Below, one piece after another: positions 1-64,000 of a stretch of DNA of 64,000 nucleotides; within the stretch, counting starts at the first letter, position 1; every line of letters starts with the position of its first letter. The stretch is taken from the NCBI GenBank assembly GCA_051294905.1, contig CM119372.1:24430001-24494000 (forward strand). The letters are read 5' to 3'. A program made the translations under genes and the position numbers. Under the pieces are notes generated by a model that saw only the letters and a program-made list of their open reading frames with translations, did not search any database and was not told the origin of the DNA. The DNA comes from Botryllus schlosseri (Eukaryota).

Positions 1-1383
1 TCAAGCTCTGAGACTTTCTTGCGGTGCCATGTCCAGCACCCCTATATGCGTATTAGAGGCCTCGTGTAACGACATGCCCCTTTTTCTAAGGCACCAATAT
101 CTTTGTCTCAAGTACCGTTCCAAGATCAGAACACAACAATCAAACCCAGCACGCAGTTTATTGGAGGGTTCATGGGAGGAAATGTACAATCTACTCTCGG
201 ACCGATTTGTGACTTTCAATCTCTTATCCCGACTTCAAATATTGGATGATTTGCAAGTCAGAGGTGACCACCCTCTAACCATATGCCCTTGGTTATTGAA
301 ATGCGCTATGATTGATACATCATTACAAACAGCCCTCGGACGCGATCCACCAAGTCACCTTGTCGATGCTATATTCAGAGATTATATTTTTGAGCAATAC
401 CCAAACAGAATGCTAGTTTACACCGATGGATCTAAAAACATCAACGGTGCTGGGTACTCCTTCTACATCCCCGATCGCAATATAAGAACATCAAAAGTAT
501 GTTCGAAACTCCTATCAATCTTCTCGATTGAGCTGAAAGCAATATTCGATGCACTGATATGGATTTCAGAAAATTCCATCGAACGAGTTGCTATTCTGAG
601 TGACTCTTTGAGTGCATTGCTGTCGTTGAAAAACCATCTTGGTGAAAATAACTATATTACCAATCAAATATTAGAACTAACTCACCATCTCTTACATGAA
701 AGCCATAGAGATATTTCTTTCGTATGGATTCCAGGACACTGTGGTATTGAAGGGAACGAAGTCGCTGACCGACTTGCGAAAGAGGCTTCGGCCCATGACT
801 TGGCTGACCAAAGTGTAGATCTTACTTCTAGCGAGGCCAACTCATTGATTTTAGGTCGCTGTAGGCAAGACTGGAACCAACGTTTCATTGAAACCGCCTC
901 TGGAGCACATTTCAAACAGTTCTGCCCTGACATATACACAAAACTACCTACTTTTACCACGCCACGCCGTGCCGAAACCACCATTTTCAGATTACGCACC
1001 GGACACTGTCGTCTCAACTCCCATCTTAACAAAATTGGATGCTCCGATACCCCTGATTGTACCACATGCCATGTAGAAGAAACTGCAGAGCACGTTATTA
1101 TGGAGTGTGCAAAGTACGTTAATGAAAGATGCCAGTTTAGAGCTGCCGTAATGGACCTGAGAGTACCCTTCACCATGGAAAATGTAATAACAAGTGATTA
1201 TATATTACCTTTGCTGTGGGAATTCCTTGCGAAGACAAAAAGACAATACTAAATGTTTAGTTGACTGTATTTACTTATCGCAATATCGATTCGATTAGCA
1301 ACCGTTACGTCGTGACGCAAAAGACCATAGTTGTTATATGCGTCACTAAAATCGCTTTTAAATATAATAATAATAATAATAAT
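1..1383 (+). mobile_element. 3' end of a non-LTR retrotransposon with a short 3' UTR and (TAA)n tail
   Basis: ORF2 stops at 1252. A (TAA)n run follows at about 1365-1383. Confidence 0.88.
2..1252 (+). CDS. 3' part of a LINE ORF2: RT thumb, RNase H and C-terminal CCHC knuckle (RNase H-bearing I-group non-LTR retrotransposon), 5' end outside the window
   Basis: The frame is open from base 2 (QALRLSCGAMSSTP). RNase H motifs: VYTDGSK, ELKAI, SDSLSAL, WIPGHCGIEGNEVADRLAK. These are followed by FRLRTGHCRLN and CTTC-x8-HVIMEC. Confidence 0.93.
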   Translation, partial: QALRLSCGAMSSTPICVLEASCNDMPLFLRHQYLCLKYRSKIRTQQSNPARSLLEGSWEEMYNLLSDRFVTFNLLSRLQILDDLQVRGDHPLTICPWLLKCAMIDTSLQTALGRDPPSHLVDAIFRDYIFEQYPNRMLVYTDGSKNINGAGYSFYIPDRNIRTSKVCSKLLSIFSIELKAIFDALIWISENSIERVAILSDSLSALLSLKNHLGENNYITNQILELTHHLLHESHRDISFVWIPGHCGIEGNEVADRLAKEASAHDLADQSVDLTSSEANSLILGRCRQDWNQRFIETASGAHFKQFCPDIYTKLPTFTTPRRAETTIFRLRTGHCRLNSHLNKIGCSDTPDCTTCHVEETAEHVIMECAKYVNERCQFRAAVMDLRVPFTMENVITSDYILPLLWEFLAKTKRQY

Positions 1384-1806
1384 ATGAATCAAGCTCTCTA
1401 CACCTTCTGTATAGCTCCATTTGCAGCTTTTGACAGTTCAGGCGAACGAATTGAGATCGCTTTCACATCTACTCACTTACTTGAGTATATTTAAAATCAG
1501 TCAATTCTACTGGTACTTCAATTAGTTTTAGGTTGCTTATGAAAGAAGTACTTCTACTCATAATTGAGTAGATTTTTTCGTCGCTACTTCTACTTCTACT
1601 TGAGTAGCTTTCTTGACTACTTTGACCACCTCTGGTGTTTAACGGTATTGATACATGTATTGTTATCTACTCCTCGCGAAATCGGCTTCATATATGGAAC
1701 GACTATGTTACAGCCAATGTTATTCGTCGAGGTGAAACAATCCCTTATCCATGCATAACATGGACATTAGACATGTTTTAAAGCGCTCTTCCTCCTCCTA
1801 TTGCAG

Positions 1807-1860
1807 AATACGAGAATATTGCAGAAAATCTGGAGCAAATCAAAGAAATGAATTCTAATG
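1807..1860 (+). CDS. Candidate coiled-coil exon, probably of the intelectin-like gene
   Basis: ttgcag acceptor and gtgagt donor, phase 1-1. Translates YENIAENLEQIKEMNSN (heptad-like) and joins exon 8830-8904 in frame. Confidence 0.55.
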
Positions 1861-1944
1861 GTGAGTCTGCATGGACCATGACGCATACCCTCGCGAGATC
1901 GTGCATGCAGGATTATCTGGAGATTGATCTTCATTCCACAAGAC

Positions 1945-2755
1945 CAGGGGTTGGCAACCTGCGGCCGTATAGAAGGGAATTTGTGCGGCCGTGGACGTGG
2001 ACACGTAATTCAATAAGTATGTGTTGGTGGGCGCGACGTGTAAATTGACTTTACGAATTGACTCCCGCATATTTAAGAGATTTTGATTAATCTTGAAATT
2101 TTCTTCGCACTATGCGCGATTCAATGAGGCTTCAATTTTCTGTTTTAATATGGTTGCGGTCTTTTCAATCTGAGACCCACAGTACGGATGAGAGCAGCAG
2201 AGGGAAATTATGCACTCCATGTTGAAATACCAACTTGGAATCATGTTGTCCTCACGAAATAAATTTGTTTCGGGTATGTTTGGGCGATTCAATATCTCTC
2301 CAATATACCGGCAATCCCGATGAGAGGTCGAGAAATATCAGCATGCAACGCGACCAATAACAATTGGCCCACCCGAAAATGCATCACCATTTATAACTTG
2401 CCCTTCATTTTCGAAAACACTCCCTTCATCAACGATTCCTGTGAATCTGATCGCATGAGCTGGGAGTGGATAAATATTTGACAGTGATATCTGAAACTGC
2501 TAATATTATTGACGAGATTCATTCTTGAATCTAAATTTTTTTTCGCCCTTCACGCGTCCATAACCGATCCCGATTGCTGTTCATAACATGAACACTCGCG
2601 ATTTCAGTCTCTATAGTAAGCCGGTAAAGTAGATTAGTCTGGAGTTTACATGGGTATTTGACGTCCAGCTAGTTCATTACGTCTATAGCCTACCCTGAAG
2701 TGCGGCCGTAGGCTACATAAGAAATCGAAATAGCAAAAATGGTTGGCCACCCCTG
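1945..2755. mobile_element. hAT-type non-autonomous element, same family as 47844-48660
   Basis: CAGGGGTTGGCAACC...GGTTGGCCACCCCTG termini. The interior is collinear with 47844-48660. Confidence 0.75.
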
Positions 2756-3039
2756 TCTCCTGCACGAGACCCACGTTGCATCAAATATGAACGCTTAGTG
2801 CCAGTGGATCTCAAACTTTTTTAGACAGGCCCCCCTTTATGATATTGAAAGTATTCGCGCCACCCTTATCGTCATCTCACAAAATGCATCCAGAATGCTA
2901 GCAATCCCGACGGATAGTTTAATGGCATGGAAGTTTATGACTATTGATGAGAAAATTATTGAATATGAATTTCGGACTATACATGGCGCATGAACTATGA
3001 ATCGGAGTTCAATCCCGCGGAGCGCGAAAATGATCAGTT

Positions 3040-3928
3040 GTCCGCAGCTACAGTTGTCTACATTTCAGTGAAGTGATACGCACACGATAACTAGCGACGA
3101 CTCAGGCTACACTATGCCACAATGCTGAAGTACATGCTGACTTTTTAAGCGTCACCATACATATCAACTGGAGCAATCAAATGCTATAATAATCCAATAA
3201 AATCAATATATTCCGTTGCTTTGCCAACAATTTCGACGAGGACTTGCAAGGGAATATAAGCGTTCGCCTCAACGGTCTAGGCCTGACGGGTCAATGTGTT
3301 GGGCTTCTGACTATATTGCTACATTGATATTGTGCAAAGTGTAAAACAGGTTTCTATACTTGCTACCGATGTTACCTCATGAACAAAATATACAGCAGTA
3401 GACAACACCTCAATCGCACGGACTTGGTTTTTGAAACAATAAACATATCAAATCAAGGTGGATCTCGGATACGCCTACTAGATTTTTTACGGAAGACAAC
3501 GATGTATTCTTTATATCAATTTCATTGATTGGTTGAATATGCATCATTCGCTGACTCTCTACAAGTAGTGTTTTTCGTTCTTGATGTTGTGTGATTGCAG
3601 GTCAAGCTCACAGCAGCAGAGAGTCACTAGATATTCACAAACGGAAAGATGAATATTTCGAGCAAACTTTTGTAACAAAGCAAGAAAAATTTTTGAGATA
3701 GGCAAGGTGCATGGTCGGTTTTTTTTATCCTGTCAGCGCCATGCATAAAGCGGTCTGAGTTAAAATGCAAAGACTTTCAACCAAAGATGTTACAATGACG
3801 TGAAAAATTGTGACGTATGAAAAAGATTCACAGTGCAGAACCTACCAAGGTTCGTTTGTGAACATGAACCTCTAAATTTTTGAGGTTCACACACAGAACG
3901 CGAACGTGAACCTCACGTTCACACCATC
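3040..3928 (-). mobile_element. Partial inverted copy of the MITE-like family at 21799-22665
   Basis: Reverse-complement similarity to 21799-22550, including GAACC/GGTTC subterminal repeats. Its terminus is hit by the 3929-6255 insertion. Confidence 0.7.
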
Positions 3929-6255
3929 CATGTCTTTGGAGCCGGAGCCGGAGCCCGGAGCCCGGAGCCGGAGCCCCGGAGCCGTGCATTTTACCGGAGC
4001 TGGAGCCGGAGCCGGAGCTCTATATAAAATTCAACCGGAGCCGGAGCCGGAGCTGGAGCTAGTTATTTGAGGGGTAGCTCCGGCTCCGACGTGTTTCATA
4101 TGATGCTATTATATATGCAACAACCATATCTGCTGAGTTCACAAAATTCAACAGCAGGCCTTCGCGAAATTAAGAATCTTTACCTCTTTGGCGCTACCTT
4201 ATCCGACTAACCATGTTCCTGGGGATTTAACAGCAGAGCAGTCATATGTTCAATTTTCAATTTTCATACATGAATGCCGAACCTCGGTATGCTAGATATG
4301 CCTGTGAATATTGTGGGTATTCGGCATACCCGCAATTTCATCATCAGCACATCCTTGTTGGCCAATAGTACGGTTCGAAATAATGATCACTATGTATTAC
4401 GCGAAATTGGAGAGAGGATAAAAACGTGATTTCGTAGCACAATGCACATGTCGATATGACGAACACGAGCCGAGAAATTCCATCTCATTGTTGCTGTGAA
4501 TCGGATGAGCAAATACTCGTTCTTTCGTGATAGTTCGTTAATCGGGCCGCGAAATTGGACAGTGTTAGTGAGCATGCAATTATGCATGCGAATTGGAATT
4601 CCTTACTGCGCATGATCGTCATTCACTCGAGTAAGGATTTTCGAGCGTGAAGAGTCACCCAAAACGCCGTTACACTCAGCGAACAATTGTCGCAGTGCGA
4701 GCTACTCAATGCGATGTCAGCAGGACCCCAGGGTATTTATGTTGGAGACAAATTACTGATTTGATACGCGATTTCCAATTTGTAATCATCTTTTTCGTAT
4801 ATTCATTGTTGATGTCTGCTTGATACTCTAGTATTCCCGGATTATCGCTCACTGTGACTTGTAAATGTGCAATGTGCATTCTGCATAGTTTAATTCGTAA
4901 TGGGCATGGCGCAATGTGCGTGGCACGGTGTTTAATTCGATTATTCGATTCGTTTCAATGGGAAAATATTATAGTCCGATAAACTTGATCGACACCCGGT
5001 GGACTAGTAACGAGTGCACCAATATCGAACGTCAAACCATTGGCCATTTGGTACAAATCGAATTTTCATTGATGAGGTCGTGATCTCCGCCCATATTGCT
5101 ATTACTACAGTTACAGTTGAATAATAATCGCTTATTTAAAGATTGAATTGAGCTGTATGGCTTAATGGTAACGAGTGCAGTGCCAGTGTTAAAACGCCGC
5201 ATCAGAATTTTCATACCGTACACAGCAATGGCATGAAATAAAGTGAGTTCTGGAGCAACTATGATGTTGTTATCGACAATTGACAAGTATTCATTATGAC
5301 GTCACAAGCCGACACGGCGGCACCTGTGTCTTCGTTGCTGCATCCGATGTTGCTTATGGCTGACAGACTCTAGATTACTATAGATAACTAACATGCGGGT
5401 AAATTAGTAATCTATATAGACCAGGGGTGGCCAACCGTTTCGGCTAAAGGGCCACATGAAATTGTCGAACGAGTGCGCTGCCCACTAGGCGCGCCAGGCG
5501 CGTAAAATTTTCAAAGTTAATATTATTATTACTTGGGTAGGCTATATTGCGGGTCAACTGTATACCGCCCGCTGGGCTCAGTTTGCAAGGACAGGACTAT
5601 TCGGCATCTGGACATATCGATATCGAAGATTTCCGCTAATATACAACAGTCATTTCGTGCCTACATTTCATCGTCGACTATCTTTCTGCGAGCGCAAACG
5701 CGAAAAGACATTCTCTCGTAATTGCGAATATAGTTAGACTCAATCGGCTAAATCAGGCGCTTTTTCATTTTCAGGAGGGGGTAGGCTACAAAGCAAGAAA
5801 TCGTGTGACATTTAAACACTCGAAGCGTGGAGAAATATCTTACTACTCTTGTAATGTACGACGATTTACTTGAAATGTGACTGGACCCTGGATCTGCCAA
5901 TGCGTCAGAACTGATATTTTAGTCATCAACATCCCAAGTGTTGCGGCCAGACTAATCATATTTTTCGTTGGCCTTGCAAGTTCACAATCTGATCAATTCA
6001 ATTTCGATAATATAACAGGATTTCGATAATACAAGGGAATTAGCTCGCGGGCCACATATGGCCCACAGGCCGCGGGTTGCCCACCCCAGATATACGCAGG
6101 CACCTTCGATAGTTTACAGAGCCGGAGCCGGAGCTGGAGCCGGAGCAGTGGTAATAATGCGGATCCGGAGCTGGAGCCGGAGCTAGTGTATGATAGAAGA
6201 TAGCTCCGGAGCCGGAGCTGGAGCAATGCAAATTTACGGCTGCTCCAAAGCCCTG
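3929..6255. mobile_element. hAT-type non-autonomous element with (GGAGCC)n subterminal arrays, containing a nested element at about 5422-6088
   Basis: 8-bp TSD ACACCATC (3921-3928 and 6256-6263). Termini CATGTCTTTGGAG and CTCCAAAGCCCTG. Confidence 0.85.
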
Positions 6256-6699
6256 ACACCATCTAACCTGACACCATCTAACCCTGCACCTACTAACGTC
6301 CTATCGACAGCGTTTTTTTTTACATTTAATCGTTCGTACGTAACAGAAGTTGCTGCAGGTCTGTTAATATCCATCGATCAATCATTATTCATTGACAAAC
6401 AGGTGCAAACTGACAAGTTTCTGTATAGCTACAGCTTAATAATCTTTGTATAGCCACCAAGTAACGAATTACCGAAGCATGGAAATTTTGTTTTACCATA
6501 CTTGAGATGTTCCCTTCCACACCACACTTTCACATTTCCATATTATTTATCGAAATTTTGTCCGATACAAATGCCTCATAATTGGGGCAATTTTTTTTTA
6601 CCTAAGAAACGGAAGATTGAGACCCAAAATATCAACGTTTTGGCATTTTTTTGACCTTAAAAAACTTAATTTTTACCAAATTTTGACCTAAGGTATGCA

Positions 6700-7325
6700 A
6701 ATTTGGTGTTTCCCCACATAATGTTAGAATTGTACTACTTATCATCATTTCTGGTTCGAACTGTCTGTCCCAACGAAGTAGTTCGGCCTGAAAAAACTTT
6801 TTTGACCCAAAAACTGACAGTTCTTTCCATGAAAAAACTTGATTTGAACGAAGTCTGACCCCATGAAGAATTCCTGTAGTTACATCACGTATTATTGCAG
6901 AAATAATTAAAATCTGTTGTAGTACAACGAAAGATACTTTCCTACATTCTCGGGTAGAAAGTGTCTGTCCGTACCAAGTAGTTTGCCAGGAATGGAGAAA
7001 GAACGTTCAACAGTAGCAGTTGTTGGCTGGCAACACTGAAGTGGTGCGTGCGTACATTGCTGGTGTCACACCGTGTTGCTTCATTCTGGCAATGGTGTCT
7101 ACATCATTTTTCATAATTCGCGTCTGCATATAAGAACAATGCAATGCCCACGCAGTCTCGCTTCCGTTAGGATATTGCGGTACGTTGAGCATAGCACCAT
7201 GTCAACCTATTTGTGTCATTTGATTGTTTATTAGTCACAATAGGCAGACAGTGGACCGTCTACGACGGTAGGCCTCTAAAGTAGGCTACAAGCTGTAAAA
7301 TGTCAATTGCCAAGTTCCCCGACAG
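6700..7325 (-). mobile_element. Decayed DNA transposon fragment, same family as 46610-47230
   Basis: Shared sequence with 46610-47230. The minus strand encodes a remnant resembling a hAT-type C-terminus (ATVERSFS...ENV). Confidence 0.6.
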
Positions 7326-8829
7326 TGTTGTAAAACTTTTATGACTTTGTTTCCAATTTTGACATAAAAAATTGCCCGACTAATAATATTTCGAAGTACT
7401 CAGGAACATTTTGTCTATACTTACACTACTTAGACCAGTGGTTCTCAACTTTTTGTCTTCGCGGACCCCTTTTGGACCGTCATGGACCCCGCGGACCCCC
7501 GAAGTTTTAGATCCAATTTAGCTCAATTCTCGTGCAATCGTCATCTGTCTTGTGCAAATGATATATCTGTAGCCTAGTGATAAACAGCAACGAAATGGCT
7601 TTTCTTGAAAATAACATCATACTGTTTATGTATAGAAATTGGGTTGACGTTTATTATTTCAAAGTGAATCTCTCAACTGCCTATCATGAATCACGCGGTC
7701 ATCTCTTGACAATCCGCGCCTTCGATTTGATATGAACGAGTGCCGAAAATCCATTTTCACAAAGATAGGTGGTGGCGAATGTAATAATAATGCGTAACGC
7801 TTCCGACGACACATTTGGGTATGGTCGCTACAAATATGGCACCAAAATTGACAAAAAATTTTTTTAATGAACATAGAACGTTAAGCCTGGTCATTTCTAT
7901 CAAGCAGTTCATCTTGAAGATATCATGGAAAAATGGTTATGTATATCACAAGAGAAAATGGATATTTGTTTTTACATTTCGAAGTCACCGCGATTGCCCT
8001 TTCTAATCCAACCTATTATTTTTTCTAAAATCCCCAACAAAATATCTCAATTGAAAGTGATTTTTTGTATTGCCGATTTACTCCTTGATCCTCAAATAAC
8101 TCCTTATGTCGTTGAATTTGTGTTATCGTGCAACAGCAATTTATAACTTATGAGTTTATCATACTTTTATGGCATTTGTTTTGTGTTTTTGTGTAACCGC
8201 CTCATCATCGTGTTCTTGTGAAACCGCCTATTATGATCTCAGTGTTTTTCATATTTTTCCGCTATTCGTCATTATTCCTGCATATTGTTTTTGACCGTGG
8301 TGCAAAAGGCCGTCAGGCGATAAGCACCAAATCTTTTTGTTTAGTAAACAACAACAACAACATATGTATCAGTAGGCTATTGGTAATTAAGCAATTAAAA
8401 TGAGTCTGCACAGTAGGATATTTCATCTCAGACCCCCGGTTGGGAACGTTTGACTTAAGCCTATTCAAGTAGTTAGACTTAAGACGCATACACTATTTTC
8501 GGTTCATTAAGCTTAGTGTACTTACTTCAAGATTGATAGACGAAATACCAAAAATGGGGTGGCTTTACTATTCTTCGAAGTAGCAAAGAAATGTCTGTCT
8601 TGGCCGTCCTAGTCCCGAGTCATATGACTTGGTTCGAATCATGCACAATGACTCGAGTACAAGTCGAGTCAATACACAAATTGACTTGAATCGAGTCATT
8701 TAACGCATTTGAAGAAACGACTTGAGTCATTACAAGCCTGACTTCTTTTTTTACTTAATTGTAAATATCTGTTTCTATTTGTTTTGACCATAGAGATGAC
8801 TACATTTACGACTATTCTCTCTATTTTAG

Positions 8830-8904
8830 ATTCTGCTAAATTTGACATTGCAGTACGGAAATTGAACGATACAATATTGCAGTTGGAAGATGCAAGTGCT
8901 GAGA
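8830..8904 (+). CDS. Candidate coiled-coil exon, probably of the intelectin-like gene
   Basis: ctattttag acceptor and gtacgt donor, phase 1-1. Translates DSAKFDIAVRKLNDTILQLEDASAE (heptad-like). Confidence 0.55.
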
Positions 8905-11900
8905 GTACGTAAACGTCTAGTAAATTTATAGATTTAATTATTTTCTAGTGATGTTGATACAAGTATATGGGTCGTTTATAGATAGCCGAGTTCTCTAACA
9001 GATCCGGTGTTGATGACTGTGAGATATATAGGCCTGCTTAGTTAACAACATACCTTCTTCTAAACCAGTGGTTTTCAACCTTTTTGGCCATGGTTCAGTT
9101 TCCTGTTTGAAAATGTGGCCCAACTCTTAGCCCAGAGCCTAGTCCTTCTCAATGTGTAGAAATCACCGGCGCCCTATATGATTATATCTCTAAAACATGC
9201 GTTTTCTCTCTTACTATAATTCTAGGTCACCATCGATCCATTCATTCAATTAAGGGGTTTGGGGTGCGGAGGTTACGACCCTGGTAGCCCGTATAACTCG
9301 TGGGTACATTATACACTATATACAGCCGTCCGCTTTCCCATGCACGTCGGGAGACACGATGATCCCATTCCCGCATCCACGAACTCAGTTTGTGTTATTG
9401 GGGTTTGGGATCCACTATGGTTGGGAAATAAATATAACTGTGATAGCAGCGAAACGATTCTGGTCTACGTTCAAACAACTCTAAACGTGATTCCTGTGAA
9501 TGGGATAGGCCTACTACAGAGAAGTGGCGAAAAGTGGAGAAGCCAGAACATTCAATCCAATGAAACAATCAATTCATGAGACTCTTATGTTATGTACAAT
9601 GATTTCATGACAGGACATTTTTAAATCGACTCCAAAGATCATAATGCGTTGCGCTAAATCACCAATCCATTAGGATTCGTTTAGGGGTGCCGTATGCTTC
9701 CGCTGGAAGTTCGTAATTAATAATTATAACTGATTGCAGTTTTGGATGTTTTATGGTAAAATATTACGACTCACCGAAGAACTGTAAATATACATCAAAT
9801 TCACTTCGGTCCGACTTCGATGCACATCCTTTTGAACGGCAAACGACATATGACCGTGCTGGAACACTTGGTTACTTCAATTGAATAGTATATTCATTTT
9901 GAAATAAACCGAAATATTTTCGGCTGACACTCGTCAGGGGTAATCGTCAGCAAGTACAGTAGAGAATGATGGAAAAGAACATTGTATATGAAATATCATT
10001 GAATTCCACCTCACGTTTACACCATCCCTACATCATTGGCAGAAAATATGCCATTGCACTATCCCATTTTCGACTCGTACATTGTGAGTCCGCAAGTGAC
10101 ACTACGTCTCATCAGGGTCGGCTGAAAGGCTTGATGTAGGCTATCCTACCTAAAATATGACAATGTGAATATATGTTTTGGACCTCACATCACAATGCTT
10201 CTGTGGCACAATGGTCAACTGGCTGCAAACCCCTGTTCTAGAAAGACTGCTCTTGCAAAATGATATACCAGATCAAAATTGATGACCGTATTAGGGACTA
10301 ATTATTTGCAGGTACGCCAGCTAGATCATAATTTTTCGTCACATGCTATTGCTTGACGTAATTTCAGATTTCTGGTTTTTAACCAAACATGATCCTTGAG
10401 CTGTTAATCACCTAGCCAGGGGCGGGCAACTTCTCCAGTCGGCGGGCCGGATATATGAAAATTAAGCACTTGGCGGGCCGGATTGTTGTATCGACACATT
10501 ATTCGCCCATTTATCCACATATGCAAGGTGTATATCGTATTTAATGAATGTATGTTAACGACAGAAATGTCACTTCAAAGCCATTTCTCACCCATAATGA
10601 CGAAGACAATGTGGATTCGAGAACAGCATTATTGTCATACAGGCGCGCACACACGGTGCAATCACCAATTAAGATTTCAAGGCGTTCGATAAGCCCGGTA
10701 CCCCAAATTTACCAAGATATCATCAATTCATTAGTGCTGAGTAGATGACGAGATAGCGTCGTTGTTCAACTATGTGGCCTATTTTATCTCGATATTGAAT
10801 CCATGCGGACCGCGACTCCTACGACATTTGAAAGTGGCCCGCGACCCTTTCTGAGTTGGCGACCCCTGACATAAGCGGTGTATTACAAAACCCTAGAAGT
10901 GTGCCGTGCTACAAGTCGACGGCTACGGTATCAAAAGTAAGAAATATCGGCCTGGTGTAAATGACCATTGTAGTCGACAAACGCCATGATTACCACAAAC
11001 GATATTTGGGTTGAGTACATCGCAAATACCGATAATGCAAGTCTTCCCGCTTCAACAAACTTACGCGCAATATCCACTATCGCACGCTACGCAGTGCGCA
11101 TACATTTATATAATGAAATAACATACAGTCACTAAAATCTGACGTAGTAAGCAAATAGCGGGGAATCTCGGCAGACTGTAGCCGCGGGCCACATTATCGT
11201 ATAAGATGGAAAACTGTCCGCGGGCCGGACAAAATCACTTCGCGGGCCGTATGTTGCCCACCCCTGACCTTGGTCCTAGATTATCACGATACAGCGTCCT
11301 TGAGTAGTCTCTAAACTTCTAAATTTACCGAATCCCATCAGTCATTTCCATAAATCAGGTGAAATGAATGTCCTATATTTTATACACTGATAACTAGAGA
11401 TGGTCACCAAAGAAGTACTACTATTCTTTCGGAGTACCCAAGTACGATTTGCCTACTTTTCTTTTACATACTGAAGTGATTTTGATTTTAAACTACTTCT
11501 ATACTTCCCACTTTTATTTTTTGAGGCGAAACTGGGTCTGAAATACTTACTATTTTAGTCACGTGGGAACCGGTACTTTTACGTTTACACGAGTACCAGC
11601 GGTGACTACACTTTAACCGACTCCGCTTACAATCACGACGACATAAGAGAGTGTACTACCAGAGAGCTAAAACTTGTGCAATATGTTAGCCGTTTGCAAA
11701 CGCGAATCATGACATCTCACGGATTCGATGATGTCACAATCAGATTATTGTTATCGAAAAATACCGTGATTTCTTGACGTGCCCAACCGAGCCCCGATGA
11801 AGTCAAACTTCGCCTCATGGAAACATTACATCTCCCAAACTCTCCTATAAGGTAGGCCTACTGAGTGAGTAAGAACCGTAAAGTAGTGAATTGTAAAGCA

Positions 11901-12199
11901 ATTCCGATGCGTCGATCGACAATTGTGCGAAGGCTGATGCGAATTCTTGAAAATGTGCGGCCGTAGTTACGAAGTCATACTCAGATTACAATTGTCGGTT
12001 TTTCAATCTACAGAATTTAGGATTCTCGAGTCGACAACAAATCACCCTTCGACATGCAAAGAACTTAAGCGCAAGAACGTCGAAGTTAAAAATGGACTTT
12101 ACGTATTGCAAGATGTCGAGGTATCGAGATGTCTAGTTAACAGTTTTGATATTTTAGGCGAAACTAGGCCTAGAGCAACTGCTTCTACTTACTTGGAAG

Positions 12200-15100
12200 C
12201 AGACATGGGGTAATCGCGATTAGTAATCGTAATCGATTACGACGATTACAGCATTTTCCAGTAATCGTAATCGCAATCGAGTAAATTCGAAAAAATTCCG
12301 AAGTAATCGTAATCGTAATCGACTACTTCCCATATCTAATCGATTTCTCTGTGAAAGAACGATTACTTTTTATTTTTGCAAGGACTGTGACATAAACTGA
12401 ACATTCGTGAACAAGGAAGAGATATTATACCAGGCTCGTGACAGCACAAACGTCTGATTTTCAAACGCCACAGCCCATTATTACGTCAGAAGCAGCCTAT
12501 TAGCTTTGCGCGTCATTGCGTAAGAAGTATCCACACTAAATAGATATTCGATGTACGTACGTCGTACATTAGTGTCATTGTAAGAACACCCGCCGTGCTG
12601 TATATCAGGTTATCAACACGTTCCACACGCCACTACCTCTCAGCAGTATAATTTATCTCCGCTCTGCCTAGTTTAAAATAGTAACTTATGGGTTGATGTT
12701 TGGTTATGCTTATGCTTAGTTAAACGCAATTTGACCGTAGCTGCTTGGCGAGCAGTAGGCCTATCTAGTACGTACGTACCAGTGTTGGGATCAAGTCACT
12801 ACCTTCGAGTCACGAGTGATTTCGAGTCATTGCACATTTTGACTCGAGTCAAGTCAAGTCAATCGATTTTCGAAAGTGACTCGAGTCAAGTCAAGTCAGT
12901 CAATTTTTGGAGGTGACTCGAGTCAAGTCAAGTCACGAGTCAAGTCACAATTCAAGTCAAATGGCCATTTTGAGGTATGAGGCGTGATTACGTCATTGTA
13001 TTTTGCTAGCTGTTTAAATTAGGAGTGAGTGGTCATTGATTTTGAACCGATGAACGAATATAGAGTTAAATATACACGCAAGTAAGGCGCTGTATCGCTC
13101 ACATATAAGTAGAACTAATAAACTACGTGGTAAGTAATTGCACAGCCTCAGTTTATAGTTCCCAGTAAAAATAGAGATAAGATGCGATACATTACCCTTT
13201 TGCAAATTGATATGATACAATTCGAGTCTGCGTCAATGGTTGAGGAGTGTACAAACTATTTTCGAATTCAATTTCAATAAAACAAGAGGTTTGGTTAAGT
13301 TAAAAACACAAAACATAAATAGACATTTTGCTATTAGATTACTTTACTATACTATAATTTACAACAACGTAGGCTGTAAGCTTCGATCACTTCGTTTGCG
13401 ATCAATATTTTGTGAGAGAACAATGGAGGCTCAGTAAAACCCACGATCATTGAATGATTGGACGCTCTCACTGGTTACACCGGCCTTGCGCGAACAATCC
13501 GAACATATGCAAGATACAGTGATTTTTATCGAGACCGATTACTTGATGACTTGAAATTGACTCGTGAATTTTGCTCCGAGTCACGAGTCAAACCACATTT
13601 CTATTACGCCGAGTCAAGTCAAGTCAAGTCATTTTAGCAAAGTGACTCGAGTCAAGTCAAGTCATACGAAAAAATGACTCGAGTCTGACTCGAGTCAAGT
13701 CATGACTCGAGTCATCCCAACACTGGTACGTACACCGGACAAAGATTTGAAATTTTGTACTCGTCAAATAAAACATTGCGATTTCCATAACGAAGCAGTA
13801 AAAATCAACAGCTGGATATATATATATATCAGAACCGACCCTGTTTTGCCGTTTCTCGTAACGGCAGCTTGCAGTACAATATCTGTATTAAGTTGAAGGC
13901 AGAATTTTATGTTCGCTTCGTCTTATTCTCACATGACTCTACTTGAAACGGGCGCCAATCGTTATTTCACAATTCTTTACTCAACATTGGGACCTGCCGC
14001 CATGGCCATGGGCTTATATATCATGTTAGCATGAGTTGTAGCTGGAATCAGGACAAAAACAGCAATTCGTCCCCCAGTCTTTGGCCCCCATAGGGTGGTC
14101 ATCGCAAGTTTAAGACTGAATTTCGTCAATAATTGCATTATATTACTATTAATTTTTATTCCTTTCTCCGCCCCCGATGGTCAGATTTACCTGTAGAGTT
14201 TGTAATCTTGGTGTTTGTCGACTACAACGGTCAGTTACACCAGGTCGATTTTCTGCATTCTGCACCCAATGGCGTTGCAGCCGTGGATTATACCACTGCG
14301 CTATCTCGCCACACAATTACCTACATGTAGAGCTGGGGGCACGTAATTCATAATTATAACATCTGGTATCTTGTTATAATTACTTTAGTGTATGTTGCTA
14401 ATTCGTGACCTCCGGTTTGTTATATAATCAAACGATATTGTAGTGGCTCAAGCGTAGCAGACTAAAAGAAAAACTTTCGTGAGACGCACAAACAAATTGT
14501 TATGTCTCTATATCTGACTGCATGTCTAGCAACTCAAGTTGTAAATTACCAGGGTCAGTGGCCACATTAACTACATTAGAACTTGAAAACATTTTCATCA
14601 TGGGCAAAAAAGCATTCATTCCGTCAATGCGGCCGTTGAACTTAACAATCAAGTCAAATGATATATTGGTTTGATGGTCAGATAGCGTTGTAAAACGTGT
14701 TGTAACACCACCTGCACTTAATTAAGTCTGATGATGAGCAGACTTAAATTTGAGTAACGATCCAAACGCATTTGAGTGTGAGCAAACTTTTTGACGTGAG
14801 TTGAGTAACGAAATCGTTGTTGAGTAGAGAATCGCAACTCGGCAGCAAAGAAATTGGTCTCCACCCTTAATTATTAACTCCAGATTCCAAGCCAACCAAG
14901 TGTAATTTTTGAATATCAATTTTTTTGTTTTTATAAATTGATTTTATAATATTTTTGTTGGATTTTCCAACGTCAATGGGAGCCGCAAGTAGGCAAGCTC
15001 GGAGCCGCGGTTGGGAATCACTGATCTAGAGAGGATTTTCAAGTTAATTAGATCTCTCGATAATACGCTATAACTTATGTTGGTTTACGAAATACTTTTT

Positions 15101-15510
15101 GAGTCCCCTTCGAGCTCGCTCTCCACCCTATTTGGAAATTTGGTGTGCGGCAATTATGGCCCTGGCAAGAATGCAAATCATTGGGCGCGATAAATTGACC
15201 TCTATAAAAATGGGCAATGGGTACATTATCACGTAACAAGAAAATGATGCATCTCTTTTAAGTTTAAGTTTTAAGTTTTTAAGGAAGTTTGTTATCTCAT
15301 TAGGCCACTTCAGCGCAATCCATATATTGTCTTCCAACATAGCTTCTAAGATCCAAAACAGATGTAATCGTGAGTAATCGTGATTACTTTTCCAATGTAA
15401 TCGTAATCGACTACTTCCTGATTTTGCTGTAATCGTAATCGTAATCGCGTCATTCAGAAGTAATCGTAATCGCAATCGATTACAATCATGAAGTAATCAC
15501 CCCATGTCTG
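12200..15510. mobile_element. 3.3-kb hAT-type non-autonomous element with (GTAATC)n subterminal repeats
   Basis: TIRs CAGACATGGGG / CCCCATGTCTG. 8-bp TSD CTTGGAAG (12192-12199 and 15511-15518). Confidence 0.88.
12780..13725 (+). mobile_element. hAT-type MITE (GACTCGAGTC/CAAGT repeat family) nested in 12200-15510
   Basis: TIRs CAGTGTTGGGAT / ATCCCAACACTG. 8-bp TSD GTACGTAC. Confidence 0.9.
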
Positions 15511-15658
15511 CTTGGAAGTCCCTACTTCTATTTGTACGTGAGTAGAAATTTTGACGTTATATAATTCTGCGCTTCGACTGCAATACAAACGATGACAGTT
15601 TTGACCACCCCTGCCTGTTAGCTATAAGAAATATATCCATATTCCCAGTCGCAGATTA

Positions 15659-17031
15659 CACTCGTCAACAAAATGAAAAACAATTTTGGCAGAATATCTA
15701 AGAGTCGTTTCAGCGAATTTCAATATTGCTGATGATGAATATCACATTAGTATTGTCAGATTGACTCTGTTTTAGGAGATACGCACCCCTAAAAAGCCGA
15801 AATTATTGTATTTACCCCCTCAATATTTAACTTGGTAGGCAGTAAATAGTAGCTTTTTTACCTTTATAAGGGGCATAAATAGATAATTGACTACACGTAA
15901 CCCTCATGTCGTTATTCGATAAATATGAACATGACCTGATGCGAGATCTTTGCTTGTCAAATCAAGGGGTTTGCCAAGCCTAAAAATTGGAATTTTTACA
16001 ACGACAATGCATTTTCCAGTAGCAGTTGGTCATTCTACCACGATGAAAGAGGAATATAAAGCTATAAAATTTCTCCTTGAAAAGCTTAAGTAAAATACTC
16101 GTATGCGTTCCATCTCTTTTGACTTGTAGATGGACAAATTCGTGCTGCGCCAACAAAGTGGGCCTGCATACCTAGTGTCTTCATCAAACGTGAAGCGTAA
16201 AGCTGGTGTCTTTGATGGACCTCGGATATTCGAATACGAATTAAACATTCTAATAAAAAGAGCTTAGTGCATGGACTTCCATCAGGTCAAGGGTATAGGA
16301 AAAAAACTTTTGGACGATAACAAAGAACCCGACTACTAACAGTTGGTCGAAAAATTGGTGTCTGCATATGGAAACCTTGAAGGAAACATGAACACCAAAG
16401 TTCACCTCCTGTCCAGTCATCTTGGTATTTCCTGGTCATGTTGATGTTTAGAGTGACGGGTAAAGGGAAATGTTCCAACAAGACATCAAAAACACGAAAG
16501 AAAGATACCAGGGCAGATGAGATGAACATATTATGGCAGACTACTGCTGGAAACACGTTTAAAGAATACGCTAAATTGCTTACAAGTGAAAATCATATAC
16601 GAAACTATTTTGTTTCAAGATGAACTATTATTATTATATTCCAACTGATTATTCTAAATTTACAATAGGTGGTTGACATAAAACTAATTAAATCATTGCA
16701 ATTTTATTTTATTGTTTAGCTACATATAATTGGAGTTTATTTATGTACATGATATCCGTGAAAGTCTCCAACTAGGGTAAATATAATACCCCTAAATATA
16801 ATGATGTTATTGTATTTTGTTTCAAAACAGTCGCCATCGTATAAAAATACCATATAGATTGAATTCCTGAACTTTATCATACGATTGAGCGGTTTTTTCA
16901 TCAGCCTCATGGGTTATCTCCAGAACAAGAGCCCATTTGAAAAAAGTAAGGCCATATTCGAAATAAGTGCCCTGCAGAACCCCCCCAAACCACTCTTATT
17001 TTGTCTGCCTAAATATATGTGTTGACCAGTG
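15659..17031 (+). mobile_element. Chapaev3-like (CMC) DNA transposon deletion derivative with transposase C-terminal remnant
   Basis: Termini CACTCGTCAAC / GTTGACCAGTG with a TTA TSD. The decayed remnant NMNTKVHLLSSHL...FQQDIK..ERYQGR*DEHIMADYCW lies at about 16260-16560. Confidence 0.78.
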
Positions 17032-17326
17032 TTATGGTTCTCTGACTCCCTAAACTACCACTACCATGCTGCGACTTCAATTTCAAATCTAATGGCCGAT
17101 AACAGGTATACCTTTCAAAGTATGATATCGACTCGATAGTATTAGCGAATGGATGATTCGTTGGACTCAAATTGTAACTATTGATTAGTAGGGTTCAGAT
17201 TTGAAAAAAATGTCGGGAAACTTCGGATCTACCCTCCCAAATGATGGTTTAGCTTTAGTACATAAAACACTTTAACGCTTTTTGTTCATTTTTATTGTGA
17301 TCCCTTCTCCCTTCAACGCCCAAAAG

Positions 17327-17381
17327 ATCAAGAGGCAACTCTACTTATTATTGGGGATTTCCCAAAACTGTAGAGATCTTC
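17327..17381 (+). CDS. Candidate exon starting the fibrinogen-like/intelectin domain
   Basis: Ends aac tgt aga gat ctt cg|gtaaca (NCRDLR, like intelectin RSCKEIK). The acceptor and the frame link to neighbouring exons are unresolved. Confidence 0.45.
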
Positions 17382-17689
17382 GGTAACATAATTGTGCTAA
17401 TGGTACGCCTACATATCGGTCATTTGACAAGGAAATTGTTTCATTGATAAATCGACAAGATAACCAATCTTCCACAGAATGGAGTTCCGATCACGTATGC
17501 TCAGCAAAGGTGGTTGCTGTTTGCCCCGGCCATATCTGAAGGATGACTTGGGATTTTCATTTATCCACCACAATTCCTAAACGGATCTTAACCACGGACA
17601 TTCAAAAGGCCTACATGCGACGTGATATCACAAAAAATAGCAGGGAGCTTTTGCCTAGTCAGGAAAATTTAGCAGATTCTCAATTTTAG

Positions 17690-17991
17690 AGCAACGTATT
17701 TCAAACATACTGCGACATGAGCACAGATCATGGAGGTTGGACCCTTGTCGCTTCTGTTCATGAAAACTACATGAAGGGAAGATGTACGGCTGGTGACAGA
17801 TGGTCAAGTGAGCAAGGTTATGGCGTGAATATCAACGGTGACGGCTTCTGGGAAAACAGGGCCATCCACGGTTCACCTGCTACGGCGACCAGTGACGATT
17901 ACAAAAACTATGCTTACTTCACCATGAACGCTAGTGACATCATGATTTGGCAAGTACCGAACGACACCCCAATGCCGAGATTCGAAAGCAG
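17690..17991 (+). CDS. ITLN: Intelectin-like lectin, internal exon (fibrinogen-like domain)
   Basis: VFQTYCDMSTDHGGWTLVASVHENYMKGRCTAGDRWSSEQG...ATSDDYKN...IWQVPN matches the intelectin signature. ttttag acceptor and ag|gtgcgt donor. Confidence 0.92.
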
Positions 17992-18902
17992 GTGCGTTGT
18001 GACTTGCGAATCGGGTTGCATTTAAAGCTAGAAGTGTTTAAAAACGTATTGTTTCCATCATTCGACATCTCAAATAAAGTTATATAACTAAAAGTCGGGG
18101 TTGGGTATAGTATGAACCTACAGACTACTTGCAGTATAAATAGCAGACGTAACGTTAATGAGCCATCGACATCATCGTCCGTTCGCCAGTTATTATTATT
18201 ATGATTATTAGTATTATAAAAATTTATAGCTGTGCTTATCTCTCATAGGGGACTTGTGCGTCACGGTCGGTAATTACCTTCTGGTATAAGTTACTTCGAA
18301 ACATAATTCAGCTTTTACTATACGGGTCGAAATTGAAGGAATATATTACACGATGTCACAAACTCGACAACAGGGGTTAATACCTCAGGCCGGACTAAGC
18401 GGTTATAATTTGTGAATGAAATGTTACGATTATGGGTTCAGCAGCCATATCAGGCTGGTTAGTGGTTATACAATACATCACTTGAACCGAATAGATGTTC
18501 AGATGATGATGAAAGCAGGCCCTAAAATGCCGCATGATGAGTTAGTTCTGGTTCAGGATATTCTTTGTTCCGTGTAAAATGGACGGTCTGGAGCCATTTT
18601 TGTATAAGGAGCCATACCGGACCTATGTATATTTACAATTGCAATTCCCAAAGAGCCACATAACAATGTTGAACAACTGTGACGTCACGTTGGAATATTC
18701 CCGAGTTCATATCTTATGTTTTATATATATATATTGGTATAAGCCTACCCCTTTTATATAATTGTCACTTATCCATGACGTCGGTGAACCGGAAGAATTA
18801 CCAAATGAAGACGGTGATGAAGACCCTGCGACTCTTTAGAGTAGCGTGGATAGAGTCTTGAATCACCTTAAGAGTGGGACGACTTTGCAAAGCTGTCCAT
18901 GG

Positions 18903-19803
18903 CAGTTTTGGGATGACTCGAGTCATGACTTTTTCTTATGACTTGACTTGACTCGAGTCATTTCACAAAAATGACTTGACTTGACTTGACTCGGCGCTTC
19001 AGAAATGTGGATTGACTCGTGATTCGGAGCAAAATTTACGAGTCATTTTCAAGTCATTAAGTAAACGGTGTCGATTAAATCACTCTATCTTATGTATGTC
19101 GGAGTTGTTCACGATACGCCGGCGGCACTTGTGAGAGCAACGAGTCATTCACGGATTGTACGTTGTACTGCTCCTCCATTGCTACATCACAAATAAATTG
19201 ACCGCAACGACCACAGCTTACGTTGCAGTTCTGGATTAATCTAATAGCAACATCTTCGTTTCTTTGACGGCGCAGTGCTTACATTGTGCAGTGCTCACCT
19301 GTACCAACACTCTTGTATGATTTATATCGAACAAATATAGTATATGACCTTATATTCTCACGGATGGGTAGTGTATTGTACCACATCAATTTGTTCAACT
19401 TCTGGAGGCTTCGTATTCGATCCTCTATCATATTTGCTGATAATAACAGACTGCAGCATGTAGCTGTAGAGTTACTCACGTATTTTATTAGCAGTTCTAT
19501 ACACGTGTGTGTGAGCGATACAGCACCTTTTTGCATGCATATTTAACTTTATATTTGTTATTTGATTCAAGATAAATGGCCAATTAATCTGTCCTTCACC
19601 ACGTTAGCAAAATGTAATGACTTTGCGTCATCACTCATACTCCGAAAATTCAATTCGACTCGAATCGTGACTTGACTCGTGACTTGACTCGACTTGACTC
19701 GAGTCACCTCCAAAAAATGAGTGACTTGACTTGACTCGAGTCAAAATGTACAATGACTCGAGATGACTCGTGACTCGAAGGTGGTGACTTGATCCCAACA
19801 CTG
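18903..19803 (-). mobile_element. hAT-type MITE, inverted copy of the 12780-13725 family, in an intelectin intron
   Basis: TIRs CAGTTTTGGGAT / ATCCCAACACTG. 8-bp TSD GTCCATGG. Confidence 0.9.
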
Positions 19804-20213
19804 GTCCATGGTGCAGGATGACCTATTCATGTATAACATTGATAAGAATGTGGGGAAGGTCATCAAGCAGTTGTTGCTCTATGCAACGCAATCTGCCATA
19901 AAGTCATCTCACTGTTTTCCTCGAGGGAATATATCTCTTGAATAGCCTACAAGAAACATACCTCTCAAGCAATGCACGCCCTGTACTAGCGACCCACTGT
20001 ATTGTTAATTCAAGTGTTGTTTTCTTCTATGAAATCATGGCTAAAAGGAGGGAGCATGAATGAGACAAAGGGGCAAAGTGTTCGTTTTAAAGTTTTTTGA
20101 ATGGTTAAAATGAAACCCTGCTTGTGAGTGCGTGACTCAAGACAAGTTTTCATTATATTGTGATTTGTGGTATTAGCTGTATGCAACATGTAACGAAATC
20201 GCATTTGTTACAG

Positions 20214-20437
20214 TTCTTTCCTAAAATTTCACACAACCAGCGGGTTTCTGAACGAGCTTGGTGGAAATCTCCGGTCTTTGTTCTCAAACCATTACAACAT
20301 CAAAGCAGGAACGTATCTGCCAAACCTGGGCAACGGACCCACAATTTCTATTTCCTGGGACAGGGGAAGCAATGAAGAATTATTGGAGTTTTTTTCCTCC
20401 AAATGTCAAAGCTGAGGTTGACGCTGGGTTTGTACAG
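20214..20437 (+). CDS. ITLN: Intelectin-like exon with a +1 frameshift in a T7 run (20389-20395)
   Basis: FLKFHTTSGFLNELGGNLRSLF...NGPTISISWDRG is in one frame and FPPNVKAEVDAGFVQ is in the next. ttacag acceptor and cag|gtaagc donor. Confidence 0.85.
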
Positions 20438-20701
20438 GTAAGCTGCAACGCCCCTTATTGCGCATATGGTGTCACGTGCGCATATGGCGTCACACACATG
20501 TTGGAAATCCTGCGTACAATGATGTGTCATTACCTCGTGTCTGGTGGTATATCGTATGCAAGACAAGCCAGCGAACACAAATCGAACTTCCAACTGAATA
20601 TTGTGTACCGTGTACATTGTATCGTAGACTTGTCACGTATCGTGAGAATGTTCGTAGACTATGCAGAGGATTTTTTTGAAATAATTCTCCCATTTCTTCA
20701 G

Positions 20702-20920
20702 TTTCGTGCCATAAACCATGAGCGCAACGCATTTGCTTTATGCCCCGGAGTAAAAATGAAATCCGGTAAAGCGAATGCAGAGCACGTATGCATTGGAAGC
20801 ACTGGTGAAACCCGGACGGATTGCTACTGCGGCGACTTTGCCGGAAGATATTGTGATGATGTCAACTGGCAATTGAACGAGCGGCTAGTCAGCTCAGTGG
20901 TCATGATATTTTATAGATAA
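20702..20920 (+). CDS. ITLN: Intelectin-like terminal exon (carbohydrate-binding region)
   Basis: FRAINHERNAFALCPG...NAEHVCIG...CGDF...SSVVMIFYR* matches the intelectin C-terminus (FRVFNNER..ALC..NTEHHCIG..CGDF..LLFYR). Confidence 0.92.
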   Translation, partial: FRAINHERNAFALCPGVKMKSGKANAEHVCIGSTGETRTDCYCGDFAGRYCDDVNWQLNERLVSSVVMIFYR

Positions 20921-21179
20921 GAGGTGTGTTGAATATATTCGTTCTAGAAAATACCATTGATATATTTTTATGTCTATTAATGGCACATTTACAGTGGCGA
21001 TTATCGCGTTTTTTAGGCTTTGTGCACCACGACACGAATATTTGTAATGTTCCTATGTCTTTGCCTTTCGTAATCTTGAGCACGTCTTTCACGAATTCTA
21101 CAACTCAGACGTCAGTCACTCTCGCTCCCATGCGCCCCCATCGTGGTCTTCGCTGCCGACTTCGCTGCTCACTTTCAGA

Positions 21180-21766
21180 ATAGAAATTAAACATGGAACG
21201 GCAACGACTGATTTTGCAGCTTCGTTCCGCTTCGCTGAGGCTGAAAGGTAGAATAGTTTTGCGTAAGCGACTGTAGGATTTCGGGCAATCCAAAAGCTAT
21301 CTTCCCGAGCGCAGAAATTACTGGATCTGGTCTTGATCAAAAGCTACTGTTGTACCGATTCCGAAAATATAAATTAAAATATGATCAGGCACTGACCCAC
21401 CTAGAATCCGTTCTCCAAGTCTGAAATATCGGCATTGTTCGAACAATCGGAGAGTCGCAACGGGTCATTGTTATGGCCATTGTGTCGCGGTTACCCGATT
21501 GTTCTGAGCAATGCACATTTCAGATGTTGAGGGTGGTTTTTCGTCAAAGACTGGAGCGTGACCATATTTTCATTCATATTTTTGGAATGAGTGCGACAAT
21601 AGCTTTCGATCAAGACCAGATTCAGTAATTTCTGCGCTCTGGAAGATAACTTTTAGATTGCCAGAAATCCTACAGTCGCTTACGCAAAACAATTCTACAC
21701 TCCAGCCTCAGCGAAGCGGAACGAAGCTGCAAAATCGGTCGTTGCCGTTCCATGTTTAATTTCTAT
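21180..21766. mobile_element. Foldback MITE, palindromic over nearly its whole length
   Basis: ATAGAAATTAAACATGGAACGGCAACG is inverted at the other end. Flanks ACTTTCAGA / ACTTTCAGT look like a 9-bp TSD (8/9). Confidence 0.82.
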
Positions 21767-21798
21767 ACTTTCAGTATTGGCTTTTCAATGCATTACGG

Positions 21799-22665
21799 TA
21801 GGGGTGGTGTAAACGTGAGGTTCACGTTCGCGTTCTGTGTGTGAACCTCGGAAATTTAGAGGTTCGCGTTCACAAACGAACCTTGGTTGGTTCTGCACTG
21901 TGAACCTTTTTCATATATTACAATTTCACTTCATTATAACATCGTTGGTTGAAATTTATTGCATTTCAACTGCGGGCAACTCTATGCATGGCGCTGGCAG
22001 CATAAAAAAATCAACACTAAACGAGCATGGACCTTGAAAATTTCAAAATTCTACTTGCTTTGTTACAAAATTTCGCTCGAAATATCCAGCTTTCCGTTTG
22101 TGAATATTTAGTGACTCTCTGCTGTGAGGTTGACCCGCAATCACACATCATCAAGAGCGAAATACACTACATGTAGATGTAGGTAGTCAGCAAATGATGC
22201 TTATTCAACCAATCAATGTAATTTTATCGTATTCTGGGGTAAAAAATTTGGCAGGCGTACTGGGTCAATCTTGATTCCATATGTTTATTGTATCATAAAA
22301 ACCAAATCCGTGCAATTGTGGTGTTGGCTATTGCTGCATAACTTGTTTATGGGGCAATGTCAGTAGAAAGTATAGAAGCCCGTTCTACACTCTGCTCAAT
22401 ATCAACGAAGCAAGCCCCAGTTGATACATTTGGAGACATTTAATACGTCAATATGTACTTCAGCTTTGTGGAATTATAGGGCCCGAGTCGTCGCTAGGTA
22501 TCGTCTTCAATTAATGTGGGCTATGACTTCACTGAAATTTAGGGTTGGAATTAGCAATATGACCCACGTGATGTCATGAGGTTCACATTCGTATTCACAC
22601 AGAACCTTTCAAAAAGGTTCGCGTTCACACGAACCTGAACCTTTCAGAGGTTCACACCATCCCTA
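21799..22665 (+). mobile_element. MITE-like element with GGTTC/GAACC subterminal repeats
   Basis: Termini TAGGGGTGGTGTAAAC / GTTCACACCATCCCTA. Other copies at about 3040-3928 and 61510-62491. Confidence 0.78.
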
Positions 22666-25354
22666 CACTATACGGTAGTAGTCAGATCAGCGATGAGGAG
22701 CCTGTTGCTATGTATGAAACGTGTCGAATTATTGTATCGAAATATTGAAACACATATCACGTGGAAGTGTTGTTGTAGATTTGAATTGATTTTCTCGTGT
22801 CTGCTTGGAGGTTGAAGATGAGTGATCGGCATTCTGCGAACCAAAATGACCACAAACAGGGTAGACATAAAGGGTATTATCCCTGTCTCAAGGCAGGTCT
22901 AATGCAATGTCATTCGGCGAAACAATCATGTCAACTGCGTAGTTCATGGACTTTAGATTTCATAAAGTAAAAAGTAGTTTTAGGATATCCTTGCATCGCG
23001 ATTTTGATCGGCCCGCGAACAGTTATCTGTAAATCAGAACATAAAACCTACTTTTGAATGTTAATCCGTGGAATAGGATGATAGGCTGTGTATACGGAAC
23101 CGGACATTCGTTCACTATGCAGCCTGTTTATTTGTTTGTAGCGATTACGTTTAGCCTACGTACGTCATATAAGTGATACAGATTCAAAATACAGCCACTG
23201 TATAGTAAAGTGTGCCGTGACAATTAAAGCAACAATATAAGTCACTGTTTCATATAGTTCCATTCAAACCTTCTTTGTTGCCAGTGTCACATTTACACAC
23301 TTTGTGCTTCAAATTGGTACGTGATACGTTTCCAATTCCTGAATCAAGTCCACCAGGGTTGGAACCGTCCTTTTAGTTTGTGGCGAGCAGGTCACCACGG
23401 AGTATAATTGAGGTCGGTATAATGGCAAAAACACGAAGACAGACATTGGGCTAAAGGAGGACAAATTTCGGAGGCACTGCTAGTTTCCATCAACAACAAA
23501 GCATATTTTACCAAGTTGCACACTGCTCGGGAAGCAGCGACCAAGACAAGCTTTGTAGTATCCTAAATACACGTTATTGTATTAATAAAAAAAGAATCTA
23601 TATGTGGGGGGGGGGTTAAAAAGAGTTTAAAATGTATCATGCGAATAAATATTATTTTTGTTAATTTACCGACACTTTCCCATTGCCTAATATCAGTAAA
23701 TCCATTAAGAACCATGTATTTACATTGTAATTCACTGTTTTCAATTTAGAAATACAATTGAATACGCCACAGAATATAGATTTTTGACTCGGCCCGCCAA
23801 CGAATTTTCTGCTTTGGCCTGCGGGGAAAATTATTGCCCACCCCTGCCTAAAAGTGTGCGATCCCTCGATTTCGATACTACTTTAGTCGAGTACTTCGAG
23901 TACTTTTCTACTTTAGTCGCAACGCAAAGTAAATATACCACCGATGCCACCGATGTGTGTGGCTAAGTCTTTGAGTTCTGCGTTTACGAACTTGAACAAG
24001 ATACGTTTGTTGCTATTACAAATAAAAATGTCAACATTGAAACCAGAATTTCACAGCACATAAGTCATAGGATCGCTTAAATCGTTCGTACATGATACAT
24101 ATCACATATAGAGCCAAACAGTCAGCTCCATGAGTGACATGCGACCAATGACACCAAGGGTAGGCCTGCTCAGAATAACAGTTACTCACTCAACAACGAA
24201 AGAGTCGTAGACCGAGCACCACATATTCTTCCGCGTATCATCAGGAAATCACTCCCGTACCACAGGTTGAGAACCACCGATATTAGAGAATACGCATTAC
24301 CGGCTTGGAATAAGTTTCTGGCTTCATTGTTGCGGATATATCTCTGGAAACGGGCACACACGATTATAGAACCAAATTAAGTTGTACTTTATTATATTTA
24401 CCGAATCATTATGTTCCACTCTCATCCATACTTTGAACAAACACGGAGAATGTGTCACCTTCGCCCGAAAGGAGTCCTGCAATCCTATTGTTCCGTTGGA
24501 CTATGAATGTCAGCCAATGAAACTCACCCGCACATTCCGCAACTTCCTGATCGTATATCTCATATTATATGATGATGTTATGTCAACAGTAAGAAGGAAA
24601 CATCTCGTACAATAAACCAAACATGGCACATGTAGCTATTCTGACATGAAAAAAGTAGATAGGCCTATATAGACGATACTCTGGACTGACGTTTCAATAA
24701 AAGTATGCAAAGCATCTTATTAGACATCCAACTCCATTCTGCCTAGTGGTTTGGATTAAACATACGTAAGTTGCTTCAAAAACGTTCTCACAAATATTGT
24801 GCAGTCGGTGTTTGCGCGCAATTCAATGGGTATGTTATGTTCATCTATCCAGTTCATACATGCACATACTAGAGCAGTGGTTCTTAAACGGTGTTCCATA
24901 CAACACTATGGGCTCCGTGCGCCAGTTTCAGGCGTTTCGCTGGATGTCACTCACTCCACTCAAACATATATGATTTGTGATGATACGCACGTCTTGATCA
25001 TCATAGGCCCGGCCACTAGTCGAAATTTTTATTGTGATTGTGAATGGAGAATCGTGTTGTTTTGATTCGTCGTGTGCAGCGGCGTCCGCAGGGGAGGTTG
25101 CAGTTTGAAATAGATACATTTTCCTGAAATGCCAATTCCATCTCCAATACGGATAAGCTATTTGTAATTAGGCGATTGGTATCGCGCTGTTGCGTTTTGA
25201 CCGAACAATATTATAACACTCGCATTTCTAAACTGGTATCTGAGTGGGAATATCAGAATTGAAACTGATTTGGAATAAATATTCATTAAAATATTTTCGT
25301 TTTGTGTGAAAATTAAAATTTGATGGTGAGGTTCTTTTAACACTCTGCTTATGC

Positions 25355-25691
25355 CACTAGTCAATACACATTTTGGTGCCAATAATAATTCCAAGGTTTT
25401 AGGGTATTTTTATGTCGCTGAATCCAAAAATGTCATTTATTGTTCCGAATTGGCTCTATTTTTCGAGATATTCCATATTTTTTCGAAAAGTGCTGAAAAT
25501 ACTCAAATATTGACATTTAGGTAAAATTATCTTTGTATACTACGGTTTAGGTGTATTCTCATGTCGCTAAATCCAAAAATGACAATAGTTTACCGAATTG
25601 GCTCTAGTTTTTGAGATATTCCGTATTGTTGTTCGAAAAGTGCTACAATTCTCTTTATAGGCCAATACGACGACTTCGATGAGTTAACATC
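25355..25691 (-). mobile_element. Probable end of a Chapaev-like transposon interrupted by the palindromic element
   Basis: Starts CACTAGTCAA and has a duplicated subterminal block (about 25411-25495 and 25561-25645). The transposase remnant resumes at about 40900-41130. Confidence 0.45.
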
Positions 25692-25959
25692 AGTAGTAGA
25701 GAAATGGTGGATATAGCCGCATATCGTCTTTTAACTTAAAGAAACTAAAATCTCTAATAAAATAAAGAAACAAAGGATAACGGACTTACGCATTTTGCAG
25801 AATTGCAGTTCGTGACGGATTGCTGCAAGCGATCTGATCGATATGTGGCTGTTTGATTTCCGTTTGAAATGAGTTTGGTGTAATATTTGTGACGTAATTC
25901 TCGCGGTTGTGGCGTGACTCGTTATTTATGAGTGGATTGATCACTGGTTCTGCCTGTTG

Positions 25960-28030
25960 ATTTCAAAACCCGGCTGACCTATCGTGTCGCGCTTTCTGGA
26001 ATTGAGTAAGGTTGCTATCTGCGTGTCAAAACTCGTTTGCGGTGAATATAATTTTATTATCAGGCGAATAATATCAAGGTTATTGTCTTTGTTGTAATCG
26101 AATCTTTCTGGATCTCTATGGTGTGTACTCCGACGAAACGGAAAAGTTGACGCGGCATGACGCGGCGTGTAATCGTGGGTTGGTTCATCCAATTTCTCTT
26201 GAATGTGATGGGATGAGGGAAAATTTGCCCATTGAACATTACAGCTGTGAAGTAAACGCTCCTCTTGATCCGTATATGAGAGCCTTATGCTATATCTCAA
26301 GTGCACGGTCAAGGCGTTGGGCCAAACGAAACGATGTAAATTCACGCTTGCCGTTTGAACTGGCATACTCTGGTCCGGAACGATAACCGTTCAGCTCCGT
26401 ATTAGAGTGATATATATGTATTCTTGGTATCATTTTCAAGGCTACTTGCAGAATTACGTAACTCACTATCGGGGGATGAACGGATTCCGAAACTAGAAAT
26501 GGTCCTGCCTGGCGATTTAAAACTCGGCTGACCTATCATGTCGATCAATGATTTCCGGTTCAATTGAATACGGCTGCTATCTGCGTATAATCAAAACTCG
26601 TTTATGTTAAATTAAACTCGTTTGAATTTATTATCAGGCGAATATACTCAAGGTTACTGTATTATTTGCTGTAATTTTCCGCGTATGACGATCGAATCTT
26701 TTTGGATCTCTGTAGTGTGTAACCCGACGAAACGGAAAAGCTCGCCTGGCGTGACTCGCCGTGTCAGCGTGTAATGGCGGGTTGATTGATTGATGGGTAT
26801 ATGATGACAATTTATGCTATGTTTCAAGCGTACGGTCAAGGTCACACGAATCGATGTAAAGTCTCGCTTGGTTGGATTCTCGTACTTGGATGGGGTGGGG
26901 GGTGGCTGACTAAGGGGCTACACATCCAAAACTACTTCCGTAACCAAATGTCAGTCAGGCGCAGAGACGAGCGGATATAAAAATTTGGTATTCTGAAACC
27001 ATCTTGCTCCGGCTTATATTTTAAAACTCAACTGGCGTATGATTTCTCTTGAATCTCTCAATCAATAATTCCCGGTTCAATCGAGTGTGAATGCAAGCTG
27101 TCTGTGTGGTGCACGCGTTATCAAATCAAACTCGTTTGTGTCATTGAGTCCATGGTAGGCCTATATCACATTGATATCATTGTAAGCAGACAGTTTTGAG
27201 TAACTATGTGGGATTCTATTGAAAACAGCTTTATTACAAAGAAGCCGAGATAAGTCCATCGCTGTTGCTACTTGCTACCCGCCATTTTCAAGTGGTTTTT
27301 GACGACGTCCAAAGCTACTTCCCGCAGCTTACGACAGTAGAGAGCGAGTGTGCCAGGAGCGAGCCTCGTATACGGTACAAACGAGTGTGGATTTGAATGG
27401 GAAAACAAGGCATTGGGGGATCTTTACTGGATTACTTTTGGATTTAAGTTTATTCGGACCCGGATTTGTGGATTTTACATGCTACTCGCGAAATAATATC
27501 GCGGGCAAGTGATCCCCATGAATCAGCCGTGATCGATCGGGGGTGATGCGATGATGTCAGTCTGGATTCAAAATACTCGTTTGGATTAATCACATCAAAG
27601 TAATCAGTTTTCTTCTGGCTCGTGACTCTTGCATCGATGTGGTTCCTGTATCGAGAACTACGATACTAGATTCCATTGTACGCCGACGAATCGGGGCTCG
27701 TATACTGTACAAATGAGCGTGAATTCGGATGGGAGTACGGCGCATTGGAGTATTTTTACTGGATTACTTTTGGATTTACGTATATCCGGACAAGGATTTT
27801 TTAAATTGTACATGCTACTGGCGAAATAATTGCGCTAGTAAGTGATGGCCATAAATCAGCCGTGATCGATCGAGAGTGATACGATGATGTCAGTCGGGGT
27901 TTAAAATACTCATTTCGATTAATTCCATCAACGTAGTCATCTTCTTCTGACTCGTGACTCTTCCGTCGATGTGGTTCCTGTATTGAGAACTATACGATAC
28001 TCGATTCCATTGTACGCTGACGTATCGGAA
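25960..28030 (+). repeat. Diverged subterminal direct repeats in the palindrome arm (mirrored at about 38250-40320)
   Basis: About 25960-26350 resembles 26513-26870, and about 27400-27695 resembles 27740-28030. All four share a TGTA...GACG.A.CGG motif. Confidence 0.75.
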
Positions 28031-28769
28031 AAGTTCGCCTCGTTTCGTAGGATACTGGGGGAAAGGTTTAATCTCGCTGAATACGAGTTTGGGAATATTT
28101 GGCGTTATATTCGAGTGATAAAAAAACTTATCTCTAGGCAAGTAGACGTACTTGCTGAGTGATTGTAGCCTGCGACCCAAATTCCCATTGTCTCTGTCCA
28201 CAATCGCTTGTGAAGTGGTGTAATGAATCGGTGATCCGAATCCAGCCCGGAATTGCTCCTGCTCCTGGACCCGATCGTAATCACCTCCGCTCAGATGTGA
28301 TCAACCTGTTGACGGATATACAGTCTTGTCGTCATCGTTGTATGTTAAGTTGACGGAATAATACTTGATCATAATGAGCAATCTGTAAGATATACATCTC
28401 AGTAGTACCGTGTTTTCTGTTTCACGGTCATACAAATCGGGTGCAGTTCAGATTAGCAAGAAATCGAGCAGTTTCATTTTCCTGGTACTGAGTTGAGACG
28501 CAATAACTACTGGTCAGGCGTAATCATCTTCCATCTACAAAGGATGTTTCATTTTGGTATGGCTGCATATCAATTGTGTATATAAACTTGTATTTCGGCA
28601 GTCGATGAAGAAAATATGTAACCCGTTTGCTAAATATGTATGTTGTCTATTTTAGGAACACGAGAAGTGAAGTACATCAACAGTTTGATGTCAAAGAAAA
28701 TATTATCCATGACGAAGCGTGAATAATGATTTTACCCGCTGCGTGTCGAAATAGCGTATAGCGTATAGC

Positions 28770-29030
28770 GTATAATAGCGTCGATTCCGCAGCTGCAACA
28801 CCAATGGGTTGCGGGTTCGAGTCCGACTGAGTTCGACTGCAGAATTCTTACCCAAGTGTTCGATGTTTATCTAGGCTCCTATTTTTCATATAATCCGTAC
28901 AAGCGATGCCTTCTAGAAGCTCAGAAGTGGGCAGTGCTACAAGTCGGTATCTACAGGACACAAATGACGTAAATCGTCCTGGTTGAAATGACCGTATTAG
29001 CAGTCTACAAGCACCATGAATATCACAAAC
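28770..29030 (+). mobile_element. tRNA-derived SINE inside the palindrome arm (mirror at about 37250-37510)
   Basis: B-box-like GGGTTCGAGTCC. Related copies at about 57200-57440 and 10880-11000. Confidence 0.65.
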
Positions 29031-29420
29031 AACGAAACAAACTCTACCCGCCATGATATCGACTCCAGCAGGACATATTTTCGATATATTGAGATATGTA
29101 AATTTCATTCTTAATATTTTCAATCTTGCAAGCGAACCATCTTTTAGGGCGGCAATAATACAAGATTTGTCGTTATCGACTAACGCTGTCAAGGGCGATT
29201 TGGTGTATGGAAATGTGAATATTGATTACGACGGTGCGATTTTGGACGGTTCGCCGCGGTAAACGATCCTTGATATCAGGAAACAATCAGGCGCAGTCTG
29301 AAAATATAGTCGAACATTCGTACCCTGCTACAATACCAAGCACAAAGCGTTATTGGAAAAAAAAATGCGATGAAGCGGCGATCGATATGCATCGTACAAA
29401 GACGTAGTAGTAGTCACGCA

Positions 29421-29423
<3 letters not shown>

Positions 29424-29467
<44 letters not shown>
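29424..29467 (+). repeat. (CA)n microsatellite (mirror (TG)n at about 36814-36857)
   Basis: Seen directly. Confidence 0.97.
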
Positions 29468-29470
<3 letters not shown>

Positions 29471-30051
29471 AATACTAGTCAGATTATAGGACCACGAACT
29501 AACATATCGATCCAGTTTTCCGTCCCATGCCACCTCATTTTGTCTCTTTCCTTTCATATTCTCTGCTTTAGTTTTCATTCGGTGTGCATTCCTCTTCTTT
29601 ACTTTACCTATGCCAAGGTGGGTGTGCGATTTCAAAGACTACTCCAAGCTCCAATTCGTTTCGACACCTTCCTGTCTTTCATTGTATCGCAGTTTTGTAG
29701 TGTTTTGAAACGATGAAAATATTAATAAACTAACACTGATACACTAAATTATCCCAAGAACAGCTGCAATACAGAAACGTTTGAGGTCTATATATTTGCG
29801 ATTTTTTATTGCGTGTGAAGATTTAAAAACGACTAGCAGAATAGGTAGGAGAAGACTGGAGGAGCAAGCTCTAGCACATAATAGACATTTCGTCCATCAG
29901 TATTGGTGTTTGTAAGGCAGGGCTAGAATCTGTGTAAAATGAGGAAAATTACTATAATATGAATGCGAGGCATTCAATAGCACCCAAGCAGAGTTCTGAA
30001 AAACGTGAGTTGAACTGGATTGGATCCGAAAATGAACAATGCGCAGTGAGC

Positions 30052-30480
30052 ACAATGACTCGGACTCGAGTCTCAACACCGTGATTCGGAGTTGAATATT
30101 CGAATCCTGAGTTGGACTCGGTGGTGAATGGAAAATGATTCGACTTGACTCGAGTCCTACCGAATGTTGGGATTAAGTCACCATCCTCGAGTCACGAATA
30201 GGGCTAGGCACAATGATTCGTGTACCCGAATCTGAAACGAGTAATATATATAACGATTCTAGTCGAGTAGTAAAAGACGATTTTTTTTTTCGAGTACTGA
30301 AAATATACGCTTCTATCGCCACTAAACGGCAATTTATCAACGAAAGTCATAGGTTCGATACTAGTTTCAAGTGTGGAAGCTGTAAAACTTTGATTGGTCG
30401 TATCGCAGCATACGAAACCTACAGACTACAGTACAATGCTACGAAAGTTACTGAAAATAACAAATCGCTGGTATGCCAGC
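30052..30480. mobile_element. Fragments of two host MITE families inside the palindrome arm
   Basis: A GACTCGAGTC-type piece (tgttgggattaagtcacc) and a TAGGGCTAGGCACAATGATTCG piece similar to 54477-55004. Confidence 0.65.
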
Positions 30481-31917
30481 TAGTTTTATGGCTCTACAGC
30501 ATCACCAGATTCTTATGACTCTATATGGCGGGTGTTTTCAACCCGGATCCAATCATCTGGATAGTAAGTAGCCTATACACAAGTAAGTAACTCCGTCGGT
30601 CGGAAGAAGTAGGCGTATCACGCGATATACTTTTTCGTATCATAGATAATGATATCATGCAAATTCTGCACGAGATGTGTCTTGGAAGTGGCACGTAAAA
30701 CGTTGTTGTCCCCCACCAATATAGCTTCTCTAGATGAGATGTCTTATTCGTTTTGCTATCTGACCCGTTTGTGGAAATCTTCAGCGACAATTATTGTTCT
30801 GGGGATCATTTTCGTTGAGTATTAAAATATGGTCTCTCGCAGAGCGTGACGGTCAACAAATGTATGTCTCAAATATTCAGCGGAAACCGGGGTACATTAT
30901 TGTTCGAGACTCCTATATATGACTTGGAATAAAGCACCGATGCCTTGTCATTCAGAGGCTGCTGTATCGAGAGCGTCCATGGCAGTTGATCGAATAATCA
31001 TGTGAGAAGATGGTCAAATATGATTGTCTACCTATCTATTATGAATATTCTATTTCGGAGTGTTTCCTTGTATATCCCCGAGAGTGACGACATAGAGTCG
31101 ACTATTACTGATCTCGCGATGTGAGAATACAACTCGTGAAAAGAAGCTTGTGATCTGTGATGGATTACAGAATATTCCGATGTCAACGCTGACGTTCTTG
31201 AAAATGGTGTGATTCGTTATAGTTCTGATCTTGTGTGACTACCCCAAACAGTAGATTATCGACTATAAAACGTTTGTGTAGCTATAATTCGTATCCAAGT
31301 TGTTGAACTAAGACATATGACGGTAGAATCGAATGCCATACATAAAAACTTATTCAAATACCTACTAAGAGTGAACATTACAACGTTGAGTCACTTGAAA
31401 AGTTGTCGTGGTAGCGGAATATTGTTTGTGAATCGATATGGTTAGTAACAGTTGGATTGTTCGCACATTTAATGCTATTTATCGATATCGGATCGGCTTA
31501 TGAAATATCAGTGTGAGAACCAAGTGCGTGCCAACTGCCCTTTGTTGATGGAAATAAACACCTGTCTCCCGTATTGCTGTCAGAAAACAATCTGTTTTCA
31601 TGAAATACGCATATTTGCACGCCAAGTCCTGCTAATTTTGTTGCCCGTTCGTTTTTGTATTAACATTAAGTGTGTAGTATCGCTCCTTTGGCGATGGTAA
31701 TTTGGCGGAAAAAGTCAGCACCTAAGATTAAAAAAAATCAACCAGAGAACGAGCTGTTTCTCCGTGACCTTTCAATATTCACCTATGGTTTTGAATTCAC
31801 AGCAAATGACGTTATTGTTGACAATATGTGAATTGCTATCGAAGATTCGTAGTAATGGTTTTGTCTGTTTTTAGGATGATATATTTCTCAAACAGTTTCC
31901 AAAAATGAGAGACTGTT

Positions 31918-33000
31918 ATGGGAAGACACTTCGACCCGGATCCGCCAGTACAGAGATGCGTATATATCGCGTCGGGTTCTCACCGCTCCGAATTATATAG
32001 ACTCGCTACGTTCGCCAGGTTTTCGAGACTGTCGTACGCAAAGCGTGCAGATTTAGCATCTGACGGATATTATTGGCTGGGGTTCGAAGACAAAATTAAA
32101 TGTTTCGGATGCAGTATTTCACTCGAAAAATGGGTTGAAAAGGATACGAATGTAAGTTGTCATGAAGCGAGTTGTGTTCGAGACGTATTCAATATTCCCG
32201 TTGAAAGATCGAATTTCAGGAGTCTATTACGGGAGTTTAAGCTCCAAATCGAGACACCGCAAGTCAATAACAGCGACATAAAACTTGCGAATATCATTGA
32301 CCGAGAACACGCGTGTTTGATTAAGAACCTCGACTTGAAAAGGGAATCGAAGCGACGCGAAACCTTCAAGAAATGGCCTAGCTATCCAATACCCCACGCA
32401 GTAGGCGAGTTGGCGAAACAAGGGTTTTTCTATCTCGGTAACTTAGACAGAACGCAGTGCTTTAGCTGCTTCGGTGTTCTTCGCAATTGGAAACCCATAG
32501 ACGACGTATCGGAAATACACCTTACACATTTTCCAAAATGTACTTTCGCACGTGGTAGCTTTTCAGGAAATATCGCACTAGCTGAGCAAGACCGCGGTAA
32601 TTTGGATGACTTACTTCACGAGAAAATACGACGGCTCACTATCAATGTGAAAGAACCAGATGAGCCATCCGAGGATGAAAAACACTATCTTGCTGAACTA
32701 TTCCCTTGCCTTAACCCCGCGAATCCTGTAATGTCGTCCTTGTCACGAAGAATAGCAACCTTCGACGAAGGTTGGGATCCCGCTAAAATCAATGCTAGCG
32801 TTGAGCAATTAGCAAATGCGGGGTTTTATTACATCGATTCGGACAAGACGAAATGTTTTTACTGCAATGGTGGACTTCGGTGGGACCGGACAGACGAGGT
32901 TTGGACGGAACATGCTAAATGGCCAGTTAGAATGTCCCGTCTAATCCAACTGATAGAAATAGAAGTAGTCCAACACAAGGCACTTGAGTATGTAGTGTAA
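31918..33000 (+). CDS. IAP (BIR-domain) protein, truncated copy: BIR1, BIR2, incomplete BIR3 and an unrelated 25-aa tail
   Basis: Same protein as the minus copy up to EHAKW (32922), then reads spacer sequence. It lacks the last zinc-binding Cys of BIR3. Confidence 0.85.
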   Translation: MGRHFDPDPPVQRCVYIASGSHRSELYRLATFARFSRLSYAKRADLASDGYYWLGFEDKIKCFGCSISLEKWVEKDTNVSCHEASCVRDVFNIPVERSNFRSLLREFKLQIETPQVNNSDIKLANIIDREHACLIKNLDLKRESKRRETFKKWPSYPIPHAVGELAKQGFFYLGNLDRTQCFSCFGVLRNWKPIDDVSEIHLTHFPKCTFARGSFSGNIALAEQDRGNLDDLLHEKIRRLTINVKEPDEPSEDEKHYLAELFPCLNPANPVMSSLSRRIATFDEGWDPAKINASVEQLANAGFYYIDSDKTKCFYCNGGLRWDRTDEVWTEHAKWPVRMSRLIQLIEIEVVQHKALEYVV

Positions 33001-33047
33001 TTAGGTAAAACCTACCACAATTCTGAGAAAAAAATAGAAGTACTTCA

Positions 33048-33172
33048 TGACTGCCACCACTGCGTTCTACGTCAGTCCCACAAGTCTAGAAACAATGCAA
33101 AGATGTCCACATGCTATAGTCATATTCATTTATATTTATTTCACATCGTTTACACGTCACGGCCTCTCCCAT
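33048..33172 (-). pseudogene. Frameshifted RING-finger remnant downstream of the IAP ORF
   Basis: Minus-strand frames give MGEAVTCKRCEININE, then MTIACGHLC, then CF*TCGTDVERSGGSH. Confidence 0.65.
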
Positions 33173-34364
33173 TTTCGATGCAATCCAACGGTGATCCATC
33201 GTTTGATTGACGATTCCGCAGAACATTTTGTCGTTTAGTCAACTCCAACTTCGTGATGGGGTTTCTAATAATCGGACGGTTGAGATTTGGATATGTGTTT
33301 TCGATGCGTCGCCCGAATTCGATACCTTTCATACGAAGTACGTACTCGCATTGCGGAAACCATTTAGCATGTTCCGTCCAAACCTCGTCTGTCCGGTCCC
33401 ACCGAAGTCCACCATTGCAGTAAAAACATTTCGTCTTGTCCGAATCGATGTAATAAAACCCCGCATTTGCTAATTGCTCAACGCTAGCATTGATTTTAGC
33501 GGGATCCCAACCTTCGTCGAAGGTTGCTATTCTTCGTGACAAGGACGACATTACAGGATTCGCAGGGTTAAGGCAAGGGAATAGTTCAGCAAGATAGTGT
33601 TTTTCATCCTCGGATGGCTCATCTGGTTCTTTCACATTGATAGTGAGCCGTCGTATTTTCTCGTGAAGTAAGTCATCCAAATTACCGCGGTCTTGCTCAG
33701 CTAGTGCGATATTTCCTGAAAAGCTACCACGTGCGAAAGTACATTTTGGAAAATGTGTAAGGTGTATTTCCGATACGTCGTCTATGGGTTTCCAATTGCG
33801 AAGAACACCGAAGCAGCTAAAGCACTGCGTTCTGTCTAAGTTACCGAGATAGAAAAACCCTTGTTTCGCCAACTCGCCTACTGCGTGGGGTATTGGATAG
33901 CTAGGCCATTTCTTGAAGGTTTCGCGTCGCTTCGATTCCCTTTTCAAGTCGAGGTTCTTAATCAAACACGCGTGTTCTCGGTCAATGATATTCGCAAGTT
34001 TTATGTCGCTGTTATTGACTTGCGGTGTCTCGATTTGGAGCTTAAACTCCCGTAATAGACTCCTGAAATTCGATCTTTCAACGGGAATATTGAATACGTC
34101 TCGAACACAACTCGCTTCATGACAACTTACATTCGTATCCTTTTCAACCCATTTTTCGAGTGAAATACTGCATCCGAAACATTTAATTTTGTCTTCGAAC
34201 CCCAGCCAATAATATCCGTCAGATGCTAAATCTGCACGCTTTGCGTACGACAGTCTCGAAAACCTGGCGAACGTAGCGAGTCTATATAATTCGGAGCGGT
34301 GAGAACCCGACGCGATATATACGCATCTCTGTACTGGCGGATCCGGGTCGAAGTGTCTTCCCAT
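33150..34364 (-). CDS. Inhibitor of apoptosis protein, three BIR domains, intronless, 404 aa, no intact RING
   Basis: BIR1 RLATF..CFGC..H..C; BIR2 RRETF..GFFY..CFSC..H..FPKC; BIR3 RIATF..AGFYY..CFYCNGGL..EHAKWFPQC. Confidence 0.95.
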   Translation of the reverse strand: MGRHFDPDPPVQRCVYIASGSHRSELYRLATFARFSRLSYAKRADLASDGYYWLGFEDKIKCFGCSISLEKWVEKDTNVSCHEASCVRDVFNIPVERSNFRSLLREFKLQIETPQVNNSDIKLANIIDREHACLIKNLDLKRESKRRETFKKWPSYPIPHAVGELAKQGFFYLGNLDRTQCFSCFGVLRNWKPIDDVSEIHLTHFPKCTFARGSFSGNIALAEQDRGNLDDLLHEKIRRLTINVKEPDEPSEDEKHYLAELFPCLNPANPVMSSLSRRIATFDEGWDPAKINASVEQLANAGFYYIDSDKTKCFYCNGGLRWDRTDEVWTEHAKWFPQCEYVLRMKGIEFGRRIENTYPNLNRPIIRNPITKLELTKRQNVLRNRQSNDGSPLDCIENGRGRDV

Positions 34365-36810
34365 AACAGTCTCTCATTTTTGGAAACTGTTTGAGAAATA
34401 TATCATCCTAAAAACAGACAAAACCATTACTACGAATCTTCGATAGCAATTCACATATTGTCAACAATAACGTCATTTGCTGTGAATTCAAAACCATAGG
34501 TGAATATTGAAAGGTCACGGAGAAACAGCTCGTTCTCTGGTTGATTTTTTTTAATCTTAGGTGCTGACTTTTTCCGCCAAATTACCATCGCCAAAGGAGC
34601 GATACTACACACTTAATGTTAATACAAAAACGAACGGGCAACAAAATTAGCAGGACTTGGCGTGCAAATATGCGTATTTCATGAAAACAGATTGTTTTCT
34701 GACAGCAATACGGGAGACAGGTGTTTATTTCCATCAACAAAGGGCAGTTGGCACGCACTTGGTTCTCACACTGATATTTCATAAGCCGATCCGATATCGA
34801 TAAATAGCATTAAATGTGCGAACAATCCAACTGTTACTAACCATATCGATTCACAAACAATATTCCGCTACCACGACAACTTTTCAAGTGACTCAACGTT
34901 GTAATGTTCACTCTTAGTAGGTATTTGAATAAGTTTTTATGTATGGCATTCGATTCTACCGTCATATGTCTTAGTTCAACAACTTGGATACGAATTATAG
35001 CTACACAAACGTTTTATAGTCGATAATCTACTGTTTGGGGTAGTCACACAAGATCAGAACTATAACGAATCACACCATTTTCAAGAACGTCAGCGTTGAC
35101 ATCGGAATATTCTGTAATCCATCACAGATCACAAGCTTCTTTTCACGAGTTGTATTCTCACATCGCGAGATCAGTAATAGTCGACTCTATGTCGTCACTC
35201 TCGGGGATATACAAGGAAACACTCCGAAATAGAATATTCATAATAGATAGGTAGACAATCATATTTGACCATCTTCTCACATGATTATTCGATCAACTGC
35301 CATGGACGCTCTCGATACAGCAGCCTCTGAATGACAAGGCATCGGTGCTTTATTCCAAGTCATATATAGGAGTCTCGAACAATAATGTACCCCGGTTTCC
35401 GCTGAATATTTGAGACATACATTTGTTGACCGTCACGCTCTGCGAGAGACCATATTTTAATACTCAACGAAAATGATCCCCAGAACAATAATTGTCGCTG
35501 AAGATTTCCACAAACGGGTCAGATAGCAAAACGAATAAGACATCTCATCTAGAGAAGCTATATTGGTGGGGGACAACAACGTTTTACGTGCCACTTCCAA
35601 GACACATCTCGTGCAGAATTTGCATGATATCATTATCTATGATACGAAAAAGTATATCGCGTGATACGCCTACTTCTTCCGACCGACGGAGTTACTTACT
35701 TGTGTATAGGCTACTTACTATCCAGATGATTGGATCCGGGTTGAAAACACCCGCCATATAGAGTCATAAGAATCTGGTGATGCTGTAGAGCCATAAAACT
35801 AGCTGGCATACCAGCGATTTGTTATTTTCAGTAACTTTCGTAGCATTGTACTGTAGTCTGTAGGTTTCGTATGCTGCGATACGACCAATCAAAGTTTTAC
35901 AGCTTCCACACTTGAAACTAGTATCGAACCTATGACTTTCGTTGATAAATTGCCGTTTAGTGGCGATAGAAGCGTATATTTTCAGTACTCGAAAAAAAAA
36001 TCGTCTTTTACTACTCGACTAGAATCGTTATATATATTACTCGTTTCAGATTCGGGTACACGAATCATTGTGCCTAGCCCTATTCGTGACTCGAGGATGG
36101 TGACTTAATCCCAACATTCGGTAGGACTCGAGTCAAGTCGAATCATTTTCCATTCACCACCGAGTCCAACTCAGGATTCGAATATTCAACTCCGAATCAC
36201 GGTGTTGAGACTCGAGTCCGAGTCATTGTGCTCACTGCGCATTGTTCATTTTCGGATCCAATCCAGTTCAACTCACGTTTTTCAGAACTCTGCTTGGGTG
36301 CTATTGAATGCCTCGCATTCATATTATAGTAATTTTCCTCATTTTACACAGATTCTAGCCCTGCCTTACAAACACCAATACTGATGGACGAAATGTCTAT
36401 TATGTGCTAGAGCTTGCTCCTCCAGTCTTCTCCTACCTATTCTGCTAGTCGTTTTTAAATCTTCACACGCAATAAAAAATCGCAAATATATAGACCTCAA
36501 ACGTTTCTGTATTGCAGCTGTTCTTGGGATAATTTAGTGTATCAGTGTTAGTTTATTAATATTTTCATCGTTTCAAAACACTACAAAACTGCGATACAAT
36601 GAAAGACAGGAAGGTGTCGAAACGAATTGGAGCTTGGAGTAGTCTTTGAAATCGCACACCCACCTTGGCATAGGTAAAGTAAAGAAGAGGAATGCACACC
36701 GAATGAAAACTAAAGCAGAGAATATGAAAGGAAAGAGACAAAATGAGGTGGCATGGGACGGAAAACTGGATCGATATGTTAGTTCGTGGTCCTATAATCT
36801 GACTAGTATT

Positions 36811-36858
<48 letters not shown>

Positions 36859-39800
36859 GTGCGTGACTACTACTACGTCTTTGTACGATGCATATCGATC
36901 GCCGCTTCATCGCATTTTTTTTCCAATAACGCTTTGTGCTTGGTATTGTAGCAGGGTACGAATGTTCGACTATATTTTCAGACTGCGCCTGATTGTTTCC
37001 TGATATCAAGGATCGTTTACCGCGGCGAACCGTCCAAAATCGCACCGTCGTAATCAATATTCACATTTCCATACACCAAATCGCCCTTGACAGCGTTAGT
37101 CGATAACGACAAATCTTGTATTATTGCCGCCCTAAAAGATGGTTCGCTTGCAAGATTGAAAATATTAAGAATGAAATTTACATATCTCAATATATCGAAA
37201 ATATGTCCTGCTGGAGTCGATATCATGGCGGGTAGAGTTTGTTTCGTTGTTTGTGATATTCATGGTGCTTGTAGACTGCTAATACGGTCATTTCAACCAG
37301 GACGATTTACGTCATTTGTGTCCTGTAGATACCGACTTGTAGCACTGCCCACTTCTGAGCTTCTAGAAGGCATCGCTTGTACGGATTATATGAAAAATAG
37401 GAGCCTAGATAAACATCGAACACTTGGGTAAGAATTCTGCAGTCGAACTCAGTCGGACTCGAACCCGCAACCCATTGGTGTTGCAGCTGCGGAATCGACG
37501 CTATTATACGCTATACGCTATACGCTATTTCGACACGCAGCGGGTAAAATCATTATTCACGCTTCGTCATGGATAATATTTTCTTTGACATCAAACTGTT
37601 GATGTACTTCACTTCTCGTGTTCCTAAAATAGACAACATACATATTTAGCAAACGGGTTACATATTTTCTTCATCGACTGCCGAAATACAAGTTTATATA
37701 CACAATTGATATGCAGCCATACCAAAATGAAACATCCTTTGTAGATGGAAGATGATTACGCCTGACCAGTAGTTATTGCGTCTCAACTCAGTACCAGGAA
37801 AATGAAACTGCTCGATTTCTTGCTAATCTGAACTGCACCCGATTTGTATGACCGTGAAACAGAAAACACGGTACTACTGAGATGTATATCTTACAGATTG
37901 CTCATTATGATCAAGTATTATTCCGTCAACTTAACATACAACGATGACGACAAGACTGTATATCCGTCAACAGGTTGATCACATCTGAGCGGAGGTGATT
38001 ACGATCGGGTCCAGGAGCAGGAGCAATTCCGGGCTGGATTCGGATCACCGATTCATTACACCACTTCACAAGCGATTGTGGACAGAGACAATGGGAATTT
38101 GGGTCGCAGGCTACAATCACTCAGCAAGTACGTCTACTTGCCTAGAGATAAGTTTTTTTATCACTCGAATATAACGCCAAATATTCCCAAACTCGTATTC
38201 AGCGAGATTAAACCTTTCCCCCAGTATCCTACGAAACGAGGCGAACTTTTCCGATACGTCAGCGTACAATGGAATCGAGTATCGTATAGTTCTCAATACA
38301 GGAACCACATCGACGGAAGAGTCACGAGTCAGAAGAAGATGACTACGTTGATGGAATTAATCGAAATGAGTATTTTAAACCCCGACTGACATCATCGTAT
38401 CACTCTCGATCGATCACGGCTGATTTATGGCCATCACTTACTAGCGCAATTATTTCGCCAGTAGCATGTACAATTTAAAAAATCCTTGTCCGGATATACG
38501 TAAATCCAAAAGTAATCCAGTAAAAATACTCCAATGCGCCGTACTCCCATCCGAATTCACGCTCATTTGTACAGTATACGAGCCCCGATTCGTCGGCGTA
38601 CAATGGAATCTAGTATCGTAGTTCTCGATACAGGAACCACATCGATGCAAGAGTCACGAGCCAGAAGAAAACTGATTACTTTGATGTGATTAATCCAAAC
38701 GAGTATTTTGAATCCAGACTGACATCATCGCATCACCCCCGATCGATCACGGCTGATTCATGGGGATCACTTGCCCGCGATATTATTTCGCGAGTAGCAT
38801 GTAAAATCCACAAATCCGGGTCCGAATAAACTTAAATCCAAAAGTAATCCAGTAAAGATCCCCCAATGCCTTGTTTTCCCATTCAAATCCACACTCGTTT
38901 GTACCGTATACGAGGCTCGCTCCTGGCACACTCGCTCTCTACTGTCGTAAGCTGCGGGAAGTAGCTTTGGACGTCGTCAAAAACCACTTGAAAATGGCGG
39001 GTAGCAAGTAGCAACAGCGATGGACTTATCTCGGCTTCTTTGTAATAAAGCTGTTTTCAATAGAATCCCACATAGTTACTCAAAACTGTCTGCTTACAAT
39101 GATATCAATGTGATATAGGCCTACCATGGACTCAATGACACAAACGAGTTTGATTTGATAACGCGTGCACCACACAGACAGCTTGCATTCACACTCGATT
39201 GAACCGGGAATTATTGATTGAGAGATTCAAGAGAAATCATACGCCAGTTGAGTTTTAAAATATAAGCCGGAGCAAGATGGTTTCAGAATACCAAATTTTT
39301 ATATCCGCTCGTCTCTGCGCCTGACTGACATTTGGTTACGGAAGTAGTTTTGGATGTGTAGCCCCTTAGTCAGCCACCCCCCACCCCATCCAAGTACGAG
39401 AATCCAACCAAGCGAGACTTTACATCGATTCGTGTGACCTTGACCGTACGCTTGAAACATAGCATAAATTGTCATCATATACCCATCAATCAATCAACCC
39501 GCCATTACACGCTGACACGGCGAGTCACGCCAGGCGAGCTTTTCCGTTTCGTCGGGTTACACACTACAGAGATCCAAAAAGATTCGATCGTCATACGCGG
39601 AAAATTACAGCAAATAATACAGTAACCTTGAGTATATTCGCCTGATAATAAATTCAAACGAGTTTAATTTAACATAAACGAGTTTTGATTATACGCAGAT
39701 AGCAGCCGTATTCAATTGAACCGGAAATCATTGATCGACATGATAGGTCAGCCGAGTTTTAAATCGCCAGGCAGGACCATTTCTAGTTTCGGAATCCGTT

Positions 39801-40587
39801 CATCCCCCGATAGTGAGTTACGTAATTCTGCAAGTAGCCTTGAAAATGATACCAAGAATACATATATATCACTCTAATACGGAGCTGAACGGTTATCGTT
39901 CCGGACCAGAGTATGCCAGTTCAAACGGCAAGCGTGAATTTACATCGTTTCGTTTGGCCCAACGCCTTGACCGTGCACTTGAGATATAGCATAAGGCTCT
40001 CATATACGGATCAAGAGGAGCGTTTACTTCACAGCTGTAATGTTCAATGGGCAAATTTTCCCTCATCCCATCACATTCAAGAGAAATTGGATGAACCAAC
40101 CCACGATTACACGCCGCGTCATGCCGCGTCAACTTTTCCGTTTCGTCGGAGTACACACCATAGAGATCCAGAAAGATTCGATTACAACAAAGACAATAAC
40201 CTTGATATTATTCGCCTGATAATAAAATTATATTCACCGCAAACGAGTTTTGACACGCAGATAGCAACCTTACTCAATTCCAGAAAGCGCGACACGATAG
40301 GTCAGCCGGGTTTTGAAATCAACAGGCAGAACCAGTGATCAATCCACTCATAAATAACGAGTCACGCCACAACCGCGAGAATTACGTCACAAATATTACA
40401 CCAAACTCATTTCAAACGGAAATCAAACAGCCACATATCGATCAGATCGCTTGCAGCAATCCGTCACGAACTGCAATTCTGCAAAATGCGTAAGTCCGTT
40501 ATCCTTTGTTTCTTTATTTTATTAGAGATTTTAGTTTCTTTAAGTTAAAAGACGATATGCGGCTATATCCACCATTTCTCTACTACT
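33360..40587 (-). repeat. Right arm (7228 bp) of the giant inverted repeat
   Basis: Differences I saw: three 1-nt homopolymer indels and one substitution (C32718 vs A33564). Confidence 0.97.
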
Positions 40588-40899
40588 AACATCTGTCTTT
40601 TCAAGTGTGTGCATGCAGTATTCTTCATTTCTTGATGCGATTTCGTTAAAGACGCAATCGTTAACACAGAGAGCCATACGCGAATCCTGTTTCATGTGTA
40701 AATCAAGCAAAAATTATAAAAATTAGGCGATATCAGCATTAAACAACTAATTTTTGTACTGCAAAAACAGGAGACGTCAAAGCACAAACACTAATTTTAG
40801 TAACACTCAAAGTTCATTTAGTAAGCTGCCGAAACAGGCTGATTAATCATATACCTGTACTGTAATAAAATAATTAATCATTGTTTATAAATTTTCTTT

Positions 40900-41135
40900 G
40901 GTACGACTTTCTGGAATGTGACGCACGCAAGCAGTCACGTTGGAGACTCCAACACTAGTCGGCCATCATATGTGCATCCCACTGGCCCTGATACCTCTCT
41001 TCGGTGACATTACTGTCCTGCTGGAACCTTTATCCCTGCTCTTCACGTAGACACCGCCAAGGTTTGCAGGAAAACCATCTAAGCGACTGAAGAGATAGTG
41101 AACCTTGATACTGATATTCACACCTGAATCTTTCA
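40900..41135 (-). pseudogene. Chapaev3-like transposase remnant
   Basis: NISIKVHYLFSRLDGFPANLG, a frameshift, then EEQG*RFQQD...ERYQGQWDAHMMAD*CWSLQRD. Confidence 0.75.
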
Positions 41136-43073
41136 AGTTGGGAAGCATACAATGTACCGCGACATGTTTGGAAGCATACATTTGCGACAATGTGAATTAA
41201 CCAACATTTGTAGCCTACCTATCGCAAAGCAGCGTGATGCTGAAATTCTCACACTACCAAAACGACATTGGAACAAATTGTATATTCATTCATGATTCAA
41301 GATGAAATCACAATAAAAATAAGCAATGATAGCACTTATTACAATACAAACCAGCGCATCCATTAGGGCTGTTAACAAATTTTCTTTCATATTTTACTGG
41401 CTACCCAGTGAAATTTGTTTGAGAATACGAAGCATAACGAATTTGGCATAATCTCAAGTTCCAACCCGTAGAAGACATGTTATTAGATTAGAAAATTTGG
41501 GATTCGAAAAAGAACAGTATTCATGGTGAGAAATTCTAACAATCATTACTAATAAAAATTGATGGATGTTTTTAGCCTGCGTAACAATTTTAGTAGCAAA
41601 CCAGTAAACTTACAAAAAAAAGAGTTTTTTAGCAACAGTAGTATCCATTCATACTTTAAGGTAAAATCACCCTTTCCAATGGTTGATCAAAGCAAATAAT
41701 TTACAATGAAAGCAATTGTTGTAATGCAAAGGCATTAAAATGGAAGCACTCATCACCATCGTTGAATGGAAGCCTTTGCGAACGTTGATTGGAAAATGCA
41801 ACCCAGCACGATTATGATCAGCAAACAATTGCCGCAACGCAAGCTATACTAGGAACCTCTTTATCTTCAACGTAAGAGACGAATTACTGTTGGACCACGT
41901 GCATTCTCGTTTGCAATCATATATCGAGTGTGCATGAGCGCTCGATACATTCAATTTCTCTACTTGTCGCTCAACTACACTTGGGGCGCAAATTGAACTT
42001 AATTATTAGCCAAACGACTCGTAGTACGTCGAATTCCGTTCTTATTTGTTCGGTCATATGTCATTGTGGTTTGCACAATGAAAATTACATCAAAAGTGGG
42101 ACGCAAACTGAAAAAGGTTGGGAAGCACTGACCTAGGCTTAGCCTATTTGTTGCATATCTTAACAAAATATTGTTAAGTATATTCTTCATCTTCTTTTTA
42201 TATAACAATTTTCGGTTGGTTTGTACGAATGAGCTTTATTTTGCAAAAACAAAGTGCGGATGGTGCTCAAAAAGGTTGAAAAGAACGTTCCTTGGAGATG
42301 GCTCGACTTTTCTTGTGGATACACATGAAACAGATCTCTGATATATGATCGATATGCTTTTCCAATGTGTCATGTCGCCAAAGTGAATACGCAAGTTGCG
42401 TGAAAAAGTCTTAGCTTGGATAAGGCCCTGTTCGAATCCTGACGGTGAATTGATTTTGGGAAAGCATATGAGTCGATCTATGTTATACTGAGCAATGAGC
42501 CGACTTCTATATAATGCCACTTTATAAAGGGGAAGATTTAACACAAATTTCTGGTTAATAAACATCGTCATGTTCACTTGTGAGTAGCGATCTCTTAGCA
42601 ACAGCAAGTGACAACTTCCAAATTTGAAATTCTCATCACCCCGGCTGACACAAAGTCACTGAGACAAAGACACAAGACGGTATAATATATCTGACAGTAA
42701 TAGAGGAGATATATCGTTCAATCGGTAAACGATTTCGGTAATAAAAAGAATGTCATATTTATATTGAAAATTTTCTTAGAAAGTATGCATTATGTAGTTG
42801 CGCTTGCTTCAAAGAATGTCGTGAGACAGATGAACAATTGTTGCCTGCATGCTTATTATTATGTCAGTATGTCGTTATGTACATGATTGGTCACCTCCGC
42901 CTACATCCGAATTCCAGAATATATTTCCAACTCATATAGAATTTATATTTCATATGACAGTTGAATATTTTATTATCTGATCATAACGGTTTGCGAAGGT
43001 TTTGCGTTAATTTTATTGTGTTGAGTGGCCGCAACTGACTCGTGGTTGGAGGATATCTGGTATAAATAAAACA

Positions 43074-43420
43074 TCACATCTGGACTCGATCGAGTGAGAC
43101 CAGTACAACTAGGTTGAGTAGAATGAAGATGGCATGGCGTTTTAACTGGTTGACAGAATATCCAGCGCTTGTGGTTTCGTCAGATGTCGGAGCGCTTGTG
43201 GTTTCGTCAGATGTCGGAGCGCTTGTGGTTTCGTCAGATGTCGAAGCGTCTGTGACCTCGCTTCTTAGAGAACATAAGTCTGTCCAGTTGCAATCCTCAG
43301 GGTCGTTGAAACCGAAATAATCGAGTGCTTCGTCCAGGTCCCACGTTCCATTGGTAATAGGACTGTGTAGCGGTAAATATAAAGGTTTTTCCTTGTGAAA
43401 GACTTGGAGCTTCTTTTCTG
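43074..43420 (-). CDS. MINPP1: MINPP1-like phosphatase, last exon with Ser/Thr stalk and hydrophobic GPI-like tail
   Basis: tttacag acceptor, phase 1. Translates AEKKLQVFHKEKPLYLP...CNWTDLC...(TSDETTSA)x3...AIFILLNLVVLVSLDRVQM*. Not in the ORF track because it has no start codon. Confidence 0.8.
43164..43248 (-). repeat. 27-bp coding tandem repeat, three copies (PTSDETTSA)
   Basis: The unit agcgcttgtggtttcgtcagatgtcgg occurs three times. Confidence 0.93.
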
Positions 43421-43471
43421 CTGTAAACGTGAAAATTCGCGAATTCGATGTGTATACTCAAAGTATAGATA

Positions 43472-43891
43472 TAGTGGGGCGGTTCAGCCCAAATATTCAG
43501 AAGGATTGTGCATTTTGTGATACAAGCACCAAATTTGGCACACATGTATATTAACATGTTGCGAACATTTTCAGATATTGAGCCACTCGGAATTCTCTCT
43601 TTATGTCCGCCATATTGGATTTCAAAATGGCCGCCATTTGAAATCTACATTTGCGATTATCTCTGGGCCTAATGCTGCTAAAATGAAGTCAATAGTAGCA
43701 TTTGACCCAGACATAATCGCAAATGTAGATTTCAAATGGCGGCCATTTTGAAATCCAATATGGCGGACATAAAGAGAGAATTCTGAGTGGCTCAATATCT
43801 GAAAATGTTCGCAACATGTTAATATACATGTGTGCCAAATTTGGTGCTTGTGTCACAAAATGCACAATAGGTTTGCTATGCTGCCCCACTA
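43472..43891. mobile_element. Hairpin MITE in the last intron of the MINPP1-like gene
   Basis: TAGTGGGGC / GCCCCACTA ends. Inverted arms at about 43505-43685 and 43692-43867. Confidence 0.85.
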
Positions 43892-44137
43892 ATATGGCAA
43901 TCGCGCCAGTTCATCGCTTATAAAATTGCGGAGTAACGCCGCTTAACAGCCGATACTCGCCAAGAGTTCAACGTAGATGAGGTCTGTCAATTGATAAAAC
44001 TAGGATTAAAGTAGGTCAAAAGTCTATATAGGAACGTATTTTAGAGGGCAAAGTTATGGTTACAGTGACCGTGAATTTATTTTGATAACTGGTAAGACAC
44101 TGGTGTACAATATTCGATCGATGTCGTCACTACTCAC

Positions 44138-44652
44138 TAGGGCTGGGCAAAATTGAGTGCCTGAGTGATTCAATTCTGAATCACGCATTATGCTTCGAGT
44201 CGATTCGAGTAATCGAGTATCACCCATTGGGACGTCATAACAGGATATAATATGCTAAAGTTGAAATATGTACCTTTTCTGCCACCACAAAAGAAAATAT
44301 TGCCTGTTCTCGATCAAATTAAAGATACTTAGGTAGTTTTTCGATCATACCGATTTCATTGTACTTTGTGACAATGTTGTGGGATGATCACGACTTCGGA
44401 TATGTGTCATTTTCAGTACCGTACGTAGCTTTGCACTATATGTTTCGTATGCGATACAACCAATCAACGTTTCAAGGCTTCCACAGTGGAAAATAGTATC
44501 GAAACTATAATTCTCGTTGATAAATTAACGTTCAGTGGCGAGGAGCGTATAATTTCAGTACTCGACAAAATCGCCTTTTACTACTCTACTCGAATCAGTA
44601 AATATATTACTCGATTCAGATTCGAGTACTCCAATCATTGCGCCCAGCCATA
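44138..44652 (-). mobile_element. MITE, TAGGGCTGGGC family
   Basis: Inverted copy of 54477-55004. Confidence 0.78.
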
Positions 44653-45129
44653 GTCGTCAAAAATGCAGCACGAAACAAAAACAATACGTACTTTCAGTGC
44701 TCAGTATGGTCGACACGCCGATATCTCATCAAATTCAAACAGAAACGTATAAAACTGTGTAATTGTAGTCCTATATATACAATATATAATATAATGTTTT
44801 GGGTATACAATGATTCACCACAACGGGATAGGCAAAATGGATAGACAAGACGGCCGATTCAGACTATATTCGAGCCCGGCATACTCAAATTAATTATCGA
44901 TGATGGTGACTGTTTTTAAATCGTATGTTGTTGTAGGCCTCATCTCCCAATACTGTTGTGAACTGTGTCTGGTGGCTTTGCCAGGTGATATTGCGATATC
45001 GTCCTGAAATGCTCTCGCGTACCAGAGTTTGGAAACCACATATTTATATATTCGGTCGGTGAATCGGATTGTCAATTGTCATGCAGCCGATTGGCTATTT
45101 CGCTACTGTAACACATTTCATATGCTTAC

Positions 45130-45244
45130 CACCACACTGATTTACAACGAATGCTAAGCTTCCGGACATTGGTGAGTACAGTGACGCTCGATATGTTCTG
45201 TTGACTTTGACGGGATAATCTTCTACCAGGAAAGGTCCATCGTC
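45130..45244 (-). CDS. MINPP1: MINPP1-like exon
   Basis: DDGPFLVEDYPVKVNRTYRASLYSPMSGSLAFVVNQCG aligns to MINPP1 KDKEPL...[22 protein letters not shown]. Phase 0-1, gtaagc donor. Confidence 0.85.
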
Positions 45245-45607
45245 CTGCAAATATTTACTTGTTTCTGGTAAATGCGGAGATGCCAATCGTTAGGGGATTA
45301 GAAAATAGATGCGTATGGATGTGGTTCAACGAATAAACAATGAATGGAAAGGAGTAATTCCAGTGGTCGGGATATAATGAGTTGCAAAAAAGTATCTCAC
45401 AAAGTCAAATATGAATCGCTATGTAAATTTAATATGCAGACATAGCCTACTGCGTGACGCAGTGTTGCCACTGAATGTCAGCATGGGATAGATAATTGAA
45501 ATTAGCTTATGATGTCGTCGATTGCACAAGACTTATTAGTTATAGATAATTCGTCTCATTCGTTCGCGCAATTCAGATCATTTGTTTGATGATAGTAATA
45601 TTATTAC

Positions 45608-45807
45608 CTCAATCATATTCATATCCGCCAATATTCGAAGGAAGCCGAAACCATGCGCAAATAAAAATTGATTGACTGATTCGCCATCACTGATGTTTTT
45701 TAATGCGGACAAGATGAATCTTTTAGTGGGGCATGACGTTTTGTAGCTCAGGTGATTTCCGAATCCAAACCTGTTGTAATCACCCATGTCATCTCTGTAT
45801 TCGAAAG
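45608..45807 (-). CDS. MINPP1: MINPP1-like exon holding the proton-donor motif position (HGF instead of HAE)
   Basis: AFEYRDDMGDYNRFGFGNHLSYKTSC...FLFAHGFGFLRILADMNMIE aligns to VLEYLNDLKQYWKRGYG...SSC...LQFGHAETLLPLL. Phase 1-0. Confidence 0.87.
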
Positions 45808-46609
45808 CTGTAAAACAAATTAACTCAATTCAACACCACTAAAATTCCCATCCCGTTTAAATATTATTCATCATAGTAACTGTGCATGTTCTATAGGTAG
45901 GCCTTAATGAAATCTGAAATCGGTCGATCTCTTGAAAATAGCTCTATTTAAGGATGTTTTTTTTATGTAACTCATTCATTTCCAACATAGCACTGCCAAA
46001 AAAATGATTCCCGTCTTATTTTTGCGTCACAGCGTCACAGGTATAACTGCATGCCACGACAGCAAGATTAGCATGTTACGTGGGGCCTGCTGTTAGTAAT
46101 CTGCCACACATCGTTGAGCAAATACACATTTTCAATCGTGACATGTAGAATATAAATGTGTTTTCATAATTGAAGTATAAAGTAAATTAAGAATGGCCAA
46201 TTGCTTTGCGTAGAGAGCACGCTGAGTTATACCTCCGTCATGCGAGTCAGATCCAACCCACCGACCTCTGTTTTACTCTACGTAATCTTACGTTCTGCCC
46301 GTTAGAATTATGGCAATTCACTTTGCGCGAGTTACATTGACAAAACATCGTTTGCGTAACCACAGCGAATCGACAGTACTTTAGCAGGCATAATATTTTG
46401 CTAATTTCAAATTTTGTCGAACGTCTGTCTTTGCCATACAAGATTGGACCTGGGCATTTGCTTTTGATCATATATCTATAGCGTCATGAGTCGTGACTCT
46501 GCGAATCTACCATTTGACCAAGGTGATAGCTGTGTATTTCAGACTTACGCAAAGATCTGACTAACCACTTATAGCTAGGACGATTTTGTCCACATGTACG
46601 TAAATCAGG

Positions 46610-47230
46610 CATTTTCGCACATAATGTTAAAATTGTACTATTTATCTTCATTTCTAGTTGGAACTATCTGTCCTTACGTAGTAGTTTGGCCTGAAAAAAA
46701 ACTTTTGACTTAAAAACTGACAAATTGTTACATGATTGTTACATTTTATTTTCACGAAGTCTGGACCTGTGATGAATTCCAGTAATTACACCACGCATTA
46801 TAGTAGAAATAAATAAAATCTGTTGTAGTATAACAAAAGATACTTTCCTACATTCTCGGGTAGAAAGTGTCTGTCAATACTAAGTCGCTTGCCTAGAATG
46901 GAGAAAGGACGTTCAACAGCAGCATTTGTTGGCTGGCAACACTGAAGTTGTGGGTACACTGCTGGTAACACACCGTGTTGCTTCATTCTGACAATAATGT
47001 CCACATCACAATTTTTCAACATGCGCTTCTTGATATAAGAACCAACGCCCACGCAGTCTTGCTTCTGGTTGGATATTGCGGTACGTTGAGCTTAACACCA
47101 TGTCAATCGATTTGCTTCATTTGACCGTTTATGATTCACAATGGGCAGACAATGGGCCGTCTACAACGGTAGGCCTATAAAGTAGGCCTCAAGATGTAAA
47201 ATGTCAAATGATAAGTTCACCGACAGCGCA
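46610..47230 (-). mobile_element. Decayed DNA transposon with a hAT-like C-terminal remnant
   Basis: PTNAAVERPFSILGKRLSIDRHFLPENV. Second copy at about 6700-7325. Confidence 0.6.
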
Positions 47231-47843
47231 AACATCCACGATAAAAACGAAATGACTGCTGCAAAAAAATTTTGACTTTGTCAGAAAATTGTTGACAAGC
47301 GCCACAATTTTACCAAAATTTTAACTTTTTTTGCAATTTTAAAAAAGTCGTCCTACTTATAGCCTATATTTAACATTGTTCCGAACCCTTTTCCAACTCG
47401 AGAATAGTTTAGATATTTGGTGCAGCATTCTCGGACTAAAGATCAAATCCGACTAAAACAACATGGGTTTGAAATTCGCAAACAGCGAAAGAAAAATGCA
47501 TTGAACGGGTCGAATATTCGTGTCGTGCTGGTGGAGACTAACCAAAATGCACTACTGAAATCCGATTCGAGTGATAATTATAAGGACTCGGGTTGGCTAT
47601 AGGTAGGGTCGATGTTTTCAAGTAACGAGATCGTTTACCGCTTTCCACGAAGAGGTATAATTGTCAACGAAAGTTATAGTTTCGATACTTTTTCCCAACG
47701 CGGAAGGCTTGAAACCTCGATTGATTGTATCTCAACATCCGAAATATGCGGTACAAAGCTACGCACGTCAATGCAAATGACATTTCAGCGAAGTCGTAAT
47801 CGCGAACCGCATTGCTACAAAGTCCGATTAAATAGATATAGTT

Positions 47844-48660
47844 CAGGGGTGGCCAACCTGTGGCCGTAGAAGGGAATTTGTGCGGCCGTCGTCACGTAAT
47901 TCAGTTAGTATGTGTTGGCGGCCGTCGCCATGCAAATTGAATTTACGAATATACTCACGAATTTTTGAGAGATTTTAATTAATCTTGAAACTTTCTGCGC
48001 GCTGCGCGCGACACAATACTACTTCATTTTTCGATTTTAGTATAGTAACGCCATTTGCAATCTGAGCCCTACAATGCTATGTGAACAGCAGAGGAAAATT
48101 ATACGGTCCATATGTAAATATCAACTTGGAATCGTGTGCTTCTCAGGAAAGGAATTTGTTTCTGATCCGATTCGGCGATTTCAATATCTTTCCACTATAC
48201 CGACATTCTGACAATCCTGATGTGATGTCAACAAATAGGAGCATGCAACAAAGTGACTAATAACAATTCGCCCACCCGAACGTCCATCATTATTTATAAC
48301 TTGGCATACATTTTCAAAAGCACTCCTTCCATCAACTCTACTGATAAATCTGATCACATGGGCTGCGAAAGGATGAATGTGTGATAGTAATATGTGAAAC
48401 TACTAACATTAATGACGAAATTCATTCGTGAATCTGAAAAAAATTTCGCACTTGGCGCGGCAATGACGATTCCCTGATTCTTTGTACTTGGCAACTAATC
48501 ATTTCGGTGCGTATAGTAAGACGGTATCAATAAATGGATTCATCCGGAGTTCGCCGGAAATGGACATAGACAGTATAACATGGTTATTTGGCGTCCAATT
48601 AGTTCATTACTACTATCCCCAGGAGTGCGGCCGTGACTAAAAAAAGGTTGGCTACCCCTG
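47844..48660. mobile_element. hAT-type non-autonomous element
   Basis: TIRs CAGGGGTGGCCAACC / GGTTGGCTACCCCTG. 8-bp TSD ATATAGTT. Confidence 0.88.
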
Positions 48661-48770
48661 ATATAGTTGAATTTTATTTACTACGGTGTAAAACGGGTAA
48701 TATTTTCTCTGTGGTCGCATAAAAGGAGCCTACAAATTTGTACTTCACACGCCATACCTACTTTTGTGAC

Positions 48771-49922
48771 CAGAGGTGGCCTTACGATTGGGGGCCCTAG
48801 GCGAAACTTCCGGGGGGCTGATCTACATTATCGCAACTTCTGGGGGGTTACGCCCCCCCCAGACCCCCTTACTAACGCTGAACGAAGGTTTTATTGCTGT
48901 ACACCTCGTATGCACTGTTCCAGTAGTACATTGTCTGTACATCATGATGAAACTTTAACCATATAAAATCATTATAATGCCATGCCAAAGTACAATAAAC
49001 TACTTGTCATATTTGAAAACAAGTGACTCAGGTGAACTATAGCGCGTGTCGAGACCCGCCTATTAAGACGAATTATGGGATGTAGCATGACATAATAGTA
49101 TATCAAGGCAACTGCACGCCAAATAGACCATATAAAAATAAATCCAGAAAGCTGTCGGCTGACATTAGTAATAAGCCAGCACACCACGTCAAGGTTTCAG
49201 CCAGGTGCTGATTGGACCTATCTTTTTTCTACCAAGATTTTGTTGCATGATTAGGCATACAAGCAAAATGTGCGGCAACGTGGTACAACACCAGTAATAC
49301 CACAGAAACACATCAGCACTGGTATAACCTGTGAAGAGGTAGCTCCACGATCAGTAAGAATATAGCATTCAATACAACATCCATTGTAATACCGTATAAT
49401 ATTTCTTGCACTCGAAGAATTTCGGGGTGCCACTTTTCAAGAGTTAACGGCCCACCAAGGGGATTTAAACAGATTTAAAAGCAAAACCAAAAAGGCAAAG
49501 TATGGTGCAACAATCAAAATCACAAACCATGATATTCGCATTGTAACAATGGCAACAACAACAAACTTTGAAGTACACGGACATACCGTACTATTGTAGC
49601 AGCGCAATTTGTAAATAAACAGTTACACACACAAAACAACACGCACTAATGAGAAATTCTCACACACACGAAACAACACGCACTAATGAGAAATTTGTAA
49701 GTTATAGAGAAAATCTTTTTGTCTGCAAGAACTTGCCTGGTAGGATTAAACCTAAAAAGCCACAAATAGCATAGTCAAAAGACCACTACAATCAAATACC
49801 ATATACGTATTTGAAAGCGAAAAAAGCGCGTAAACTGAGGAGGGGGGCCCTCGAAAGCGCGTAAATCAACCAGGGGGGGCCTAGGTTACCGCCTACCTCG
49901 CCTACCCCAAAAGCCACCACTG
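48771..49922. mobile_element. hAT-type non-autonomous element
   Basis: Ends CAGAGGTGGC / GCCACCACTG. Flanks TTTGTGAC / CTTGTGAC (7/8). Confidence 0.72.
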
Positions 49923-50310
49923 CTTGTGACGATATTATGAGTGATGCTTGAATGCTCGATTCGAGACAAAGCGTAATGTACTCGATTGGCTCTCGACTTT
50001 CACAGGCCCTATTGATGGTGCATAAAGCCTAAACATGTGTAGTGTAATGTATTGATTGAGAAGCTGCCTATGATCAAAACCTGGTTTTCTAGTCTCTCCC
50101 CGTAAGTATATAGTGTGTACAAAATACCCGACGGAGTTATTGCGCCGAGCTTCAAAGTCGCCCTCAGAAAATAGGCAGCAGAGGGCGCATGGTAGCGAAA
50201 GCAGACGATGGCGAAAGATTGCGTGAATGGAAGTCGTAAAAGATGTATATTGTCTGCAAACATTACATTATTAATTTTCATGACACAAACGGCCTGAATG
50301 GATAATAAGC

Positions 50311-50745
50311 CAGTGTTGGGATGATAGAGTCAATATTTTCGTATGACTTGACTTGACTCGAGTCACTTTGCAAAATTGACTTGACATGACTCGGTGCTTC
50401 GGAAATATGGATTGACTTGTGACTAGGAGCAAAATTTACGAGTCAATTTCAAGTCATCAAGTAAACGGTTTCGATTAAATCGGCCTATCTTATGTATGTT
50501 CGGATTGCTCGCGATACGCTGGTGTCACTTGTGGTCGCAAACAAAACGATCACAGCTTACGTTGGCGTATTAGTAGCTAATGCTAGTATATTAACCTAAT
50601 AGCAACGTATTTCTGTTTCTTAGACGGCTCTGTGCTTACATTGCGCAGTGCTCACCTTCACCAACCCTATTTTATAATTTAAATCGAATGAATATAGTTT
50701 AAGCGTTTCTATTCTCACGGATGTGTAGATGGGTAATGTACCGTA
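50311..50745 (-). mobile_element. Truncated copy of the 12780-13725 MITE family
   Basis: CAGTGTTGGGATG start, collinear with 18903-19385. Confidence 0.72.
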
Positions 50746-51951
50746 CCGAAAATACTGTAAATTCACAAATGGTCGAAATTTAAATTTTAAATTGCACGGC
50801 CTTTATTACTGGTCGGAATTGACCCAAATTTGGTGTGTAGCGTTTTCAGGCAACCTGACAATTTTATCATTAAGCGTGTGAAATTTGGAGAAAAAAAAAG
50901 TTATTTTTGAACAACCTAACTGTACATGCGCCATTTCTATGGAGAGGAACATTACTTTGATATTAACTATACCTATGTTGTGACGACTGCTAACGTAATC
51001 GAAATGAGGGTAATAGGTTTTATATTGTTCTACGCACGAGATACTCCGGTTATAAACGGCCACATGAAGGACGGAGACGATATTTACGATTCATTACGAA
51101 AGGATGTATGCGATACACATACGTATATTAAAACATTTATAGCACTGTGAATATTTCTCTACGTTATCGCATGTTGAAGAGGGGATACCATATCCAACGA
51201 AACTGACCCAAGCGTAGGGATATGAAAACCTATGATTACAGCACGACGCGATTACTGAAACTTTAATAAGAAAGCGACTACCATAAAACTGTTTGTACTG
51301 TCCAATCATTCTATCTTGTTTGCAAGTTGTTCATGGAAAAATCTCTGAGTCAGTGCGGAGCAGTCTGCAGGCACGAAATCCGCGCCTATTGCACAATGCC
51401 TAGTTTCAGCCTGCGCCTTCATTCATATTTTGTGACCTGTGCAAAAGCCAGCCCCTGGTCCATCCCCATAGGAGGGGTTTTCAACACGCGGCCCGCAACA
51501 CCTTCGATTATGAAAGCAATTAGCCTACTACTGATATGGTATTTTTACATATTAATTATGCTACTTAGCTCTCTCATCTTTGTTTTGATTCAATCAATCG
51601 TCAGATTATATTTTTTCTTTCTTCATCGGGTCTTTTTGATGATTACACTGGGCAACAATTTTGAACGAAAAATTTCTTGACTTTGATTTTGCACTTGATT
51701 TAGACTGATTTTGGCATGCTGATTCCAAACATGCAGCTGGTTTTCTTCTAACATGTCAAGTATTTGCTCCACGACATATGACCAAAATATGCAAATTCTC
51801 ACTAATTTAGCCATATTTATTTTTTATATCATATAGAAATCCACACTTTTATCATATAATAAGTTATATAGCCAAGAGGTCAATTGAATTATTAGTAACA
51901 ACAGTATTGATATCGATCCAGGCCGATGCTTCCAGCCATTTTGGGTTAGAG

Positions 51952-52991
51952 CAGGGGTCACAAACACGCGGCCCGCGGGCCGCATGCGGCCCACGATGTC
52001 ATATTTTGCGGTCCGCATGCGGCCCACGATGTCATATTTTGCGGTCCGCAACTTGATTTGACATTTCGAAAAAAACCTAAGAAAACCATTTTGAAATGTT
52101 GAAATTTACTACAGTTTCAACATATTGTTGTTGTCTCAAAATAAGCTATTTTCCTGTGCCCAACATCACTATTTGTCACTAGCTAAAACGGCTTTGGCGA
52201 TGGGAATAGCATTCAATCGAGGGATAATAATCAGCTGATATGAATGGGCTGGGCATATTGCCTTGACGTGCAATGGCGAAACACTGCGAAGACTGAGACG
52301 CTTAGGGAACGGCACAGTGCAGTGGTTCTCAAACTGGACCCGTGCCCCTAGTAGCGTGACATCATCTGAAGGGGACGCAGCGCTGCGATGAGGTGAAAAT
52401 TTTTCCGCGCTCTGCGCGAGTTACATGAAATTAAAATTTTGTGTATACTCCGGAATTCTTATTATAGAATTATTTCATCAACAGTCATAACTTTCCATGC
52501 CATCAAACTATCCTTTGGGATTGCTAGCATTCTTGTTGCATTTTGCGATATGACGATAAGGGGAGAGCGAAATTTTCCAGTATCATAAAGGGGAGCGTGT
52601 CTAAAAATGTTTGAGAAACACTGGCTTAGGGCTTCCCCACAAGATCGAACTGTACGTGGAGGTGGTCCTTCAGCTAGTAACGTATCTCGCTAGCCCCAAT
52701 ATCGATTCCTCAGTCACTGAAAAGCGTTTTCATGTATCGTGCACAGCTCAGAGTTCAAAATAAAATGAAATTGATGATAATAATTTTTTGTTGCATTTGT
52801 ATTCATTTAATAGAATATTACTTCTTTTGTGGTGACTATGCCCATTGTCTTTGTTAGGTAGCACGTCATGTACTGACGTAGAGTTTTAAAACGTGGCTGC
52901 CTATTTTAAATCGATATTGAATTCATGCGGCCCGCGGCCGCTACGAAATTTGAAAAGTGGCCCGCGACCCGTTTTGAGTTGGCGGCCCCTG
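51952..52991. mobile_element. hAT-type MITE with a nested element (about 52320-52623) and a 33-bp tandem duplication
   Basis: CAGGGG...CCCCTG ends with 8-bp TSD GGTTAGAG. The nested part is an inverted relative of about 2803-3010. Confidence 0.8.
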
Positions 52992-54049
52992 GGTTAGAGG
53001 ATGCAATCATCCAAGGATCTTTTAGACATATTTTTTGATGCAAACCGCAGAATATGGCAAGTAAAGTAAACATTACATTTACTATCAACTATAGGTCCAA
53101 TGCCCCATTCAGCTTACCCAGTGTAACTTGAAACTCCTATTCGCTCGATAATTTGGATCAAGATGAAGATCTTAGGATTAGCAGGCGTAATGATGAAGAT
53201 TTTGAAATAGAAGATGATTCAGAACGTAGAGTAGTCCATCAACGCAAGTTAAATGATCCCACATAGGCTTTGGGACTTAATTGGGGGGAATATTGTGAAC
53301 TTTTAGCATCCTTACGAATTGAGAAAACATTAGCGGGAAAGAGAGAGAAGATATCTCACTTTCGATCATGAGAAACGGCGTTTTCATCGTAGGGCTACTT
53401 TCGGTATCGCTTTGTTTATTGACGTGATACTGGCATTGGCATGATACTGTTACCATGCGTTGCCGGAGCAGTCAGGAATTCCGATTTACAACTCAAGTAA
53501 ATGGCATATGTCTATTGGTAGCTCAAAAAGGAATCTAAAGTGTGGTATTCTCGAAAATGGCAACGTCATATGTGCAGTAACAATTGCACACTCAGTCTTC
53601 GTGAACAATACAGAAACACTGAGAATATTAAAGAAACATTGAATTGTTGCAATATCACAAGCACGATTGGGTCATATGTGTCAGCTTTGAAATATTGTGT
53701 ATTCTCAGTGGTAAGACAATAAAGATGCACATGTAACCGTGATACATATGTGCCACTGCACTGCCATATATTTATCTCAGATAACAGACATTCAAAAAAG
53801 CTAAAATATCTAAACAATTTCCCGGAAAACTTTGGCATAGTCAGCGATGGGCAAGGAGAAAGTATTCCCCAATATCTGAAGGTGATGGGGATAAGATACC
53901 AGAGTTTTTATTTGTAAAGGAAAGGAAAGGACGCAGTTTATTTTTGTCCTTGGTGTTTTCGCGGCATATACACCGACTCATGATAGGCATACACACAATC
54001 TGTGCATGTGCATATGCATACCATGAGTGCATGATGTGCATATGCCGCT

Positions 54050-54250
54050 GGACAAGGAAGGTGCAGATATAGCTTTGTATGGCTTTCTAAGTCTTGCACC
54101 ACCCCTCCATGCTATCCCAGTAATGCATGAGCGCCAAGCAGGGAAGTCATGGATACCATTGTTACTAATCAGGTCTTTGGTCTGACCCGGCCGGAGATCA
54201 AACCCACGACCTACCGATCAAGAAGCCGGACGCTTAACCATTACGCTATC
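54050..54250 (-). mobile_element. tRNA-derived SINE
   Basis: The minus strand has A-box-like TAGCGTAATGG and B-box-like GGTTTGATCTCC, followed by a SINE body (CCGGGTCAGACCAAAGAC...CTGCTTGGCGCTCA). Confidence 0.75.
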
Positions 54251-54476
54251 TTCTCTTTTTATTTGTTGTATTCATGGTGTCTGTTGACTACTATGGTCAT
54301 TTACACCAGGCCGATATTCAATATTTTTTGATTCCGTAACTGCCGACTTGTAGCAAGGCCAACTTGTAGGCTTTTCGTAAACCACCGCTAACGCGGATGA
54401 TACCAGAGTAGATTGTTAGCTGACTAATGCTCGATTATCAAACGAGACAACCCACAGAATTAGGAGGTATTACTAT

Positions 54477-55004
54477 TAGGGCTGGGCACAATGATTCGAG
54501 TACTCGAATCTGAATCGAGTATTAATTTTAATGATTCGAGTCGAGTAGTAAAAGACGATTTTTTCGATTACTGAAATTATACGCTCCTCACCACTGAAAG
54601 TTGATTTATCAACGAGGAGTTTATCAACGATCAACGAGTTTATGCTAATTTCACTGTTGAAGCCTTGAAACCTTGATTGGCCGTATCGTAGCATACGAAA
54701 CATGAAGTACAAAGCTACGAACGTTACTGGAAATAGCACATTTCCGAAGTCATGATCATCCCACAATATTGTCACCAAGTGCAATGAAATCGGTATGGTC
54801 GAGAAAAATAACGAAGTATCCTTAATATGATGGATAACAGGCATTATATTCTTTGTGGTCGCTTAAAAGGTACATATTTGAACTTTGACAAATAATATTC
54901 TGCTATGACGTCATAATGAGTGATACTCGATTACTCGACTCGACTCGAAGCATTTTACGTGATTCAGAATCGAATCACTCAGGTACTCGATTTTGCCCAG
55001 CCCT
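54477..55004 (+). mobile_element. MITE, TAGGGCTGGGC family
   Basis: TIRs TAGGGCTGGGCA / TGCCCAGCCCTA. Copies at 44138-44652 and partial at about 30198 and 47400-47820. Confidence 0.82.
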
Positions 55005-55479
55005 AAATTTACTATTAGCGTCAATTTGTACCCTGAAAGTCGCACTTTATTTGTCCGGCAGAAGCAATATCAGTTTGAATCAACCCAATAAGGAAGTGCA
55101 AATGTTTATTCGGGGTGTATTGATTTACTTTCGACTGCTAATGGCTTTTGAAACGTTCTATACAATAAACACAAAATATTAAAAGTAGTACTTTTATGTG
55201 GGTTATGAGACAATGTGGTGGGCGCCTAACCCAAAATCTTGACGTGACAGAGTAAAACGGAAGTATGAATTCAGCGCGCAAAAGTTAGTCGAAATCAATT
55301 GTCTGATCAAAGTCAATAAATATTATGTTTACCAGTGCTATTGATGACTCATTCTGGTTTCTTAATGTGCTCGAGTACAAATTAGAACTGTTAGTACAAA
55401 TTAGAACTGTTTTGATCATATAATCGGTATTCGTCTGAACTCTGGTTTCAGAGAATCCTACCAATGACTTGAAGAGATA

Positions 55480-56622
55480 GCGACAAGAAAAGGGAAATTA
55501 AACCACCAAAACTGAATTATCAACTCAGTGCGGATCAGTAAATTAGCTTTCACAGAGATAAATGGAAACCCGATGTGTCTTATTTGTCGAAGAAAAGTTG
55601 TCGTAACGAAGCGAGGACAAACATTGACATTTTCATCCAGAGTTTAAAAATACATATCCACCTCATCTTAGGGGGAAAACGTTGCTAGCTAAATGTGAAG
55701 CGCAGCAATCCATATTTTGAGGCCTCGTTAAAATTGCCGACAACGTTGCCGAGGCATAGCTCGAAATTGCTTGGGATATTGCTAAAGCCAGGAATTCGGT
55801 TTGAGGAGATGAGATTTGAGAAAACTTTAGCATGCTGTGCGAATTCCCTGTTTCCGGAATTTAACAACAAGGACAACATCACCTCCCGAAACCTCTTTTT
55901 CTCATATCACCGTATGACTGTGACAATAGCCTCTGAGACGAAAGCAGTTACCGTACTTTGAAACTTGCTCACGCTTTGAAAAAGAGTTCCTTGGTGGACG
56001 GGTCGGAAGGTGTTTTACCCATACGTCCACTTTTTTCAATAAATTGAAACTGTCCTCGAAGGACGCCTAAATGTCCTCTTTTTTTGGAATTTGTCCAGTC
56101 TTTCTGTGGAAATAATTGAAATGCCAAGAAAAATGCAACTCCGACGCAGGGAACGTCAGAGTTTCGTAAAAAAAAATCGGGTATGTCAGGAGCCGAGTCA
56201 AAGTGATGACCTTTTTCTTTTATTTTTAGTCAACACAGTACTCTCGGTCGCAAAACATTTCCAAAATCACCAGTGTTCTTGGAGCTTTCAGAGTTCATAA
56301 AAAGTGGCAATACATGCAACGCAAACTCAACGAAGTTGCTGCCGATGGTAAGCGTCTTTTTAAGAGAAAAATCGGCGTGATTTATACTTACTCCACGGGA
56401 AGATAATATATTCACCCAAATACCAGCAACTGAAAATTTGCGAACGCTGTGCAGTGTCCATTAATGCTTTAGAATGCACAAAAGTAGAAAACCTCCGTAT
56501 ACGACTTGTAAATACAGTGAATTTAATAGCCTACCATTACATGATGAAAATGTTCTGCGGTCCACAGCACTTTTTGATGGTAAAATGCGGCCCGTTATAC
56601 ATGGGGAGGTGAGAACACCTGC
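55480..56622 (+). pseudogene. Decayed hAT (Charlie/GTF2IRD2-like) transposase remnant
   Basis: LAFTEINGNPMCLICRRKVVVTKR (BED-like) and CANSLFPEFNNKDNI fragments, with a hAT-like right end. Confidence 0.6.
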
Positions 56623-56699
56623 CCCATACGTATGATAGCTGTATATAATAGCTTCGTTGAGATTTAGTTATCCCAATACTTGTTTTTATCCAAACTAAC

Positions 56700-56873
56700 C
56701 TTGAAGATCTTCTTTAGTGAATGCTAAGCACCAGGGACTGTCAGTTCCATTCGCAATTTCTTCTTCAGCGCACCCTTCCTGTTGCATTATGCCAATGGTA
56801 TCGATATCAATGTCGCCGTCCAGTACTCCTAGCCGTTTCGATACAATCGACGCCATATCCGCGAATACGCGAC
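56700..56873 (-). CDS. MINPP1: MINPP1-like exon
   Basis: RVFADMASIVSKRLGV...CAEEEIANGTDSPWCLAFTKEDLQ aligns to MINPP1 [22 protein letters not shown]. Phase 1-1, gttagt donor. Confidence 0.88.
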
Positions 56874-57199
56874 CTATCGACAAGGGAAGTGATTAGGCAA
56901 TATTTCCAACAAATATTCCACGCAATGTTGGTCGAGTTCAACTATATTAACGGTGGACTGCGCGTATACTCTATAGCTAAGAAAAACAGCCAATGTGTAC
57001 GAGTGGATTTGTGACATTTAGTAATTGTTCCACATTTGCGATTTTGCCAAATCTAGTACGGCAAAACCCTACAGCGGGTGGTTAATTGACTCTGCTCAGA
57101 TGTCGCACGAAGCTTTGAAATCATACAAAATGTCGCATGTAAATTCTAATCGTAATGCGCCTTCGCAAAATTAAAAAGCTCCATCTGAAATGATGTGGT

Positions 57200-57440
57200 A
57201 TGATCCACAGCTGCAACACCAATGAGTTTCGGGCTCGCGAGTCCGATAGAGTTCGACTCCAGAATTTCTACTTAAGTGTGGGAAGTTTATCTAAGCTTCT
57301 CCTCATCTGATCCTCGCAAGCGGTGTCTTAAAAAAGCCTAGATGTGGGCCGTGCTACCAGTCGGCAGATACAGAATCAAAATAAAGACAATTTACCTGGT
57401 GTAAATCATTATAGTAGTAGTCGACAAGACGGTTTTCCAT
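57200..57440 (+). mobile_element. SINE copy, same family as 28770-29030
   Basis: Shares cagctgcaacaccaatg...gagttcgact.cagaatt...gtgcta..agtcgg. Confidence 0.6.
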
Positions 57441-57781
57441 GATTACTGGACGCAACTGCTCTTTCGCTATCTGCCATGCCTCGCGATAATGTCGATAAAG
57501 GCTCGGGCACTTAGGCATGTCACCGCGCTATTTTATGCTATATTGCTATAGTTTAACCAGCGGCGTTGGTCAATTTTTTGTGTTCTCAAGATCCGTGATG
57601 AACATCATTTCATTCTTGAAGCTATCTGGTGCTCAAGGTAATAACTTTTTTCCCACGAACAGCCATTGCCGACGTGGGAATGGATCAATTTTGCAGTATT
57701 TTTGTACACGCGATCTTGTGTTTGCGCCGTCCCGATGCTGCATTATTTTACATTAGGTAGCCTAATTTGTCGTAATGATAA

Positions 57782-59210
57782 CACTGGTCAACACATATTT
57801 TTAGGCAGACAAAGTAAGAGTGGTTTTGGGGGTTCTGAAGGGCACTGATTACGAATATGAACTTAGTTTTTCAAGTTGGCTCTTGTTGTGGAGACAACCC
57901 ATGGGGCTATTTTGACCAAAATCCCCCATTTTCGCAGAAATGACTAGATATAAAATCGGCTTAGTCGTACTATAAAGTTTAGAAATTCTATCTACTTGTT
58001 ATTTTTACACACAGAAGACTCTTTTAAATCAAAATACAGCAACAGCACTATATTTAGGGGTAGTAGATTGATCAAAGTTACAGACTTCCACGGATATCAT
58101 GTACATAAATAAACCCCAGCCTTGTACATAGGTATTTACCTTGATAACCAAATAACGTGGCATTAATTCAATCAGTTTTACGTCAACCACCTATTGTAAA
58201 TTTGAAATAATCAGTTGGAATATAATATTATTGATATATTTTAAATCACAATTGTTTTTTGTACGATTTTCGCCTGTAAGCTATTCAGTGCAGTTTCTCG
58301 AAAGGTTCCGTCAATGGTATGACATAATATGCTCAGTTGTTCATCTCATCTGCCCTGATATCTTTCTTTTATTGTTCTGATGTCTTGGTAGAACCTCTAC
58401 CCTTACTAAACAACAAGGAAATCAGGAAATATATCAAGATGACTGAGCAGGAAGTGAACTTTTATGCTCATGTTTGTGCTCAAGTTTTCGATATACAGAT
58501 ACGAATTTTCGGACCAACTGTTTGTAGTTGGGTGCTTTGTGTTCATGTAAAAGGTTATATTTACTACATGTTAGGATAAATTACATGCAGTGAACTCCTT
58601 GCTAATGTGAAATTGGAATCTTTCATCGGTATTCGAATATACCAGATACCAGATTTAAGCTTCTCGTTTGATAGGGTTACTAGGTATACCCACTTTGTTG
58701 ACTCAGCGGAAAATTATCCATTTACCAGTCAAAAGAAATGAGACGCATATGATTATTGTGGTTAAGCCTTTCAAGGACAAATATTACAGCTTTATACTCC
58801 TCTTTTATCTTGGTAGAATGACCAATAGATACAGGAGAATATGTATTTCCGTTGTGCAAAAGTACTATTTTTAGGCTTGACTAACTGCTGTTTTTGACAA
58901 ACAAATATTTTGCATCATGTCATGTCAATATTGATAGAATGACTGAGAATGACGTGAGGGTTCTTCATAGTCAATTATATATTTCTGCGCAGTATAAAAT
59001 TTAAAAAAAACTACGATTTTCTTCCTACCAAGCGAAATATTTAAGGGTAAATACAGTAATTTTAGGCTTTTTAGGGGTATAAATATCTTCTGATATAGAG
59101 CCAATCTGACAAAACTAATGTGATATTCGTAATCAGCAACCTCAAAAACCCCAGAAACGGCTCTCAGATGGTGTGCCTAAAAATATTTTTTTTCATTTTG
59201 TTGGCCAGTG
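57782..59210 (-). mobile_element. Chapaev3-like element, inverted copy of 15659-17031
   Basis: Termini CACTGGTCAACA / TGTTGGCCAGTG with a TAA TSD. Transposase remnant at about 58320-58560. Confidence 0.8.
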
Positions 59211-59486
59211 TAATCAGCGGTTCGGGTATTTTCATCGCTGAAGATACACAATGCAAAGTAAATATCATTAGACGTAGAATGGTTTGATAAAGATATGTTG
59301 GAGTGCTAGTTAACAGAAAGTCATCTGCTATCCTGCATGCCTTTTTCTAATCACAGATCCACGGTGATTGAGAATGTGAAAAAAGGCGCAGGCTTATAAA
59401 TAATGATTGTGTATATGACAACCCAACTGCGAATAAATAGCAGTGCTTGCATTGATGAACATATCAAGAAAGCACACATTCCATAC

Positions 59487-59674
59487 CGTTTCCAAACTCC
59501 TCTTTCTCCGCCAAAGTTTCTTCGTTTTCCGTCACTTCCACTCGATATTTGTCGCAGTAATCATACGGTCTTATCAAGGGATCGTCGACGATTATGTCTT
59601 GAGTTGAATTGTACGCGTGTGACATGAACATCCTGGCGGATTCCTGCGTTCTTTGGGTGTCCGATGAATGAAAT
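59487..59674 (-). CDS. MINPP1: MINPP1-like exon
   Basis: FHSSDTQRTQESARMF...DDPLIRPYDYCDKYRVEVTEN aligns to SSKHRCMDSSAAF...DKLMRFFDHCEKF. Phase 2-1, gtatgg donor. Confidence 0.88.
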
Positions 59675-59998
59675 CTGTGCGATATAGTGGGAGTGATCAA
59701 ATATAGTACTTCGAAACCTAGTAAAGAGACTAGTCGAAATAATACTATCAAAATCACGTAAGACTAACGAGATTAATTGGCAATGCTTCCATCCTTGGAA
59801 CGCCTGAAAAGAGTTTTGTTAATTATATATTTTACATAACCATATATATATTCCTTTCGACACAGGGCCGTAGGTTACGCGCTCCCAACCCCCAAATAAG
59901 GATTGGGTGCAAGATCAGGCTGCCCACAATTATTTCGTAAATTAACCTAAAAAATACTTGGGCTGATGTGACGCAACGGGGAAGTTGTCCCTCTATAG

Positions 59999-60850
59999 CA
60001 GTAATTCCCAAACTGTGTGCCGCCACAGATTCTCAGGTGTGCCACGAACATTTTGGGGGTTTTGGAAAAGAACTATAAATATTTTGCAAAAGGCCTGAAT
60101 GCTAGTATACGTGAAAGCAGCTGATAAATAATCACAAGTAACAATGAAATCAGTCATGGTATCCTAATAAATCGAGCAATCTTTCCGTAGAAGAGCAGCT
60201 AGTTGATTTACGAAAATTTAAAGCAATGTCTTCAGAAGAGATAAGGTGATTTTTAGCTGTCTTCTTGCATATCCTATTCCATAATCGGTGCAAACACAAT
60301 CAATATTGTGTGAAAATTTGCATCTTCATGGTTAAGTAGACATGGCTTTCTTCTTTTTTGAGTGAAATAAAAAGCTGAAGACGAGAGTCACTGCTTGGAA
60401 TCAATGACAAAATGCGAATTTTTGTTGTTGATTATGTTTTTGGGTGATTACAGCGCAAGTGGTTTCGTTCGCCATATCCAAAAATCCTTTCAATATCTCG
60501 GGATGTGCGTTACAAAATAAGGGCAAGTTTGTGAACAATTCAACGGCTTTTCTATTGTATATGTTCTATCCATGTAATAAAAACATATATTTTTTAAAGC
60601 TTTTTTTCTGGGCCCAAATGTGCTCCGATAGTTTTATAACTTTGCCAGTGTTGTTTTATTTGGGGTTAATGGTGCTTGACTACTATATGGTCTTGTGCAC
60701 CAGACAACTTCGAAAATAATATATCCGCAAAAATTATATTGATCGGTGTCAAATACGAAGTCAATAACCGGCTGAATTGTATATGGACTGGATAGTAGGG
60801 CCTGTACTACCATGTCGTGGGCCACAAGCCGAAAAAGTTTGGGAACCACT
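59999..60850 (+). mobile_element. hAT (Charlie-like) deletion derivative
   Basis: Ends CAGTAATTCCCAAACT / AGTTTGGGAACCACT. Decayed dimerisation-domain-like piece at about 60340-60420. Confidence 0.62.
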
Positions 60851-61054
60851 TATCTACATAGAAACACAAGAAACGCCTTTCGTCAAATGTAAAACTGTTT
60901 TACCGGCAAAATATTTTTTAAATTTCCTGTATCGCTGAAATAATCGGAATTGCAGTCACAGTAGATATAATTGATATATATGACAAGATTATACATATCC
61001 ACAATTGATAAATAAAATCTGATCATCACCACTCTAGCTCAGGATGAAACTTAC

Positions 61055-61194
61055 TTGAAACTACTGCTGTCAGAAAAGAGTTCAGGGAACGCTTGTTTGA
61101 ATCGTTGTCCAAGACCCATCATTTCTTGATATCCCAACGGAGATAAGTCTGACTCTAAACTGGGATGATACCAGTTTTCCCAGAGTTTAATTTT
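61055..61194 (-). CDS. MINPP1: MINPP1-like exon
   Basis: KIKLWENWYHPSLESDLSPLGYQEMMGLGQRFKQAFPELF aligns to WPLWY..[28 protein letters not shown]. ttcacag acceptor and gtaagt donor, phase 0-2. Confidence 0.88.
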
Positions 61195-61509
61195 CTGTGA
61201 AATGATTCAATATGCGTGTAGAGAACATGCGGCTTCTATAGTTGGTATATTGATATATTGGTATATGGTACATTGATTGATGTTCCGAATACGTTTTCCA
61301 GTAGAAATTAATGCCTATTAAATATTTGTAAAAGTAGATATTATTGCAGCTATCTAATATGTATATGCTAATTGCTAGATATGTGCAATGAGGCACTGAC
61401 AAATATACAAACCCAAATGAGTAGCTTATATAATTGGCTCCTTGTTATGGCATATATCTTATTAGCATTATTCATACGCATGCTACGTAATAAGTGACTA
61501 CATATTCGC

Positions 61510-62491
61510 TGGGGATGGTGTGAACGTGAGGTTCCCGTTCGCGGTCTGTGTAGCTCAAAAGGATCCTAAAGTGTGGCATTCTCCACAATTGCAACGTCTT
61601 AGGTGCAGTAACAATTGCACACTCGGTTAGTATTCGTGAATAACACAGAAACATTGAGAATAATACAGAAACATAGAATTGTTGCAATATCACAATCACG
61701 ATTGGGATTGGATCATATGTGTCAGCTTTGAAATGTTATGTTTTCTTAGTGGTCAGACAATAAGAGTGCACATGTAACCCTGATACACATGGGCCACTGT
61801 CAAATGTTTATGTCGGACAGCAGATATCCAAAAAAGCTAAAATATCTAAAAAATATCCCGGAAAACCTTGGCATAGTCAGCGATGGGCAAGGAAAAAGCA
61901 TCCCCTAATATCTGAAGATGATAGGGTGAGATACCACAGTAGATTGGAGCTTACATATGTTAGCTGACTATTGCTCGGGTATCAAACGAGACAACCCATA
62001 GAATTATGATTCATCAGCGTAAATTTGAACCCTGAAACTTACACTTTATTTGTCCTGAAGAAGCAGTATCAGTTTAAATCAACCAAATAAAGCAGTGCAG
62101 ATGTTAATTTGGAGTCGATTGATTTACTTTTGACTGCTTGTGGATTTTGAAACGTTTCATACAATAACCACAAAATATTAAAAATAGTACTTTTATGTTG
62201 ATCATGAGACAATGGGGTGGGTGCCTATCCCGATCACTTGACGTGATCTAGAAAAACGGGAGTCATTTTTTAATTCAGCGCCCGAAAGTTACTCGAAATC
62301 AATAGTCTGATCAAAGTCAACAAAAATTGTGTTTACCAGTGTAGTATATCGATTCACTGGAATGTAAGGTTAGAATTAGCAATACGACGTTACGTGACGT
62401 CATGAGGTTCACGTTCGCGTTCGCACAGAACCTTTCAAAGATGTTCGCGTTCAAACGAACCTGAACCTTTCAGAGGTTCACACCATCCCTA
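61510..62491 (+). mobile_element. Termini of the 21799-22665 MITE family enclosing a Chapaev3-like fragment (61551-62341)
   Basis: TGGGGATGGTGTGAAC...GTTCACACCATCCCTA ends. The interior matches 53520-55337 without its insertions. Confidence 0.7.
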
Positions 62492-62639
62492 ATATCCACA
62501 ATTGAATGTGGGGATGGATGGAAAATACATAATAGCTGCATCAGTAAGGGGATCAATCAATTGACAATTTTATTAAAACTTTCACCAAATAACCACAAGA
62601 TTGTGATATATTGAAAACACAGAAGGGTGTCGATACTAC

Positions 62640-62690
62640 CTGGAGTAGTCTTCTATTCGAACATCCAACCATAGGCTTATAGCATACACA
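62640..62690 (-). CDS. Possible small upstream exon of the MINPP1-like gene
   Basis: Pyrimidine tract plus cag, gtagta donor, phase 0-0 (CVCYKPMVGCSNRRLLQ), in frame with the next exon. No recognisable homology. Confidence 0.25.
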
Positions 62691-64000
62691 CTGGATGAAA
62701 TAAAGGATAACATAAAAGGAAATGACGAAGGTCCGGTGATCTTGGGGTGCACTGGGATTGCAGTTGGTATGCATTGCATTTTGACCGTTGCAACTCCGCG
62801 ATTCTTATTACACCGTCGGTTTGCTAGGTCGATAGCACATTGTTTCATTGTTCTGAGAATGTTCGTTTGTTAGCTAACACTGAGCGAGGCGGATTGATCA
62901 GTGCGTCACCGCGTTATGTTTTCTAAACCGCTATTTTACGTAACCAAGCCAAATTACATATTTATTGACTATATGAGGGGGTTCTGATGCACTGACATTA
63001 TTGATATTTGATTTTCAGAATCAAGTTAAAAATGTCATTCGATTAATACTAGTTATCATAAATTCTTAACTGTTTATGATGAATTGCGCAATCACAGGCG
63101 AGACTTGGCTTGCTAATGCCTCACCTGTGCCTCACCTCTCGTTTTGCGCTATATTTCTGAACAATAAATATGCAAATTACGTGATGTTGAGTGTAAAAAT
63201 GTTCAAAGCTTTAGTAATTCATGAACATCGAGAGAAAACATCATAGTCAATTAAGGTTCGCACAACATTCTTTTACTCATTATGACGACAGGTGAGGCAC
63301 TACCATGACCGCGCGTCACCGGTATGATGTATGCGTTGTACCGGCACGTTCTCACGCTGTGCATCTGTAGCAAGGGCCGGTTTCGTATATTCATAATCAG
63401 GAAAAATGATTCATAGTTGTAGTTCATAGTTATACCTGTCCTCGGCTATTGACAATTACAACGAGCACCCGGATTATTACAATTTATACTCCACTAGGAT
63501 TCGAGTACTGTAGTGGAAGTAGCGATTTGGGAGACCGATATCTCTCCGATGCGGTATCTCGTCCTAATTCTCATCGCCAGAATCTGGTCATTCGATGATA
63601 TAGGTAATCCGTGCGGAACCTTTATTTTACGGCGTTGCGACAGTGACGACGCCGTTACAGCTGTTTGCGATTACGAGTATAATTTGGTAACCTTCAATTG
63701 CATCCGTATTTTAGTAATCATTTATAATCAAGCCTTCTCGGATTGGCTGTTCCAACTGCTATAAAGCGTCGGCGAATCACCTATCGTTGGTTATTTACGT
63801 TGTCGCAAAATGGATTGTAAATCTGACTTTCGTCCTGTGATGTAATTGAGTTCATTCGGTTGTATGTATGGTTGCATTTACAACAAACGATGTTTCGAAA
63901 CACTTTGTTTAAAGCATGTTTTAAACAGTGTTTTAAACAAAGACCTTTAAAAAATAAATTGTGTTTCTTTTTAACATGGTTTTAACCAAGTCACAAGGCT

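Follow-up and report, generated by a model that had tools for sequence, protein, structure and literature searches.

Protein-primed linear replicons are known to give rise to defective genomes that consist of two head-to-head copies of one end; those of adenovirus are helper-dependent and carry the same origin at both ends, and adenoviral and other snap-back defective genomes are short-lived by-products in infected cells or incomplete particles. Long inverted arms are also found in the Foldback (FB) transposons of Drosophila, which belong to another superfamily, make 9-bp target-site duplications (TSDs) and build their arms from short tandem repeats, and in sex-chromosome palindromes, which are large and non-mobile and undergo arm-to-arm gene conversion. 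Among Polintons (Mavericks), the vertebrate elements described by Barreat and Katzourakis (2021; PMC8097293) have (AGT)2//(ACT)2 ends, terminal inverted repeats (TIRs) of 46-1,447 bp (mean 402) and a length of 16,862 +/- 1,678 bp. Butterfly Polintons are described in a preprint (10.1101/2025.02.07.637071) as polymorphic insertions with ~2-kb TIRs that bear core genes (hexon, adenain) and a unique core between them, and a further preprint (10.1101/2022.07.12.499685) describes nematode Mavericks that carry cargo genes in otherwise complete elements. IAP (and Bcl2) homologues in Polinton-like adintoviruses are already published (PMC8502044), so an IAP cargo on its own is not new. Helper-dependent Polinton derivatives are barely described, and a literature search on non-autonomous or defective Polintons or Mavericks turned up a single paper, in which the term was applied to Tlr1.

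Here we describe a probable derivative of this kind in Botryllus schlosseri, within a stretch of 64,000 nucleotides (GCA_051294905.1, contig CM119372.1, positions 24,430,001 to 24,494,000 of the forward strand) that we refer to as the window.

Structure of the element

A sequence-only reading of the window had proposed a palindromic element of 14.9 kb with arms of about 7.2 kb, a 437-bp spacer, stated termini and an exact AACATC duplication, all of which were confirmed by repeat search, alignment and direct reading. The element begins with AGTAGTAGAG at 25692 and finishes with CTCTACTACT at 40587. In the repeat search of the window, its inverted-repeat arms (25692-32922 and 33360-40587) were separated by 437 nt and consisted of 100%-complementary blocks of 3,673, 867 and 2,641 nt, which were interrupted only by a (CA)n stretch and an indel of 1 bp. 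Aligned with MAFFT, the arms (7,231 versus 7,228 bp) differed at only four places: a substitution at 32718 and three indels of 1 bp each. The "TIRs" of 7.2 kb make up 97% of the element. For comparison among copies, we defined a unit U of 7,665 bp as the reverse complement of 32923-40587. The features are as follows.

25686..25691, no strand: left TSD, AACATC, read directly; equal to the right TSD, a single copy being kept in the empty-site contig
25692..32922, plus strand: left (shorter) arm, 7,231 bp, equal to U1-7228, from the inverted-repeat search, comparison among copies and arm alignment
25692..26407, plus strand: helper-like terminal region opening with (AGT)2, from sequence comparison with the C12 and C1 copies
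26097..26771: direct repeat of ~594 bp, from repeat analysis
27365..28028, no strand: tandem repeat, 332 bp x 2 (83% matches), with a mirror copy in the right arm
31918..32922, plus strand: truncated IAP copy, the same as the intact copy through ORF residue 338, where the arm ends
32923..33359, no strand: centre ("spacer"), 437 bp, from comparison with the C3 and C5 copies
33135..33140, minus strand: AATAAA polyadenylation-like signal starting 10 nt past the IAP stop, a candidate by sequence only
33150..34364, minus strand: intact IAP, a single ORF of 404 codons with its ATG at 34364 and its stop at 33152-33150, from ORF and Pfam analysis
33360..40587, minus strand: right arm, 7,228 bp, which with 32923-33359 makes the complete 7,665-bp unit U
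40588..40593, no strand: right TSD, AACATC, read directly

The 7.7-kb unit comprises a capsid-gene-side Polinton terminus, ~5.5 kb of non-coding filler with nested repeats, and a RING-less three-BIR IAP pointing at the centre. The repeats in the arm amount to a single 332-bp x 2 array, a (CA)n run and the direct repeat of 594 bp. Contigs from other runs skip 594-597 bp at this last repeat, so that its number of copies differs among family members.

When 14 ORFs from an autonomous Polinton (see below) served as tblastn queries, the window gave no match, and 29 of the 30 stop-to-stop ORFs of at least 65 aa in the long arm fell below every Pfam cut-off, the sole exception being the IAP. These searches agree with the prior claim that the element holds no core-gene ORFs, and the profile searches suggested at that time for decayed core genes in the arms likewise returned none. 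Because neither pPolB nor integrase is encoded, we file the element as helper-dependent rather than autonomous, a class that had been proposed from the sequence and that now has shared termini, the 6-bp TSD and absent core genes behind it. We consider it probable that the element belongs to the Polinton/Maverick class as a non-autonomous, helper-dependent derivative, made of one 7.7-kb unit present twice head-to-head, with the replication, origin and IAP role proposed below.

Palindromic relatives and candidate helper Polintons

A search of the genome with the terminal 300 bp, which the sequence-only reading had recommended, gave 41 matches, with 40 of 80 candidates scored, mostly in plus/minus pairs, and the copies had different 6-bp TSDs. 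Elsewhere in the genome there are at least 11 more related palindromes, each with its own 6-bp duplication. IAP-bearing inverted arms were present in all seven further arm-sharing copies (C3, C16, C14, C8, C4, C7a and C5) and in C4b and C6. Across the 15 copies examined, all start with AGTAGT and finish with ACTACT; the TSD was perfect in 12 and matched at 5/6 positions in three, the reading for C12 assuming a third ACT at the right end, and the target sites differed. All copies observed in this analysis are chromosomal, and neither a virion nor a terminal protein was seen.

Polintons with the same termini occur elsewhere in this genome (three partner copies, 16.4-17.7 kb), matching the expectation that an autonomous partner would exist. 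One of them, C12, is 16,435 bp long with TIRs of only 377 bp, and encodes a 1,323-aa protein-primed PolB (the homologues of this ORF carry PF03175), an integrase (Pfam rve, 1.7e-10; match to the PFV integrase, 6e-9) and a capsid protein, P0002. The model of P0002 (pLDDT 91.2, from a 61-sequence alignment) has a double-jelly-roll fold, and Foldseek matched it to iridovirus, PBCV-1, Sputnik and mavirus capsid proteins with E values of 1e-15 to 1e-11 (best 1.2e-15); Pfam DJR-like_dom was detected in only two of the 61 capsid homologues. For the partner's packaging ATPase there were P-loop matches below threshold only, and no adenain-like protease was recognized, the candidate ORF having a best PDB sequence match of E 0.35.

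Over its terminal 375 bases, the window element shows 99.5% identity to the left end of C12; over bases 1-716, identity is 91% to the capsid-gene end of C12 and 87.5% to the corresponding end of C1. Both arms match this capsid-gene end over their first 716 bp, and the relatives are self-complementary through the centre, as anticipated by the suggestion of one end duplicated head-to-head. C12-type Polintons are the putative helper, an assignment made from terminal similarity only. The C12 and C1 copies contain neither an IAP nor the arm interior, and the progenitor of the family's arm was not found among these two.

The uninterrupted palindromic copies (n=10) measure 12.1-15.3 kb versus 16.4-17.7 kb for the partner copies (n=3). 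As a size range, 12.1-15.3 kb is loose.

Origin of the palindrome

The central 437 bp was read originally as a spacer; its length stands, but it is not foreign sequence. Its first 25 nt (32923-32947) are what is left of the loop at the centre of the family's palindromes, and the remaining 412 bp (32948-33359, equal to U7229-7640) form the innermost part of the right-arm unit, with the final 70 codons of the intact IAP and its 3' end. The counterpart has been lost from the left arm: in the C3 and C5 copies this stretch is present in both arms around a ~31-nt loop, and the window copy is therefore one that lacks 418 bp left of the loop. In C3 and C5, self-complementarity continues across the centre without a break, and the two copies, when aligned with MAFFT, have the same loop sequence bar a few changes. 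In C16 and C14, one side also ends at U7665 or U7640 and the other side shows a one-sided loss. Overall, one-sided losses beside the centre were seen in three of four subfamily-1 copies, and comparable arm losses in two of four subfamily-2 copies. Since copies on other chromosomes have a common central loop, we conclude from these alignments that the palindrome arose once for the family and that a one-sided loss of 418 bp next to the loop followed in the window copy.

We infer a polymerase snap-back origin, together with packaging and anti-apoptotic activity. The first palindrome most likely arose through a strand switch by a polymerase that had entered from one end and then returned along its own product, which would leave a loop of ~31 nt. 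Thereafter, the partner's protein-primed polymerase would copy the element from both ends, the AGT repeats serving for jumping back, and the partner's integrase would cut and join the element's identical ends. Packaging may hold the 12-15 kb size near the partner's 16.4 kb.

It is possible, if somewhat doubtful, that the host made the palindrome once, when fold-back priming repaired a double-strand break in a copy derived from a Polinton, giving an inverted duplication, and the product, now with two good ends, was mobilized as any non-autonomous element would be. Such repair would also leave one common centre with a short, ~31-nt loop, and the one-sided losses by the loop in the window copy, C16 and C14 show that host processes do act at the centre. 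However, by-eye inspection revealed no evident short inverted repeat at the loop edges that could have primed the repair, and a second family in this genome, with other arm content and an outward-pointing IAP, is likewise an inverted duplication of a Polinton end; such recurrence fits element-linked replication.

The IAP cargo gene

The intact IAP contains three BIR stretches (PF00653, E 1.9e-50), and the Pfam search found no RING family in it; 227 bp separate its stop codon from the centre. In the truncated copy, the reading frame carries on past the arm and meets a stop at 33000, within the centre, and the final zinc-binding Cys of BIR3 is missing. Among the matches listed, the closest public proteins are RING-bearing tunicate IAPs (40-46% identity), and PF13920 (RING) is found in most of the IAP homologues listed, including all of the best-scoring tunicate ones. 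RNA support for the IAP was close to nil, with reads covering it at less than 1x in the 3% of one single-cell RNA run that was analysed.

We estimated dN/dS with a purpose-written Nei-Gojobori script, the compared copies being non-independent. Values were 0.08-0.17 in all 14 between-subfamily comparisons (23-28 synonymous versus 8-15 non-synonymous changes) and 0.15-0.19 in all eight comparisons with the second family (dS ~1). By these estimates, the IAP was under purifying selection while the family diversified (dN/dS ~0.1-0.2). The copies with premature stops (C3, C16 and C8) each carry an identical private nonsense codon in both arms (3/3), and as judged from such codons the two arms of each copy evolve in concert. 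The domain content and the dN/dS of 0.08-0.19 suggest that the product would inhibit caspases or apoptosis. It probably binds caspases or IAP antagonists, and a host cell harboring the element and its helper would then stay alive while both multiply.

Selection at the level of the host could instead keep the IAP copies as an expanded anti-apoptosis family, with the Polinton derivative a mere vehicle to which the IAP is useless. The genome contains at least 104 IAP matches, most of them arranged as inverted pairs. That many of them have open frames is consistent with this explanation, as are a dN/dS well under 1 and the cellular tunicate IAPs that are the closest relatives among the matches listed. 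We nevertheless regard it as rather unlikely: host selection is expected to be weak on each of many near-identical copies, the existence of copies with private stops is expected under selection on still-transposing lineages and not on resident copies, and IAP homologues are reported in free adintovirus genomes (PMC8502044).

Mobility

In run X1, one contig joins 25684 to 40587 and omits 14,902 bp, with seven letters fitting both sides and the joint flagged "between: not known". The skip equals the element plus one duplication, such that a single AACATC remains. The depth of this contig is 96, and flank contigs with other letters have depths of 85-89. X1 may be the assembly's own source sample. 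Because the allele without the element has one AACATC, the whole palindrome moved as one unit, as the earlier interpretation of the TSD had implied. The window element is a recent insertion and is polymorphic, so the system appears to be active at present.

For the window copy, none of the public-run contigs listed, which are all short, spans the centre or a whole arm, and the internal structure is read from the assembly. This, and arms so nearly identical (four differences), would be compatible with a long-read or polishing error having produced a false inverted duplication. Such an artefact is very improbable given the unique flanks at both ends with a perfect 6-bp duplication, the empty-site contig that omits exactly the element and one duplication, and the at least 11 other loci of the same architecture with their own indels, insertions and centres. 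Least probable of all, to a degree we consider negligible, is that the element belongs to a different, Foldback-like or similar superfamily whose members have long inverted repeats, or is an autonomous Polinton whose TIRs are very long, for although it has long inverted arms with internal repeats and gene-bearing TIRs of ~2 kb are reported for butterfly Polintons (10.1101/2025.02.07.637071), it has a 6-bp TSD, (AGT)2 ends 99.5% common to a pPolB/integrase element, only 437 bp of arm sequence between the arms, and no transposase or core gene that we could find.

Discussion

Polintons are widespread, but to our knowledge neither their replication mode nor particle formation has ever been directly shown. 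Complete palindromes with one common loop are the expected product of a strand-displacing, protein-primed polymerase that switches strands, and the family therefore gives a testable handle on the mechanism of Polinton replication. Our tentative reading, which we put forward as a possibility, is that the palindromes are packaged satellites of an active chordate polintovirus: born by snap-back, sized to the capsid, carrying a double dose of a RING-less IAP that protects the infected cell from death, maintained at each insertion as near-perfect 15-kb palindromes by copying from arm to arm, and, as a by-product, the source of more than 100 IAP genes. If true, they would represent the first natural footprint of Polinton replication. 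A large element family has spread IAP genes through this animal genome, a route by which a family of apoptosis regulators can exceed 100 copies without tandem duplication or retroposition. The copies also provide natural material on how a eukaryotic genome tolerates near-perfect palindromes of 14-15 kb, a question on which the one-sided centre losses, the subfamily-2 arm losses and the concerted arms bear.

FB transposons and sex-chromosome palindromes share long inverted arms with the window family, whose arms are near-identical with private stops in both; unlike FB transposons, the window element has a 6-bp TSD and arms not built of short tandem repeats, and unlike sex-chromosome palindromes it is mobile. 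As in snap-back defective genomes, one end is present head-to-head around a short loop, here known from chromosomal copies alone, and in contrast to defective adenovirus genomes the family is germline-integrated, transposing and diversified, with a selected cargo gene.

With the nematode Mavericks it has in common a virus-like, Polinton-class mover of host-relevant cargo, and the abstract of that preprint (10.1101/2022.07.12.499685) contains no palindromic helper-dependent form. Relative to the autonomous Polintons/Mavericks described in PMC8097293, the 6-bp TSD, (AGT)2//(ACT)2 ends, TIRs and near-equal total length agree, whereas "TIRs" of 7.2 kb and the absence of core genes set the window element apart. 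The butterfly Polintons of preprint 10.1101/2025.02.07.637071 resemble it in their gene-containing inverted terminal duplication, two gene copies per insertion and polymorphism, but in the window the duplication extends to the centre and the core is gone. Finally, like the adintoviruses of Starrett et al. (2021; PMC8502044), it is an animal Polinton-class element with an IAP; those are described as complete genomes with polymerase and virion genes, whereas here the IAP is the sole gene, present twice and RING-less.

The window copy and its gene content

An inverted-repeat search of the window placed the arms at 25692-32922 and 33360-40587, leaving a 437-nt gap; they comprise three 100%-complementary blocks, and the sole interruptions are a (CA)n run and a 1-bp indel. 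Arm-versus-arm alignment (7,231 versus 7,228 bp) gave four differences: a substitution at 32718 and three indels of 1 bp. This element, the window copy, has the ends AGTAGTAGAG and CTCTACTACT and carries AACATC on both flanks as its 6-bp target-site duplication (TSD). A perfect 7.2-kb inverted repeat inside a perfect 6-bp direct repeat is not chance, and the two analyses confirmed the ends, the TSD, the arms of about 7.2 kb and the 437-bp gap described in the sequence-only reading. The window comes from contig C2 of an assembly of 495 Mb. Arm positions (U) refer to the 7,665-bp long arm, the reverse complement of 32923-40587, which contains a 332-bp tandem repeat in two units, a direct repeat of ∼594 bp near its end, and a (CA)26 run.

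Long ORFs in the window copy are confined to two copies of an IAP (a BIR-domain anti-apoptosis gene), converging on the centre:

ATG 34364, stop 33152-33150, minus strand: intact IAP of 404 codons with three BIR domains (Pfam E 1.9e-50)
End of left arm, plus strand: truncated IAP copy, the same as the intact copy up to ORF residue 338 (ORF comparison)

In a Pfam search, the intact minus-strand IAP had no RING domain; an AATAAA starts 10 nt past its stop codon. The plus-strand copy is without the last zinc-binding Cys of BIR3. Among the 30 long-arm ORFs of at least 65 aa, IAP alone passed the Pfam cut-off, and tblastn with 14 ORFs of an autonomous partner Polinton gave no match, either in the window or among the non-autonomous copies. 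The claim that the IAP is the only recognisable cargo and that core genes are absent therefore holds, and no decayed core gene rose above the Pfam cut-off in the arms. A look-up listed no RNA data set containing the stretch, and read depth over the IAP was below 1x in one single-cell RNA run (3% read), which is uninformative on expression either way.

Word depth in contigs of a public sequencing run (X1) reached 7-11 thousand at window 28648-29775 and its mirror 36544-37671, compared with roughly 0.3-2.3 thousand in other arm parts, indicating that part of the arm filler is a much higher-copy repeat; the left-hand stretch takes in the (CA)n run at 29415-29467. At the window's edge, an open frame running off its start (2-1252, plus strand; RNase H E 6.9e-14, RVT_3, sub-cut-off zf-RVT) is the tail of a non-LTR retrotransposon unrelated to the palindromic element. 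Single-cell RNA reads stack at 41257-41296, with loose ends at the two edges (54 and 115 reads); this looks like a small spliced host-gene exon ∼0.7 kb to the right of the insertion, and the window copy may lie in or beside an expressed gene.

Autonomous Polintons sharing the same ends

A genome search with the terminal 300 bp of the window copy gave at least 41 genome matches (40 of 80 candidates scored), mostly plus/minus pairs 12-39 kb apart, and other copies had different 6-bp TSDs. Two of the nine pairs examined, C12 (16,435 bp) and C1 (17,671 bp), are autonomous Polintons whose likeness to the window copy is limited to the terminal 375-716 bp and whose TIRs are ordinary (377-490 bp in C12, 409 bp in C1). 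Arm bases 1-716 matched the capsid-gene end at 91% in C12 and 87.5% in C1, and bases 1-375 matched the other end of C12 at 99.5%.

We assigned a 1,323-aa ORF of C12, our reference partner, as the polymerase because PF03175, the organellar/viral type-B polymerase family, is frequent among its public homologues (best E 2.5e-201), and because the ORF contains what look by eye like polymerase motifs; the ORF itself had no Pfam match and zero PDB sequence matches at E up to 1. C12 also encodes an rve integrase (Pfam 1.7e-10; match to prototype foamy virus integrase 6e-9). A model of its 462-aa ORF built from 61 homologues (pLDDT 91.2) had structural matches (Foldseek E 1e-15 to 1e-11) among double-jelly-roll capsid proteins, namely those of iridovirus, PBCV-1, Sputnik, and mavirus; it superseded a single-sequence AlphaFold model of this capsid candidate, which was unusable (pLDDT 30). 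Thus, the predicted autonomous partner was found as regards pPolB, integrase, and capsid protein, but candidates for the packaging ATPase gave only sub-threshold P-loop matches and no protease was recognised among the C12 ORFs. Relative to the C12 ORF, the Polinton polymerases of the genome form three lineages, at identities of 94-100%, 62-63%, and ∼38%. The polymerase matches, numbering at least 36 (35 of 356 candidates scored) and mostly in uninterrupted frames, indicate that this genome is unusually Polinton-rich.

A family of palindromes with a shared centre

The other seven pairs (C3, C16, C14, C8, C4, C7a, and C5) are inverted duplications of the window-copy unit with an IAP in each arm, as are C4b and C6, which were reached via IAP matches. 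These relatives fall into two groups, at 97-99% and 92-95% identity to the window copy, and every one of their 6-bp duplications is different. With five further copies included, 12 of 15 TSDs were perfect and three matched at 5 of 6 positions. Four of the 15 start with AAC (AACATC, AACACT, and AACGTG twice, at unrelated loci), which may hint at an integrase target preference in a sample (n = 15) too small for a test.

In C3, the two arms extend to U7665 and U7640, leaving 6 bp between them, and C5, a member of the more distant group, stays self-complementary right across the central point of C3; the two have a central loop of ∼31 nt in common, with a few substitutions. Centres are one-sided in C16 (U7665 versus U7064), C14 (U6048 versus U7640), and the window copy (U7228 versus U7665), each keeping one side while 0.4-1.6 kb is absent on the other. 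The common loop and the one-sided losses argue that the ancestor was a full palindrome with a short loop at its middle. The palindrome is thus a family trait that traces to a single origin.

This changes the reading of the 437-bp spacer, which has the size claimed for it but is not separate sequence: it comprises 25 nt of the loop and 412 bp belonging to the right arm; the window copy no longer has the left-arm equivalent of the latter, having lost 418 bp in all. Contigs of two runs depart exactly at 32923, with an undeleted C3-type centre. The proposal that one Polinton end was duplicated head-to-head fits the 716-bp match to the partners' capsid-gene end together with the shared centre.

Some copies are interrupted. 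An 11.8-kb insertion breaks the right arm of C14 (from 7927 of stretch L024 to 9760 of L025) with arm coordinates overlapping by 9 bp (U6231-6239) where it meets the arm, which looks like the landing of another transposon in the IAP, and several kb of extra DNA lie inside the right arm of C5.

A second palindromic family

A separate family of IAP palindromes was represented by three copies, in stretches L029-L034:

C11:11035600-11055599, second-family copy
C3:14854600-14874599, second-family copy
C9:18081250-18101249, second-family copy

Their arms (6.6-7.0 kb) are 99.8-99.9% identical around a centre of 1.2-1.3 kb, for a total of 14.4-15.3 kb; their ends start AGTAGTA and their TSDs are AATATT, ACTATA, and GGCCTT. 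The IAP (382-394 aa) points outward and is 69-73% identical to that of the window copy, and the two families have no DNA similarity outside the IAP and the ends. A search with the second-family terminal 300 bp listed 326 first-look candidates; most pairs are separated by 13.5-14.6 kb, and one, spanning 16,471 bp, encloses a polymerase gene.

A further stretch, L039, contains a join:

L039 8790/8791, within C5:1056001-1066000: second-family IAP arm fused to the 3' flank of a Polinton polymerase gene

Over 2.39 kb, the part made of IAP arm shows 100% identity with three palindromic copies; the rest is 96-98% identical to the polymerase flank of IAP-less Polintons. L039 was considered as the progenitor, a pPolB Polinton bearing a second-family IAP arm, a view weakened by the position of the join exactly where the long arm of the palindromes ends. 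Judged by its sequence, L039 may equally be a progenitor or a recombinant between palindrome and helper.

Insertion history and arm-to-arm copying

We placed contigs of four runs on window 24700-41600. One X1 contig (depth 96) covers 25418-25684 and resumes at 40587; it leaves out 14,902 bp, the exact sum of the element (14,896 bp) and a single AACATC, and its 7 ambiguous letters, which could belong to either side, are the T and AACATC preceding both junctions. The joint was marked "between: not known," and X1 may be the assembly's own sample. The X1 contig represents an empty-site allele with a single AACATC, and because it lacks exactly the element and one TSD, the inference of integration as one unit stands. 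Flank contigs with letters other than the window's had depths of 85 and 89, which fits an individual heterozygous for the insertion. None of the contigs listed for the four runs spans the centre of the window copy. Two runs with other organism codes, X5 and X7, contain family sequence at 97% identity or more and nothing in the first left-flank bin (24700-25263), and in X5 the right flank is likewise without coverage; both runs are silent on the window insertion.

Within copies, the arms are 99.5-100% identical in gapless matches (∼99% in C3 and C5 counting gaps), and divergence between copies is 1-8%. All three copies with premature stops carry an identical private nonsense codon in both arms (codon 156 in C3, codon 74 in C16, and codon 75 in C8, where both arms also share an identical 2-bp insertion). 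A mutation hits one arm, yet both arms carry it, which argues for arm-to-arm copying; this could be chromosomal gene conversion, or replication that uses one arm as template for the other. Arm identity is therefore not a clock, and the evidence that the window copy inserted recently is the empty allele.

Amplification of and selection on the IAP

With the IAP as query, a six-frame genome search that scored 102 of 446 candidates gave at least 104 matches. Among those listed, 41 were at 84-100% identity, mostly convergent pairs like the window copy, and 63 were at 69-73%, most of them in divergent pairs whose members are separated by 4.5-6 kb. With a custom Nei-Gojobori script, dN/dS between the two subfamilies of the window-copy family was 0.08-0.17 in 14 of 14 comparisons (23-28 synonymous versus 8-15 non-synonymous changes), and between the two families it was 0.15-0.19 in 8 of 8, at dS ∼1.0-1.2. 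The compared copies share ancestry; the signal is strong and consistent despite this and indicates that the IAP cargo is under selection. The nearest public proteins are tunicate IAPs, led by Styela clava (43% identity, 89% query coverage) and followed by Ciona, Phallusia, and Clavelina; these tunicate relatives have a RING.

Proposed mechanism

The window copy is a helper-dependent, Polinton-ended element that moved as a unit, has ends common to complete Polintons, carries a conserved IAP, and is palindromic by descent. For its mobilisation, we propose that a partner integrase would act on the two identical ends and a partner polymerase would prime at both. The founder palindrome could have arisen through a strand switch by an inward-copying polymerase, which then copied back out; defective adenovirus genomes with one end in inverted duplication arise by strand switch and copy-back. 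Host repair of long palindromes gives one-sided losses beside the centre, and such repair would explain the one-sided losses seen here.

Uninterrupted copies measure 12.1-15.3 kb in the window-copy family (n = 10) and 11.8-15.3 kb in the second (n = 15), and the partners 16.4-17.7 kb. These palindrome sizes might reflect a packaging limit, to which they are a loose fit; alternatively, a strand switch near mid-genome could set the size. A packaging limit is discussed for Mavericks and adenoviruses in PMC8097293. As for the cargo, the IAP may prevent the death of cells where the element and its helper are multiplying.

Comparison with known elements

Polintons, adintovirus accessory genes of the IAP type, cargo-carrying Mavericks, and gene-bearing TIRs in butterflies are already known. 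Adintoviruses have IAP and Bcl2 homologues (PMC8502044, section 3.2) and butterfly Polintons have gene-bearing TIRs of ∼2 kb (preprint 10.1101/2025.02.07.637071). Within literature outside most subscription journals and Repbase reports, we found no complete-palindrome, core-less Polinton derivative and no such family amplifying one cargo gene; the adintovirus remark (PMC8502044) was the only link found between Polintons, tunicates, and IAPs. The palindrome family appears to be active and is abundant, and it bears on Polinton replication. For intact vertebrate Mavericks, PMC8097293 gives (AGT)2//(ACT)2 ends, a 6-bp duplication, and a size near 17 kb, and relates the repeats at the ends to jumping-back during protein-primed replication. 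The right end of C12 has a third ACT, which would be slippage of the kind that jumping-back allows. In end motif, 6-bp TSD, and near-17-kb size, the elements described here are like those vertebrate Mavericks.

Follow-up and report, generated by a model that had tools for sequence, protein, structure and literature searches.

Asymmetric centre of a palindromic element with Maverick-type ends in Botryllus schlosseri and its possible derivation from a perfect palindrome

The stretch of Botryllus schlosseri DNA analysed here (the window; 64,000 nucleotides, assembly GCA_051294905.1, contig CM119372.1, positions 24,430,001 to 24,494,000 of the forward strand) contained a palindromic element of 14,896 bp at 25692-40587, whose centre is the junction under study. 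The left arm (25692..32922, plus strand, 7,231 bp) started with an (AGT)2 end motif and the right arm (33360..40587, minus strand) ended with (ACT)2; both outer ends of the element started with AGTAGTAG. Flanking it was the target site duplication AACATC, exactly 6 bp long in its left copy (25686..25691, plus strand) and repeated on the right (40588..40593, plus strand). The alignment of arm against arm extended over 7,231 bp at 99.945% identity, with one substitution, which was silent and located at 32718, 204 bp from the junction, and three 1-bp indels, all in simple repeats.

The element possessed traits of the Maverick/Polinton group, namely an end motif of the type (AGT)2//(ACT)2 or (AG)3//(CT)3, a perfect 6-bp target site duplication, and terminal inverted repeats. 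Ends of the form 5'-(AGT)2//(ACT)2-3' with a perfect 6-bp duplication are given as the vertebrate type in a passage of PMC8097293, and IAP homologues, to which the only recognisable gene here belongs (see below), are listed among the accessory genes of adintoviruses in part of PMC8502044. Unlike in Maverick/Polinton elements, however, the inverted repeats measured 7.2 kb apiece, so that 97% of the element was one inverted repeat, and none of the Maverick core genes (protein-primed polymerase, integrase, ATPase, protease, capsid) was detected in the arm by Pfam search: all 21 of the 21 non-IAP stop-to-stop pieces of at least 70 aa were without a match at threshold, in a search by Pfam only, which decayed or shorter remnants could escape. 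No second copy of the element end was found elsewhere in the 64-kb window, and contigs at 85-100% identity in three public sequencing runs represented several variants of the element sequence. The best explanation is a presumably helper-dependent and probably multi-copy palindrome with Maverick ends, in which the core genes of an autonomous Maverick went undetected.

Each arm also contained a 333-bp tandem duplication of approximately 82% identity (27360-28028, mirrored at 38251-38919), and a 45-bp subterminal repeat (87%) was present within the arm at 25945-25989 and 26500-26543. The arm pieces 30194-30465 and 28786-29032 were 71-79% identical to dispersed repeats at other places in the window, indicating that the arms took up or donated host repeats. 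Other features of the window were a 407-aa frame with RNase H and zf-RVT matches at 29-1252, probably the end of a non-LTR retrotransposon; two small fold-back elements, at 43505-43868 (176-bp arms, 97%, 12-nt gap) and 21177-21769 (214-bp arms, 90%); and an inverted pair of 1.4 kb, 15650-17035 and 57778-59219, sharing 72% identity at a distance of 41 kb.

The sole recognisable gene of the element encoded an IAP with three BIR domains (PF00653, 3 stretches, E 1.8e-50 by Pfam). The right reading frame (33150..34364, minus strand, 404 aa), with three BIR domains, ran from the right arm into the spacer, whereas the left one (31918..33000, plus strand, 360 aa) was cut at W335 within BIR3 and continued with 25 junction-derived residues. 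The IAP part of the left copy ended at residue 335 of a Pfam domain spanning 278-342, and the last cysteine, which we take to be the fourth zinc ligand of BIR domains, was lost. The natural continuation of the gene, designated S0 (32948..33359, minus strand, 412 bp, single copy here), consisted of the end of BIR3, a linker, a decayed RING remnant and the 3' flank. The RING-like remnant (33037..33149, minus strand) was out of frame and interrupted by stops, and was recognised by a weak tblastn match (E 0.002-0.012) in 4 of 22 homologues; no Pfam RING match, and hence no intact C-terminal RING, was found in the 404-aa product. An AATAAA at 33135..33140 (minus strand), a candidate poly(A) signal of the right copy by motif match, was missing behind the left copy. 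Since the minus-strand frame completed BIR3 in S0 and 20 of the 22 homologues aligned straight over the boundary 33360|33359, the right junction is natural and the left junction is new.

The nearest proteins were ascidian IAPs, the top one being 45% identical, from Styela clava. Two BIR-plus-RING proteins labelled Endozoicomonas (P0012 and P0096) shared 36% and 32% identity with the IAP over about 90% of its length, a label that reflects either host-to-symbiont transfer or contamination. Neither IAP product was found in a collection of 15 billion proteins, and protein-guided scans returned distant IAPs alone (27-47% identical; 4 loci in one scan and 18 in another). Mavericks are unmentioned in the searched passages of a 2026 survey of animal IAPs (PMC13159474).

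A spacer of 437 nt separated the inner ends of the two arms, which lay at 32922 and 33360. A preliminary description had reported a 7/8 palindrome at the junction 32922|32923 and near-identical 8-mers on both sides of the spacer in gene orientation. Both readings were borne out, with 7 of 8 positions pairing as stated; by itself such a match is weak and common, being reached at 51 of 63,982 centres in the window. The pairing extended further than had been noticed, to 20 of 25 positions (32898-32922 with 32923-32947), which was the best among 63,948 zero-loop centres in the window (runner-up 18; binomial P 1.6e-8). Beyond the 8 bases originally flagged, 13 of 17 positions matched (P 1.4e-5), and the cumulative pairing score reached its maximum at 32947; at the opposite junction, 33359|33360, 0 of the first 20 positions paired. 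The junction is confirmed as real in this assembly and is stronger than first reported.

The two halves of this quasi-palindrome were designated X and X'. X (32898..32922, plus strand), the final 25 bp of the arm, codes for the conserved end of BIR3, and X' (32923..32947, minus strand) is a 25-bp decayed copy matching it at 20 of 25 positions. The differences fall at codon positions 2, 2, 2, 1 and 3 and include a stop; since X is conserved coding sequence, this pattern suggests that X' is the copy and decayed without coding constraint. These differences also speak against X' being a fragment of some paralogous BIR maintained by selection, and that reading was rejected. A chance match was likewise rejected, as a 20/25 match anywhere in the arm was obtained with 9 of 1,500 control 25-mers and a position next to the junction would be far less likely by chance. 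No support was obtained for X as a site-specific recombination site, X being conserved BIR coding sequence, and the even spacing of the mismatches, as from selection against pairing, was not significant (P 0.06). A weak 8-bp hairpin is possible at the S0/X' boundary (32930-32955, minus strand, -2.9 kcal/mol). No Rfam match was found in 32800-33500, and an exact 22-mer from the centre had 0 matches in metagenome and viral contigs.

Parts of the stretch were contained in 20 of 24 listed public sequencing runs, the highest share being 0.68 of its words. Four runs were compared with 30400-33385, and the evidence taken from them covers 24 of the 331 pieces, together with 20 of the 67 loose ends. 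In contig 5 of run X1 the arm led into S0 unbroken, the window arms being about 99.4% like this contig, and in runs X2 and X17 the turn from arm to S0 was seen in each as a loose end at 32922. Among the 24 of 331 pieces listed, none from X1, X2 or X17 spanned the window-type junction 32922|32923. The ratio of spacer to arm depth was 0.88 in X1, 0.87 in X2 and 0.92 in X17 (ranges 0.65-1.38, from few hand-picked values of summed contig depth, which is not copy number); window-type copies would give 0.5, and single-armed or non-palindromic copies also fit a value near 1. The ratios of about 0.9 in three runs suggest that most related copies have longer arms than the window copy, probably with S0 in both arms. 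The asymmetry of the spacer first proposed is likewise supported, and the spacer is the gene's own continuation. In X1, the bin 32900-32999 had a depth of 11.5, nearly all of it from another contig, contig 7, which leaves no room for a window-type contig; thus the window form looks rare, as a derivative would.

These runs also bear on variation among the copies. The letters at 32073, 32079, 32146 and 32667 were identical in both window arms and differed from all contigs of X1, X2 and X17, which suggests that the arms change together. Loose ends of X2 at 32981 and 33015, with a consensus agreement of just 0.61-0.71 over 30 letters, hint at diverged relatives. No RNA data set was on record among the listed runs containing the sequence. 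From the RNA run X23, 47 of 22.2 million reads were recovered, nearly all sense to the IAP gene and mostly 90-99% alike, indicating low-level transcription of related copies.

The only continuation seen past 32923 came from contig 7 of X1 (253 nt, depth 14.4), which agreed with 32923-33156 apart from one differing letter and one gap. Before 32923 it carried 20 extra letters: 6 bases were new, and the other 14 were reverse-complementary to 32948-32961, a 14-mer unique within the window. The X1 allele is an inverted repeat round a 31-nt loop made up of X' and the 6 bases. The start of its repeat coincides exactly with the point at which the resemblance to X stops (32947|32948). As contig 7 ends after 14 paired bases, the arms of this allele are presumed, rather than seen, to be long. 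A 5-base word found at both the S0 end and the spacer start may have guided the short-loop allele.

The X1 allele modifies the earlier model, in which a perfect-palindrome ancestor lost 437 bp between the two 8-mers. Inspection of a related copy past 32923, a comparison that the preliminary description had proposed, showed a sequence with 6 other bases and a 31-nt loop that turns back at 32948, and not the perfect palindrome predicted; the perfect form is plausible solely as an intermediate that was not seen. The repeat by which a deletion would be guided is real, longer than first claimed at 25 bp, and also present in the X1 allele. Relative to the X1 allele, on the other hand, the window shows a one-sided loss of 418 bp (412 bp of one arm and 6 loop bases, assuming long X1 arms) with one end in the loop, and no microhomology was found at its break points; for a direct repeat to lie at both break points (20/25, the 3 bases at the tip being exact), the precursor must have been the unseen perfect form. 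X', a 25-bp remnant, also needs an origin of its own, which the earlier model did not provide. The finding of a related copy with a differently built middle indicates repeated breakage and rejoining at the centre of the element, by repair known from other palindromes.

The reading to which we give most weight, with a probability of roughly 0.4, is that the window holds a centre-deleted copy that arose from a short-loop form by way of a perfect centre and slippage on the 25-bp repeat. The starting point would be the state that one contig shows and that is suggested for most copies, in which both arms include S0 and X' lies in a short loop. Breakage in the loop and head-to-head resealing would make the centre perfect, with its axis where X' ends. 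When this form was copied, the growing strand ending in X would slip onto the complement of X', 437 bp ahead, pairing over 25 bp at 80%, and the slippage would remove S0 and X' from one arm, leaving the window junction. The wider loop would increase the stability of the palindrome, but the left IAP copy would be truncated within BIR3 as a price; one-sided centre deletion as a route to stable palindromes, which had been invoked from the start, is documented in passages of PMC8701086. The path is that of the preliminary description, except that the repeat measures 25 bp rather than 8 bp and the perfect centre is transient. This state, itself unseen, would lie one step from the window form and one step from the loop allele, and short-read contigs would presumably reveal it poorly; slippage requires it, because only the perfect-centre form sets X and X' so that slippage gives the junction. 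In favour of this path are the in-register 20/25 pairing, the spacer as continuation of the gene, the X1 fold-back, the depth ratios and the rarity of the window form. Against it, two steps are needed, X' must predate it through a separate copying event, the perfect centre is unobserved, and the one continuation seen differs.

The direction of change might also have been the opposite, with the junction old and the symmetric forms derived, a possibility that we regard as real but doubtful. The arm end X would have folded back, or been sealed as a hairpin and opened, copied 25 of its own bases and joined the end at 32948, so that X' would be a decayed inverted insertion; symmetric and short-loop forms would have followed through hairpin breakage and copying of S0 into the short arm. 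A single event would then account for X' as a discrete unit, in register with X and ending where the X1 inverted repeat begins, the five differences between X and X' ignore codon position as neutral decay would, and yeast provides documented cases of templated inverted insertions at breaks, about 5-34 bp in size (passages of PMC11724301). However, with X' 20% diverged and the arms so like contig 5, such a junction should be old and widespread, and no listed piece of X1, X2 or X17 spans it; moreover, in the documented insertions the two copies remain separated by a loop (41 nt), whereas here the loop is zero or extra bases are needed. The slippage path explains better why the window type went unseen in other animals though X' is old.

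One-step end joining, that is, a centre break in the 31-nt-loop form with 418 bp lost on one side and a blunt join, requires only the allele actually seen, and asymmetric AAV snap-back genomes have been put down to it (part of bioRxiv 10.1101/2020.10.20.346957). It is nevertheless unlikely, as the break points are without microhomology and both would be in register only by chance. The 25-bp pairing would have to be a coincidence, though a 20/25 match is already scarce anywhere in the arm (9 of 1,500 controls) and far rarer in register, or else cutting was guided at the top of an alternative X:X' stem, which at -8.8 kcal/mol must compete with a perfect stem of several kb. It is improbable, too, that a long palindrome was misread, or amplified with a template slip beside the centre. 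That neither protein occurs in the 15-billion collection and that no independent contig or read among those listed spans the junction would fit an artefact, and palindromes can disturb nanopore reads and PCR according to a passage of PMC8701086; yet the arms differ at four places, one of them 204 bp from the junction, showing that they were resolved separately, the clean join falls in register with a repeat that is real, and, with at best 0.68 of the words in any run, the source animal may not be among those listed. Very improbable is a single classic fold-back, in which a short inverted repeat 437 bp apart primed the duplication, the spacer was the original loop, and no longer palindrome ever existed. 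Inverted duplications that have a spacer usually originate in this way (PMC3907307), and the spacer is indeed parental sequence, but the parent past 32923 should be complementary to the arm end, and the X1 contig, which may not be the true parent, matches at 4 of 20 positions; X' would also stay unexplained, being a direct and not an inverted repeat in the parent's orientation. On this comparison of sequences the single fold-back appears largely refuted, unless the X1 allele is itself derived.

Several known systems resemble the element in part. The 15.4-kb transgene palindrome of mouse (Akgun 1997, Cunningham 2003), stabilised by one-sided centre deletions as a passage of PMC8701086 relates, shares the long near-perfect arms, the one-sided loss at the centre and the expected gain in stability. 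It differs in that the carrier here is a natural, probably multi-copy mobile element with two centre states in different animals, a decayed 25-bp repeat marks the junction, and the perfect state is unobserved. With AAV snap-back genomes, as portrayed in passages of bioRxiv 10.1101/2020.10.20.346957, the element shares the presumed character of a helper-dependent, self-complementary derivative of one genome end and the coexistence of symmetric and looped forms, although AAV is a single-stranded, hairpin-primed virus and the element is integrated, 15 kb long and presumed to be protein-primed. A 25-bp inverted copy beside its template fits the 5-34 bp class of short fold-back insertions (as given in part of PMC11724301), and the 31-nt-loop allele looks like the centre of a fold-back inverted duplication (as described in part of PMC3907307), whereas the window junction has no recognisable loop or priming microhomology and its copy is 20% decayed. 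Palindromes with shorter spacers and more similar arms are less stable, according to part of PMC7999016. Asymmetric inverted junctions are described in Aspergillus in a passage of bioRxiv 10.1101/2025.01.14.632981; in the text consulted of a phi29 review, template switching is treated in a single passage and palindromes are not treated. No description of an almost wholly palindromic non-autonomous Maverick was found in the open-licence literature searched. By analogy, the element may work like a snap-back satellite with Maverick ends. The mechanism of the junction is of a known kind and of ordinary chemistry, and it is the carrier and setting that are unusual.

A more speculative and improbable reading is that the centre of this Maverick satellite cycles between perfect, short-loop and long-loop states via the 25-bp repeat, and that in the long-loop state the left IAP copy is read into the antisense of the right copy, making the element a source of double-stranded RNA. 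The left copy would have lost its own end signal, and with an anti-apoptosis cargo such RNA might, by analogy and with equally low probability, damp the element-borne IAP family; some AAV snap-back genomes make double-stranded RNA, and a damping effect of this kind has been proposed for the AAV 5' forms (passages of bioRxiv 10.1101/2020.10.20.346957). Against this reading, a plus-strand AATAAA at 33452 could leave a stem of only some 100 bp, and the RNA reads of X23, 47 in number, were almost all sense to the gene and came from related copies. Most of what is known on the origin and survival of giant palindromes comes from engineered constructs and from breakpoints in patients. If copies of a multi-copy element differ in their centres, they would form a series provided by nature, and a tree of them could reveal in which order snap-back, centre break and slippage occurred; such a series would also test the idea that self-complementary satellites are spun off by Maverick-type replication.

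Follow-up and report, generated by a model that had tools for sequence, protein, structure and literature searches.

The two IAP genes that face each other in this 64,000-nt stretch of Botryllus schlosseri DNA (the window below) probably form the inner arm ends of a palindromic element with Maverick-type ends. The element likely relies on a helper Maverick to be copied and inserted, and a one-arm deletion between two 25-nt repeats likely clipped its plus-strand IAP copy. We place the probability of this reading at roughly 60%. New in this analysis are the repeat pair at the joints, a frameshifted RING that is common to several samples, and limits on the hairpin that the locus could form. If real, the locus is a Maverick-type element cut down to two mirrored 7-kb arms, with a host-derived apoptosis inhibitor as its sole recognisable gene. 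It would offer a concrete route by which IAPs spread in an ascidian, and would hint that virus-like elements of this kind profit when cell death is blocked.

Architecture of the palindrome

The IAP pair lies at the centre of a 14,896-bp palindrome (~14.9 kb), which has the following features.

25686..25691: left copy of the 6-bp target-site duplication AACATC, directly outside the left end
25692..25697, plus strand: left end motif, (AGT)2
25692..32922, plus strand: left arm, 7231 nt
27365..28028, mirrored at 38251-38914: tandem repeat, two copies of 332 nt at 83%
28786..29011: fragment of a high-copy host repeat, in both arms, 73% to DNA outside the element
30194..30465: fragment of a high-copy host repeat, in both arms, 76-79% to two copies outside the element
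32718 (C), partner 33564 (A): sole substitution between the arms, silent, third base of Pro267
33360..40587, minus strand: right arm, 7228 nt
40582..40587, plus strand: right end motif, (ACT)2
40588..40593: right copy of AACATC, directly outside the right end

An earlier note on this DNA had described two convergent IAP copies with about 1 kb of complementary coding sequence around a 437-nt loop. Both points hold: the open reading frames 31918-33000 (plus strand) and 33150-34364 (minus strand) face each other, and 1005 nt are complementary (31918-32922 versus 33360-34364), with the loop at 32923-33359. The note had also described identical upstream regions pointing inward. The identity is correct, but its extent was underestimated, since the match does not stop at about 1 kb plus upstream sequence but runs for 7231 nt to the AGTAGT/ACTACT ends. 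Across 7231 aligned nt the arms are 99.945% identical, the flanks outside them are unrelated, and the inverted repeat makes up 97% of the element. The arms differ by three one-base indels, in A, T and CA runs, and by one substitution, the C32718/A33564 difference that had already been singled out; it is indeed the only one.

Mavericks are marked by 5'-(AGT)2//(ACT)2-3' ends, or by (AG)3//(CT)3, together with a perfect 6-bp target duplication (PMC8097293, in part). The element described here has this end motif, a perfect 6-bp match of AACATC (composition-based chance 3e-4) and terminal inverted repeats, which as 7231-nt arms are far longer than usual. A six-frame Pfam scan of one arm plus the loop (25692-33359, stops read as X) gave BIR and, overlapping it, zf-C3HC as the sole matches; of the core genes for protein-primed PolB, integrase, ATPase, protease and capsid, none was detectable by Pfam in these frames, and the longest other stop-to-stop frame was 149 aa. 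Judged by its sequence, the element would work like a non-autonomous Maverick, an autonomous one being ruled out by the missing core genes. Searches for RNA genes gave no tRNA by ARAGORN and a single sub-threshold Rfam match, to SCARNA7, which lies on the CA repeat and which we read as chance.

Reads or contigs from four of 24 runs (X1, X3, X8 and X24) were compared with 25200-33359. In X1 the summed contig depth over the repeat at 28786..29011 was ~30,000, versus a few hundred in adjacent arm bins. The host repeat fragments and the 332-nt tandem repeat occur mirrored, so the mirroring of the arms is younger than these nested repeats.

Several further observations were made in the arms and the neighbouring DNA. 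A 149-aa open frame on the minus strand (25941-26390) has a diverged second copy ~550 nt further in (about 26500-26900). It found support in neither Pfam nor the ESM Atlas; searches of the Atlas with the arm frames 25944-26390 and 28851-29225 gave no usable match, only low-recognition ones. An (AGT)3-like internal run beside a CA microsatellite (29405-29467, mirror near 36814-36875) is possibly the end of a nested element. At 28786-28830 a repeat of very high copy number begins; its loose ends, as found in other runs, look tRNA-like, so it is a possible SINE fragment. Elsewhere in the window, a 407-aa open reading frame (29-1252, plus strand) with RNase H and zf-RVT domains is the tail of a non-LTR retroelement, and two small foldback elements lie at 43505-43868 (176-nt arms at 97%, 12-nt loop) and 21177-21769 (214-nt arms at 90%).

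The IAP copies and their relatives

The gene pair at the inner arm ends comprises the following.

31859..31874, plus strand: pyrimidine tract with a terminal AG, 43 nt upstream of the ATG, resembling a splice acceptor and a candidate for one (cis or trans)
31918..33000, plus strand: clipped IAP copy, 360 aa, identical through residue 335, then 25 residues from loop antisense
33094..33166, minus strand: RING-finger remnants (a CxxC piece and a CGHL piece) in two frames outside the open reading frame, with order and spacing as in relatives
33150..34364, minus strand: long IAP copy, 404 aa, intronless over the aligned part, with three BIR repeats and no in-frame RING

The plus-strand copy had been said to stop matching at EHAKW and to lose the fourth zinc ligand of BIR3, and this was borne out: divergence begins at residue 336, and Cys339, the fourth BIR3 ligand, is absent together with the two helices after it. 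These helices (340-346 and 348-357) are confident in an AlphaFold model of the long copy built on a 30-row alignment (mean pLDDT 81.7). Pfam recognised three BIR stretches in each copy. The canonical BIR motif is CX2CX16HX6C, and the ligand spacings of the long copy are 2/16/3 in BIR1, 2/16/6 in BIR2 and 2/15/6 in BIR3. The suggestion that the locus makes one 3-BIR and one 2-BIR protein is therefore too clean, as canonical spacing is found in BIR2 alone, in either copy.

A C-terminal RING pattern was present in 104 of 120 relatives, but the long copy lacks the in-frame RING of BIR-RING E3 ligase IAPs, with a stop at 33150. An HMM built from these 104 sequences matched the RING remnants over its positions 9-17 (E 0.02) and 24-33 (E 0.0009). 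Compared with its relatives, the long copy also lacks the N-terminal extension and retains little of the linker that follows BIR3. With a frameshifted RING and non-canonical spacing in BIR1 and BIR3, the long copy appears worn. These features are not assembly errors, because contigs from three of the runs match them without gaps: X3 against 32061-32922 (five differences), X8 against 32983-33359 (no differences) and X1 against 33054-33246 (one difference).

The closest relatives were IAPs of the ascidian Styela clava, with 40-45% BLASTP identity. In a quick tree of 43 rows (the query and 42 relatives hand-picked from the 120), the query fell on a long branch (1.33) in a clade with support of 98 that holds four Styela IAPs and one unnamed protein. 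The captured gene thus appears to be of ascidian affinity, and its placement points to a host that is probably a styelid-like ascidian. It shares three BIR repeats and clade membership with the BIRC7/XIAP-like proteins P0001-P0003 and P0005 of S. clava, but differs from them in having ~30-60 fewer N-terminal residues, shorter linkers, the RING out of frame, a 3-residue gap before the last BIR1 cysteine and a 1-residue gap in BIR3. A scan of IMG/VR found four distant two-BIR IAP loci (27-32%) and a scan of JGI found 18 IAP loci (33-47%). None of these 22 loci carried DNA similar to the arm beyond a 38-nt stretch of BIR3, and one of them contained an unrelated 291-nt inverted repeat. In the tree, the Endozoicomonas BIR-RING proteins P0012 and P0096 sat among ascidian IAPs, outside the clade of the query, possibly through transfer from host to symbiont.

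The loop and its joints

Between the arms lie a single-copy loop and, at one side of it, the clipped joint.

32923..33359, minus strand: single-copy loop, 437 nt, with the BIR3 end, linker, stop, RING remnants and 3' flank of the long copy
32898..32947: clipped joint 32922/32923, a zero-loop imperfect palindrome (20/25, 18/22)

Along the gene strand, the arm and the loop finish in similar 25-mers, which agree at 20 of 25 positions; the one in the arm covers the WTEHAKW codons of BIR3. When 2.97 million pairs of arm and loop 25-mers were compared, this direct repeat came out on top, its two copies ending precisely at 33360 and 32923. Among 63,940 window positions, 32922 was the best zero-loop palindrome centre (18/22), while the opposite, intact joint scored only 1/22. 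By a rough estimate, so good a repeat (18/22) has a small chance, 5e-4 over 7 kb, of lying next to a fixed centre. The repeat pair at both joints suggests that homology drove a rearrangement, most likely the loss of part of one arm from a fully palindromic precursor, by which BIR3 would have been clipped. Any priming model would need a mirror of the 25-mer after 32923 in the precursor, and its simplest source would be a palindromic precursor centred there. For yeast amplicons it has been proposed that one arm loses the sequence between a repeat located at the inversion junction and another repeat farther away (PMC4689423, in part), and inverted duplications are described as usually arising via fold-back, with a single-copy spacer and short inverted homology (PMC3907307, in part). 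Neither a precursor with a zero-loop centre nor a linear parent was seen in the window or among the records listed for the four runs. We also considered that the BIR3 repeat had been copied by snap-back as the joint formed, but rejected this because five mismatches in 25 are too many for an event so young. If the element is real, the joint preserves, in the 20/25 repeat at both loop ends, a readable trace of how such palindromes gain loops.

The intact joint (32922 to 33359, on opposite strands) was recovered from X3 at a depth of 20.9 and from X8 at a depth of 7.2, with contigs unbroken and unbranched there; one X24 read also covered it, and it was absent among the X1 records listed. No bridging record was found for the clipped joint or for either insertion joint among those listed for the four runs, in which contigs show presence and not absence. 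The clipped joint may thus be young or private. As it was unseen among the records listed for other samples, the reality of the palindrome rests on the target duplication and the termini rather than on independent reads. Related arm and IAP sequence was present in several variants in all four runs, in short pieces whose ends were unseen. The copies listed in these samples are 0-2% or more from the window, whereas the arms differ from each other by 0.05%; the symmetry is thus younger than the spread of the family, or is actively kept. Neither X1 nor X3 looks like the source, since both differ from the window at 32146 in all of their depth. Furthermore, the depth of the loop was not half that of the arm in X1, X3 or X8, so the related copies there do not look like the palindrome in the window. 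The flank at 25472-25691 was barely covered in these three runs and no empty site was recovered. The host haplotype at this position may be absent from them or divergent.

The preferred reading implies a series of events. A Maverick lineage would have acquired an ascidian IAP, which then lost its N-terminal extension, most of the linker between BIR3 and RING, and the RING. Fold-back 3' of the gene would have produced a palindrome with one whole IAP in each arm and its centre at the present 32923. Slippage or recombination between the BIR3 repeat and its central look-alike may then have removed 437 nt from the left arm, opening a stabilising loop and cutting BIR3, and helper enzymes would have inserted the element recently. 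The long copy would now encode a RING-less IAP that relies mainly on BIR2, and the plus-strand copy a junk-tailed protein together with a loop-antisense transcript, whose stem of ~100 bp could as a side effect dampen the element's own IAP.

Hairpin potential, rival explanations and known systems

Whether transcripts from the two copies could pair depends on where they end.

33135..33140, minus strand: AATAAA, candidate polyadenylation signal, 9 nt past the stop of the long copy and ~210 nt before the opposite arm
33452..33457, plus strand: first AATAAA for a plus-strand transcript, 93 nt into the right arm

A minus-strand transcript that ends 20 nt past the signal at 33140-33135 is predicted to form a helix of 10 bp at most; a further canonical signal on this strand lies at 32830. 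For the plus-strand copy the loop offers neither AATAAA nor ATTAAA, only weak AATAGA hexamers, followed by AGTAAA at 33419 and the AATAAA at 33452, after which a transcript is predicted to form an unbroken helix of 116 bp. A hairpin of 1 kb would therefore need read-through beyond the AATAAA signals. The earlier note had envisaged such read-through and a long hairpin: read-through RNA would fold, but it is mobile-element architecture, rather than a gene dedicated to hairpins, that accounts for the symmetry.

The RNA reads come from other samples, which may differ in architecture at this locus. We analyzed 22.2 million records of X24, ~3% of a single-cell run (mean length 59.0, longest 90), which we take to come from a 3'-tag library whose second mates are sense. 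No reads fell in the bins at 32000-32815, a region that such a library would sample poorly. In the bin 33088-33359 there were ~7 reads sense to the long copy and ~2 antisense, and in the bin 32816-33087, below the minus-strand signal, ~3 were likely sense to the long copy and ~4 antisense. A contig of X8, which is RNA by guess only, reaches 32983, past the first AATAAA, and depth arithmetic confirmed that its coverage ends there. These ~3 reads and this contig extend past the first minus-strand AATAAA, which is thus not an absolute stop. Elsewhere in the arm, X24 showed one-sided read peaks at 26288-26831 and 27648-27919 (depth 25-35 versus under 1), from copies ~90-95% like the arm. They may reflect transcripts or internal priming in sister elements, and no protein family was found there. 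Hairpin RNA may arise from the locus as a side effect.

Four other explanations were weighed. The foremost, unlikely though credible, is an origin in one step, in which a short natural palindrome 3' of the IAP in a linear, Maverick-derived parent folded back and the right half was primed on the BIR3 look-alike 437 nt upstream, so that the loop is the fold-back loop and no palindromic precursor existed. Inverted duplications around a single-copy spacer normally arise by fold-back (PMC3907307, in part), a linear parent would give the unbranched intact joint of X3 and X8 and the lack of a 2:1 ratio of arm to loop depth, and fold-back directly at a short palindrome that was already there accounts for the joint no less well than deletion does, the 5e-4 applying to a repeat beside a fixed centre. 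However, the one-step origin requires by coincidence both that a natural palindrome was present and that it resembled BIR3, whereas the deletion model gets the mirror half free. In-vitro template switches also favour short homologies, which counts towards an assembly or library artefact, a fold-back chimera at the central joint or over the whole palindrome. The near-perfect arms, the indels confined to A, T and CA runs, and the lack of any outside record across the clipped joint among those listed fit an artefact, yet we regard it as quite improbable: unlike in a fold-back read, the flanks differ on the left and right while carrying a perfect 6-bp duplication and matching end motifs, and the arms are separated by one real-looking substitution. 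The least likely of these explanations is that a host IAP was captured by a foldback transposon from a different superfamily that also makes 6-bp duplications, and whose ends resemble those of Mavericks by chance. This would account for the lack of any Maverick coding remnant, and the end motif is only 6-8 nt long, but the 15-kb length and the IAP cargo fit Mavericks or adintoviruses, as do the end motif and the 6-bp duplication. A plain tandem duplication of host DNA was rejected, as it leaves the termini and the target duplication unexplained.

The remaining explanation concerns function, namely that the locus was selected as a source of hairpin or antisense RNA, with read-through dsRNA being diced or edited and silencing related IAPs. 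In line with it, identical promoters face inward, the plus-strand copy has its predicted 116-bp stem and no canonical signal in the loop, the few X24 reads in the loop bins have both orientations, the X8 contig reaches past the first signal, and fly hairpin loci that silence selfish genes exist (PMC10317233, in part). Nonetheless, the symmetry continues for 6.2 kb past the gene to the transposon ends, the clipped joint was not seen among the records listed for other samples, canonical signals stand at 33140 and 32830 on the minus strand and at 33452 on the plus strand, X24 depth over the gene end was at most 2.3 versus 25-35 elsewhere in the arm, and host IAPs share 45% protein identity or less in comparisons confined to different species. 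We consider selection for such a hairpin very unlikely. A role of the locus in RNA silencing is possible, and the clipped copy is likely a by-product of deletion at the palindrome centre and not a purpose-built RNA-silencing hairpin. A more elaborate version of the preferred reading, which we hold to be rather improbable, is a palindromic, helper-dependent Maverick satellite that spreads a RING-less ascidian IAP, and in which the palindrome was stabilised by a central deletion at microhomology that also turned one IAP copy into a source of antisense or hairpin RNA. If it were true, centre deletions would be a general way for such satellites to gain loops, and the host or the element would obtain a built-in silencer of the whole mobile IAP family.

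Among the papers listed in the literature searches, no description of a wholly palindromic, non-autonomous Maverick/Polinton with an IAP was found, nor of one among ascidian Polintons. Kapitonov and Jurka in 2006 (and Repbase) reportedly named non-autonomous zebrafish Polintons with long inverted ends, which could lower the novelty.

Several known systems share parts of this architecture. As in the Drosophila hairpin-RNA loci, there is inverted, gene-derived sequence capable of forming dsRNA, but siRNAs and targets were shown there, while the inversion here is transposon architecture (PMC10317233 and PMC10292708, both in part). The fold-back inverted duplications of PMC3907307 (in part) likewise consist of two inverted copies that flank a single-copy spacer and have homologous sequence where they join; theirs lie at broken chromosome ends with homology of 2-8 bp or ~300 bp, whereas here an insertion is flanked by a target duplication and the repeat is 20/25. 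In the yeast SUL1 amplicons, a junction repeat and a distal repeat also bound the missing part of an arm and leave a loop, although those amplicons are chromosomal with a loop of several kb, in contrast to a mobile element with a 437-nt loop and a precursor that we infer (PMC4689423, in part).

With the (AGT)2//(ACT)2 Mavericks/Polintons, the element has in common the end motif, the 6-bp duplication, the inverted ends and intronless cargo (PMC8097293, in part). It is similar in size to the anole Maverick (14.9 kb versus 17.5 kb), which has an inverted repeat of 584 bp in place of arms of 7.2 kb (PMC3014272, in part). It departs from Mavericks in that no conserved open reading frame was detected and its sole gene is an IAP doubled head-on. 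IAP homologues occur in adintoviruses, whose accessory IAP and Bcl2 homologues likewise place an anti-apoptotic gene on a Maverick-type element; compared with those IAPs, the one described here is the only recognisable gene of its element, nests with ascidian host IAPs, carries a defective RING and, in one arm, is clipped (PMC8502044, in part).
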